Made by a program: the position numbers and the translations under genes
The notes under the pieces: model-generated
Database searches by the model: none
What the model was told of the DNA's origin: nothing
What the model saw: only the letters and a program-made list of their open reading frames with translations
Shown here: piece by piece, positions 1 through 64,000 of the stretch
Numbering within the stretch: position 1 is the first letter of the stretch
Layout: each line of letters opens with the position of its first letter
Assembly (NCBI GenBank): GCA_964016885.1
Contig: OZ024745.1
Coordinates: 62,000,001-62,064,000 of the forward strand
Direction of reading: 5' to 3'
Length of the DNA: 64,000 nucleotides
Origin: Eledone cirrhosa
Lineage: Eukaryota

Positions 1-1838
1 TTTACCGGGGTTTATACAGATAATCTTAATACGGGGTTTGTAAGATAATCTTACAACAAATGAAATCTTTCCTGACGCCCACATATGTGATGGAGTTAGA
101 TTCCGCTGAAATATTGCAGATGATCCTATCAGAAATAAACTTCAAAAGATGTAGCTGAATCCTCAAGCAAAACCAGCTTGCCTAGGGTTCGGCTAAATGT
201 CCTCTGTCTGTTGGCTTTGTCCGTAAAATCTCCCCTATGATTTTTTCCCTTAGAAATTCTATCCACATACGCATAATACCGTAGCTGTGATATCTCAATG
301 TGGAGAAGTAGGAGTTCTAACTAGAGGGACTCACTGATAGAGGCTACGTATCCCATCATGTGATGTTACTCCAGAGACCCTTCAGAACTACACAATTTCG
401 GACACTCGTATTCGGGATCATATAATTTTGGTTACTACCCAATATTCATGACGATAGTTACGAGAGGCAAGAATACTGGATTAAAAGCAACTAGGTTGGC
501 TTTTACAGGTACTTCCCTACTTCTAATTACCGAGTACTTAATCTGTAGCATTATTGCACTAGCTCCAACTAGTAACATATAATTCAACCTCCTTTGTCCT
601 GGAGATACTTGAACTTTACCATGCCTATCAGTAAGCAACAAAAGCAATGTCATTGATTTGTTCAATCCTGAGGCAAAAAACGCTGAGAATACAAAGCATA
701 AGTTGCATTCTGGTATTCAGTATCACGAAATTCTTTGAAATATAATTTACACAAAATATAATTAACCAATATGATCGTGTTGAAATGGGGTAGGGATTGA
801 TATTAAAAAAAAGATATGGCTGTTATAACAAGTTAGAAAAGGGAATATGCACAGGTTCTCTCGTTGATTTTAAATAAGAAATATATATTTTACAGGTATA
901 CGGTAAAGTGAAAATACATCCTTACATTATATTCGCTTGAATAATGATGGATACCTCCAAGCTATTTCACATTCGCTACATCATATCTAATGATTTTTTA
1001 TGTTCTGCATCTAAAGGCAAATAAATTATCTGAATCATTTACCATCCTTAAAATAGAAACATAGTTATTTCAATCAGTCACGAAATCACGCGACTAGTTC
1101 CCAACTTTTCCGTTTTACAAGTCAAATGCTAAAAAACCTCATTCTGATCAATATAGATGCTTACATGTTTTCATTAATAGCCTCATCCTGGGTAAGATTT
1201 CACACTATAAACTACACATTTTTATTGAAATATACCATTGCTGTAGGGAATGTGGTGAATGTAGTTTAAGAACGCAATGTATAGAACAATGAAATGTATT
1301 GAAATGTATGCCCTTAAGAAGCTCAAATCGTGATCCTAATTATTGAAATTTATTTATTTTCCATAAACGCATTCAATATTGTTAAAGGTACATTATACAA
1401 TGAACACATTTTATATTTTGGTACATGTCTTTGATAAACAACAATTAAACTTACTATTTATAGTTAGGAGATAAGAAAAAAATATTGTATATATTGTACA
1501 ATGTGAGCAACAATCGTTAGCAGGATCGGAAGGTAACCACAGTTAAAGAAGGTACTCAATACGTTGGTAAAACATAAGCATCTTATTTTACATAGAAATG
1601 AATTCTACAGCACTAAAATTAGTTCAGTTCCAATTTGATAACGTTTGACTTGCCCATTGCGGTCCGGTTGCGTAAGCCGCGTTTGGGAAGATATGTGGCC
1701 TGCATTTGATTTGCCAAAATTGGAGGGTGAATACGGTTTGTTTGTCAGGTGTCAAGGGTACAGTTTAGGGTGTTTGGTGAGTGTTAATAGACTGTTTGGA
1801 ACAATAACGGTCTCATCTACGTACAAATAAATAAATAA

Positions 1839-1898
<60 letters not shown>

Positions 1899-1901
<3 letters not shown>

Positions 1902-3692
1902 TTTGTTGGTTCACCACTGGATAGAATTGGTCATTCCGTATGGTCAATCTCGAGGTAATATTATGGAGAGTACTCAACGTAGTGCAGTTCACCCGTCTTC
2001 GTTTGTGTAGTTGGTGGTGCTAATAGGGAGTTAATTATTATAAATAAAATAATAGGAGGTTGGACTGGTGTAAATCCTTGAAAAGTTTATTATACTATGA
2101 TCATTTCAATGACCGGGTTCCGTATGAATCCGGTGATATCATCAGGTATTCGAAATATAACAAAGGAATATATAAAATCCATGGGTCCGAAATCAGAGAC
2201 AGAGAGAACGACTGACCAACTAGCTGCTTTCACCTCGGTCAGTCGCCCTCAAGTGATGGCAACTCGGTCTACTAATGAACATTTGGTGAGGGGGCAAAAC
2301 AACCACCTCTCCGTCAGAGAATAAAAAAAGAGAAGAAAGAAAGAAAGAAAGATAGAAGAAAAGTCAGCGTAAGGTTCACACTACAGTCATGCTAGAAGAC
2401 GCCGCGAAAAATGTTATTCCAAAGAACCCATATTTTAACAAAGGCATATATATGGGTGTCTGTATAGTCTAATGTGTGAACAGAAAATTGGAACGTTAAC
2501 TTATGTTAAGCGTTATAGGATGAAATTAAATTATTAGAAAATTAATAAAAAATTACAGGTTTGTGTTGCGAGATTTATTTAATGAAATTACAGAGAGAGT
2601 CTTATATGAAAAAGTTTAAGTGTATTATAGGGAATTTCGATAAGTTATCAAGGTGGGATGTAGAGTAAAGATAGAAGCCTTCGATTGTAAAGCCCAGCCA
2701 GCACCTCCTAACCACGTATCAGCCAGTTTCGAGTGGTATCGTCTAGCGAAATAAATGGAAATTAATTTTTCCGAGTACTCTAGGAACTTAACTGCGATAG
2801 GCTCCGAGTGTTCTAGCGGGAAGTCAACCAGCTTCTACAGGCTATCGTCTATACGAAACGAATACTATTAATTCACACAGGAAGGGTTTATTTACGTGCC
2901 AGCAGAGGGAGGCATGATACAGCTAACAGTTATGCCTAAGCCTAGAGTTTATAGGTATGAGTATAATGTGGCGGTCAAAACAGGCGGTGCGGCGGGCCCC
3001 GGGGCTAATCGATCCGCTCCGCGTAGTTTCGTTTACCGAAAGAGGGGAAAATTTAGTTTTCCAAGCATTCAAGGAAGGCTGAACTTTCCGAGCGCCCGCC
3101 GCACAGCCGGGAAATCCACCACATCAGTCGAAAGTGGTAAAACCCAATGAAAAGTGCCAATAGACTATAATTATTTTTATTTTTAAGTCCCAGTTAGTCC
3201 GGGTTATAAGTAGTGTGGTTCTTTGGTGGGTAGGGAGCTATGAATGGTACATAATGACCCGAGTAAGGAATAATAAGCAGAAAATCACAAATAAATAAAA
3301 GCAGGATACAAAGATAAAAATACAAAGATAAAAAATAAATAAAAAAATACATTAATAAAAATACATTAATAAGGTAAAAAGTAAAAAGTAAAAAACATAA
3401 ACAAAACGCTGTCATAGCTAGGGTAGTGATGTAGTAAGACGGAAATATATAAGAACATATCGGAGGAATCAAAGCAAAGGGGAAATAAAAAATAGATCAA
3501 ATTGCAGTAAGATAATAGAAAGTTGTACATATAGATATAGAGGATGGAAGAGATGGAATGGTATCAGGTGGTACCTAGTGTAAAGTTCGGGTCTACGAAT
3601 TCAGTGTGAGTCGCAAAAAAACTCCTGAGGTATAGAGTAGAGAATTCAGTTAATACAATACATGCTTAAGTATAATACGTAGAATTTTGTCG
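1899..3692 (-). mobile_element. Non-coding HHR-bearing insertion between (TA)n tracts, probably PLE pLTR-derived or non-autonomous
   Basis: Bounded by (TA)n on both sides. Carries a minus-strand hammerhead at 2091-2150 and a GAGTACT motif about 70 nt from the left junction. No credible ORF. Confidence 0.4.
2091..2150 (-). ncRNA. Type I hammerhead ribozyme (minimal, PLE-type)
   Basis: Reverse complement reads ATAC-CTGATGA-[stem II ACCGG..CCGGT]-GAAA-TGATCA (palindrome)-TA-GTAT. Confidence 0.7.
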
Positions 3693-4158
3693 ATATATAT
3701 ATATATATAGAGAGAGAGAGAGGGGGGATATAGATAGACAGGCGGAGAGATACATATATAACATTTCACTTCAGTTCACTCACTTTTCCTTTGAAACTAC
3801 AGAGTCGTGGGTGTGCTGTTTTACGTCCTGTATATACAGTGGTTTATATAGCCCGGCTTTCTTCGAGCTTGACCACGGCCCATGGGTAGTTAGATCTGGT
3901 TAGGGACAAGAGGTCATTCAGGTTGTTTACAAAGAAAGAGAAACTCATCCGCCAATTAATGCCGTGTCAACATAAGTCCCATCACGTCCCTACTGTACAT
4001 CCGGGATTCTACTAACGTTTCCGATAGAGTCTCATTATGTTTTATACGCCTTCTCCCTGCAAGCACACACACGCACACATGCCCCCTCCCCCCACACACA
4101 CGCACACGCACACACACACACACATATACACATACACACACATACACACACACACATA

Positions 4159-4196
<38 letters not shown>

Positions 4197-4475
4197 TGAT
4201 TTATGATTATTTAATTTATTAATTCTTCATTGAGCCACATTGTGAACGGTTGCCACATATATATCTGTGACTTTATGTATATGTAAATCTTTATATTTAA
4301 TAATCTCCCGTTGGGTTGAGATGCAATTTGGGCGAAATTGGGCTGCGCTTTCTAGCAACCAGCCTACTCGCCGTAAGCAACTAATCACATTCTTTCTAAC
4401 TTGACCACTGCCACGTCACAATTCTTAGCCATTTTTTGAATCTATTTCTTGGAAAATTAACTGTCCTATTGAGTT

Positions 4476-4552
4476 TGTCTCCTGATGAGTTCGATACTCG
4501 AGATTTATCCTTAATAGGATATCTCAAAATACGAACGATACCATGGTAAGGT
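4476..4552 (+). ncRNA. Degenerate hammerhead ribozyme
   Basis: CTGATGA-GTTCG..GAGAT..ATCTC..CGAAC-GATA (GAAA variant)-CCATGG palindrome-TA. Stem I pairs poorly. Confidence 0.4.
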
Positions 4553-4958
4553 TATAATTACGGTATGTACGCATTTCTTCTAACTTTAAATTTATATCTA
4601 ATTGTGTATGGTTGACGGTATATTTGGTCAGTTTCTACATGCTGTTGAAATGTTGGGTAAATACTCTATTGTGGTCAACCGCGAAGGGGCTGCTTTCGGT
4701 TATTTATCAAATATTTCTTCATAGGAGCCTTCATTCTTATAGCCTGGTCTAATTGATTTTTTTATATGGTTAATTATGCTAATTGGGAGAGGAAATAGTA
4801 TATATTTTATCTAATAATTCTACGGACATGATTTATGATATATATATATATACATATATAAATATATATATGAAAAGACTCAGGACCCCGACGACTGAGC
4901 TCCGGTCGTTTCGAGTACTCTGGTGTCTGTCCACCTGATATCTTACCACACCTCCTTT

Positions 4959-4993
<35 letters not shown>

Positions 4994-5115
4994 GGAGGTG
5001 AGTTTTATTGTAGTACAATAAAGCAATGCAGATATCGGATAAGAAGCACTCTACAGTTTGTAGGACTGGAGTATGCATAATATAAGATCAAAAGATGGTT
5101 AAAGGAGTTTCATGT

Positions 5116-5184
5116 ATTTTATTATGCGCATTTCAAAAACAAACATCATCATGCAATAATATTTGTGTTTTCATCAGATAAAAC
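5116..5184 (-). ncRNA. Type I hammerhead ribozyme
   Basis: Reverse complement reads GTTTTAT-CTGATGA-long stem II-GAAA-TGCGCA-TA-ATAAAAT. Confidence 0.75.
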
Positions 5185-6861
5185 AGGAGAACATGATATG
5201 AAGGCTAAAAAACACTTGTGGATAGTGCAGTTTTAAATCAACATATGAAAAGTGGTTTTAGATTGATGTGTGATATTGGGAAAAATATTTTATTTAGAGA
5301 GGGGAGGGGGAAAGGATGAAAAGGGAAGGAGATGAGAGGGAGAGATGGGTGATAGAGAGAAAGAGATAGTTTTTATAACTGAGAGGAGATATATTGTTTT
5401 ACATAGAGAGGTTGAAAACCGTTGGAAGATAATGTATAAATTAAAAATTTTGAAAATTAACGAAGGGAGGATATGAGCGAGGAAAAAATATTTTATTTAG
5501 GGAGGGGGGTGGAAAGGATGAAAAAAAGGGGGAGGAGATGAGAGTGAAGGTGGAGAGGGAGAGATGGGTGATAGAGAGAAAGAGATAGTTTTTATAACTG
5601 AGAAAAAGATATATTGTTTTAACATAGAGAGGTTGGGAACCGTTGGAAGATAATGTATAAATTAAAAATTTTGAAAATTAACGAAGGGAGGATATGTGCG
5701 AGGAAAAAATATTTTATTTAGGGAGGGGGGTGGAAAGGATGAAAAAAAGGGGGAGGAGATGAGAGTGAAGGTGGAGAGGGAGAGATGGGTGATAGAGAGA
5801 AAGAGATAGTTTTTATAACTGAGAAAAAGATATATTGTTTTAACATAGAGAGGTTGGGAACCGTTGGAAGATAATGTATAAATTAAAGGAATTTGAAAAT
5901 TAACGAAGGGAAATTATGTATGAAGATAGAGAGAAAAAAATAATAATTGTGGATGAATATTCTAACGTCAAAAAAAGAAATGTATGTATTGTGGCAATTT
6001 CAAAATTAACGAAGAGAAAAATTATTAAGGTTTGTGTGTAGAAGGATTTGAGAAAAATAATGTGAAGTTAAAGTTTGTATATTGAAGGAATTGATAATAT
6101 ATGCGAATAAAGAGTTAATATGTATTAATATGTATTAATTATTAATACATATTAACTCTTTATTCGCATATATTATCAATTCCTTCAATATACAAACTTT
6201 AACTTCACATTATTTTTCTCAAATCCTTCTACACACAAACCTTAATAATTTTTCTCTTCGTTAATTTTGAAATTGCCACAATACATACATTTCTTTTTTT
6301 GACGTTAGAATATTCATCCACAATTATTATTTTTTTCTCTCTATCTTCATACATAATTTCCCTTCGTTAATTTTCAAATTCCTTTAATTTATACATTATC
6401 TTCCAACGGTTCCCAACCTCTCTATGTTAAAACAATATATCTTTTTCTCAGTTATAAAAACTATCTCTTTCTCTCTATCACCCATCTCTCCCTCTCTACC
6501 TTCACTCTCATCTCCTCCCCCTTTTTTTCATCCTTTCCACCCCCCCTCCCTAAATAAAATATTTTTTCCTCGCACATATCCTCCCTTCGTTAATTTTCAA
6601 AATTTTTAATTTATACATTATCTTCCAACGGTTTTCAACCTCTCTATGTAAAACAATATATCTCCTCTCAGTTATAAAAACTATCTCTTTCTCTCTATCA
6701 CCCATCTCTCCCTCTCATCTCCTTCCCTTTTCATCCTCCCCCCCCTCTCTAAATAAAATATTTTTCCCAATATCACACATCAATCTAAAACCACTTTTCA
6801 TATGTTGATTTAAAACTGCACTATCCACAAGTGTTTTTTAGCCTTCATATCATGTTCTCCT

Positions 6862-6930
6862 GTTTTATCTGATGAAAACACAAATATTATTGCATGATGA
6901 TGTTTGTTTTTGAAATGCGCATAATAAAAT
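6862..6930 (+). ncRNA. Type I hammerhead ribozyme
   Basis: GTTTTAT-CTGATGA-AAACACAAATATTATTGCATGATGATGTTTGTTTTT-GAAA-TGCGCA-TA-ATAAAAT. Confidence 0.75.
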
Positions 6931-6958
6931 AATGGAACTCTTTTAACCATCTTTTGAT

Positions 6959-6997
<39 letters not shown>

Positions 6998-7199
6998 GTG
7001 TGTGTGCGTGTGTATGTATGTGCGTGTGAATGTTTATATATACAGAGGAGGTCAAACTGGGGAGGCGGTGGAATGAGGAGCCATGACTCCCCCCCCAATA
7101 ATTATGTTTTTCTCCCCAAACTACCAAAACACACATCTATTTGTATATGCGCTACAATTTATGTACATGTTATGTAGAGACATGTACATGTTATGGAGA

Positions 7200-7500
7200 G
7201 ATAGCCATAGATATAGAGAGAGGGGGAGAGATTGATATTTATTGATACAGAGAGAGATATTTGAAGAGAGTTCCGTGTAGTACATATACAGAGGGAGAGA
7301 GTTTGACGTTAATTGATATAGAGAGGGGGATTAGAAAAGAGTTCCGTATAGTAGATATAGAGAGGGGGAGAGTTTGGTTTTAATTGATATAGAGAGGGGC
7401 ATTGGGAGAGTATGTTGTAAGGTTGATTTAGAGAGGAGGAGAGGTTGGTGGTAAGGAATAGAGTGAGAGGATTGATAGAGATAGGTATAGATAGATATAT
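7200..7500. repeat. AG-rich degenerate tandem repeat (left flank of the Tx1 element)
   Basis: TAATTGATATAGAGAGGGG...GGAGAGTATGTTGT units. The same units resume at 13140. Confidence 0.6.
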
Positions 7501-7740
7501 ATTTCTATTTATTTGCCACCAGGGCATCAAAGATTGGGACAAATACAAAGGGGGGAGTTTACATACATTTAAAAAGACGTGTAAAAAACATATAACAAAT
7601 TAAATTTAACAATCGATGTCCTAAATAGGGAAGGGCGTTGACATGGGTCGCACACACCCCCGAAAAAATGTGCAACCCTCCTCTTCAGGAGCACAAAGAG
7701 CGGGTGCTTCCTTCCTCTTCTCATTCTTCTCCTCTCTCAC

Positions 7741-10700
7741 CTACAGGCTGATATAGAGAGAAGGCCCATTCACTCGGGCCATTCTCGCTACTTTCACCCA
7801 TCTTTCATAAAACTTGCTGGGGTAGAGCACCTCTCTCTCCATTCTGATCCTTCTTCTAAAGTGGTACTTGAAAAAAAAGACCAGTTGTTGGCCGGAGAGA
7901 TAGGTGTCTGACCTCAGCCCTTTCAACCTTGTCCACCATACAACTTCTTTCGCCATGGCTATCACACAGAGGAAAACCGCCTCTCCTTCGTTTTTGAAAG
8001 GGGGAGGCGGTTTGATTGTGACAATGTTCTCGGTGGTCCCACCCGCGACAGTAGTCGTTCTACATAGCCCCACAGGTCAGCAACGCCCGGGCAGTGTACG
8101 AATGCGTGTGCGACGGTTACCTCGTCACGCACGCATCTTGGACATATCTTCTTCGAGGGGTCCCTACCCGGGCGCCCGTATCTGTAGAGCTTGTCCCGAA
8201 CGGGTAGAGCTCCTCGGTAACATTGCCAAGCCAGGGACTTTTGGAAGTTGTCCATCGGTCCCAGGCCAAACGTCCTACCGAACAGACTGGCCAGCTCGTC
8301 TTCCTCCATGCCCAGAGCCTCTCCGAGAGCGTCGTCGCACTTACTGCGCACCAACCCTCTATAGAATGTTGAGGTTGAGTCTCCACTGATTGCCGGATCC
8401 GCTTGCCAGAGGGCCGTGAGCGCCTGGGCACATTCAATGTGCCAGTCGCCCACTTTTCTCGGTCTTTGCTTGACTCAGGATTGCAGCTCGGTGAGTGAGA
8501 CGAGTCTCGGAAAGGCTCGCCTCACAAACAGGGCCCACACCGGCTGACCGGTGAGCAATACCTGGAGGTGCCGTAACCTTAATGCGTGTCTACGCATCGT
8601 CAGCCACGGCATCCCCAGCCCTCCGTTCGAAAGGTGTTGACAGCAGATGGATCTTCTCACCAAAGGAGCCCGCTTCTTCCAAAGAAATCGGAAGAGCGCG
8701 CGCTCCATTTTGGTGAGTGTTTTCTCTGGGCAAGGCACGACGGTCAAGCGGTAGTAGATGACGGACGCTATATAAGCGTTCGCCACCTCCGCTCGACCTT
8801 TCAGCGATAGTTTGCACTCGGCCCACTTCTGGGCGAGTGCAAACACCTTGCCCATTACCTCGTCCCAGTTTTTCTCCACCTGGAGGTCCGGTCCGAACCA
8901 GACCCCGAGCAGCTTCACCGGTCCCTCCGTCCAGCGTCCGACGATGCCGTCGGAGGGCATCGTTTTGCCCCTCCACGTCCCGAGTTGCAAACCGACGGAC
9001 TTGTCTGGGTTCAGCTTGGCTCCTGTGAACCTTTCATATTCCTCCAGTAAGGTGCAATCTGCCCGATTTCCGAGGCGCACGACACCATTACTGTCACGTC
9101 ATCGGCGTAGGCCGACACCGCTTTCCGCAATCCCGGTTCCAAGGGGATGCCCTGCAACAGCTCCAGCTTCCTCAGTAGTGGCTCGAGAGCCAGCACATAC
9201 AGGAGGGAGGAAAGAGGGCATCCCTATCGAATGGATCGCGTGATTTGGAACGGCTCCGAGAGGTAGCCGTTCACCTTGACCCTCGAGCAGGTGTTGCTGC
9301 TGTGCATTGCAGCAATCCAGCCCCTGAAAACGGGTCCGAAGCCTGCCGCCGCGAGCACCGCATCCAGGTACCGATGGTCAACCCTATCGAACGCTTTAGA
9401 TTGATCCAAGTTGATCAGGGCCTCACCAAAGCCGGGTTCGTTCCCTACCCTCTCTACGATGTATCGCATGAGGTGGAGGTTGTCGTGTATGAACCTGGAC
9501 GGGATTGCGCATGTCTGAGCTTCTCCCACCAGGTTCCCGATGACAAGCGCCAACCTCTTCGCTAACACCTTGGTCAAAATCTTTAACTCTGTGTTTAGCA
9601 GAGTTATGGGCCTGAAGTTATCTATGTCATCCCTCTTGTTCTCGTCCTTCCTCACCAGCGTGACTACGCCCCTGGTCACAGAACTGGGAATTCTCCCGTT
9701 CTGTTGCCAGTTGCAGTAGACCGCCTCGAGGAGACCGGAGAACAAGCCCGGCATCGCTACATAAAGTTCGTATGGTAGACCATCGAGACCCGGAGATTTG
9801 CGTTTGCCGCATTGGCTCAGCGCTTCCCCTATTTCAGCGGCTGAAATCGGCCTCTCGCAGGACTTCGCCTCCCCGTCCGAGAGCCGCGCCAGACTGTCGA
9901 GGTATGGACCGAAATCCATGCCCCCCCCCCCGAACAGTCGTGCAAAGCGCCGTTGAAAGGCCGCGCTCATCCGCTCAGGTTCAAGGATCACGCGTCCATC
10001 CTGGTCCTTCAAAGACCGAATCGTGGACTTGTTTCCACTTTTTGCCTCTCTCACTCGGGCCCAGCTAACAGCTTTGGCTCCCTCGTTACCCAGAGCACGT
10101 ATTTTCCTCCTGACAACGCAGCCCTCGTGCTTCGCATCAAAGAACTGGTCTAAGGCCGTTCTTGACGCCAGCACACCGGCCACGTTGCCACTCCTCATCG
10201 CCTCTTCTACTCTATTTGTTAATTCCCTTTCAGTTCTATTCCTATCTGATGCTAATTTCCGACTAAAACCTATCGATTCTATTCTAATTTCTCTCTTGAG
10301 AGAGCCCCACCACCTGTTGTTGATAATTGCCCCCGCCAAACGCTGCTTAACTAGTGTGCTAATCCGCTTACTGTAAGCTTTGTTTGTCGGTAAAGACAAG
10401 TTTAGCTTCCAGTAACCGGGTCCCTGTCTATGAGTTCTATCAAGATTGACCACTACGGTCACCAACTTGTGATCCGAATAGTCAACCATGAACATTCGTG
10501 GACAGCTTAATATGTCCCTATCCTTATTTCTAACTAGGAACCTATCTAGGTACGACCTAGATGTTCCGCTGCGATTACTCCATGTCCACCGTGGCACAGT
10601 CGGAAAATCTAGTCGATATCTATCGGCCAGATCAAATCGGCCGATTAATCGTTTGAGGCTGTTACACCCCCCCTCTATCGGGACATTCCCCTACATAGTC

Positions 10701-11150
10701 CCAACGTGCATCCAGGATACCATTCCAGTCCCCCACTAAAAGCAAGGAGCGAGACGTTCCCAGGAAATTCTCCAGGCGTCGGAAGAAGTCCGGTCGCGGT
10801 GTCCCAGATGGGGCATACGCTGCCACCAGCCTGAAAGCTCCACCTTCACCTCTGCCGACGTCTAAAACCACCAGTCGACCCTCCGGGTCCAGGTGTACCT
10901 TCTGTGTGGCAAGACCCAGGTATTTTCGCAGCAGAACGACAACCCCACCCCCACCCCTCGGCTGACAGAGAGATGCGTAGATCTCAAAGTCGTCGAAGAT
11001 GGGGGCCAGTTGGCGCTCGCTGCTGATCCTGGACTCGCAAATAACCATTACATCCACTCTGTGCGACCTGAGGTCATTTAAGAGTTTGCCCTGTTTCTAG
11101 GACATCCCCAAGCCGCGTGCATTCACACATCCAACTCTTATATTGGCCAT
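7741..11150 (-). pseudogene. ORF2 (APE-RT-zinc finger) of the Tx1-like element, split by several frameshifts or stops
   Basis: Starts MANIRVGCVNARGL at 11150 and continues through ORF fragments 10662-11057, 9224-10597, 9011-9196, 8475-9080, 7962-8453 and 7741-8073. Confidence 0.9.
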
Positions 11151-11192
11151 GTTGATGCTGAAGAGGTAAAAAGGAAGAGGAAAGGAAATTAC

Positions 11193-12944
11193 TTACCTCT
11201 TCGTCTCCTGGGGACCAGGCTGCACAATTTCCATGGGGGTGTTGGAGGGGTTGTTTGGTGGTGTGATGGTTTGTGGTGGGGTGAGGACATCAGTGTGTGG
11301 TGGGATTAGGGTGTTTGGTGGGGTGTGGGTGTCTGGTGTGGGGGTGGGGAAACATCTCAATAGGACGCTGTTATGTGGTTTGGTGCAGTTGGTCCCCACA
11401 TGCATTGGATGGTTCTTTTTCAAAGTTACATAGGTTTCCGTTGGGACCCTAATCATCATTAGGTGCGATTTGTTCGCTGCGTAGGTGAAAGTGATCCCTT
11501 CGGTTTCCACCGAAGGGTTATTTTCTATCGCTTTCATCAACGTTTTATTGTTCTTGTTAATGTATGTATAGAGTTTTTGTTGTGTTGTGTTTGTTTTTGT
11601 TTGTTGTTCTTGTGCGCGTTTGCGTTTTGTAGTAAGTGTTATGTTTTGGGGAGGGGTGGGTTTTTTTATTTGTGATGTTTGTTCTGTTTGTGCTGGTGGT
11701 TGTGTGTTTGTGGCATTTTTGTTAATGTGGTGCCTTTTTTTTTCCTTTTCACCTGTTGAAAGGGTTCTCCCTCGTCGTCACTGTGTGACGTTGATACGGA
11801 GTCCTCTTCCGTGTTGTTGGGGAGGGGTATATTTTGGGGTTTTGTTGTGGTTGCTTTTGTATTTGTTTTAGGTGGGGAGGGGTTGGGTGGAGCAGTGTTT
11901 TGTGTTGTTATTTTTCCGTGTTGTCGTGGTTGTGTTGTTGTGTTCGGGGTTGGCAGAAGAGCCTTTTTTTTTTACTCGTTAATTGAGGACAGGCAGCCCT
12001 CAGGTGACCCCTGCTTAAGCAGTGGTAACATGACGGCCGCCTTCCCTCCACTGAAATGTTTATATAAGTTAGCCCGTCCAGAGGCACGCGTTGTGGGATA
12101 TTCGCTATTCGTTCTGGGCTCATTTGCACCAGAACTTCTACGGTGGTCCCACCAAATACACCTCCGGAGGACTTTCCTATTGAAATTATCTTGTCTTCGT
12201 CAAAGTTAATTATTCCACATAGTATCCACCAAATATTTACATTTGGTGTGATACTCATTATTTTTATTCTTTGTGTCCTTTTTCCCCTGTATGTGGGGTA
12301 AAAGGTGAAGCGGGGGGACACAATGGGTGCTACCGAGTACTTTTGAGCTGTTGACTGGTTGTTCATTAGCACCGAAATGCTACCAAACAGTTTACCTTTT
12401 TGTATGAAGGTTAAATCCTTTATTGCATCTTTTAGAACCAGCTCAATTTCATTTTGTGATAATTGAGCTAGTTTTCTTGTTTCGTTCGATATTGTCCTGA
12501 AAACCACAGTTTTCAGGACAGCCTCTCTACGTAATTCCTGTGGGGAATTGATGCTAAAAGCACCGTTTTCGCCAAAAGTCACGAATTGTTTTGCGTCTTG
12601 TAATAGTTGTTTAGCATTTGTTATGTCTATTGGCGTGTATAGTTCGTTTTCTTTACGGTCTGTGCGAATGTTGTTTTGGTGTTGTTGTCTTTTTTGTTAC
12701 TGTCACTGTTGGTAATATTGGTGTTGCTATTGTTGCAGTTGTTGGTTGTGGTGTTATTGTCATTGTTCTTGTTGTGGGTGCTGGTATTATTTACTGGGTT
12801 TGGTTTCGTGGTTTCGATATTTTTCACGTTTTTCGATGATCCGAGGGGGGAAGGCTGCAAGCTTTGTACTCCTACCTTCCCTCCACCACTTTTCTTAGTG
12901 GGCGTGGCACTCACGACAGTGTGCGAGATAGAAATGGCATCCAT
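11193..12944 (-). pseudogene. ORF1 (gag-like, zinc knuckle) of the Tx1-like element, frameshifted
   Basis: Fragments 12627-12944 (N/T-rich), 11908-12582 (CCHC knuckle) and 11193-11540 (P/T-rich tail), all upstream of ORF2. Confidence 0.75.
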
Positions 12945-13139
12945 TGTCACCAAGTCTACAGTTTTTAGATAAAAATTCAAAATTCCGCCCCAGAAAGGGG
13001 CGAAAATTAGTTGACTCAACGTCTGACGGCCCAGGCAAGGGGTTAAACTAAACAATATTATTAAATTGAGCAATAAACTCACAGTTTTTTTGACAACAAT
13101 CCGTAAAAATCCGGAGCAAAGTAAATCACGTCTATATCA

Positions 13140-13710
13140 AGTGGTAATTGATATAGAGAGCGGGTTTGGGAGAGTATGTTGTATGGCTGATGTAGAGAGC
13201 GGGAGAGTTTTGTGGTAATGAATAGAGTGAGAGGATTGATAGAGATAGGTATTGATAGATATAGAGAGGGCGAGAGATTGGTAGAGATGGATAGAGTGAG
13301 GGAATGAGGGAGAGTGCTCTATGGTAGAGATAGAGAGGGGAATTGGGAGAGTATGTTGTATGGTTGATGTAGATGGGGGGGTGGTGGTAATATATATATA
13401 TATACAACGACACCTCTTCTCATCCCACTCTCTATATCTAAGACTAATACACTCTCTCCTCTATAAATATCTACACTTATCACCCTCTGTATATCAATCA
13501 CCCCTCTGTATATCAATCACCCCTAAACTATACCCCTCTCTATATCTACTACACACCTCTCTATACCAATAAAAAACAATCTCTCCCGACACACCCTCTC
13601 TATATCAATTACCACCAAACTCTCTATATCTACCATACAACACACTCTCTCATTCTCTCTCACTCTATCCATCACTACCAAACTCCCCTACTCCCTCACT
13701 CTATATCAAT
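13140..13710. repeat. AG/CT-rich degenerate repeat (right flank of the Tx1 element)
   Basis: Same units as 7200-7500. Orientation flips around the TA run at about 13390-13404. Confidence 0.55.
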
Positions 13711-13778
13711 ATCCACATCTGCAAATATGTATTTATATATGCACATATACCCGCACACACATCCCTCTATTTGCACTG

Positions 13779-13832
<54 letters not shown>

Positions 13833-16177
13833 TGTGTGTGTGTGCGCGCGCGTCTGTGTGTGTGTGTGTGTTTATATTTATGTATGTACAAATATGTACA
13901 CGGTTGTGTGGCATGTGAATTTAAATGTTTCACTCGTGGTTCATAAGTATTTCCGATGAGTTGGGTAGATAGAAACTATTACAGGACCTATCACATGGGC
14001 TGATCTTGGAAGTCAAGAGACCAATATTGATACACAGTGTGATATGCTGAATCTCCTTAAGAAGTAAACATGTATGTGGAATGCTTAGTTACTCATTAAT
14101 GTAATGTACAGGCTGCACTATTAATCGATCCAACAACTCGAACCCTTATCATTACTAAAGAAACTTTCTAAATAACCAAAAGGTCAGTCATTGCATTTTC
14201 CAAACACCCTATTTTCTCTATAACATGTGATTTGCAAAGAAACCCCTAACTTGTTAATTTTTTTATTATATATATATATATATATACCCCCTCCTCATAT
14301 ATATATATATATATGCGAGTGTGTGTGCGTGTACACGTAGCGCTTGTGTCTAAATGGAAATGGATATTAATCGCACATGCAGCCGTTCAATATTTCTAGA
14401 TATATGGATAAATAAATAGCATGTAAAATATAGTTTTTCTAAACCAATACATTCTTGAGTTTAGGTGACGTTGAATATAGAAAAGTAATTTGATTTGTGT
14501 CACGCATCTATAAGATTATAAGATGGAGAATTAAATTTGACTATGATAACCAACCGAATTCCGAAATTGTCAATTTATATATTACTCCAGTATTTCGCTT
14601 GCCAGAAAACTATCTTAATAACACGATATGCTGAAAAAGACAAGTTGAAGTTCTATATGCAACATAAAACGGAAAGTAACTAAAATATAGATACAAAGAA
14701 GAAAATCGACAACATTGAGGAAATTCCCATACGGTTAATTCAATGTTGCCGCTGTTTAAACTCATTTTAGCGTTGACTGACACAAACTTATAATTAAGGG
14801 TTGTGTAGGCATAACCATATTATAATTGTGTTTTATGAATAGTGTATCTATGAGTAACACTTTCTCTCTTTCACAATCCCTTTCTAGAAGAAACCTGCTG
14901 AGTTCAGTCCTGCAGAGGTAAGGGCTCCACCAGAATTACAATGCTCCCAAAACGCTGTAAACGACCTCCGCTATGACTCCAACAGGAGTTACAGGACCAA
15001 AAGAAACAAAATCATATATAAGTAAATTATACAATTTGTGCCAACATTTAAGAAAGAAATTTGAACACTATTTATTGCATACTGAGCGAATATGTAGAAA
15101 CTTTCTTTTTAACAAAATTTTATCTTGTGAAAACAAGTTTATAACAAATTTGCTGTTCCTCTGTCACTTGATACCAGGCATATTCATTGAGATTAGGAAA
15201 GGTCAGTAATGAAAACATGGTAAATAAGCAACTTATTACAACAGACGATATGACTATATTACTATTGAAAGAAATATAGAGTCAGGCATAACATATTTCC
15301 AATGGAAGTCTTAATATTGAGCCTACAACGAAATATTTCATTTGATTTTTATTCTAGTTGATTACGCAAGAGCTTTACGAAGAGGAACACATATATATAA
15401 CTGAAACTAAGATTGTGAAATAGGAATTGACTCTTTGACAAGAAAAGTATGGTATTTTATTGTTGATCTTGTTCATGTTGATGTTAAAATTAGTAACTAC
15501 AAATTTAATTTGGATTTCCTAACTTCGCAACCACTTTTACTACTGCTAAACAAGGTGTGTATGCGAAGATTTCCGCCAATCCTTGCTAACAACATTACAT
15601 TTCTTTCAGCAAAGACCCGCCTTACTATATTAGAACTCGTTAATACATTCAAACCATGATAAGGAAGAACAACAACAATAACAACAGAAAAGAGGAAGGA
15701 ACGTAATCTTAGATTCAGCAAAGAAAATATATCTCTATTGATTTTCCCATAGCTGATATCTGCTTGTCCCAGCACCTGATAGAATGAAGCGAAATTTGAA
15801 ACAAGAACGCTCAGAGCCAGATCAGATAACGCAAAGTAGCTCTGGTATTCTTTAACAATTCTAATTCACTGTTGTTTTGAATGGCAATTTACATGTCCAC
15901 ATTGAAATAATGAAATATATCATTGACCTCAGTGGTATTTGAAATCGTCTCGCCATTAGCCGCCCAAAACACAAAGGCTCTAACAGCACTGTCAAATCTC
16001 CACCAATAGTCTCCACCGATTGTTTCCTTTAATCACTATGTTCAGTTGGTTATTATATTTAACGTCATTTTTAGATTCTTAGAATCGCATATAAATATAT
16101 GCGTCCAAAAGATATTAGGTTGAATGCAAAGAAACATTAAATTCATGGCTTTTTTACTAGTAAAAATGTTTGTTTTG

Positions 16178-16264
<87 letters not shown>

Positions 16265-16367
16265 TATATATATATATATATTAATAATAATAAATTTGAA
16301 GACTAAAATCCAAAGAGGGCTCGATAAGGATAAATATATATCAAATATATAAGAACCCTAGAGCAAA

Positions 16368-16469
16368 TATTTATTAAAATAACAGAATAAAGTTTAAGCA
16401 AGGAATCGTTGCTTTCACCCTTAACGGGATCTTCTTTGCTTAAACTTTAATCTGTTATTTTAATAAATA
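16368..16469. repeat. Short foldback with a hammerhead-like remnant in the loop
   Basis: TATTTATTAAAATAACAGAATAAAGTTTAAGCAAGGAA pairs with TTCTTTGCTTAAACTTTAATCTGTTATTTTAATAAATA. The minus-strand loop reads GA-TCCC-GTTAA-GGGT-GAAA. Confidence 0.6.
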
Positions 16470-16910
16470 CATATATATACCTGTTTCGAGACCCCCTCAC
16501 GTGTATATTTTTTTGGAGGAAGAAAATAAGCTTGCTTAGAAAATAAATGTATTCCATATCACCGACTGATTTACAATATATTCGCGTATAGCGTAAGATT
16601 AGGTAAGAAGGTTTGTAGTTTCTATTTTTACTTCAATATAATAGATGACCTGTAAAGTGGCAGTTAAGATTTCACATCACGTCAACCAATATTATTCTAA
16701 ATGTAGCAAATTTATAGATAAAGACATTATTTTTGCATACAGCTATGGTTCCAATTTCACGCTCTATACAACCAAAACGAAACCTCTCTCATAGTAACTT
16801 ACTTAAATGAAAATGTTTCCAAATCGTCTCTGTTCTCAATGCAATGATGCCAAGAACCTGAGCGCTACATTCATTACGACGAAATATAACAATTCTCACT
16901 TTTCTCTCTC

Positions 16911-17602
<692 letters not shown>

Positions 17603-17707
17603 TCATCATCATCATCATCATCAGGTTTAGCGTCGGTGTTCCACGCTTGCATGGGTTTGGACGGGGGTTTTCCCACTTGAGGCAAGAGTGGTTGTCTTGC
17701 TCGCATA

Positions 17708-18160
17708 GGACTGTCTGGCGTGTTTTCTACAGTTGGATGCCCTTCCTAACACCAACCACATTTACAGTGTGGGGCTGGGAGGTTTTTACCGTGTTGCCTA
17801 CACGGCCACATTACAGCGTGGACTGTCTGGCGGGTTTTCTACAGCTGGATGCCCTTCCTAACACCAACCACATTTACAGTGTGGGGCTGGGAGGTTTTTA
17901 CCGTGTTGCCTACACGGCCACATTACAGCGTGGACTGTCTGGCGGGTTTTCTACAGCTGGATGCCCTTCCTAACACCAACCACATTTACAGTGTGGGGCT
18001 GGGAGGTTTTTACCGTGTTGCCTACACGGCCACATTACAGCGTGGACTGTCTGGCGGGTTTTCTACAGCTGGATGCCCTTCCTAACACCAACCACATTTA
18101 CAGTGTGGGGCTGGGAGGTTTTTACCGTGTTGCCTACACGGCCACATTTACAGCGTGGAC
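17708..18160. repeat. 4 x 112-bp tandem repeat in the RTE 3' UTR
   Basis: GGACTGTCTGGCG...GGATGCCCTTCCTAACACCAACCAC units start at 17708, 17820, 17932 and 18044. Confidence 0.95.
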
Positions 18161-18284
18161 TGTGTGTTTTTTTGTCGTGACACCTACACGATCTCATTTG
18201 TTTCGGCCTGGATGTTGTGGGACCAACATAACTTTACATTGAAAGGGGCGGTGTGGGTGGGGTGGAGGTGGTGGGACTTTGTAT

Positions 18285-21200
18285 TTAGGTAAGGCGGGTC
18301 TTCTCTATTACTGAGTACCGCCAAAGGTCTCGGTCCAGTGACATTGTCTTGGAGAGGTGTAAGCGTGTGAGGTCGGAATTTATCAGCTCGTCCCATGTTT
18401 TTCTGGGTCTGCCTACTCCGTGGCTACCGTCTATCTTTATTGCCCTGCACTTTGTTATACAGCTGTCGTCTTTCATGCGCATCACGTGACCGTACCAACG
18501 TAGCCTTCTCTCGAGTAAACAACATCTGATCCCTCTTATTTCTAATTTTTTCCTTAGTTCGTTTATGCTTTGCCGTTCACGTATATTACTATTGCACATC
18601 CAGCGGAGCATGCAAGCTTCGTTCCTCTCTAGTCTGCGTATATCCTCTGCACACAATGCCCAGGTCTCACTGCCATGCAGCATTGCTGTTCGTATGCAGG
18701 CATCGTATAACCTGCCTTTCATTTTTAGGGAGAACCCTCTAGCGGCTAATAGTGGTATAAGCTCTCTGAACTTTTTCCATCCAGTTCTGACTCTAGCTAC
18801 TGTACTTTCAGAGCACCCTCCCCCACTGCTGATTTTGTCACCCAGATAACGGAAGCTGTCCACTATTTCTATAGAACCCTCTGCGCAGTTGAAGGAGCTA
18901 GTATTTTGTGGGCACTTGCTGCTACTTATTGCACCAGAGCACCGGCCACATGTAAAATCTATGTTCTTAGTTAGCTTACCTGTGATCCCACTACATCTTT
19001 TATGCACCCATACTTTGCATTTGGGACATAAAATGGAGTTTCTACCTACGCCTTTCCTACACACTGAGCATGGCCATTTCCCAGATGGGACCGCCGCCTT
19101 ATTTTCTTTCCTACAAACTAGAACTTTAGTCTTAGCCAGGTTAATTTTAAGGCCTTTTGATTCTAGGCCGTGCTTCCATGTTTGGAATTTCTTCTCTAGT
19201 TCGGTCATTGATTCAGCTATGAGCGTTAGATCATCTGCGTATAGGAGTTCCCATGGGCAGCCGGTCTTGAACTCCTCTGTTATAGCCTGAAGGGCAATAA
19301 TAAATAGTAGGGGGCTAAGAACAGAGCCCTGATGGACACCAACTTTTACGCTAAACTCTTCACTATATTCGTTGTTAATTCTAACCTTACTGACTGTTTC
19401 TTTATACATGGCTTGTATAGCTCTCACAAGCCATTCGTCAACACCTAGTTTTCTAAGAGACCACCAGATAATGGAACGGGGGACTCTGTCGAAGGCTTTC
19501 TCCAAGTCGACGAAAGCTAAGTATAGGGGTTTACTTTTAGCTAGGTACTTCTCCTGTAGTTGTCGTACAATGAAAAGAGCGTCTGTGGTACTTTTGCCTG
19601 ACACAAACCCGAACTGCATTTCATCTAGATCAATTCTCTCTCTGATTAGTTGCGCTATTACTTTTTCCGTGACCTTCATGACCTGGTCGATTAATTTAAT
19701 GCCTCTATAGTTACTCCTATCTAGGGCATCTCCTTTTCCCTTATAGCAGTTAACGATGATGCTGCTACGCCAGTCCTTCGGAACAACCCCATTCTGTACG
19801 ACTTGGTTAACTATCCGGGTGACCATGGTGTGTCCCACCGAACCAGATGCCTTCAGCATCTCAGCAACTATTTCCGAAGGCCCAGCCGCCTTACCCGTCT
19901 TCATATCTTTGATTGCCTTACTTATTATACTACCTTCAACTAACACTGCTGGTCCCTCTATTGGATCGATCTGGGGGAGACTGTCTTTCTCCCATTTGTT
20001 CTCCTCATTTAGAAGCCTTTCGTAGTGACACTTCCAAGCTACCTTCTTATCAGCGTCGGTGATGGCAAGTATGCCATCATCGTTAAGTACACACTTCTCC
20101 CCGACAATATCACGGTTTTCCTTGACACATTGCCTGGCAATCCTGAACACCTCACGTTTTTGGTCCTCACGTTGTAGAACATGCTTGAACTTTCTTTCCT
20201 CTGCTTCCCTTCTTGCGAAGTACACTTGTCTCCTAGCTTCCCTCCTGGCCACTTGATAGTCTTCTCTACTTCCCCCATCCCGCCATACTTTCCAAGCCTG
20301 CTTTTTGGCCTTAATTGACTCCTCCACCTTACTGTTCCACCACCATGTTACTCTCCTCCTACCTACAGGCCTGCTCCAGCCACAGACTTCGTCTGCCGCC
20401 GTCAGCAGGTTTGCTCTCAGGAATTCCCACTGTTCCTCTATATTATACGACTCTAATTGCTCTTCCTTACTGTCGAAAGCGTCAAGTAATATGCTTTGAA
20501 ATTTATTTCTGGCTATGGGGTCCTTTAGCTTCCATATTTTTCTCCTGAGGATAGTCCTCTTCCGCTGTCTAGTACGTCTCGTCCTGACTATGAGGTCGCT
20601 AATTATCAGTCTATGTTGGGAGGTGAATTCTTCATGGGGGTGGGATTTAGTGTTAACAACAGACACTCTGTCACGTCTTCTGGTAAGGATATAGTCTACC
20701 TGGCTTGTGTGTTCCCCCGATCTATAGGTGATCAAGTGATTGTCTCGTTTTTTGAAGTTAGTGTTACAGATAGTTAAGTTATTTGCATCGCAGAATTCAA
20801 GGATTCTGGACCCTTCCTCATTTCTAGTACCGAACCCATAGCCTCCATGGATTCCGTCATAGCCGTCACAATGTTGTCCAACGTGACCATTTAGGTCGCC
20901 TGCAATAACTATATAGTCACTGTCGGTTATTTGGGAGGTAGCGAGCATCAGTGTCTCGTAGAATCTGTCTTTTATAGCGCCGGGCAGTCCGGATTGGGGT
21001 GCGTACGCAGATATTACTGTCACCGTAGTTTTATTGAGGACAAGTCTTATTTTAATTATTCTGTCGTTCACTCTATTTACGTCTATTATCTTATCTGCCC
21101 ACTTTTCTGCTACCATGATTCCTACCCCACCCAACCCATTGTCATTTCCCACCCAGAAAAGCTTATAGCATCGTTCTTTACCCACGATGAATCTAGCCGA

Positions 21201-21305
21201 CCCTCCCCTCCACCTGGTCTCTTGAATACAACAAACATCGACCTCCTTACGTTCAAGCATTTCTACAACCTCGTTAGAGCGACCCTTTAAGGTGCCTACA
21301 TTCAT
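18285..21305 (-). CDS. RTE LINE polyprotein: APE endonuclease, reverse transcriptase and Cys/His (PHD-like) insertion, 1006 aa, uninterrupted
   Basis: Motifs NVGTL, CIQETRW, SAYAPQ, AGDLNGHVG, QVDYIL, NYRGIKL, FVDLEKAFD, GVHQGSVLSP, LYADD, CSVC..CPKC..HKRC and RRLRWYGHV. Confidence 0.93.
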   Translation of the reverse strand: MNVGTLKGRSNEVVEMLERKEVDVCCIQETRWRGGSARFIVGKERCYKLFWVGNDNGLGGVGIMVAEKWADKIIDVNRVNDRIIKIRLVLNKTTVTVISAYAPQSGLPGAIKDRFYETLMLATSQITDSDYIVIAGDLNGHVGQHCDGYDGIHGGYGFGTRNEEGSRILEFCDANNLTICNTNFKKRDNHLITYRSGEHTSQVDYILTRRRDRVSVVNTKSHPHEEFTSQHRLIISDLIVRTRRTRQRKRTILRRKIWKLKDPIARNKFQSILLDAFDSKEEQLESYNIEEQWEFLRANLLTAADEVCGWSRPVGRRRVTWWWNSKVEESIKAKKQAWKVWRDGGSREDYQVARREARRQVYFARREAEERKFKHVLQREDQKREVFRIARQCVKENRDIVGEKCVLNDDGILAITDADKKVAWKCHYERLLNEENKWEKDSLPQIDPIEGPAVLVEGSIISKAIKDMKTGKAAGPSEIVAEMLKASGSVGHTMVTRIVNQVVQNGVVPKDWRSSIIVNCYKGKGDALDRSNYRGIKLIDQVMKVTEKVIAQLIRERIDLDEMQFGFVSGKSTTDALFIVRQLQEKYLAKSKPLYLAFVDLEKAFDRVPRSIIWWSLRKLGVDEWLVRAIQAMYKETVSKVRINNEYSEEFSVKVGVHQGSVLSPLLFIIALQAITEEFKTGCPWELLYADDLTLIAESMTELEKKFQTWKHGLESKGLKINLAKTKVLVCRKENKAAVPSGKWPCSVCRKGVGRNSILCPKCKVWVHKRCSGITGKLTKNIDFTCGRCSGAISSSKCPQNTSSFNCAEGSIEIVDSFRYLGDKISSGGGCSESTVARVRTGWKKFRELIPLLAARGFSLKMKGRLYDACIRTAMLHGSETWALCAEDIRRLERNEACMLRWMCNSNIRERQSINELRKKLEIRGIRCCLLERRLRWYGHVMRMKDDSCITKCRAIKIDGSHGVGRPRKTWDELINSDLTRLHLSKTMSLDRDLWRYSVIEKTRLT

Positions 21306-21469
21306 GGTACCAACTCTGAAGTTTTGGATTGCGTTTGGAGGGTGGGAGCGGTGGGGCGCGGGGGGGGGGATGGGGTTATGTTAGCCATCCTGGGCCGAAA
21401 CAAGGAGGAGTGCTTGCATTCTCGTCCACGAGGTGAATTTGGCTTTATCTTTGGCATTGTCGCTGAGCG

Positions 21470-21547
<78 letters not shown>

Positions 21548-21759
21548 CCTGTCTTTGCCAAAGGAAATAGAGCATTTGAAAGTAATTTACATTCAACCCA
21601 AATCTTTTAGAAATTGTATGATATAGGATAATTTTGACTTTAATTTCTAACATAACCAGTGAAAAGAGTGTTAAATATAGTAATCTCGAAAAAAAGAATT
21701 TTTTCTCCACTTTGTAAGAAAACGTGAAACCTCGTATGTATATTCAAATATTAATAATT

Positions 21760-22250
21760 ACTAGCTGGACCCGTGAAAAAATTCACGGATAATCCACTCT
21801 CTCTTTATTATAACCCCCTCTCTCTATATATAAACCCATCCCTTTCTCTATTAAAACCACCCTCTCTCTATATATATATTTAACCCCCTCTCTATATATA
21901 TATTTTAACCTCCTTTCTCTATATTATAACCGCCTCTCTCTATATTATAACCCATTCTCTCTATATATTATAACCCATCCCTTTTTCTATATTATAAACC
22001 CCTCTCTTTAAATATAGTATAACCTCCTCTCTCTATATATATTATAACCCCCTCTCTCTCTCTATACATATAATAACCCATCCCTTTCTCTATATTATAA
22101 CCCCCTCTCTCTGTCCTTTCCAAACATTGCAACGCTCTTTGATTTTCTTTGGCCGTAGATTGTCGTAGATTGTTTACCAACCCACTCCCATTGTTTTACT
22201 GAAAGCGTCGTACGTACGGTACGTAGGTATTAGCCTACTTATATATATAT
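21760..22250. mobile_element. Putative Helentron-associated (HINE/DINE-like) element with internal minisatellite
   Basis: Begins ACTAGCTGGACCCGTGAA..TTCACGG (hairpin), has internal TATTATAACCCCCTCTCTCT repeats and ends CTACTTATATATAT. Family assignment is inference. Confidence 0.3.
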
Positions 22251-22411
22251 ATTTCTTTTGACTTATTCCAATATGAGTTAATTTGGAAATATATTCAGCA
22301 ACGAATGCCCAGGTTATTTTATAATTACTCTCATTATATAATCTGTGGCTAAGTTAACATCAGCGGTAGGATATTGTAGAAATTTCTATACACTATATAG
22401 ATATGATGGTG

Positions 22412-22650
22412 GAGGCGCGTAGCCTAGTGGTAAGGGTGTTAGACTCACAATCATATTTCGTGGGTCGATTCCTGGGCTTGGTTGCGTGTTGTGTTCTTGA
22501 GCAAAACACTTCATTTCACGTTACTTAAGTATACTCAGCTGAAAATGAGTATCAGTAATAGCTTGGGGTTTAACCCTGAGTCTTGTAATCTCAGTCGCCA
22601 TGAAACCGGGACAAACACCGACCCAACGAGCCTTCTGCCTTGACAGACGT
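22412..22650 (+). mobile_element. tRNA-derived SINE
   Basis: A-box TAGCCTAGTGG, B-box-like GGTCGATTCC, followed by the GTTGTGTTCTTGAGCAAAACACTT SINE body. Confidence 0.7.
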
Positions 22651-25600
22651 TTAGATATAGATATAACAGAGTCGTGAGTAAGATATTTAATATAATTATA
22701 AGAGAAATACTATTTATAAATAACATTCCGTTTTGGTACTATCTCTTAAAGGGTATTATTTGCCATGATCAAAATATCTGGTCCTCACTGCCAATCATGT
22801 ACTACATATAACATCTTAAGGCATATTTCCCTATTGGGAGTTGTTCTGTAGATGAATGCTTTATTTGGCTTTTATGGCCTATAATGTGTTATGCCAGGGT
22901 AATATTTCTGTCGTACGAAACTTGGATATTCATCCTGGAGTCGCTTTATATTTAAATCTATTTAAAACAATTATAATACAACAAGCTATTCATCATGTTA
23001 ACTTGTCACTCTGATCTCATATCGCAACATATCTGAAACTAATTATGTATTTATTTGCACTTCTTTACTGTCCTAACTACACTTTGTCAATTTCCATTTG
23101 TGATGAATTTCTCATTCCTTCTTTTATTGATCATTATTTTGGTTTCCAAATTTCAAATGACGAAAATTTACTCGCTTTCTTCGTTTCATATAATGGATTG
23201 TTTGTTTAAGGATAATTAAATTTCGACAACATTCCCTCTTGAATAAGCCAATTAGACATATTTGACGATTTGCCAAATAGCATAGCATCCGTGATTACTA
23301 TGTTTAGCTTCGTACTTTCTATCTATGATGAAAATAATTTCAATTAAATTTTAATTTCATTCGATAATATGATATTCGATTGCTTTACTGGCAGTATTTA
23401 ATTGAATTCAGATCTTCAACCATCATCTTTAGAATATGGTCCATCCATATTTCGAAATTGAACAGAAAAATGTCATTATGTTGATTCAAAATAAAATTAG
23501 GAAATAAACACTGTTCATGATTCACTTACATAACTTGTCCCTAATTTTAAAATTTCTCCGGTTGTTAACATGTACTACAAAAAAGTATTATCACATAATG
23601 TCTACTAATGTATTTCTATCGTTACATGTCTGTGTAGAATTATCAAGTTTCTAGTAACTTCCTTCCTCTATCATCTAATTTGTTTGTAGAATAAATTTCT
23701 ATACGTCTAGTAACAGGACATACTCTAACAACTTTCAAAAAAACAGTCTTATGCCCATATATGACAGGTAATTATTATACATCCAAAATGGACTGTATAC
23801 ATCCATATGGATATACACTAGTTGGATCGTTGAGAAAACTGCCATCACCAATCAATTCTTCCTCAGTTTGTCAAATGTTCGTAACAGAATTTTCTTCTCC
23901 TTCCTTCTATCGAACTTCCCTTGTTATTTAGCCCGTTACAAATTTTCCTATACTGTCATATATTTCAGATAAAGTATGGAGTGTGACTACTTGTTTTATC
24001 GTATTCTCACCACGTTCACATCACTGTACTTCTTTCAAATCATCTGCCCCATTCATTATACAATTCCTGTATGGATGGCAATGCAAAGGATTCCTTTACC
24101 ATTTCTCTTTACGTATTTCGAATGGTTTTATAGAATGTTATGCAATCTTTAAACCGCATACCTTGTTTGAGCTGGACGTACTTGCCGCATACAATATCAG
24201 AATTTGCTTCAGAATGCTCTGACCATTCCTTCATGCAAGATCTCCAGTCCATCGAACATATGATGAAATATCTCTACCGTAAGTGACTTCTCAAAAGCTC
24301 ATGCTTCGAAACTTGTGTCAGTAAGGTATGAGTTTAACAAAGATTGGTGTGTTTCGTGCTTGTTTACTCCTGACTTATTCAAGTGCTCATATTTAGAAAG
24401 TTTATTTTGCACTCAATTGTTTCAACAGGATGAACCAATATCGCTTGAGCGCTTTGAACAGAGGTATTTAAGATATAATCTGAATATCATCTAGAGTCTA
24501 TATGGACTCTAGATAGAGTGGGGACATAAGGGGTTATTGTGTTCTGAATAATGAAGTGATGATTCACAATCCGATGTATATATTCCGGATGACATGTGGT
24601 GCGCTTTGGTTGTGAGCACGCATATTTCTAGAAAACTGAGTCATTTTCTTCCAAAACTAAGTTCGACACTTATGACTGCCACATTGTCTCCACATATAGT
24701 TGTCCAATTCTCATATTCACGACAAGAACCTGGTAGTACACCTTTTAGTCTTCCTATTGAGACGTATCATTGCATCGCTCATCATCATTCCCTTCCAGCA
24801 TTTGCTCACTTTTCACACTGTCTCTGAATTCTATACCGCTACTTTCATCCGCCTTGTGTAGCTGGGTTATCACTTCAAATGCTTTTACTTCCAGGGAGCG
24901 ATGTACGAACAGATAACTGGTGTGATAATCGCCACAAGAACAGGAATCAACTATGCGAACGTATTCGTCGGCTATGTTGAGACTTAAGTCGTTGCTAATG
25001 TTCCTGGGCCCACCCCCATATTATACTGTCGCTATTGGACACTGTTTCTGGGCCACGTTTCTCACCTGGGAACAGCTTGCGACATTCGTGTCTTTTGTCT
25101 ATTTTTTCGTTCTCGCAACCAACTTCAACGCCTCTATATCTATCACATGTATCAATTTCCGCAACACCTCCTTGTCCATTGACTATGCACTCCTCTCCTT
25201 TATAATGCTGTTTTCAAACAACTCAAAATCTTACATCGACATCACCTCCGCTCACCATATCCAAACCAACCAATTCGTCTCCTAATCTCAATCCTTCCGT
25301 CTTGACCGAAGCCATGGTTTTAAGATACAGGCCGGCTCATTATATGATTACTCTCTTTATTCGGTAATAAAACAGATTTACCCTTGAGTGTGGAGCTGTT
25401 CACCCCATCGCTCTCACATCAAAGAACGTCTGTACTTCTACCACACATTCCAGCTCTCCAACACGCCTTCCATAAGAGGATGCATTGCCTCTTTCTTTGT
25501 TTCCAGTTCTCCATCTCTTCCATTTTCAACATTCCACATATTCCATTCTTTATACACGTCCGCAGGCTTATGAATCCTTTTGTCAGCGTTTCCTGTCACC

Positions 25601-26759
25601 CCCTCCTCCTCTCCTCTTATAGATTCCAATCTGTTATCGACATCGCTGCTATATGTGCTGTTTGACCAGCAAAACCACCACCCTAACCCATCGGCTGGAA
25701 TTTCAGGATAAGGGATATCTCCCACTGCACCTCTAGTTTAAAGGATCATAGAAGTGTTCCCTTTGTCTAAGTGAAAAATTAAGGATATTATAAGGGCTGG
25801 CTGAAACCCTAAATGTCTAAACAGAAAGCATGAACTATTTAAAGGGTGCCCACATGAATGATGTTGCTTGGAAGAATAAAGACCCAGATGCACAAAACAC
25901 CACTATTCTACATCGGCCTTAGTCCATTAAACTGGTCTCAGGCCTACATATATATCACACTGTACCCAAACACGGTTAAATAATATAAGCCTTATAAATA
26001 ACACACACACACACGCACACACACACACACATATACAGAAATATATATGGCTATATACATAGATGGATATTGGCAAATATTACATTAATAAAAATGCACA
26101 TAGGCAGTGCTTTATGATCAATAGTGCTAGCACAATTTGACCAGTATTAATGATCAGTTCCACGAACACACGCTACAGATAATACGAATAAACCGTTACT
26201 ATATTTCATGTAATTCAAGAAAGCACGTATGTACTTGATCCTCGGATGAAGGTTTTACAAAGAGAACTTGTAAAACATAACACAATCTTCATTATAATAA
26301 GTCTGTAAAATTGTAATAACAGACATCGTCGTTTCCTAGCATTGCTGTATGACACATTTTAATATACATATGAGCGTTGTCTTGTGATAAGAGAAAATAA
26401 ATTATATTATCTTTGCATGCAATAACTCTTTCACAACATCACATTATCACCAATATCTTCGCTTACTTTTTCTTCATTCGGTATTTTCTTAGCTTCAGGA
26501 ATGAAACTAATTTTCAGATTACACTTCATGCCGATTTGAGTAGATATCAAATACGTGAAGATTAAAAGTGACATCACTAAATATCTGTCTACACATTAAC
26601 ATTTTGCTGTATAAAAATTCATCTTATCAAGTCTGAATTTTTTTTTTTTTTTTTATTTGAAACAATATTGCAATGTTTTGAAAATTTGAAAATATTTTTT
26701 ATGTATAAGTTTCCAGTGAAAATCTCCCCCCCCCCACACACAAACGCCCCTCCCCTACA

Positions 26760-26857
26760 CACACTAACACACACACACACACATACATATATATATGTGT
26801 GTGTGTCTGTATGTGTATCTATATATGTATGTATATATGTACATATACATATATATG

Positions 26858-26920
<63 letters not shown>

Positions 26921-26967
26921 TGTATATATATATATATATGCATGTATATATATATATATATATATGC

Positions 26968-27010
<43 letters not shown>

Positions 27011-27134
27011 TGTATATATATATATATATAATATATATATATATATGCATGTATATATATATATAATATATATATATATGCATGTATATATATATATATA
27101 TATATAATATATATATATATATGAATGTATATAT

Positions 27135-27168
<34 letters not shown>

Positions 27169-27283
27169 ATATATATATATATATATGCATGTATATATAT
27201 ATATATATAATATATATATATATATGCATGTATATATATATATATATAATATATATATATATATATGCATACATATATATATG

Positions 27284-27315
<32 letters not shown>

Positions 27316-27332
27316 TGCATGCACATATACAT
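26760..27332. repeat. (CA)/(TA)n microsatellite with TGCATG interruptions
   Basis: Read directly from the sequence. Confidence 0.95.
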
Positions 27333-28428
27333 ATAATGAAATTACGTATTTCAAATCCTTGTCACATTGAACATGTCATCAATTAAATTTGATATTCATC
27401 CCTTAGTCCATGCTATTGTATACCTTATATGATGAAACTTCCGTTGTTATAAATCATTTAAATTGAAACCTGGAGCGACATAACAAATTACAATTTAAAA
27501 AAAAGTTAAAATGTGAATATGTGTGTTAAAATGCTGAAACAAATACAAACGAATAATTTTAAAATTTTAACAGAAAACACCCCCCAAACAATGTATAAAG
27601 AAATAAATATATTGTAATGCCTGTATAACGTGCAATAGCTAAATAAAAAACGAGAAGAAGAAAAAGATCACAATTTGACATTCAGCTAAATAATTATGTA
27701 CGCCGAAATGTTAACTCAATCAAAATAAATTACGATGAACTGTTGCATGTCAAAATTTGATACTTAAACTCGAAGGATTTTTCTTGAGATATATTGCTAA
27801 AATTATTGTTATCATTATGATGTTGATAATCATTATTATTTTCAATTTTAATATTACTAGCAGTATTGTTCCTGATCTCTCAATTTGTCATCCAAGCTCC
27901 ATTTATAACCGCCTGCAAAATCGATAGGAAATCATAAACCAACACAAAAATTAAAAAGGAAGGAAAAATATAAGGTTCTCATGCTGCATGTTATAATTGT
28001 AATTTTTAGTGGGATGAGACAGATATTTTTGTTTTGGAATTTTAGCGTGCTACATGTTCATTAATGAAAATTCTGTTTCAGGAATATGATACACAACTCA
28101 ATTGTTTCGAGTAATTTACGAAACAAAGGCATTAGTTCTTCCTATTGGGACCATGGTTCACATTTTATATCTTTCTCCCTTTAATTTATCATTCATAGGA
28201 AATATAAAAAAGGTCGGCTGGGTTGTATTTCTTTGAGTAAGCCACTAAAATTACAAAAAATTAACAAAAATAAAAACATGTGTGTATTTCAAATAGCAGT
28301 GTCACATGATTCTAATTGATGTAAAGGTAAAAGCATTCTGTGCTAGTTTCTATCTATCAAAATATTTGTTTTTCTATTGTGATTTTAAATTTAAGAAAGT
28401 CGAACCTAACTCATTCAAACCATTTGCA

Positions 28429-28493
28429 TGATATTAAGAAATAGAATGCTGATATTAAGGAATAGAATGCTGATATTAAGGAATAGAATGCTG
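28429..28493. repeat. 3 x 21-bp tandem repeat
   Basis: TGATATTAAGGAATAGAATGC occurs three times. Confidence 0.9.
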
Positions 28494-30158
28494 CCCCAGC
28501 TGTCTACGATCCCAGAATATCTAACCTATTAACCACAAATCCACGCAATACTCAAATGAATAAAACTATATCGTATCTTGCAATAATTCTAGGTATTAGT
28601 TCCAAGAAGAAAATATGTCAATAGCCTACATGTTTCTAAATATGGGATGTAATTGATGAAGCTGGTGTTATCTGCTTTCCCTTCAGACGTAATTTACTTA
28701 TCGAGAGTTAATGTTTATACAATTATTTACATGTTTCATCCAATATATTTTCCTACATCTTCCTTTATGGCAATAGGATTAGAATATTTCGCAGCTACAT
28801 TAATCTTTCATATCAAATTAAAATTGTATTATTAATAATACTGGTAAAATTATAATATGATTTCAATTCGTATGATTCCGATGACAGGAAGTCTTTGCCG
28901 ATTAGAACGTTCATCGTATTATAGAAAGCTATCACAACGCTAGTTCTTTATAGCGACCATAGTGTTCACAATTAAGTAATGTGTTTTCCAGTCTTTAATT
29001 CGTGAAATCACAGAAGTCTTTAGGGAAATTAGTCACAGTCAAACCATATAACAGATACCATATAAGGTATCTGTTATCTGGTATCCTAAATCATGTAAAC
29101 ATTTTGGTGGCACATCGATATGAACTGAAATAATATAAGTCGTTCACAACGAATAGCTCCTAACAAAATATATTCTAGGCCTAAGAAGGTGAAATATTTA
29201 AGTAATTTTGCTTTCATGAAATATATCACATTAATTACTTGCATAAATCAGCAAGCAGAAATAACATATTTGCAGACACGAAGCCCTGTAATACAGTACA
29301 GAGAACTGAAGCAGGTTGAATAACCCATACAACTTGAAATTAGATACAGATTATCACTGAACAATATATATGCATAAATAGACTGTTTACAAACAACAAT
29401 ATTAATTATTCACATTGAAAGGAACTGCGGAAACACAAGTCAGCAAGCATTGAACGTGAATATATGCGCTAAGACAATGAAACTGAAAACACGGAAAGGC
29501 TAATGAATTCACAATAAGTAAAGTAAAATTAAAAATATTTATTCAAAAATATCATCTCGCAGAAAAGTAGATTCATACGTCCTTGGAGGATTGGTAGTGT
29601 ACTTTTAAGTATCTTACGTTTTATTATACGCCATTAGAACACCAAAATGCGCTAGACGTACCCGAAATCAAACCACTGATACTACTAAATATTTACACCA
29701 AAAAGGTCCAAGAAGTATCTTCCAATAACTTTCCAATATAGCGCATATCAGTATCACGAAAGTTGGAACGCTTCTCATTGTTTCAGAATGATAAAATCAA
29801 AGCTATTTCATATTCAAAACGTAGGAGAGTTGATATCTCTGTTTACACAACATATCAGACCTGATGTCTGAGATCAAAGCAACACATACAGAATTGCAAT
29901 TAACAAAACATATATACTTAAGGGTGTTATGGTTTAGAAATTGATACATCTCCGAGATATACGGGATGACGCTTTGGAAGGAGAAGAAACAGAAATAAAG
30001 TCTTGCCTGGAAAGTTGACTACAACACCAGGAAAATTATCACTTTTATGCTTCGGGTTGCCCCGTTTGATAAAGCTGCGTTTGCCATATTACGTTCAGTA
30101 AGTAACCACATACATTTAATAAGTAGAACTGGTAGCTAAATACTAGTCAAGTTATAAA

Positions 30159-30217
<59 letters not shown>

Positions 30218-30364
30218 GTGTTTTGATGGGCTTTCCTATGTGTTGCCTCGTCTTCACGAGTTTAAACGGAGCAATTGATTGTAGTATTTGTCTCATCCAT
30301 TTACAGTTAAAGTTTATAAATGTAAACCCCAATTCTATTCTGATTGTTTCTTCCCTTGTACTCT

Positions 30365-31140
30365 CACATACGGAATTAACATTGAAGATGTCACCCATGT
30401 CATAAACAGCTGTCCAAAGATGTCACCACAGTACTATCTATCTATGAGGCATGATGTAATGGCCAAAACACTGTACAATGCGATCCGTAGAAAAGATAAC
30501 CCCGACAATAAACGCTACAGCAAAGTGGAAAACATGCATATACATAATATGAAAGAGTACTGATGGAATGCTTCAGTAAAAACCCCAATAAAATGCAGGC
30601 ACAACATACCAGATATAATGATATGGGATAGGGGAAAGAAGGCATGCACAGTAGTGGAAGTTAGCTGTCCAGCAGATGCCAATATAATATTAAAGATTAG
30701 CGAAAAAATGAATATCTATGCAGAAATAATGAGAAATCTACAAATACTCCACCCTGACTATACCTTCATATTTATGTCTGTGATTACTGGGGCACTGGGA
30801 TATGGTAGAAACTGCCTCAGTACAAATCCTGAGAAGCTGGGCTTCACAGAAACGGAAAGAATACAACTAGTTAGGAAATTATATAAAATATGTGAAAAAA
30901 TATGTAAAACATAAAAATATGTAAAACATTCCAAACATTCTGCATTTAATAACTGCATATACACTTGTACATATACAAAGCATATGCACATGCACACATA
31001 CAATATAACTCAAAACATAGACATCCATACATGCACACGCATGCATACAGACATGCATACATATATACCTAGTTGATGATGTGTAAATTCCAATGAGAGA
31101 GTCTTGTATCTATGTTAGAAACCGACTCTCTCTCTATTGG
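30365..31140 (+). mobile_element. 3' remnant of an R2/R4(Dong)-type non-LTR element with restriction-like endonuclease
   Basis: EDVTHVINSC (knuckle end), MRHD, HNIPDIMIWD, VVEVSCP and ITGALG, interrupted by a stop. A 3' hairpin GAGAGAGTC..GACTCTCTC follows. Confidence 0.8.
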
Positions 31141-31449
31141 CAAACATTTGTGAAATTATAAAACCAGAAGAACATATATACATATATACATAAACACACA
31201 TACACACACATATATATGTGCATATATATACAGTAGCGGACTGGGTATAAATATATTGGTTGCCAGGAGATGAAGGGGGCCCACCTACATATAGAATACT
31301 ATCATTTAATTTTTGTAATGAATAAATAACATTTTCGAAAAAATACATAAGTGGAAACAAAACAGTGCAATCAAATTTTTTCGGAAAAATATCTTACCTT
31401 CTCCAATGAAAAAATATGTATTTTGCAAAATCCAGAGACTTTCAATAAT

Positions 31450-31880
31450 GTCCAGAAGTCGACCCTAAAATATTACTAATAGCCCTAAGAAAGCCATGAA
31501 TGATACCACGTCTTTTTAACTTTGTTTTTGAAAGTAGGATAATAATTCGCAATTTTCATTATACTTTTGTAGCTGTCTTGGTGGCCTAGTTGGAGAAATC
31601 ATAGATGGAGGTGATCCTGGTCTGAAGTCGATCCTTGTCGGGAGTAGAGTTCCCAGTAAACCTTTTCACTTTTTTTAAAATAAAAACTGAAAAAAATATT
31701 ACATGTAATTCTTGACCAGGATTGAACGCAAGACCAGAATCTTCACCGTCTCTAGTACCTACCGCTAGGCGACAGAGACAACTACGAAGATGTTAAGAAA
31801 ATTCATACTTATAAACCTACTTTCAAAATTTTCAAAACAAAGTGTTGTGGTGTCGTTCATGGTCGACTTCTAAATCATTT
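31450..31880. mobile_element. Foldback repeat with two inward-facing tRNA-like heads
   Basis: AGAAGTCGACC..TTTGAAAGTAGG..GTAGCTGTC..GGCCTAG arm mirrored at 31715-31875. A partial copy occurs at about 34075-34200. Confidence 0.5.
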
Positions 31881-32109
31881 AGGTGTTCCAAAAACTATAT
31901 CCTCGTTTTGTTTCACAGCTATCTAGACTATATTTTAACCTGTAATCCATGTTTCATTTCTGTTGCACCTCATCCCCCCCCCGTCTCTTTCTCTGTGTGA
32001 TATTTGAATCTACTATGATTTCGGGTTACTTTATTCATATATATATGTTTTTGCATGTCAGATTCAAAATTGCAATGATTGGCATTATATATATAGATAT
32101 ATATATATG

Positions 32110-32187
<78 letters not shown>

Positions 32188-32325
32188 AAAGTTCTATTTA
32201 AAATTGTTGGGATACAACAAGTAAATATTTTATAACTGATATAAAGCACTCGACAAGCTTCCTAAAATAATGGTTGCATTTAATAGGGTACGTCAAAATT
32301 ATTTATAAAACTGTTTATATATTGT

Positions 32326-32388
32326 ATTTTGTCTGATGAAGGCATACCATATTTTAATTTGGTATCCCTGAAATATGTATAATGAAAT
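32326..32388 (+). ncRNA. Type I hammerhead ribozyme
   Basis: ATTTTGT-CTGATGA-AGGCATACCA..TGGTATCCCT-GAAA-TATGTA-TA-ATGAAAT. Confidence 0.7.
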
Positions 32389-32651
32389 AAATATGGTTTT
32401 ATAAATATAGTTTCCATTTATTAATATCGTATATATATATATATTTCGTTTCTGAATTTGTTTAGCAAGATTCTTTATCTGAAAACCTGTGTTGAAACCG
32501 ATATTGTTATGCTTTGGTAGGGTCATGTTGCCAATAAGAAACACACGCACCAGTTGCTTTCACTCCAATTTATTATAATTTAAATTTATAAATTTAAGAA
32601 TTTATACATTTCCGGTTGGTTGGATCCATAACCGGACGGTTGTTCATATAT

Positions 32652-32696
32652 TGTCAAAGTTCTTTCATCACACATTCTGTGACCTCTTCAGTGACT
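32652..32696 (-). ncRNA. Type I hammerhead ribozyme (minimal)
   Basis: Reverse complement reads GTCA-CTGAAGA-GGTCACA-GAATG-TGTGAT-GAAA-GAAC-TT-TGAC. Confidence 0.6.
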
Positions 32697-32754
32697 GGGG
32701 ATTCTTTTTTTTGTTTTGTGGCTCTCCTTTGTTCGGCGTAAGACAGAACAAAAG

Positions 32755-33769
<1,015 letters not shown>

Positions 33770-33770
<1 letters not shown>

Positions 33771-33890
33771 AGGAAAAGAGTCAAGATCCCGATGGCTGAG
33801 TTCCGGCTGTTTCGACAGCTAGTTCTGAGTGCAGAACTAGCTGTCGAAACATGCCGGAGCTCAGCCGTTGGGTTTCTGACTCTTTTCCTA
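33770..33890. repeat. 121-bp hairpin, probable PLE 3'-end foldback related to 4872-4960
   Basis: TAGGAAAAGAGTCA..GACAGCTAGTTCTG-AGTG-CAGAACTAGCTGTC..TGACTCTTTTCCTA. Confidence 0.8.
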
Positions 33891-34521
33891 TTACCCACTC
33901 TACTACCCATAGTATCGAGTACTCTGGTGCGTTTTGGTTCACCTGGTTCCTTACCACACTTTCTTCGTTATATATATATTATATCCTTTTGCTAAAATAA
34001 TCAAATTAAATTAATTCAACAGTTAAACACACATAGGAATAACGAGGATGTTACCAAAGGGCCAGAAGATTTTGTGAAATCCAGAGACTTACAATAATGA
34101 CGAGAAGTCGACCCTAAAGTAAGTTTATAATTATAAAATGTCATTATACTTTCGGATTCATAGACGGTGGTGATCATGGTCTGAAGTTCGATCCTAAGAG
34201 ATTTTTGCTTATAAAACCTCCGTTAGAGATGGCGAATCGTATATAGTGGAGGTTGAAGAACCAGGATTCATAACCAGTAACTCTAGCTGCGTGGTTCATA
34301 ACACTGATGTGCATGATCATATTTTAGTATATTCATAACAAAACATGTATGTATGCTTATTATATATATGCTTATTATATATATATATATATACATGTAT
34401 ATGATTGTGTTGTTATTTCTGTTTACCTTTTACATACATATATATTATTATGTTAGTAACTTGTGGTTACTACCGGTGACGCTAGTCGAAGCACTCCATC
34501 AGAACACCCATGTAAACGCGC

Positions 34522-34605
34522 ATATTTGAAGAAGTGTCGATTAAAAGTCGCGATCCGATCGCCTGATCAAACCCAAGGTGATCGATATAGAAGCAATTGT
34601 AATAT
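34522..34605 (+). ncRNA. Degenerate hammerhead ribozyme
   Basis: ATAT-TTGAAGA-..TGTCGATT..GATCGATA..-GAAG-CAATTG-TA-ATAT, with two core mutations. Confidence 0.35.
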
Positions 34606-34648
34606 TCAATGGAGTTTCCCAAAAAGCTGCAATTCTTATTGTCACCCG

Positions 34649-34743
<95 letters not shown>

Positions 34744-35574
34744 TGTGAGAAAAACCACAGACCCTCCATCTCAACTCACCTTTTGAAAAGCAGAAGAACT
34801 GCGAAACCGGTAAAGGAACCAAATAAATATATATATTTTTAAAAAAAATAAGACTTCAGTTACATTTTCGATTTCATCTCTTTTTCTTTATATATGTATA
34901 TATATATATATTGTATATATATATATACAAATATATCTTTTATTCGGCAACCCTTTTCAAGGGAGAACCCTCTTAAAAATCTTGAATACAATATATGTAT
35001 ATGGAGTGTTGATTAGATGCATATATTTATATAGGTGATTATTTATTTATCGTTAGATATTTGGGTGTTATCAATGATAAAATGGGAAATATCAATGTAA
35101 AGAGGTAGAAAACAAATAATTAAGTAGATATATAGTCATATTGATTATTTATCAGTAGTATTGAGAAATCAGGCACTTGATATATAAGTGAATACACAAC
35201 ATTATAAGATGGTGTCAATGTGTCACAATAATTAAGCAGTTTTAATTAGTTTTCTGGAGAAGCTTGCTATATACACATAATACTTTGCAAATTTATATTC
35301 TACATATAAAATTTGAGAATAAATGAAAGAAAATCTAATTATTCTTCATCAGGTAAGTGAAAAGTAATTGAAGTATTAATTTTAATCATTTGGTTTGTAT
35401 AGTTTCATAAAGCCGTGCTTGTCACTTTATGTTCAGTAAATATCCACATATAGTTATTAACTAGAACTGATAGGTAAATAGAGTAATAGTCATGTTATAA
35501 ACGCCCCCCCCCCCACGCACACGCACACGCACACACGCACACACACACACACGCACACACATACACACACACAC

Positions 35575-35677
<103 letters not shown>

Positions 35678-35823
35678 TAAATAGTTAAACAAGATCCAAT
35701 GAGTATGTCAAAGAATGAGTTTTACAGTAGATTGGAAGCACTCTACGGTAAAATATATTTTTCCTGAGTTATTAATATTAAAATACAAATATTAATAAAA
35801 TAGATGTTCTTTTTATCAATTAC

Positions 35824-35876
35824 ATTTTATTATACATATTTCGGATGTACAACTGTACGTCCTCATCAGACAAAAT
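35824..35876 (-). ncRNA. Type I hammerhead ribozyme
   Basis: Reverse complement of the motif at 37780-37832. Confidence 0.8.
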
Positions 35877-37779
35877 ATAATGATAAATCACATACCCTGA
35901 GATGTTAAATGGTTAAGATTTAATCAAGGTAGTGATTAACCCAAGAAAAATTTAACATTTATACCCTAATAATGAGAAAATGCGAAAACGTAATAAAATC
36001 AACAGAGAAAGTGCGAGTAATAAAAACGTTGCTTAATGTAACAGTTACATAGATATTAAGATGTATGATACTATAATTTTTGAATAAAGGGGGGTAATAA
36101 GCTGAAGAAGATTTAGTTTTGCCGAAAGTTAAACGGTTAATTTTGAAAATATTTATCCACGTCTTTATCACAGCTCATATGGTCTTTAAAAGAGAAAGAT
36201 TTAAAATACTCTATTCTTTGGACAGAACTTCGTAACTGTGGAATTTACCGCAACTCTAGTATATCAAATAACTGCTCGCTCTGTACAATGGAGACCCTGT
36301 TGATTATTAATAACTATGAGACCCTAATTAACAAAAAAGTGAATTATTCTCTCGTTGCCTCCATAAAGCTACATCCACAGTCTTAGCCTCCCACAAAACG
36401 AGAAAAAAAGAGAGTCTAGCATTAAACCATTGAAAACTTGGTTGTCAGACATATATAATGAACAGGGAAAAACATTAATGGCCTTTAATATTGCATTATC
36501 TTATAACTATCTATAGAAGAAATAACGCTCGAATGAAAGACACTTGTTTAATAACATGCTGAACATTTACACACATAACAATATTTTACTAACTTTGATC
36601 AATACCATTATTTCTTTATTTCTTTATTTCTTTATCTCTCTATCTATCTTCCTTTCTAAGTTTTAAATTTTAGTTTAATATCCAACCCATATATTTTTAC
36701 GGATCTTATTTATAACTGTGAATTTTTTAACGCGTTTTTTTTATCTCTTATTTATAATATATTACATTATGTATGTAATTATATTTTCTATATTTTTTTT
36801 TGAATATACCTACTGCATTTATATATCCATGATTCAAATATAGAGCAAATATCCAAACTATAAATTATAGACATTATCTTGAACTCTGAATTATCCATGC
36901 ATTTTTTATTATTCTTTCTCTTATATACATATATGTATTTAACTGTAACACATAGAACTTTATTATATACAATTGTAACCGTTATCATCTACCTAAAGTA
37001 TACTGTACCATTAATATCTAATATATATCTATATATACCTCCCTATATATTACTATATATCATTTTTAGTTAACTTCTAAATTTCTTGGTTACGTTTACT
37101 AAGAATAATTAATGCATTTACACTCTGTTATATATAGGTGTATATTTAACCATAACATGCATCAATCCATTATTTTGTTATCATCTACCTAAAATATACT
37201 AGCTCATTAATATATATATATACATAATCGTTATTTAAATATTTCTAACAATAAGTAATTCGCAAGCTTTACATACCTAATACGCTCAGTATTTCCGTTA
37301 AAGTTTACATTTAGGAAATTAATCAACAGTATAAACTTTCACTCCGTTGGCCAGCTAATACCTATAAATGTTATCCACATGAAATTCAGAATCTTTGAAA
37401 TGTTAACACATTTATAGAATTTATAAAACTAATATATAAATAACCAGAAATCAAAAAGATCAAAATCAAAATCTCGAACCTTCACCCTATAATACCATAA
37501 ATTAAATATTTTCAAAATTAACCGTTTAACTTTCGGCAAAACTAAATCTCCTTCAGCTCATTACTCCCCTTTATTAAAAAATTATAGTATTATACATCTT
37601 AAGATCTATTTAACTGTTACATTAAGCAACGTTTTTCTTACTCGCACTTTCTCTGTTGATTTTATTACGTTTTCGCATTTTTATTATTAGGGTATATATG
37701 TTAAAATTTTCTTGGGTTAATCACTACCTTGATTAAATCTTAACCATTTAATATCTCAGGGTATGTGATGTATCATTAT

Positions 37780-37832
37780 ATTTTGTCTGATGAGGACGTA
37801 CAGTTGTACATCCGAAATATGTATAATAAAAT
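37780..37832 (+). ncRNA. Type I hammerhead ribozyme
   Basis: ATTTTGT-CTGATGA-GGACGTACA-GT-TGTACATCC-GAAA-TATGTA-TA-ATAAAAT. Confidence 0.8.
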
Positions 37833-37873
37833 GTAATTGATCAAAAGAACATCTATTTTATTAATATTTGTAG

Positions 37874-37910
<37 letters not shown>

Positions 37911-37962
37911 AGTATGCATGTATACGTACATACATATATGTATACAGACGTACAGTAGCATG

Positions 37963-37996
<34 letters not shown>

Positions 37997-38160
37997 TACA
38001 TACATATGCATACAGGTACACATACATATATGCACGTATCAGTTTAGCGGCGCTTATTATAACGTCGCTTTGTTCGTTTGTAAACAAACTGAACAGCCTG
38101 AATTTATGCCATACGGTGTTAAGGCAACCACGTCACCTTTTTGTTCAACACTGACCCAGG

Positions 38161-38205
38161 AACGATGTACTAGTTTCAAGCTTGTTAGCTATCATCAGCA
38201 CCGTT
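38161..38205 (-). ncRNA. Hammerhead ribozyme, array A unit 1
   Basis: Reverse complement reads AACGGTG-CTGATGA-TAGCT-AACA-AGCTT-GAAA-CTAG-TA-CATCGTT. Confidence 0.8.
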
Positions 38206-38628
38206 TACCCATCTGCCAGATAGTTGAACGTTCGAAATTATATACTTTCCTTATGAAAATTAACGGCTGAGCAGCCTAATTTGCATATTGAGTGAGTAAA
38301 ATCGGTCAGGCATACCGAAAACGATAAATTGAAACAAAATGAAAACGAAATTTCATTTCTCACTCTTAGTATGGCACTTACTTAAATGTAAGTATGCATG
38401 TATACGTACATACATATATGTATACAGACGTACAGTAGCATGCACATATATATATATACATATATACATACATATGCATACAGGTACACATACATATATG
38501 CACGTATCAGTTTAGCGGCGCTTATTATAACGTCGCTTTGTTCGTTTGTAAACAAACAAAACAGCCTGAATTTATGCCATACGGTGTTAAGGCAACCACG
38601 TCACCTTTTTGTTCAACACTGACACAGG

Positions 38629-38673
38629 AACGATGTACTAGTTTCAAGCTTGTTAGCTATCATCAGCACCGTT
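38629..38673 (-). ncRNA. Hammerhead ribozyme, array A unit 2
   Basis: Identical motif to unit 1. Confidence 0.8.
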
Positions 38674-39136
38674 TACCCATCTGCCAGATAGTTGAACGTT
38701 CGAAAGTATATACTTTCCTTATGAAAATTAACGGCTGAGCAGCCTAATTTGCATATTGAGTGAGTTAAATCGGTCAGGCATACCGAAAACGATAAATTGA
38801 AACAACATGAAAACGAAATTTCATTTCTCACTCTTAGTATGGCACTTACTTAAATGTAAGTATGCATGTATACGAACAAAGCGACGTTATAATAAGCGCC
38901 GCTAAACTGATACGTGCATATATGTATGTGTACCTGTATGCATATGTATGTATATATGTATATATATATATATATATGTGCATGCTACTGTACGTCTGTA
39001 TACATATATGTATGTACGTATACATGCATACTTACATTTAAGTAAGTGCCATACTAAGAGTGAGAAATGAAATTTCGTTTTCATTTTGTTTCAATTTATC
39101 GTTTTCGGTATGCCTGACCGATTTAACTCACTCAAT

Positions 39137-39144
39137 ATGCAAAT
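39137..39144 (+). promoter_or_regulatory. Octamer motif ATGCAAAT (candidate snRNA-type promoter element), array A
   Basis: Lies about 80 nt upstream of the HHR and is conserved in array B despite divergence. Confidence 0.45.
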
Positions 39145-39217
39145 TATGCTCCTCAGCCGTTAATTTTCATAAGGAAAGTATATACTTTCGAACGTTCAAC
39201 TATCTGGCAGATGGGTA

Positions 39218-39262
39218 AACGGTGCTGATGATAGCTAACAAGCTTGAAACTAGTACATCGTT
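39218..39262 (+). ncRNA. Hammerhead ribozyme, array A inverted arm
   Basis: AACGGTG-CTGATGA-TAGCTAACAAGCTT-GAAA-CTAG-TA-CATCGTT. Confidence 0.8.
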
Positions 39263-39569
39263 CCTGTGTCAGTGTTGAACAAAAAGGTGACGTGGTTGCC
39301 TTAACACCGTATGGCATAAATTCAGGCTGTTCAGTTTGTTTACAAACGAACAAAGCGACGTTATAATAAGCGCCGCTAAACTGATACGTGCATATATGGA
39401 TGTGTACCTGTATGCATATGTATGTATATATGTATATATATATATATATATATGTGCATGCTACTGTACGTCTGTATACATATATGTATGTACGTATACA
39501 TGCATACTTACATTTAAGTAAGTGCCATACTAAGAGTGAGAAATGAAATTTCGTTTTCATTTTGTTTCA

Positions 39570-39699
<130 letters not shown>

Positions 39700-40412
39700 A
39701 TTCTACCTAGAAATCTGTGTGCGTATATGTATTCTGTGTGCTTTGTTACTGTGTGTATGTTTATATGAGTGATAAATAACTAAAGAATAGTACGGATGAC
39801 AAGGTTGAAATGCGAGACATAGACTGATGATATTTGATTTAAGTGACTAAATTAAAGATAAACAGAGCAGAAGCGACATACAATTTGAAAAGCTTAAACA
39901 TAAACAATCCTGACCAAATTATTAACATCGATTCGATATTCTAGTTGTGAAGAGTAATATACATCACTGACCTTCACTGTATATAAATAGTTTTCAATCA
40001 ATTTGATATCGTTATATTTCCAAACGGATGATCAGTAACTAAAAGGAAAATTATGATGTTTCATTTTATCATTATAGATGTAGAGCAAATTATAAAAAGA
40101 AATTATCAAAGGTGTGAAGTTGCTTTTAAGATAGTGGCAGCATTTGTTCGGATGCATATGCGGAATTGAATTGATGTAGTTCAAAATTGAACGTTTGACC
40201 TATAAGCATTATCAATATAATCATATATGTATTTATTGAGTAGGAGATGATAACATGAAGATCATTTCTAGCATTTTAAGTTCATATTTTAAGTTCATTT
40301 CAACGTAAGCTGAAATGCGTTTTACTATAGATAACCCCTTATTTTGAGGTTCAGATTACATACCTTCAATATAACTGCCATTTCTAACTGGTCCCGAAAA
40401 CTAAATTTCACA

Positions 40413-40789
<377 letters not shown>

Positions 40790-40859
40790 ACACACACACA
40801 CAAACAAACACACACACACACATTCACACACATATATATATATATATAAATATATATAT

Positions 40860-43826
<2,967 letters not shown>

Positions 43827-43829
<3 letters not shown>

Positions 43830-45190
43830 GTGAAACACTGGAAGGTAATATCCGTAGTGGTAGAGCACTCAGTCCAAGGGACGAGTTAGATAGAAGTGGT
43901 TACACAACAGTTAGTTCACCATACCGAGAACAATTGTTTCACATTCGCGGATCTTCAGCTCGGGATGTGTATGGTTATAGGAACAGGAAGGACAATCGTA
44001 CGAACGCGCATGCGCAGAAACTCGGTCACTTCACACAGGCAATAGTAGACTGCGTGCGGGGGGTGTAAAGGAGATAACTGCGAAAGTCCGGAAAGTTTTT
44101 TGGTCGAAAATAAAATAAAAAAATTTAAAATTAAAATTTCAAAGAATCAGTCCGGAGCCTTGTAGTTATGTAATAGATGTTTGGTGACGTGTGGATAACG
44201 TGTGAAAAAATAACTCTCGTGTTTAGGCAATAACTATTGCGTAATCTCTTTAGGATAGTTATTCGTTCGTCAATACATAAGACACACCTCGGATTTCCCT
44301 TGCGTATGGCTTGGACTTAGTGATGGCTTTCCATTGAATGGAGTACTCTATACTTGAGTCCTTGAGGGACCATACGTGGCTCGCGAGTTTCGTGGATGAA
44401 CGCCTGTCCGGGTATCTGAAGGTAGACTGGTGGTTCAGGAAACGCTCCTTGAATCGGACCTCCGCCATGCCCACATAGGATTTGACCGCCTGTGGTTCGT
44501 TTGGTCGGTTGGAAGTGACCACAGCTTCATAGATTACAGCTGGTGTGTTGCATTGTTGTTGAAGGGGGCAAGCTTCAGGCTTACGGCAAGAGCACCCTGG
44601 TGGGGTGTTGCTCCTAGGGCTGCTGGTGATGTGGGACTTCATGTTCTTAGCGCAGGAGTATCCTAGTTTAACTTTGTGTCGGTTAAAGATGGAGCGGTAT
44701 TTATGACCTATGGGGAAGTGTCTATCTAAGAGGGCTAGAAATCTTTTTCCTACATTGGTTTTAACGTTGAGTGAGAAGGGAGGAGAGAAGTTTGTCTATT
44801 GTTGCACTTACTTTTCTTAATGGTGTTGTTGCTAGTGGGAGAGTAAATGATAGGCTGTGAGAAGCCGCTGTTAGCCAACGCCGTGTTATAGTAGGGTGCC
44901 GCCCTGTCAAAGATAGCCTTATTAGAGGAGAGGTTTGAGATTCTAGTACTGATATTCTTAACGAAGTTTCTAAAAACAGTGGGAGCGTGGCATGAGTCCT
45001 TTTGAATGTAATTAAGTTTCTCGTTTAGCTTCTGGAAGGGTCTGTGGGTGTGTGTGCGAAGGTCTAAATTAATGTCTAAGAAATCTACGCTAGAGAGGTT
45101 GGTGGCTACTGTTATCCTAAGACCTAACTCATTGAAGATAGAAGCTAAGTCTTTTTTAAACCGGTCGAGGTCGTGACCACTTTTATGGCC
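43827..45190 (-). mobile_element. Penelope-like element (Neptune type) 3' remnant
   Basis: CSCRKPEACPLQQQC, IYEAVV..YVGMAE..FKERFLNHQSTF and TKLASHVWSLK. RT and thumb remnants at 44640-45180 (VDFLDINLDL, KLGYSC). pLTR carries a HHR. Confidence 0.88.
43920..43967 (-). ncRNA. Type I hammerhead ribozyme in the Neptune pLTR
   Basis: Reverse complement reads CCGAG-CTGAAGA-TCCGCGAATGT-GAAA-CAATTG-TT-CTCGG. Stem II is weak. Confidence 0.65.
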
Positions 45191-45230
45191 CGATAAAGTC
45201 TTATATATATATATTTATATATATAAAGTG

Positions 45231-45265
<35 letters not shown>

Positions 45266-45347
45266 TCGATAAAGTCTTATATATATATATTTATATATAT
45301 AAAGTGTTATATATATATATATATATATATATATGGCTCGATAAAGT

Positions 45348-45352
<5 letters not shown>
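45190..45352. repeat. 3 x ~76-bp CGATAAAGTCTT-(TA)n tandem units
   Basis: CGATAAAGTCTT occurs at 45190, 45266 and 45339. Confidence 0.8.
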
Positions 45353-45404
<52 letters not shown>

Positions 45405-46042
45405 GATACGAGAAAAATAGGACTCTAATAACGATTCCAAGATTTATGCAAATTGCTATTTTTTCTACAATGTTTTGATGATGATTTCTCACAAGGAAGA
45501 TATAAGGTGATATCTTTTTGAGGGTGTGAAACTAATTATATGAACCCATTTTATGATACAGATAAATATTTAATAACATTCAATCATCCTTTCTTTAGGT
45601 ATTTACATTTAATGTTACGTCACACGCCACTGAACATATATTCCCTGTCGCATTGCTTTGTTTTTTTTATATGGATGAAATATAAATTCACCAGGAGTAA
45701 AATTTGGCATCGGACGTAGAGAATCAAATGTAAATACTGCAAAGCACTAAGCTCAACACCCTACCCAATCTGCCATTTACACATACTACTCAGTTCAATA
45801 GGTATTTGTAACTACGTTTAGATAGAAAATAAACATATATCAAATATTAAATATACCAAGACACAACTAATTCCTTCTTTGTTATTAAGCCACATCAAAG
45901 CATCATCATCAAAATTGTTAGTGGCTATTTATTTGTGTTTGTTTATTTAAATAGAAAGATCAGTGTGAATTATGTGTTACATATAATAGCAACAACTTCC
46001 AATATTAATGATCAAAGAATACATAAGCAAATGTATATATAC

Positions 46043-46083
<41 letters not shown>

Positions 46084-46268
46084 GAGAGAGAGAGAGAGAG
46101 AGAGAGATTGAGATGTAAAATCCCGACCGTAGTGCCAAGGGGTTCCGGTTTGTGTCATTTTGCACCATGGTCGCGATTTTACATATCTTTGCATCTGTCC
46201 ATGCATTAAGTACTCCCATGATTAGTGGCCTCACCGGTCTCAGCACCGGAGACTCTATTCATACATAA

Positions 46269-46323
<55 letters not shown>

Positions 46324-46327
<4 letters not shown>

Positions 46328-46675
46328 AAAAAATAGAGGTGTAACACACGAGATGTGATATATTAGTAAAAGGAAAAGATAATGCTGACAAATTTTTCCC
46401 AGTGAAAAATAGTTTAATTAGGAATAACTATAAATTATTAATAAGTATTGGTTAGTATTCAGTTTTAGTTTTAAGTTTTTACCGATTAGAGCAAACATCA
46501 CGAGCGCTCTATCTCAAAATTATTTTTGAAAAGCATTAAAAATGCGCAACCGGTAAAACCTTAAAACTAAAACTGAATACTAACCAATACTTATTACTAA
46601 TTTATACTTATTCCTAATTAAACTATTTTTCACGGGGGAAAAATTTGTCACCATTTTCTTTTCCTTTTACTAATA
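46324..46675. mobile_element. Solo foldback of the pLTR of the 40860-43392 PLE family
   Basis: GTATTCAGTTTTAGTTTTAAGTTTTTACCG arm mirrored by CGGTAAAACCTTAAAACTAAAACTGAATAC. Matches 40860-41080. Confidence 0.8.
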
Positions 46676-46736
46676 TATATATATATATATATATATATAG
46701 AAGGATTTTAATGGATACAGTTTAGTTAAAAGGAAT

Positions 46737-46854
46737 TTATTGACACGTGTTTCTATAACAGTTACATAACCTGAAAACAGCTGCTATCTACAAAGTATTA
46801 GTTATGCAGACATTCAATATTTCAATGTTATCAACTGTCATTTCATCGGAATAA
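46737..46854 (-). ncRNA. Hammerhead ribozyme variant (CCGAUGA core, long stem II)
   Basis: Reverse complement reads TTATT-CCGATGA-A-ATGACAGTTG..TAACTGTTAT-A-GAAA-CACGTG-TC-AATAA. Confidence 0.6.
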
Positions 46855-46903
46855 TTTTACTGAGGACCTGTTTGGTTTTTATAGAGAATATTAGGAGGGA
46901 GGG

Positions 46904-46970
<67 letters not shown>

Positions 46971-47004
46971 AATAATAATAATAATAATGATTTCTTTATT
47001 TAAA

Positions 47005-47190
47005 TAATTGTTTCTACTTTAGGTACAAGGCCAGCAATTACCCAGTGTATTACTGGTGCTTTATTTTATCGACCCCGTAAGGATGAAAGGCAAGGTTAAT
47101 CTCGGCGGGCTTTGAACTCAGACCATAAAGGGCCGTAACTCTTTTCTATAAAGCATGGCGTGCGACCCTCTACCGATACTGTCAATTCAC
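47005..47190 (-). mobile_element. tRNA-derived SINE
   Basis: B-box GAGTTCAAA plus GCCTTTCATCCTTACGGGGTCGATAAAATAAA body. Same family as the 56949 and 58250-59090 copies. Confidence 0.75.
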
Positions 47191-47313
47191 GATTTGTTAA
47201 GCCTTCATTACGTTTATTGATTGGTGATGCGCGTTTTGCTATTGATCTGCTCAAGGTGAACCTGCAGTAACTTCATGTTATACTCCCTGGGTATATATAT
47301 ATACACACATACA

Positions 47314-47414
47314 CAGGGTGTCCCCAAAAATGTTTACACATTTTGAATACCTGTACAGGCAATATATATATTAGAATGTACAGGGTTAATGTATACATTT
47401 TTTGGGACATCCTG
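47314..47414. mobile_element. Tc1/mariner-type MITE
   Basis: TIRs CAGGGTGTCCCCAAAAATGT / ACATTTTTTGGGACATCCTG, with TA on the right side. Confidence 0.65.
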
Positions 47415-48979
47415 TATATATGATACGAAGAGTTGACATTAATTGATGCAAGATTTCACAGTCCTAGCATCACTCCTTTATAGACAGCTTATGAACATTT
47501 CAGCTCACCCTCGTATATGTGGATACAGATAATAGTTTTGAATGTTAAATAGTTAAAGTAAAATTTAAATGAAACACACTTACAGGATCTGGTAGATTCC
47601 ATCTCTGCTATGTACTTAAAACCTGGCGAGATTAGATGATAGAGTTCCATTTAAGGTGAAGTTTATATTGTTGGTCTCACTTGGGGGATCCAGCCAGATC
47701 AATTAGAGACGGTTGCTTCCTGGAAGGTGTGTTTCAGGGCTCTGCTCACACGAGATGAAGAAGGAGAAGGATGAGGGACAGAAGACAAGATGTGTAAACG
47801 ACCCAAATATGTGTCAGTATTCAATGTTCACGTCTATGTGTTTGTGAAATTTGTTTGGTTGTTACTTCATTGACCACACAATTTGTCCGCAAAGCAGTCT
47901 GCATGTCTGTTGAAAATCCACAGATAAAATCCACAGAGAATAGGCGTAGACAACCTTCACAGAGAAAATCCACACAGAAGAGGTGTAGGAAAAAAAGCCG
48001 CAATGAACACACAGAAAGGCGCGAAACGACTTTATTCATTTCTTCTTCCTATATAACACGTTAATAGTGAAAACTGTATTGCTGGTTGTTTGTACATAGA
48101 ACCAAGTAGACTATTATTTGGTCAGTTCTATCTTTAAAATATTTGTTTATTTTATAATAATGTGTATTGTAATTTCATGAGGTTTACAGATATTTATTGA
48201 TTTTAATCTACACATTTCGTGAATCGATAAATTTGCCTTAATCGAAACCGATAGTAATTTTATTAACTCATCAAAATCGACATCTGTGATATTTGAACTT
48301 AATATAAAAAGTCATACAGAATTTATGCAAGACATTTGTTTTGTCTATGTTCTGTAGCACTTCTGCCACTCATTGCCATAATTGACAGCTATTCATACGT
48401 TACATGACACATACATCGATAAATATTTTATTGCAATTTTATAGAAATTTTAGTACTAAGAGATTTGATTACAATGTACCTGTCTGTATATTTCAAAGTT
48501 CATTAGCAATTATACATTAAAATGTAAAAGCTGTAACTAATATCATACTAAAATATGCTTCTCGATGTCTTTAATGCATCATTAATTTTTTGCTAGTTTG
48601 AGTTTTAAGTTAATGTATTTAAGAATTTAAATAGAGAAATGAGTGTGTTGGTGAGGAGCTGGAGATGGGAAATTAGCTGACATGAAATTGAATAAGAAAG
48701 TCTGGTCATACTAGTGATATAAATAAGTTTGCTTAGAATAAATGAAAATTACGAGTGCCTGCATTTGTATCATTCTGTATCACTATGTATATTTCTCTAA
48801 GTATAGTTTTTTCAAAGAATCCCCATTCTTTAAATTCATCAGCCAATGACCTCCACCCAATCACCACCTTCCCCTACCATCAGAAAATGTATAAATACCA
48901 TCATAACACATTGACAGTTGGATTTCGTGATGATTTCCTTCGAATGAAACAGTTTTAGTCTTGTAGAAGCCATTTCTAT

Positions 48980-49066
<87 letters not shown>

Positions 49067-49101
49067 TACAGAATAATCAAAACTATGTTCAAAACATTTT
49101 A

Positions 49102-49150
49102 TTGCTGACAATCGTTTCTTACAAACTTTCGTTTGAATTCATCGGAGCAT
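49102..49150 (-). ncRNA. Hammerhead ribozyme variant (CCGAUGA core)
   Basis: Reverse complement reads TGCT-CCGATGA-ATT-CAAAC-GAAA-GTTTG-TAA-GAAA-CGATTG-TC-AGCA. Confidence 0.55.
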
Positions 49151-50507
49151 TGGCAAAGTTTAGACATATAATTAACCTCCTATTCCACAGAATAATTGTA
49201 AAGGTACATAGATATTAGTGTTGTCATTAACAGTGTCATATTTAAAGAGTGAAGATGGTGTGGTCAGTATCAGTGGATGCGACAAAGATTATAAAAGAAT
49301 AATAAAACAAGAGGAATTAAAGAAGAAAGTTACTCGCAAAATGAGGACATTAGCGGTACGTATGCAAACGTATAGAAATAGGGAAGAGGTATTAGGCATA
49401 TACAGAATAACCAGGTAAGAAACACGCAATGACACTAAGCATATATATCACAGTATGGCAAAGGTATCACATAATACAATACAGGTATAAAAGCATATTA
49501 AGCAGACAGAGATGCGTGGGTATGAAAATCAGTTTCTATGAAGTTTATGGTGGATGCAATGTGATAATTGTTCCGGTAATGTTCAAATGTGCATGTGTTG
49601 TGAGTATTAATATTAAGGTTTTCCTTTCCATTACATTGGTTATATTTTAGTAAATGTTTATTAGTAGCTACAACTATGGATTGTATATTGGTCCTATTAC
49701 GATCTTATCATGGGTTAGAGTTGTTCTGGAGTGATGTGTCTAAAGGTTTAATTTCAGGAAGTGATCAGAGATCTATACTAAGGGAAGCTAATTTGAAAGG
49801 GGAGGTAATTGGCGATTAATTTGTGTATAAGAGAAAAGTATATAGTTGTTTACAACTCCAATTAGTTAAATTCTATGTGTATACAATATATTATGTTATA
49901 AGTGAATTCTTTTATATAATGCTATTTATTTTTAAAATTTATATATTTAATTTTAAATACAATATTTTTTCTATATACCTTAAAGTTCTCATTTTATCAC
50001 TACCTATCTATATATTAATTAAATGAATAAAATATATGTTTATTCCCATTAGTTATTGTAGAGTATAAGATCTGAGATAAACATTGATAAAAATTTAACA
50101 TTGAGTGCTTTCGTAACAGTCTTCGAAATTCAATCGGATGCGAATCTGCTACTTGCAGCTGCAACTCCGTTTATACTCATTACTATTATATATATATATA
50201 TTTATATAGATATAAAAACAAATAACAAAACGAAATTAAATTTCGTTTCGTTTGTAACTCACTTTTGTATGACTGACGCTTAAACAATTAAGTTAAAAAT
50301 GTACATCTACATATGCATACTGAAATACTAGTGTGTATATGAATACACACACGTATACATATGTAGGTGTAACAAGTCTTTCACTGGTTGCTTTACTGTG
50401 AGCAACCCAGCTATTCTGTATGTAAACACACAGACAAACCGGTTTTTAGAGTCATACTGGTTTTCGGGGGAACACCTTCCCTCTATTCTCCAGAAAGCCA
50501 GACAAGG

Positions 50508-50552
50508 AATATTGAACTAGTTTCGTTGTTGTTACAACTCATCAGCAATATT
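50508..50552 (-). ncRNA. Hammerhead ribozyme, array B inverted arm
   Basis: Reverse complement reads AATATTG-CTGATGA-GTTGT-AACA-ACAAC-GAAA-CTAG-TT-CAATATT. Confidence 0.85.
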
Positions 50553-51006
50553 TACCTATCTACCGGCCCCTCTGGAGAATTGTAAAAGCACATATCGTTA
50601 TATGCTTTTTCTATGAAAATTAGTAGTGGGCAGACTAATTTGCATAGAGTGTGAGTACGCACCGGTTCAGCGGAGACGATAAAAATAAATAACGAAACGA
50701 AATTAAATTTCGTTTCGTTTGTAACTCACTTTTGTATGACTGACGCTTAAACAATTAAGTTAAAAATGTACATCTACATATGCATACTGAAATACTAGTG
50801 TGTATATGAATACACACACGTATACATATGTAGGTGTAACAAGTCTTTCACTGGTTGCTTTACTGTGAGCAACCCAGCTATTCTGTATGTAAACACACAG
50901 ACAAACCGGTTTTTAGAGTCATACTGGTTACAAACGAAACGAAATTTAATTTCGTTTTGTTATTTGTTTTTATCGTCTCCGCTGAACCGGTGCGTACTCA
51001 CACTCT

Positions 51007-51014
51007 ATGCAAAT
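51007..51014 (+). promoter_or_regulatory. Octamer motif ATGCAAAT, array B (repeated in every unit)
   Basis: Lies about 93 nt upstream of HHR stem I, in a block conserved with array A. Confidence 0.45.
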
Positions 51015-51099
51015 TAGTCTGCCCACTACTAATTTTCATAGAAAAAGCATATAACGATATGTGCTTTTACAATTCTCCAGAGGGGCCGGTAGATAGGTA

Positions 51100-51144
51100 A
51101 ATATTGCTGATGAGTTGTAACAACAACGAAACTAGTTCAATATT
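51100..51144 (+). ncRNA. Hammerhead ribozyme, array B unit 1
   Basis: AATATTG-CTGATGA-GTTGTAACAACAAC-GAAA-CTAG-TT-CAATATT. Confidence 0.85.
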
Positions 51145-51566
51145 CCTTGTCTGGCTTTCTGAAGAATAGAGGGAAGGTGTTCCCCCGAAAACCAGTATGA
51201 CTCTAAAAACCGGTTTGTCTGTGTGTTTACATACAGAATAGCTGGGTTGCTCACAGTAAAGCAACCAGTGAAAGACTTGTTACACCTACATATGTATACG
51301 TGTGTGTATTCATATACACACTAGTATTTCAGTATGCATATGTAGATGTACATTTTTAACTTAATTGTTTAAGCGTCAGTCATACAAAAGTGAGTTACAA
51401 ACGAAACGAAATTTAATTTCGTTTCGTTATTTGTTTTTATCGTCTCCGCTGAACCGGTGCGTACTCACACTCTATGCAAATTAGTCTGCCCACTACTAAT
51501 TTTCAAAGAAAAAGCATATAACGATATGTGCTTTTACAATTCTCCAGAGGGGCCGGTAGATAGGTA

Positions 51567-51611
51567 AATATTGCTGATGAGTTGTAACAACAACGAAACT
51601 AGTTCAATATT
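51567..51611 (+). ncRNA. Hammerhead ribozyme, array B unit 2
   Basis: Identical motif to unit 1. Confidence 0.85.
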
Positions 51612-52046
51612 CCTTGTCTGGCTTTCTGGAGAATAGAGGGAAGGTGTTCCCCCGAAAACCAGTATGACTCTAAAAACCGGTTTGTCTGTGTGTTTACATA
51701 CAGAATAGCTGGGTTGCTCACAGTAAAGCAACCAGTGAAAGACTTGTTACACCTACATATGTATACGTGTGTGTATTCATATACACACTAGTATTTCAGT
51801 ATGCATATGTAGATGTACATTTTTAATTTACATTTTTAACTTAATTGTTTAAGCGTCAGTCATACAAAAGTGAGTTACAAACGAAACGAAATTTAATTTC
51901 GTTTTGTTATTTGTTTTTATCGTCTCCGCTGAACCGGTGCGTACTCACACTCTATGCAAATTAGTCTGCCCACTACTAATTTTCATAGAAAAAGCATATA
52001 ACGATATGTGCTTTTACAATTCTCCAGAGGGGCCGGTAGATAGGTA

Positions 52047-52091
52047 AATATTGCTGATGAGTTGTAACAACAACGAAACTAGTTCAATATT
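52047..52091 (+). ncRNA. Hammerhead ribozyme, array B unit 3
   Basis: Identical motif to unit 1. Confidence 0.85.
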
Positions 52092-52513
52092 CCTTGTCTG
52101 GCTTTCTGAAGAATAGAGGGAAGGTGTTCCCCCGAAAACCAGTATGACTCTAAAAACCGGTTTGTCTGTGTGTTTACATACAGAATAGCTGGGTTGCTCA
52201 CAGTAAAGCAACCATTGAAAGACTTGTTTCACCTACATATGTATACGTGTGTGTATTCATATACACACTAGTATTTCAGTATGCATATGTAGATGTACAT
52301 TTTTAACTTAATTGTTTAAGCGTCAGTCATACAAAAGTGAGTTACAAACGAAACGAAATTTAATTTCGTTTCGTTATTTGTTTTTATCGTCTCCGCTGAA
52401 CCGGTGCGTACTCACACTCTATGCAAATTAGTCTGCCCACTACTAATTTTCATAGAAAAAGCATATAACGATATGTGCTTTTACAATTCTCCAGAGGGGC
52501 CGGTAGATAGGTA

Positions 52514-52558
52514 AATATTGCTGATGAGTTGTAACAACAACGAAACTAGTTCAATATT
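52514..52558 (+). ncRNA. Hammerhead ribozyme, array B unit 4
   Basis: Identical motif to unit 1. Confidence 0.85.
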
Positions 52559-52993
52559 CCTTGTCTGGCTTTCTGGAGAATAGAGGGAAGGTGTTCCCCC
52601 GAAAACCAGTATGACTCTAAAAACCGGTTTGTCTGTGTGTTTACATACAGAATAGCTGGGTTGCTCACAGTAAAGCAACCAGTGAAAGACTTGTTACACC
52701 TACATATGTATACGTGTGTGTATTCATATACACACTAGTATTTCAGTATGCATATGTAGATGTACATTTTTAATTTACATTTTTAACTTAATTGTTTAAG
52801 CGTCAGTCATACAAAAGTGAGTTACAAACGAAACGAAATTTAATTTCGTTTTGTTATTTGTTTTTATCGTCTCCGCTGAACCGGTGCGTACTCACACTCT
52901 ATGCAAATTAGTCTGCCCACTACTAATTTTCATAGAAAAAGCATATAACGATATGTGCTTTTACAATTCTCCAGAGGGGCCGGTAGATAGGTA

Positions 52994-53038
52994 AATATTG
53001 CTGATGAGTTGTAACAACAACGAAACTAGTTCAATATT
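52994..53038 (+). ncRNA. Hammerhead ribozyme, array B unit 5
   Basis: Identical motif to unit 1. Confidence 0.85.
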
Positions 53039-53460
53039 CCTTGTCTGGCTTTCTGAAGAATAGAGGGAAGGTGTTTCCCCGAAAACCAGTATGACTCTAA
53101 AAACCGGTTTGTCTGTGTGTTTACATACAGAATAGCTGGGTTGCTCACAGTAAAGCAACCAGTGAAAGACTTGTTTCACCTACATATGTATACGTGTGTG
53201 TATTCATATACACACTAGTATTTCAGTATGCATATGTAGATGTACATTTTTAACTTAATTGTTTAAGCGTCAGTCATACAAAAGTGAGTTACAAACGAAA
53301 CGAAATTTAATTTCGTTTCGTTATTTGTTTTTATCGTCTCCGCTGAACCGGTGCGTACTCACACTCTATGCAAATTAGTCTGCCCACTACTAATTTTCAA
53401 AGAAAAAGCATATAACGATATGTGCTTTTACAATTCTCCAGAGGGGCCGGTAGATAGGTA

Positions 53461-53505
53461 AATATTGCTGATGAGTTGTAACAACAACGAAACTAGTTCA
53501 ATATT
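53461..53505 (+). ncRNA. Hammerhead ribozyme, array B unit 6
   Basis: Identical motif to unit 1. Confidence 0.85.
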
Positions 53506-53940
53506 CCTTGTCTGGCTTTCTGAAGAATAGAGGGAAGGTGTTCCCCCGAAAACCAGTATGACTCTAAAAACCGGTTTGTCTGTGTGTTTACATACAGACT
53601 AGCTGGGTTGCTCACAGTAAAGCAACCAGTGAAAGACTTGTTACACCTACATATGTATACGTGTGTGTATTCATATACACACTAGTATTTCAGTATGCAT
53701 ATGTAGATGTACATTTTTAATTTACATTTTTAACTTAATTGTTTAAGCGTCAGTCATACAAAAGTGAGTTACAAACGAAACGAAATTTAATTTCGTTTTG
53801 TTATTTGTTTTTATCGTCTCCGCTGAACCGGTGCGTACTCACACTCTATGCAAATTAGTCTGCCCACTACTAATTTTCATAGAAAAAGCATATAACGATA
53901 TGTGCTTTTACAATTCTCCAGAGGGGCCGGTAGATAGGTA

Positions 53941-53985
53941 AATATTGCTGATGAGTTGTAACAACAACGAAACTAGTTCAATATT
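53941..53985 (+). ncRNA. Hammerhead ribozyme, array B unit 7
   Basis: Identical motif to unit 1. Confidence 0.85.
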
Positions 53986-54407
53986 CCTTGTCTGGCTTTC
54001 TGAAGAATAGAGGGAAGGTGTTCCCCCGAAAACCAGTATGACTCTAAAAACCGGTTTGTCTGTGTGTTTACATACAGAATAGCTGGGTTGCTCACAGTAA
54101 AGCAACCAGTGAAAGACTTGTTTCACCTACATATGTATACGTGTGTGTATTCATATACACACTAGTATTTCAGTATGCATATGTAGATGTACATTTTTAA
54201 CTTAATTGTTTAAGCGTCAGTCATACAAAAGTGAGTTACAAACGAAACGAAATTTAATTTCGTTTCGTTATTTGTTTTTATCGTCTCCGCTGAACCGGTG
54301 CGTACTCACACTCTATGCAAATTAGTCTGCCCACTACTAATTTTCATAGAAAAAGCATATAACGATATGTGCTTTTACAATTCTCCAGAGGGGCCGGTAG
54401 ATAGGTA

Positions 54408-54452
54408 AATATTGCTGATGAGTTGTAACAACAACGAAACTAGTTCAATATT
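54408..54452 (+). ncRNA. Hammerhead ribozyme, array B unit 8
   Basis: Identical motif to unit 1. Confidence 0.85.
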
Positions 54453-54695
54453 CCTTGTCTGGCTTTCTGGAGAATAGAGGGAAGGTGTTCCCCCGAAAAC
54501 CAGTATGACTCTAAAAACCGGTTTGTCTGTGTGTTTACATACAGAATAGCTGGGTTGCTCACAGTAAAGCAACCAGTGAAAGACTTGTTACACCTACATA
54601 TGTATACGTGTGTGTATTCATATACACACTAGTATTTCAGTATGCATATGTAGATGTACATTTTTAACTTAATTGTTTATATAGATATATATATA

Positions 54696-54997
54696 TCAAA
54701 AAAGAGAATCAGTGTTGCGACGAAAGAAATTTATTGGACATTACAATTGTTTTCTAGGAAAATATGCTTCGTAGAATCGAGACGTATCCGACGACCGCAC
54801 AATTTCAGAGTCAGGTCTGATCACCATATCGATCCTGCCTCTCGAGCTGGTCGCCCAAGAAACAATTGTAATATGTCCATAAATTCCTTTCGTCGCAACA
54901 CTGATTCTCTTTTTTCTGTGATATCATACTCTGCTCTACGAGGGTATTGAGTGCTCATACGGCCTACCGCATACGGACGCTTTAAGCATCCAACACC

Positions 54998-55000
<3 letters not shown>
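54696..55000 (+). mobile_element. Short PLE 3'-end foldback containing the 3' half of a HHR
   Basis: Arms AAAAAAGAGAATCAGTGTTGCGACGAAAG / CTTTCGTCGCAACACTGATTCTCTTTTTT. GAAA-CAATTG-TA at 54859-54870 and GAGTGCT at 54949. Confidence 0.6.
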
Positions 55001-55043
<43 letters not shown>

Positions 55044-56948
55044 TGTACCTACAATGTTAATTCCTGAAATAATTAGTAGTCATGATGTTATTTAATCTAG
55101 TGATTCCTTTTGAGTTATCAAACACACGACGGCGCTACATCTTGATAAACAGATAGATAGGCATATAGATTGGGAGTGAAATGGATATATTGTTTTAGTA
55201 ATTGATTTAAATAAGAATAATTTAGAGGGAATATAATAAAATAATTCCACACTTACAATCTCAACACAATATTCAGAAATCATGCTATGAGGTAAACACT
55301 CCCTCTACATTTATACAGTGTTCCCTTTATCTTGTGTAACGTGTGAATGAGGGAAATATTTTCATCTTTCTTATGTAATATAAAAGGAATTACCATCTAT
55401 CGTGAAACCGGCAATCAATACGGCTACATAAAACTATTTCCTAATTTCCAGAAATATTCACAACAATAACAAGTAACTTATATATTTACCTTTAAGACGT
55501 ATTACATGTTTAGTATCCATGGGTAATGGTTATCATAAACTGGTTTATTATCATTTACGTTCCCTATATCCATCTCCTATGTAAAACGAAAACGATAGCT
55601 AATTTGTATTCCTGACATTAATTGTAGAATGACATATTATCCCCTTGCTATATTATAATTATCCTACTTAGATGGAGGGTGTTTATGGGTCTCATTTCTA
55701 ATCGATATAAAATCTACTATAAATGTCAAAGCTAGAAACACAATCGTGCCTCTTTTTAGTGGTTAGGTTATAGTTGATACACATCACCTAACCACAATAC
55801 TTAGATTTAGATGATACGTTAACGCATTAGGATGTCTCTACAGAAATCCACTCAATACTTGTTGAGTTCCCTTAGCAATAAGTCATAAGAAAATAGATAA
55901 GTTTCAGAGTTATTCCCAAATCCTCTCCTCGGACAATAGCAAACATTTCAAGATCAATTCATAATATTTCTCCCAGCAGATAATTTAATTATCAATATAT
56001 TCGATAGAATATATTATGCCACCCCGAAAGTAGTTTGACAGTATTTAATTAACTCCGTATGTATACACGTTTATGTTAGTTATGTGGTTAGCTTAGTTCC
56101 GTCTATATCCTCGAGCGTTTAGGTCTGAACTCATCACTTTTTTCATATTCCTTTAACTATTTGAAAGGAAACGAATGTTATACCGGATGATATCTTACAT
56201 GTTTGTTGAATATTGAAATTAAAACCCGTCTATACGATGTATAACATTAAAGCAGTCTGCATCAGCACTGTTCATCTTTTAATTTTGGATCGAATTCAAA
56301 CGTATAGCAGGGCCATACGATTTAATTTTTATTGTAGAAAACAAAGTGGTATTAGTAGAAAGATTACATGAATATCCTTAATAGTTTTAAATATGGAGTG
56401 TCGATAGGTTATTTTGAATAAAAGCAAAAATAGGATGAGTGGCATTGATGGATGAATAGCTCTAGCCAGAGCATGTCTTGGAGATGAAAATCTCCAAATT
56501 CAAACACATTTCTCTTGTGGCAGATAGTACTACAAGCAATTACTATTGACATACTTATCCTTAGGAATCAAATAGCCTCATTGTATTGTGAGTGATAATA
56601 AAAAGAAACGAAACAATCTTGTCTGAAATATTGGAGTGAAATCTTAAACCTTTCCACAACAAGTTTTGCGAAGTCTCCAGGAACTTATCACTCTGGTCGT
56701 ATCTCTTTTCTTCTTTGCAACATCTTGCTGCTGTCTCAAGATGACTTGTCGTAAGAGATTGTTGATGATGTTGCACAAGGACTTTCCACTGATATATAGG
56801 TCATGGACACGGCCATAGTGTGCGGACACATCATGACTTTCGGACCTAAAGATGGTATTTTACCGAGGAAAAGAAAAGAGAAAACGAACTTTCCATAATG
56901 GCATTTGGGGCATCCTGCATGACTGTAACAATGAAATGTCATTGTGGA

Positions 56949-57130
56949 TTGGCAGTATCGGTAGAGGGTCGGACGCCATGCTTTCCAGCATAGTTACGTC
57001 CCTTTACGATCTGAGTTCAAATCCCGCCGAGGTTGACTTTGCCTTTCATCCTTACGGGGTCGATAAAATAAAGTACCAGTAATGCACTGGGTAATTGCTG
57101 GCCTTGTGCCTAAAGTAGAAACAATTATTT
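56949..57130 (+). mobile_element. tRNA-derived SINE
   Basis: TGGCAGTATCGGTAGA A-box-like sequence, GAGTTCAAATCC B-box and GCCTTTCATCCTTACGGGGTCGATAAAATAAAGTACC body. Confidence 0.8.
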
Positions 57131-57452
57131 CTATAGTTCCCTCGATTTTAATGGCACATGGAATATGTAGTATAAGTTGCAATAGTTGCGATTCCTTTGC
57201 TCATTCGTCGATTACAGATGGATAAGGAAAAGAAAACAAACAAACACATTATATGGAATTCGTATCAAGTAGATATTTTCCACATTGCGGAAGAGTAAAC
57301 CAAATCAAAATCTACTATTGAGAGATTCGAACTTCAACTTGAAGTAAGATTATTGAAGTTCAAGAATCTTACGACAATAAAAGTCTCATCACTATAATTA
57401 CCTGTTGATAATCCCATCATTTACAAAATACAATAGTCATATGATGAGAATG

Positions 57453-57509
<57 letters not shown>

Positions 57510-58249
57510 AATATATATATTTGTAATAGGGAAAACATAACGTTAGATCTATAAAGTTAGTAAAATAATGATACTATTATTATATTAAGCATGCATTCAT
57601 CTATGAACTGTATTCAATGGTTTGCAGTCATGTATCATCCACTGTTGTGTGTTGTTTTGAAAATACTCACGATGTTTAGGGTTTGTTTGGGAAATAGATA
57701 ATGAAACGGAGAGTCAATGATGAATTATAGGCCCAACAGAAATTACCAAAAAGAAAATGATTAAATGGAGCTTTCTTTGCCAATAATTTACAAATGTTTC
57801 GATCTACTTATGGTATCAGAGAAAAGAAAAAGAGTTTGCATGAACTGAAAGATTGAATAGAAAAACCTTCACCGATGCGGAAAACTAATATATGGAAAGC
57901 TGGTATATGAAGATACAAAGAGGATTACTTGAAATTATATTTACGTGGATAAAAATGTAGAAGGTTATCACATGCACCAAAGATTTCCTTTATTCGGCTT
58001 ATTAAAATAATGCAGTAAACATTTAGAAACATGTTGTTATGTGTGGATGTGCATATATTGCAGATGTCAATACTTAAATCAATCATATTTATGTCCAAAT
58101 TTAGGCGGAACTATATTGCCATCATTTTCATCATTTTATTATGTACAATTTCCGCTATATTTACCCCATCAAAATAATATCTATAACTGGTAAATTTAGA
58201 TTATCTGCAATATCAGTAGTATAATACTTCCCTATAAATGTAATAATGC

Positions 58250-58775
58250 TTTCTGATTTAGACACAAGGCCAAAAGCTTTAGGGGAGGGGAAATTCGATT
58301 AAATCGATCCCAGTGCATTACTGGTGCTTTATATTATCGTCCAAGTAAGGACGAAAGGCAAAGCTAATCTCGGCGGGATTTGAACTCAGACCGTAAAGGA
58401 CCGTAACTCAATGGTATAAAGCATTGTGTCCGACGCTCTACCGATTCTGCCAACCAACCCCCTTACTCATGTAATAATTGTTTCTACTTTTGGCACAAGG
58501 CCAGCAATTATCTCAGTGTATTACTGGTACTTTATTTTATCGACCCCGTAAGGATGAAAGGCAAAGTTAACCTCGGCCATTGAACTCAGACCACAAAGGG
58601 CCGTAACCCTTTGCTGCAAATGTAATAATTGTTTCTGCTGTAGGCACAAGGCCAGCAATTAACCAGTGCATTACTGGTACTTTATTTTATCGACCCCGTA
58701 AGGATGAAAGGCAAAGTCAACCTCGGCGGGATTTGAACTCAGATCGTAAAGGGACGTAGCTATGCTGCCAATCCA
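58250..58775 (-). mobile_element. Three tandem copies of the same SINE
   Basis: Copies at about 58250-58455, 58472-58620 and 58622-58775. Confidence 0.8.
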
Positions 58776-58907
58776 AATGTAATAATGAAAATGTTTTACA
58801 TTTTGAACACAGAAACACGGAGTAAATTTTATTGAATCAGATCTACTACATGACCGGCACATATGTATCGGAGATCACGGAGACAAACTAATGATAACAT
58901 CGACTTG

Positions 58908-59090
58908 GCTTGGTAGTATTGGTAGAGAGTCGGACACCATGCTTTGTAGCACAGAGTTACGCCCCTTTACGGTCTGAGGTAAAATCCCACCGAGGTTAAC
59001 TTTGCCTTTATCCTTATGGAGTCGATAAAATAAAGTACCAGTAATACACTGGAATAATTGCTGGCCATGTCCCAAAAGTAGAAACAATTA
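58908..59090 (+). mobile_element. tRNA-derived SINE (opposite orientation)
   Basis: Same family as the 56949 copy. Confidence 0.8.
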
Positions 59091-59169
59091 ATTAAAGAAT
59101 CGAAAGTAACGAAAAAACTGCTAAATATTTCGTCTACTTTGATTTATCAATTCTAACATCAACCACCGC

Positions 59170-59216
59170 ACTACTACCTCTACTACTACTGTTACTACTA
59201 CTACTACTCTTGCTGT

Positions 59217-59274
<58 letters not shown>

Positions 59275-59293
59275 GCTGCTATTGCTGCTGATG

Positions 59294-59341
<48 letters not shown>

Positions 59342-59396
59342 ATACTACTACTACTACTACTGCTGGTGCTACTACTACTACTAATAATAATAATAT

Positions 59397-59457
<61 letters not shown>

Positions 59458-59498
59458 GTTGCTGCTGCTGCTGCTGCTGCTACTACTACTACTATTAA

Positions 59499-59533
<35 letters not shown>

Positions 59534-59612
59534 TTGCTGCTGCTTCTGCTCCTGCTGGTGCTGCTACTGTTGCTGCTAATAATGATGATGATGATGGTAA
59601 TACTAATAATAA
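59170..59612. repeat. (TAC)n/(TGC)n trinucleotide microsatellite
   Basis: Read directly from the sequence. It explains the poly-S/L/V ORFs. Confidence 0.95.
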
Positions 59613-59619
59613 TTGCCGG

Positions 59620-60090
59620 AAAACAAGCGACAATACAAATGGACAAGGATTGTTTGGGATTTACAATTAACATTAAAGATAAAGTAAAAGAACAGAATTC
59701 TCTAATACTAGGGAGCACCACAAAGGCTAATTTACCATTAAAACTGAAGTACAAAGGTGCAATCGATCTCACTACGAAGTATGCAACTATCTGTCAGAGG
59801 GCAACTCGGAGAATCTAATATACATAATAACGTGTAAAGGCTGCCACGAACATTATATTGGATAAATAGGTACATCCCTCCGAAGTCGACTGAGAGTTCC
59901 CTGTAAACAAATCAGAGGCCTACACATCAGAACCCCCCACCCCAGGCCAACATACAGAAGAATATGGAGGATGAATTTTGCTAAATTTCGATGTTTCCTA
60001 TTCTGCCATTGTAGTGAACATTTCACTCTGGAAAAACGTTTTAATTAGGAAAAACTTTTCATAAGAAAATTCCAAACAAATCTCAGGTTA
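59620..60090 (+). pseudogene. Degenerate PLE GIY-YIG remnant
   Basis: NSENLIYIITCKGCHEHYIG*IGTSLRSRLRV, homologous to the 42.1-42.4 kb GIY-YIG. Confidence 0.75.
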
Positions 60091-60374
60091 TACGCACTTT
60101 ACCATAAAAAAAAGCATGTACCTTGTAAGGAAACATATTCTCCTCAATATAAAGATAAAATCAGTTGCGCACTTTGTGTTCAATAAGTCCACAAACGACC
60201 ACCACGTTAGATAAACATAACCGAAAAAGTTGAAGAGGCTGAAACCGGTTAAAGTAAACAAAAATATATAACTAATAATCAAATTACTTGACTCATGAAT
60301 ACGTAAACCTTCTAAATAACCAAAATGTCAGTAATTACATTTTACAACCTTATTATCCACACGCAAACAAACTC

Positions 60375-60436
<62 letters not shown>

Positions 60437-62959
60437 TATTACTTCGAGAGCTATCTGACGAATTAAAATGCTATATATCTATGTTTACATTTGTTTTTAA
60501 TTCACCTTTTATTACTCCATACCTAGATATTTAGATTTGACCAATTATCTCTGATCCTATAAGTAATTTTAACTTAACCATCATCATCACCACCAACATC
60601 ATCCTCATCATCCTCACTATCAACATCGATAATGTTATAATTATAATTATTATTTCTTTATTAATTTGTTTTTATTGTTGTTACTTTTGTTGACATCAGC
60701 ATTATCATCATCATTACCATGATCGAAATTATGTAGTAGCAAAGATCAATATATTGGACATGATATCTTGTAACACATATCTCTACGATGCCACTTGTCG
60801 TTAATCGTATCCTCTTTCATTATTGAATTATATAGAAAGTCTCTGAATACTCTAGAGGCATTTCAGTTCCTTAAGAGAAGGACATTATACTAGATATTTC
60901 GCAGCTGTATACTCTGAATATAGATTAATAACTCTCCTTACTGATGTAAACAAATGGACATTTGTCGGTGTTAGTTGACGATAATTTCAAATAAACTATC
61001 ATCAGTTAAAACTTGAAGATTTTATATAAACCAACATGTAGAAATCAAGATATCAATATATTCATAGAGTATGATTCGTTACTTCAACATCACAGTTATC
61101 TATAATGCACTAGCATAGTTAAGAGACCTTCAATTCCTGAAGGAAATATATGCATTTATCGCAACGCTTTCAAAGCGCTGGAGGGTTTATGAAGACTTGT
61201 TATATTTACAGAATCTGATTGACTTCACGAAGTATGAAGTGTTTGTAAATCATATTATTGTAAAAGCTAAACATTAAATATAATCCATTACTTTTGTACA
61301 CAGCTAAATTGTGTTATTCATTTTGATAACACACTTGGCCTGTGAATTCGGATATAAGTTCGCACAAACAATAATACTTTCCGTGCAACGTAATAAAAGT
61401 TTCGCTATTGCGTTGAATTTTCACCTTTATAACACAGCAACATACTAAGCTTTGGGTATTTCAATTCTTATCGGGTTTTCTCTGAAATATATGTCCTAGC
61501 TACTAACACAAACGAAATATGAATGTTCTAGAAAATAAAAAGGATTATCATCGTCATCATCAACATTAATATTATTATTATTGTGAATTTAATCTCTGAG
61601 TCATTGATGCTATTTTACCGGATAATTTACCCACATGAACACCAAGCTGCTGTTTGCAGCCTGAGATATTCAGGTGGGTCCTTACTGCTCACAGAGGCAT
61701 GCCTTTTGAAGTGTTCCAAACAAAAGGGGCCTGGGCTAATGTTCTTTAACCAGCCTTGGAAACTCTTCGAGATAATACCTAATGTTTCTATGACTATGGG
61801 GTTGAGGTTGATCTAATGAGGGTACAAAATATTTACAACTCCCCCTCCCCTCCCCCCTTAGATCCTGGAATCAGTTAATTTTCTTTTTCTTTCCTTGTAC
61901 TCTTGTGTCAAAGGAGCAAGCTACATCTGCAATAAACCAACAACTTTCTTCTTAGTCAATAACTACCAGGTTAAGTCAATTGTATTCGAATTATTTATTT
62001 GTTTGTATCCTGAAATCCTACAACTCTTCTCAGTATAAGCTAAATGATTCAGGTACTTTTCCTACGATATCATGCCGCTATCCTTCATAATGAGTCTGGG
62101 ATAGGTGTTTACATGCGGATGCGAGGTGAGCAACAGTTCACAGATGCTACAGAGTGGGCTAGCTTCCTCAATGTCAATATGATGTTTCACCCTCTTTGTT
62201 CTAAGGGATTGTGTCTAAAAGACTGTTTGAAAGTTATCTAGATGATGTCAAACATTTTTTTTTAAAATTTATAAGCAAAGATAGCTCTAGCGTTCAGACC
62301 TTAAACGCACTCTTTTATTAAAAGTGAATATAGAAACGAAGAACTGCATATATATCACATCACTTTGCACCCAAACAAAAAAACAAAAAAATAAAAAAAC
62401 AAGAAAACAAAAAAACAACAACAAAAAAAACAAAAAAAACAAAAACAAAACAGAAACAAAAGGAAAATACAAAAATGTAAAAAGGACAAAAATATATGCA
62501 AGTTAACATGGTTTTTCAATGAAGGCAACATATTTGTGGTCAAATAACTTCTTAGAAAACATTTTAAGTTGTTACCCACTCAACAGAATTTCGTATCGAA
62601 ATCCTACGATTGTAAGAAAAACCGGTACAATAATAGACTATTTGACTAAGCTATATAGCAATATTACACATGTAACAAATAAATTATTGATAGAATATAT
62701 TACACAAACCCGAGAATGAATAACTATTTCATTTATATGAAACAAGATTGCAAACCACAAAATTTATGTCAGGAAGCTAATGTTTATGTTGAAATTATTA
62801 AAACATATGGCAGTCTCATTTTGCTATTAATTTTATGATTGCAAATACTTGGTATAATAGAATTGTGTTCTAGCTTTAATAACGCATCGTCACCGTAGTC
62901 ATACACACGCAAATACACACAAATACACGAACACACACACATACACATCACATCACACA

Positions 62960-63007
62960 AACACACACACATATATGTATGTACATATATATATATATAC
63001 ATATGTT

Positions 63008-63100
<93 letters not shown>

Positions 63101-63281
63101 AGGTAATGAATTCTTTTACAATGGAATCAGCTCGAATATATATATATATATATATACAGATGTGTTGGTATCTGTGTTTCATCACATACATATTAATTTA
63201 TATATATATATATATATGTTTATATATATACATATGTTTATATATATATATATATACATATGTTTATATATATATACATAT

Positions 63282-63360
<79 letters not shown>
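62960..63360. repeat. Interrupted (TA)n microsatellites
   Basis: Read directly from the sequence. Confidence 0.9.
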
Positions 63361-63362
<2 letters not shown>

Positions 63363-63479
63363 TATGTATATCATACATAAGAACATTTGTCACCAATATC
63401 CATAACATCTCAATGAAAAGATGGTTTTAATGTATCTAAGCATACACATATACAACATCTTGTACAAAGTCAACAAAAA

Positions 63480-63860
63480 TTGATCTGTAAGTCTATGTGT
63501 AATACTCAGCTATAGCTTCACTAAACATAGAATAGAATATATTGCCAGCAAATATATCAATCATAGTATTGCTAGATGTCTACTGTACGACTCTTGCAAC
63601 GTGCGCCCTAACCCAGGTACCCCTAACCCAGGTACAAACCTTGGCATAGGTCATCTACGAATTCAAGTAAAACATTTCTAAACGTAGGAATCCATTTTAG
63701 GTCCACGGTACAATTTCAGAAGTGCAACACAACGTACAAAATAAATGGAACATCCTGGAAAGATGTAGCTCATATTCCAATAGGTCAAGGAAATGTCGAC
63801 ACTGTACAGCCGAGAGACTACACATATTTCTTGTGCTAAACAAAAAGAAGCTTTTCTTGC
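63480..63860 (+). pseudogene. Highly degenerate Neptune-type PLE remnant
   Basis: LSYSFT (thumb/linker) and KWNILERCSSYSNRSRKCRHCTAERLHI..LNKK (GIY-YIG C-terminus). Confidence 0.55.
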
Positions 63861-64000
63861 TCAATATGCAAGTCTTCATGCAATCACATTTCACATTGCA
63901 CATTGGATAGTTTCCTCACATCCGTATACATTTAAACACCAAATACTCTCGATATTCACAACACATATATGAATCTTAGCGTGACCACGCCTGTGTATTA

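Follow-up and report, generated by a model that had tools for sequence, protein, structure and literature searches.

How did a 4.5-kb array of 467-base units come to be set in a TA-repeat of the Eledone cirrhosa genome? The array (array 1) lies in the window analysed here, a stretch of 64,000 nucleotides of contig OZ024745.1 (positions 62,000,001 to 62,064,000); all coordinates below are those of the window. Its units resemble retrozymes, whose mechanism of mobilisation is still to be elucidated according to a preprint (10.64898/2026.07.22.740005). Mobilisation of animal retrozymes by Penelope-like elements (PLEs) has so far been argued via co-occurrence, shared hammerheads and terminal-repeat phylogeny, and insertion junctions with a PLE-specific tail would be a more direct type of evidence.

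Identity of the array 1 unit

On its sequence features, the array 1 unit is a non-LTR retrozyme with a predicted type I hammerhead. The Rfam HH9 model gave nine matches (38.6 bits, E 3.9e-7; under the gathering score of 52), and the CUGAUGA and GAAA core is intact in all nine motifs.

50492..50563, minus strand: type I hammerhead motif of the inverted arm (Rfam HH9, 38.6 bits)
51089..51160, plus strand: hammerhead motif of unit 1, recurring in all 8 long-arm units

The unit 1 motif combines the CUGAUGA core and GAAA with a short stem III carrying a palindromic ACUAGU, and cleavage is predicted after unit position 211 (position 1 is 50927). Only one of nine predicted retrozymes cleaved in vitro in the preprint (bioRxiv 10.64898/2026.07.22.740005), so hammerhead activity is not to be assumed here.

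The unit is 467 nt long with a GC content of about 36%, and its monomer is predicted to fold strongly (MFE -147 kcal/mol, z = -8.1; 0 of 100 shuffles equally stable). The units stand head to tail, with no LTR-internal-LTR layout. Array 1 contains no stop-to-stop frame of at least 90 aa and no ORF with RT and GIY-YIG, and it is not an autonomous PLE. The family is multicopy and dispersed: the summed contig depth of the monomer in one run was 1e5-5e5 versus 250-1000 in the nearest flank bins, values that represent depth and not copy number, and contigs matching the monomer also occurred in a second sample and under a second organism label.

Several candidate features were rejected. In three of the eight long-arm units, and in the left arm too, a second hammerhead-like core (CTGAAGA...GAAA) reads CTGGAGA; the second retrozyme family of the window does not have it, and Rfam did not find it. 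A search for a hammerhead core on the opposite strand found none. Rfam matches to miRNA and pestivirus models were far under their gathering scores and originate from TA-rich hairpins, and a two-sequence consensus fold was too shallow to support a conserved structure.

Arms, junction and unit variants

Array 1 consists of two unequal arms joined head to head (in the end-site motifs, the slash marks the end).

50212..50929, minus strand: short inverted arm, 718 nt or about 1.5 units, running from unit position 264 across a complete unit as far as 47
50212..50280, minus strand: 69-nt tail, at the outer end of the short arm only, between site A (445) and site B (47)
50927..50929, no strand: head-to-head inversion junction with GTT microhomology, two 5'-truncated ends
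50927..54679, plus strand: long arm, 8 tandem units, ending at site A (TTTA/AG)

The RNA sense of the short arm is on the minus strand, with its 3' end toward the left flank; the RNA 3' ends of both arms face outward and have primer-compatible matches to the target. The first-pass annotation had the two arms ending at different positions in the unit and joining through GTT near 50927. This is correct: the left arm ends on the outside at unit position 47 and the right arm at 445, and the 3-nt GTT overlap at 50927-29 connects positions 264 and 1. Neither outer end coincides with the predicted hammerhead cut. The tail holds a strong predicted hairpin. The microhomologies of array 1 are 3, 3 and 4 nt, and 3-4-nt matches at the ends could be incidental in AT-rich DNA.

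The long-arm units measure 467/480/467/480/467/480/467/445 nt, contain one hammerhead motif each, and are at least 99% identical once the 13-bp duplication carried by units 2, 4 and 6 is set aside. Units alternate at 32T/C and 236A/G, and derived alleles occur in blocks (the 13-bp duplication; 356T in units 3, 5 and 7; 113A in units 2 and 6), patterns that in a long-read assembly of near-identical units may be consensus errors. Between the left arm and its matching outer units in the long arm, 1 of 696 bases is different. The inner 947-bp repeats have common alleles that are missing from the outer units and from the left arm, and the single insertion event that the first-pass annotation raised as possible need not have brought in all eight units. 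The variants argue against one monomer circle as the source and suggest later inner amplification.

It is highly improbable that the inversion is an artefact of assembly or of fold-back reads. Tandem and inverted PLE structures do trouble assemblies (PMC8557442), and no spanning read or contig was seen at either junction, but the arms are asymmetric, with distinct flanks, end sites and variants of their own; the direct repeat that brackets the array is not a mirror image; and five more such structures with family-specific ends are present in the window. The unit count of array 1 could still be wrong in the assembly.

A probable target-site duplication

The array is bracketed by a 14-bp direct repeat.

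50201..50214, plus strand: left copy, probable target-site duplication (TSD), closing a short imperfect (TA)n tract
54676..54689, plus strand: right copy, of which the first 4 nt (TTTA) double as the element end

As first annotated, TTTATATAGATATA at 50201-50214 and 54676-54689 flanks the 4.5-kb array, and these are its only two copies on both strands of the 64-kb window. The match is not extendable to the left or right. The few-base overlap with the element ends, also noted previously, amounts to 3 nt on the left (ATA, 50212-14) and 4 nt on the right (TTTA, 54676-79). Only the 7-nt core TATAGAT is clear of the element at both ends of the array, which puts the length of the duplication at 7-14 bp.

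When the real left flank was kept fixed, a bracket of at least 14 bp appeared in 11 of 20000 random TA-rich right flanks. For blunt insertion without duplication at TA-rich sites, brackets of at least 14 bp with at least two interruptions were obtained in 243/4888, and with at least three interruptions, the observed number, in 94/6326. A pure-TA bracket of at least 14 bp is frequent by chance (2431 of 4888 sites) and therefore uninformative, so the evidence lies in the TTT and G interruptions of the 14-mer. Since a chance bracket this good is found at only about 1-5% of TA-rich sites, we regard the repeat as a probable TSD. Read depth dips at 50177-50254, a stretch that was excluded from read placement as repetitive, and this dip was not counted as evidence on an empty allele.

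A second array and recurring end sites

Another retrozyme array lies 11 kb from array 1.

37906..39575, no strand: second retrozyme array (array 2), 468-nt unit, 56% identical to the array 1 unit
37906-38874, minus strand: array 2 long arm, retrozyme tandem
38872-39575, plus strand: array 2 short arm, 704 nt, with a 3-nt junction overlap with the long arm
39514-39575, plus strand: array 2 tail, 62 nt

Array 2 has the same head-to-head anatomy, and both arrays combine a partial tandem with an inverted 5'-truncated copy. The comparison covers these two retrozyme insertions, of which only array 1 has a readable TSD, because both ends of array 2 sit in pure (TA)n. The target is AT-rich or (TA)n at all four ends of the arrays. 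Measured from the hammerhead cut, the ends are at 234 and 303 in array 1 and at 250 and 312 in array 2. Site B is TTTAT/CG in both arrays. Site A is 3 nt apart when the common TTTAAG word is aligned by eye, and 5 columns or about 10 apart otherwise. For both ends to agree within 7-nt windows, which were chosen after the data were seen, the chance is 2e-4 to 6e-4, allowing for a requirement of TA-like letters at the ends (111 of 468 positions usable). The array 2 end avoids an internal 13-nt alternating TA run, its best match to a (TA)n primer; therefore, position and not pairing would set the start of RT. Two post hoc observations (n = 2) concern the arms: the short arms are both about 1.5 units long (718 and 704 nt), and the long-arm 5' ends are +23 and -20 nt from site A.

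The end points of array 1 had been described as permuted and as fitting a circular or multimeric RNA template. In the one comparison available they are fixed, a pattern that the first-pass annotation had itself listed against its reading: array 2 ends at the same TTTAT/CG, and its other arm ends within 3-10 nt of the homologous site. Because the ends are fixed across two arrays, they are uninformative on a circular template, and caution is needed in that array ends alone do not demonstrate one. Rolling-circle RT of a monomeric circular RNA, with permuted start and stop and with 8 units and the inverted arm made in one event, is quite unlikely in our estimation. Other animals contain abundant retrozyme circles, which have been proposed as a source of multimeric cDNA (PMC7761336, PMC7229834), the monomer is predicted to fold strongly (z = -8.1), both array 1 ends are away from the hammerhead cut, and the array 2 variants are compatible with one template plus private mutations. 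However, a family that is 56% identical has the outer ends again, and independent errors on a single monomer circle would not produce the alternating units and block-shared alleles of array 1. A circular template copied from fixed internal start sites may still apply and is covered by the PLE-based explanation that we favour.

The two arrays also bear on how the inverted arm was made. One target-primed cDNA could have folded back and self-primed at GTT, in which case the inverted arm was copied as DNA from the long arm and the tail derives from later endonuclease resolution. Palindromic PLE junctions have been explained in print by self-priming (PMC3846280), endonuclease (EN) resolution has been suggested as the tail source (PMC8557442), and there is 8-nt perfect complementarity within 20 nt of the array 1 junction. 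We consider this origin unlikely. Copying would require 2 substitutions and a 13-bp gap between the left arm and units 1-3 (the best in-register match), or 2 substitutions and 69 nt missing from the long arm if units 7-8 were copied, and the array 2 short arm mismatches the sole copyable unit at 338 and 398 while agreeing with another unit. The 8-nt extended pairing was dropped as support, since such a match is expected in 450 of 6427 microhomology-compatible pairs (7%) and none was seen at the array 2 junction.

Two pattern scans of metagenome contigs gave 0 matches. RAD-seq loose-end piles (70-296 reads each) at 50286, 50289, 50388, 50621, 50636 and 50637 were discarded. Five of the six resembled fixed element ends from other loci; they are read as restriction-library ends, since each falls at an AATT word or a single base away, like the molecule-end piles at 49173, 50578 and 50618. 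The reads piled at 50388 share one consensus and resemble a sequence variant.

Neighbouring Penelope-like insertions

Besides the two arrays, the window contains four (TA)n-anchored inverted insertions, one of them with a decayed PLE RT. Two served as comparators.

40860..43395, minus strand: decayed coding PLE, 5'-truncated, with a short inverted terminal repeat, a one-sided tail of ~40 nt and (TA)n at both ends
46325..46678, no strand: small palindromic insertion of the PLE terminal-repeat family of 40860..43395, with ends at the same two positions and a tail of ~39 nt

All six inverted insertions examined in the window have (TA)n on both sides, which in array 1 is a TA tract beyond the 14-mer, and a one-sided tail, with lengths of about 39, 40, 62, 69, 94 and 101 nt. 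A rule that the tail is always on the short arm was true for only four of the six and was dropped. A frame in one inverted insertion has 63 longer relatives, 6 of which carry both RT and GIY-YIG. BLAST of both retrozyme monomers against six PLE-like or flanking segments of the window found no similarity, and a Pfam scan of seven local ORF fragments returned nothing meaningful.

These insertions weigh on whether retrotransposition was involved at all. An older direct array or solo unit might have grown by unequal crossing-over, with the inverted arm from DNA break repair and the 14-mer by chance. Local amplification has been proposed for retrozyme arrays in a preprint (bioRxiv 10.64898/2026.07.22.740005), the inner 947-bp block looks amplified, and chance brackets occur at 1.5-5% of TA-rich sites. 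Such an origin nevertheless leaves unexplained the two end sites shared by two families, the one-sided tails in 6/6 insertions and the (TA)n at both ends, and it must contend with the near-identity of the left arm and the matching outer long-arm units (1/696 bases different); we judge it improbable.

Proposed insertion mechanism

We propose as the likely origin of array 1 an insertion by a PLE RT/GIY-YIG acting in trans, with nicks in both strands of (TA)n and priming at two fixed internal RNA sites. Staggered nicks 7-14 bp apart would yield the TSD. The bottom-strand nick would prime at site A (TTTA/AG) to produce the long arm, and the top-strand nick at site B (TTTAT/CG), 69 nt more 3' in the unit, to produce the short arm. 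The two cDNA 3' ends would then anneal via GTT, followed by repair, and the tail would be the gap between the two internal RT start sites. The template would be multimeric, its variant units alternating, and could be a linear read-through transcript or a circle of several units; an uncleaved multimer is favoured because neither end is at the hammerhead cut. Unequal exchange probably multiplied the inner 947-bp segment, either once the array was in place or earlier, in the parent array. The earlier proposal of a TSD arising from both-strand priming by a PLE RT/GIY-YIG thus stands in a graded form: the TSD is probable, and the priming fits the outward RNA 3' ends, the short primer-template matches and published PLE anatomy.

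More tentatively, animal retrozymes may own a conserved PLE-loading module, a hairpin-bearing segment of 60-70 nt that is kept across 56%-identical families, is unlike the PLE terminal repeats tested and would position two RT active sites at fixed points, with a dimeric PLE copying from both nicks simultaneously. If this is true, retrozyme arrays would start as tailed palindromic insertions, the junctions would be direct evidence of genome entry by ribozyme RNAs, and a minimal cis-element for PLE-driven insertion would be defined. The element type and the anatomy are both known, and we did not find their combination in print. Because these ingredients are known and a PLE-retrozyme link was already predicted, the existing model would be confirmed and sharpened, not overturned. 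The junctions pinpoint a target and two RNA positions to the base, and the in vitro PLE assay already in use, or a genome-wide tabulation, could put them to the test.

Comparison with known systems

Metazoan non-LTR retrozymes (PMC7229834, PMC7761336, 10.64898/2026.07.22.740005) are likewise tandems of units that lack coding capacity and hold a single type I hammerhead. They share with array 1 a GC content <50%, a highly self-paired monomer and co-occurrence with PLEs, and their TSDs, where present, are >4 bp, in agreement with the array 1 bracket. The 467-nt unit slightly exceeds the 150-450 bp given by Cervera and de la Pena 2020 (PMC7229834) and is inside the 51-972 bp of Li et al. (10.64898/2026.07.22.740005). 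Self-cleavage and circular RNA have been shown for metazoan retrozymes; in array 1 the hammerhead is a sequence prediction. Inverted arms, tails and fixed insertion ends are not described in the available parts of these reports.

The insertions of EN+ PLEs (Penelope/Poseidon, Neptune, Naiad; PMC3846280, PMC8557442, PMC11167929), like the arrays, comprise a partial tandem and a head-to-head inverted 5'-truncated copy with a one-sided tail, and have a TSD of about 8-10 bp; a PLE insertion typically shows this inverted 5'-truncated copy together with the tail and the TSD (PMC3846280, PMC8557442). As in array 1, the target is AT-rich or (TA)n, and the ends lie at two fixed internal RNA positions off the hammerhead cut. 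Unlike EN+ PLEs, the arrays have no ORF; their tails of 62 and 69 nt are longer than the 30-40 nt of these elements; their hammerhead scores on the canonical HH9 model, in contrast to the minimal pLTR core; and they have no detected similarity to the local PLE terminal repeats. A PLE from anole cuts AT-rich DNA on both strands and extends each of them; its RT begins at two internal positions of the RNA, which set the bounds of the tail, and hammerhead cleavage is unnecessary (PMC11167929). Its initiation in vitro occurs without homology to the cut DNA (PMC11167929), whereas array 1 has 3-4-nt matches.

PLEs with an N-terminal EN (Naiad, Chlamys) are described as lacking canonical hammerheads (PMC8557442, PMC9977147). 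The Chlamys PLEs MRC1 and Chlamys-N4 (PMC8557442, PMC9977147) are, like array 1, non-coding PLE dependants with multicopy head-to-tail insertions in microsatellites. MRC1 and Chlamys-N4 are green algal, and their 3' end resembles those of autonomous partners; no such likeness was found between array 1 and the six PLE-like or flanking segments of the window.

A further parallel is L1 twin priming, reportedly put forward by Ostertag and Kazazian in 2001, in which priming from both nicks is said to make an inversion with inner microhomology and one TSD. L1 reportedly starts at the poly(A) end, and its second primer is said to anneal by homology at variable internal sites. In the arrays here, by contrast, the two proposed starts are both internal, at positions that recur.

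Results

The two arms of array 1, the 4.5-kb hammerhead-bearing array, stand head to head in RNA sense, with their 3' ends toward the flanks and their truncated 5' ends joined at GTT. As the first-pass annotation had stated, this GTT (50927–50929) is common to both arms.

Arms of array 1 (unit position 1 = 50927)
50212–50929, minus strand: short arm, 718 nt
50927–54679, plus strand: long arm, eight tandem units of alternately 467 and 480 nt, the last ending at position 445

Judged from its sequence, array 1 is a non-LTR retrozyme of the kind described in the available text of PMC7229834 and PMC7761336, with predicted ribozyme activity. A type I hammerhead motif is present in every unit, with a predicted cut after position 211. 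Rfam HH9 matches the array nine times (eight on the plus strand in the long arm, one on the minus strand in the short arm) at 38.6 bits (E = 3.9e-7), below the gathering score of 52. The monomer is predicted to fold with z = −8.1 relative to shuffles, and no frame in the array reaches 90 aa. Contig depth in one run was 1e5–5e5 on the monomer vs 250–1000 on the nearest flank bins. The monomer was also matched by contigs of a second sample and a second organism label, and pattern scans of metagenome contigs gave 0 matches. In the available text of a 2026 preprint, only one of nine predicted retrozymes cleaved. A second hammerhead-like core (CTGAAGA...GAAA) lies just 3' of the true motif at 51159–51190 and equivalent positions; it is kept in five of the eight units, with CTGGAGA in the remainder, and is probably incidental.

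The 14-mer TTTATATAGATATA brackets array 1 as an exact direct repeat (50201–50214 and 54676–54689) and has no further copy on either strand of the window. It is overlapped by the element ends through the microhomology already noted, ATA on the left and TTTA on the right, leaving seven bases, TATAGAT, that are not element sequence at either end. When the real left flank was kept constant and right flanks were random TA-rich sequence, a bracket of at least 14 bp arose in 11 of 20000 cases. At TA-rich sites, simulated blunt insertion without duplication gave a bracket of at least 14 bp with at least two interruptions in 243 of 4888 cases, and one with at least three interruptions in 94 of 6326. 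Thus, of the target-site duplication (TSD) proposed in the first-pass annotation, the exact repeat stands and is rarely matched by chance, while the duplication itself, of 7–14 bp, is probable and short of proof. Loose read-end piles in a RAD run sit on AATT words and were discarded as a signal.

Two repeats flank the bracket.

49064–50190, left flank: multicopy repeat whose hammerhead-like core, near 49145 (minus strand), has decayed; 12 contigs of one run end in (TA)n here
54698–54915, 9 bp from the right 14-mer: MITE-like, with long terminal inverted repeats

Along the long arm, the bases at positions 32 and 236 alternate (at 236, unit 6 is off-pattern), and the alternation is in phase in the short arm; therefore, a heterogeneous template was copied. 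Two variants, a 13-bp duplication (units 2, 4 and 6) and 356T (units 3, 5 and 7), occur only in the inner 947-bp blocks; units 1 and 8 and the short arm lack them. A single monomer circle does not yield this pattern. Multimeric RNA with unequal exchange, earlier or later, does yield it, and consensus errors might. A linear template would require no mismatch if the outer unit of the short arm were long-arm unit 1, the 47-nt overlap being identical. Fold-back self-priming requires extra changes in both arrays. The variants of array 2, a second retrozyme array, fit a circle and a linear template alike. The RNA template of array 1 may or may not have been circular. A single insertion event is supported for the frame, in which both arms lie inside one TSD; given the inner-block variants, this support does not extend to the full set of eight units.

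BLAST of the array 1 unit revealed the diverged relative at 38.2–39.2 kb. Its 468-nt unit carries a hammerhead and matches the array 1 unit in 253 of 450 aligned columns (56%). The layout is the same, with a 3-nt inner overlap and (TA)n at both ends.

Arms of array 2
37906–38874, minus strand: long arm, about 2 units
38872–39575, plus strand: short arm, about 1.5 units

The long and short arms end 234 and 303 nt from the hammerhead cut in array 1, and 250 and 312 nt in array 2. Both short arms stop identically at TTTAT|CG (site B). The long arms stop at site A, 3 nt apart on a common TTTAAG word by eye, or 5 columns apart in one alignment and about 10 in a global alignment. The probability of both ends coinciding by chance in 7-nt windows, chosen after seeing the data, ranges from 2e-4 for uniform sites to 6e-4 for TA-compatible sites taken in either order, and rises about threefold by hand arithmetic if site A is widened to 10 nt either side. 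A 13-nt alternating TA run inside array 2, the best match to a (TA)n primer, was left unused as an end. The arrays differ in their inner break points (257 and 53 vs 230 and 91). One arm is longer by a tail, the stretch between sites A and B, of 69 nt in array 1 and 62 nt in array 2, with a predicted hairpin. The end points had been described as permuted; instead, the outer ends of the two arrays nearly coincide and appear fixed, a claim based on two retrozyme insertions and four local comparators. In both arrays (n = 2), the long-arm 5' ends (50927 and 38874) fall within about 23 nt of site A, and each short arm spans about 1.5 units. Array 2 directly adjoins a different inverted element at the latter's (TA)n end, and the internal TA tract of array 2 differs in length from unit to unit.

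The comparators are four more head-to-head inverted, (TA)n-anchored insertions chosen from self-comparison of the window; terminal-inverted-repeat elements (e.g., 40412–40749 and 54698–54915) were left out of the count. All four have a tail on one side only.

Comparator insertions
4991–6965: tail about 94 nt; near-perfect palindrome; one hammerhead-like core per arm, a purine-rich tandem repeat of 221 bp inside, no long ORF
About 35675–37878: tail about 101 nt; AT-rich, 380-bp inverted terminal repeats, hammerhead cores
40860–43395: tail about 40 nt; decayed ORF pieces
46325–46678: tail about 39 nt; 354-bp palindrome

The tails of the first two share the word GTAGAGTGCTTC. The last two are members of a single terminal-repeat family and share both end positions, and a motif scan found no hammerhead core in either. 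For one ORF piece of 40860–43395, 63 longer relatives reach E 1e-8 or better; 24 of them carry GIY-YIG and six both RT and GIY-YIG, which identifies the element as a Penelope-like element (PLE). The host is an animal and, judging by the repeat landscape and by the best match of a local ORF (Octopus vulgaris, 64%), probably a cephalopod. A PLE-like fragment at 43830–45214 (minus strand), resembling the Neptune type by its motif, contains a GIY-YIG-like frame at 44259–44795, which is a lead only; the fragment is followed by a 72-bp tandem duplication of its TA-tract junction (45184–45402). Neither retrozyme monomer resembles these local PLE-like elements at the DNA level.

Other elements of the window
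7962–12696, minus strand: second LINE, frameshifted
18285–21380, minus strand: LINE, which we take to be RTE-like, with an uninterrupted 1031-aa endonuclease-RT frame and a 112-bp tandem repeat downstream
40412–40749: (TC)n(TA)n(GA)n core between 76-bp inverted repeats

Discussion

Retrozymes, their proposed dependence on PLEs and the anatomy of PLE insertions have already been published. A full-text search of the open literature found no title or abstract opening mentioning inverted arms, tails or fixed ends of animal retrozyme arrays. The word "inverted" occurs 0 times in the main text of PMC7229834; in the main text of the 2026 preprint, "tail" occurs 0 times and "inverted" only within a reference. 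Non-autonomous Chlamys PLEs form head-to-tail arrays in microsatellites, according to the available text of PMC8557442 and PMC9977147. The array junctions described here make the retrozyme–PLE link directly testable.

Twin priming occurs in L1. For the arrays, we propose that staggered nicks would be made in a TA tract, that one nick would prime at site A and the other at site B, and that the cDNA ends would then be joined via 3-nt microhomology. We consider this combined mechanism moderately probable because the arrays match PLE anatomy in all but tail length. As described in the accessible portions of PMC3846280 and PMC8557442, PLE insertions comprise a partial tandem with an adjacent inverted 5'-truncated copy and have a short TSD; one end carries a tail of 30–40 bp. 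For an anole PLE, the available text of PMC11167929 reports that both strands of AT-rich DNA are cut and extended, that reverse transcription begins at two internal RNA sites with the interval between them forming the tail, that hammerhead cleavage is dispensable and that a dimer is predicted. Arrays 1 and 2 agree with this published anatomy and mechanism in every respect except the tail, which is 69 or 62 nt in the retrozyme arrays and 30–40 bp in the published PLEs.

Follow-up and report, generated by a model that had tools for sequence, protein, structure and literature searches.

The octamer ATGCAAAT and the block TAATTTTCATA, which recur in two tandem arrays (A and B) of the 64-kb stretch of DNA analysed here (the window), are predicted to be the two arms of one RNA hairpin, conserved in both families of repeat units. 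This invariant hairpin (hairpin 1) is likely to be a sequence-specific docking site for a Penelope-type reverse transcriptase, which would start copying upstream of the octamer, at distances of about 35 and 101 nt; we put the probability of this reading at roughly 55%. The support comes from the complementarity of the two arms, from an order of stems common to both families, from covariation in the neighbouring stems, from natural variants that spare the fold of one strand only, from the insertion anatomy of the arrays and from the matching positions of their ends. The reading is limited by the number of families, which is only two, by a tail that is too long, by a 221-bp repeat that carries part of the block, by the invariance of the hairpin itself and by a mismatch that completes the octamer.

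Two tandem arrays of hammerhead units

Both arrays show a Penelope-type insertion anatomy, with divergent inverted arms and AT-rich targets (Table 1); Penelope elements are known for truncated inverted arms, for a tail at the end and for insertion into (TA)n (PMC8557442). A target-site duplication is readable at array A, and array B is flanked on both sides by (TA)n runs in which a duplication is unreadable. In the plus arm of array A the units alternate between 467 and 480 bp, and a diagnostic base alternates in the same manner in 8/8 units. This higher-order period of 947 bp in 50927-54679 suggests that the template was dimeric or that a dimer was duplicated; the remaining variants do not follow it.

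Table 1. Coordinates of the arrays, octamers, hairpins, hammerheads and insertion ends, numbered from the first letter of the window
Feature	Position	Strand	Remarks
Array A	50212..54679	.	minus arm 50212-50929 (about 1.5 units), plus arm 50927-54679 (8 units); arms divergent from one junction
Array B	37906..39575	.	minus arm of about 2 units of 468 bp, plus arm of about 1.5 units; arms diverge near 38872-38878
Target-site duplication, array A	left 50201..50214, right 54676-54689	+	14 bp, AT-rich; overlaps the element ends by a few bases
Far insertion end, array A	54668..54679	+	-103 from octamer start, in a small end hairpin
Octamer ATGCAAAT, family A, unit 1	51007..51014	+	sequence match
Further octamers, family A	51474, 51954, 52421, 52901, 53368, 53848, 54315; 50638-50645	+ (first seven); - (last)	
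Octamers, family B	39137..39144; 38747-38754 and 38279-38286	+ (first); - (other two)	
Hairpin 1, family A	51004..51042	+	predicted; 5' arm 51006-51016 (contains the octamer) with block 51030-51040; core identical to that of B
Hairpin 1, family B	39136..39171	+	predicted; same 11+11 core and same C×U mismatch, loop differs
Hairpin 2, family A	51043..51069	+	purine-rich block and TATA-like run form its 5' arm
Hairpin 2, family B	39174..39189	+	6 bp; one broken pair in 1/3 copies
Upstream structured domain, family A	50933..51001	+	predicted fold: hairpin 0, linker, small hairpin, 3' arm of closing stem
Type I hammerhead, family A	51089..51160	+	helix I 51100-51144; Rfam HH9 match; predicted cut after 51137
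Type I hammerhead motif, family B	39218..39262	+	core motif and fold; predicted cut after 39255

The hammerhead of family A matched the Rfam HH9 model with an E value of 2.5e-8 and 38.6 bits, below the gathering score of 52, and has a helix III of 2 bp with a palindromic tip. The hammerhead of family B has a U·U at the base of helix II and gave no Rfam hammerhead match at E<=0.01; its assignment rests on the core motif, the fold and covariation. At gathering scores there were 0 Rfam matches in the window, and matches to miRNA families were rejected as noise from AT-rich hairpins. At the predicted cleavage site (52551 and 51137) family A has U, some contigs of two public runs (X1 and X5) have C and family B has A, as would be expected if the N-U-H site is genuine.

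Neither array overlaps with any ORF of at least 150 aa. The features found agree with those used to define retrozymes, namely tandem non-coding units with type I hammerheads, a target-site duplication longer than 4 bp (in array A), no LTR and a self-paired monomer. Judged by sequence, arrays A and B most likely represent two new families of non-LTR retrozymes, a class that is already known. Non-LTR retrozymes have short non-coding tandem units, type I hammerheads, low GC and long target duplications (PMC7229834), and are described as derived from Penelope pLTRs (preprint 10.64898/2026.07.22.740005). The likeness to the metazoan members in these two sources lies in the head-to-tail arrangement of non-coding units with one type I hammerhead each, and also in the low GC, the target-site duplication of more than 4 bp, the highly self-paired predicted monomer and the short palindromic helix III. 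The units of 467-480 bp are slightly longer than the range of 150-450 bp in PMC7229834 and fall inside the range of 51-972 bp in the preprint. An octamer-bearing hairpin and paired end positions, as found here, and a promoter, as proposed here, are in contrast not described for retrozymes in the accessible text of either source. The literature searched, which excluded the supplement of PMC7229834, likewise yielded no report of an octamer or a promoter in retrozymes. A hammerhead-anchored pattern for further family members gave 0 matches in metagenome contigs and 0 in prokaryote genomes. In viral contigs a looser hammerhead pattern gave 13 matches, 0 of them with an octamer within 150 nt upstream, and the octamer-plus-block pattern gave 0.

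Several other repeats and elements were seen in the window. Minimal Penelope-type hammerhead motifs of another family are present at 37787 (+), 35869 (-) and 32333 (+), with no octamer or block within 300 nt upstream of any of the three; the first two belong to a 380-bp inverted pair with 95.5% identity, and array B starts about 120 nt past the start of the motif at 37787. Two broken ORFs at 44259-45214 (-) resemble, by eye, the end of a Penelope reverse transcriptase and a GIY-YIG-type nuclease, and 0 Pfam families were matched there. No partner Penelope pLTR homologous to the units was found among the listed self-BLAST matches of the window. An intact LINE ORF of 1031 aa with endonuclease, reverse transcriptase and PHD finger occupies 18285-21380 (-), its nearest relatives being at most 53% identical. 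A broken L1/Tx1-like retroelement with a reverse transcriptase (Pfam RVT_1 in 9224-10690) and a probable ORF1 lies at 7962-12696 (-), and a 112-bp tandem repeat of 4.1 copies, 99% identical, at 17708-18163. Judged by its LINEs and microsatellites the DNA is that of an animal, and its repeat landscape resembles that of octopus genomes.

The octamer and the block as arms of one predicted hairpin

The octamer has 16 matches in the window as against 5.6 expected in shuffles. Twelve of the 16 belong to the arrays: family A accounts for 9 (8 on the plus and 1 on the minus strand) and family B for 3 (1 on the plus and 2 on the minus strand). The remaining 4 are unrelated to the arrays; the excess is array multiplicity only. 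The original prediction had placed the octamer at 51007 and 39137, in every unit and 80-95 nt upstream of the hammerhead. It was indeed found at both positions and in all 12 copies that span the site (9/9 of family A and 3/3 of family B), and the distance from its start to helix I, 93 nt in A and 81 nt in B, fits the range given (100 and 88 nt, respectively, if counted to the catalytic core). The conserved block said to follow the octamer was borne out for the greater part: it begins 23-24 nt past the octamer start in both families and is exact in 10/12 copies (7/9 A, 3/3 B), but 2/9 copies of family A (blocks at 51497 and 53391) have T>A at the tenth base of TAATTTTCATA. This change breaks one pair in the 3' arm of hairpin 1, while the octamer never varies.

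Since the copies within one array are 95.8-100% identical, the only informative comparison is that of family A with family B. The two families have 59.8% identity over 440 ungapped alignment columns. Their alignment contains 10 identical runs of at least 6 nt, of which the octamer arm and the block are the longest two, with 11 nt each, the run in the hammerhead core being 9 nt long and thus below both. A chance octamer is to be expected in about 3% of units of this size. As judged from this alignment, the conservation of octamer and block between the families is above that expected by chance.

In both families the octamer arm and the block are reverse-complementary at 10/11 positions, and upon folding the two sequences are paired, so that octamer and block together make up one conserved predicted RNA hairpin. 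The lone mismatch of the stem is a C×U located at the C of the octamer in A as well as in B; without this very C the octamer in the arm would not be perfect. One pair of the stem (position 52430) had a pair probability of 1.0, and the stem was retained in a consensus fold of both families made from two A and three B copies. An inverted partner at 10/11 within 40 nt was found for 260 of 50,198 background 11-mers of the window (0.5%), where composition predicts 0.14%. Between A and B the stem is unchanged at 22/22 bases (11/11 pairs) and shows zero compensatory changes. The chance of an unchanged stem is 0.6^11 = 0.0035 if it is counted as 11 pairs, before correction for about a dozen stems. Because no compensatory change is present, the pairing of hairpin 1 rests on complementarity, on folding and on one G·U variant, and its invariance would fit a DNA-binding site equally well. 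Read on the opposite strand, the block is itself an octamer with one mismatch, and the element is thereby also an inverted pair of POU-like sites.

The stems around hairpin 1 gave a more varied picture. Hairpin 2, which follows it, has 2 of the 6 pairs common to A and B doubly changed in a compensatory manner. The purine-rich conserved block of the original prediction is present in the sequence, and is predicted to form, with the TATA-like run, the 5' arm of this covarying hairpin. Upstream of the octamer both families have the same order of stems: a small end hairpin, the closing stem, hairpin 0, a linker and a small hairpin. In family A hairpin 0 is at 50933-50961, and the single-stranded linker after it contains the near insertion end. 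One of 3 pairs of the small hairpin (50979-50990 in family A) is compensated in B, and the closing stem is the same in A and B at 5/5 pairs. Besides hairpin 1, two other stems are unchanged between the families (5/5 and 4/4 pairs). In the hammerhead, 3/7 pairs of helix I and 3/5 pairs of helix II are doubly changed. Folding of the sense monomer gave z values of -8.4 to -9.7 against 40 shuffles, and that of the antisense monomer -3.6 to -8.0.

Natural variation was assessed with contigs of four public runs placed on one family A unit, which gave 32 variant sites. The family is abundant in run X1, where 1,080 contigs match the unit, and runs X5 and X6 cover only parts of it at low depth. In the circular sense fold 17 of the sites were unpaired, 11 kept their pair and 4 broke it, compared with 11.0 breaks expected (P about 0.001). 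In the antisense fold 11 breaks were found as against 13.2 expected (P 0.21). With 7 single-contig sites left out, the sense fold had 2 breaks at 25 sites (7.5 expected) and the antisense fold 10 (12.0 expected). The natural variants of family A thus spare the sense-strand fold and not the antisense fold, in a test that covers the whole unit, uses a predicted fold and draws on incomplete lists of contig variants. The sole variant listed inside hairpin 1, A>G at 52430, converts an A-U pair to G·U and so keeps the pair. No variant is listed in the octamer among the contigs of the four runs, and none in those contigs across 90 nt at 52306-52395 either.

Insertion ends and a proposed Penelope-type enzyme

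The ends of the two arrays were compared relative to the octamer start. The near ends are at 50212 in A (-34) and at 39575 in B (-38), and follow the same conserved linker letters. The far end of array B (37906, -100) sits in a hairpin homologous to that which holds the far end of A. The sense 3' ends of A and B thus correspond, with one end about 35 nt and the other about 101 nt ahead of the octamer. The chance of such a match is roughly 7e-4, a figure that overstates the case because TA microhomology favours such places and blurs the ends. From near to far end the distance is 69 nt in A and 62 nt in B, in contrast to the Penelope tail of 30-40 bp.

The Penelope enzyme of the anole provides a model for such paired ends (PMC11167929). 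In vitro it extends both target strands and uses two internal start sites; it starts at +111 to +118 of the ORF, needs template up to +172, and requires about 55-60 nt of template 3' of the start sites. Hairpin 1 has the same place relative to the near end as this template has relative to the anole starts. The arrays resemble Penelope pLTRs and the anole Poseidon element PAc (PMC11167929, PMC8557442, PMC4209133) in the inverted 5'-truncated arm and the AT-rich or (TA)n targets, and further in two ends a short 'tail' apart and a hammerhead inside the repeat. They differ from Penelope elements in that the units have no ORF and in the tail of 62-69 nt instead of 30-40. In PAc, moreover, the start sites are 3' of the hammerhead at an AC-rich stem loop, whereas the starts proposed here would be about 115-200 nt 5' of the next hammerhead.

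By analogy with the retrozymes of PMC7229834, the 468-nt unit would be transcribed as a multimer, cut by its hammerheads and circularised. The ends of the arrays would correspond to the starts of reverse transcription, and the invariant stem with its C×U mismatch may be what the enzyme, or a host protein, binds. The window also contains, at 5278-6768, a 221-bp tandem repeat with purine/pyrimidine skew, a large inverted copy and no hammerhead. The block's first nine letters are present in this repeat, which has 12 nt in common with the block of family B, without the octamer arm (E about 0.06); this hints weakly that the block may occur on its own.

Other readings of the octamer

The invariance of the arms could also be explained by use of the element at two levels, a reading we hold to be possible but unlikely. 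As DNA, the inverted pair of octamer-like sites, of which one is perfect and the second, on the opposite strand, has one mismatch, with 13-14 bp between the arms, would bind a POU factor and drive internal transcription by Pol II, no PSE being needed; as RNA, the same sequence would fold as the hairpin. In line with this, both arms are unchanged between A and B (22/22 bases; 0.0035 when counted as pairs) while the neighbouring stems covary, the retained mismatch is the C of the octamer, and the four runs list no octamer variant. Retrozymes are known to be strongly transcribed (PMC7229834), and in the accessible text of that paper the word 'promoter' occurs only in two figure legends concerning T7. 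Newt satellite II, which has an snRNA promoter used by Pol II (PMC2220036), provides a precedent, and the window has no tRNA gene as a source of a Pol III promoter. However, an RNA-binding protein explains the invariance equally well, and the pair of octamers lies inside a domain that is otherwise clearly RNA structure. In a combined form, which we regard as rather unlikely, the element is a 36-bp palindrome read twice, with the POU-site pair serving as the Pol II promoter of each unit and the RNA hairpin positioning the Penelope reverse transcriptase at its two starts. If true, an animal retrozyme from outside the amphibians would for the first time have a defined promoter and a defined enzyme-recognition signal, both in one element.

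It is improbable that the element has no special role, and that common ancestry, a stable AT-rich stem and a chance identity to the octamer account for what was seen. Only two families are available, their alignment has ten identical runs of 6 nt or more, two other stems are just as unchanged (5/5 and 4/4 pairs), and the 90 nt at 52306-52395 are likewise without a listed variant. The octamer-block pair also arises alone in AT-rich DNA: it was found in at least 118 metagenome stretches, of which, among those listed, 0/118 were unit-like by BLAST and 2/118 had a loose core motif, and these matches were put down to chance. On the other hand, the octamer arm and the block exceed even the runs of the hammerhead core as the longest identical runs between A and B, both families retain the identical C×U mismatch, and the insertion ends are at fixed distances from the stem.

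Least probable of all, in our estimate, is the proposal from which the analysis started, that each unit carries its own compact promoter of the snRNA type, like newt satellite 2, with the octamer and a PSE (the block and the purine run) leading SNAPc to a start near the hammerhead. An exact octamer does stand 23-24 nt ahead of the block in A and B, and in family A the top score for the human PSE within 70 nt of the octamer falls on the block (8/12). The fruit-fly PSE begins with an AT-rich stretch like the start of the block. A compact layout of octamer and PSE exists in the human H1 promoter of 100 bp (PMC7949045), and the snRNA promoter motifs of schistosomes are 'highly derived' (PMC2770079), so a poor match to the human sequence is not decisive for an invertebrate PSE. 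No report of a PSE from a cephalopod or mollusc was found in the literature searched, papers on the coleoid genome and on moth telomerase yielded no consensus that could be used, and the window has no snRNA gene at Rfam gathering scores.

Several results nevertheless argue against such a promoter. The block agrees with the human PSE consensus (PMC5493778) at 8/12 (A) and 7/12 (B) of the specified bases and does not have the TCACC core. When 62-nt stretches are shuffled, 58% and 50% of them equal the best PSE score within 70 nt of the octamer, which is 8/12 in both A and B. With its start 19 nt past the block start, the TATA-like run abuts the 18-nt would-be PSE, whereas the spacer between PSE and TATA is 15-19 bp in human (PMC7949045) and 8 bp in a 7SK-like gene of the fly. 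The best scores for a Staf site and a 3' box are within about one base of the shuffle means. From the block to the hammerhead core the distance is 77 nt in A and 64 nt in B, a difference of 13 nt, and the runs of 4-5 T in the sense strand argue against a full-length Pol III product. The model further needs a host PSE that is complementary to the octamer by coincidence (0.1-0.5%). As the block is the complementary arm of the octamer hairpin, a 'PSE-like block' needs no promoter explanation, and the PSE claim is, from the sequence, unsupported although not disproved. An snRNA-type promoter in each unit is accordingly unsupported as it was stated, with a PSE at chance level, no spacer and a block that is the octamer's complement.

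The units are like newt satellite 2 in being tandem repeats in which an exact octamer precedes a hammerhead, the difference being that no significant PSE is present here and that the partner block is the complement of the octamer. The newt promoter, for which PMC2220036 refers to Coats et al. (1994), is reported to include both an octamer and a PSE. The amphibian precedent itself stands, inasmuch as PMC2220036 states that Pol II uses that snRNA promoter, but the parallel in the present units is not shown. With the compact type 3 promoter of human H1 (PMC7949045) the units have in common an octamer that is at most about 100 bp away from a possible start site; they differ in that neither a Staf site nor a PSE scores above chance and that PSE and TATA are not separated by 15-19 bp. 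A Pol III promoter of tRNA origin was rejected, there being no tRNA gene in the window.

The two diverged families point to a single 11-bp stem that does not vary and to a pair of end positions that agree. Both the transcription of animal retrozymes and their recruitment of a Penelope enzyme thereby become testable with a small number of point mutations, by which octamer and pairing can be told apart.
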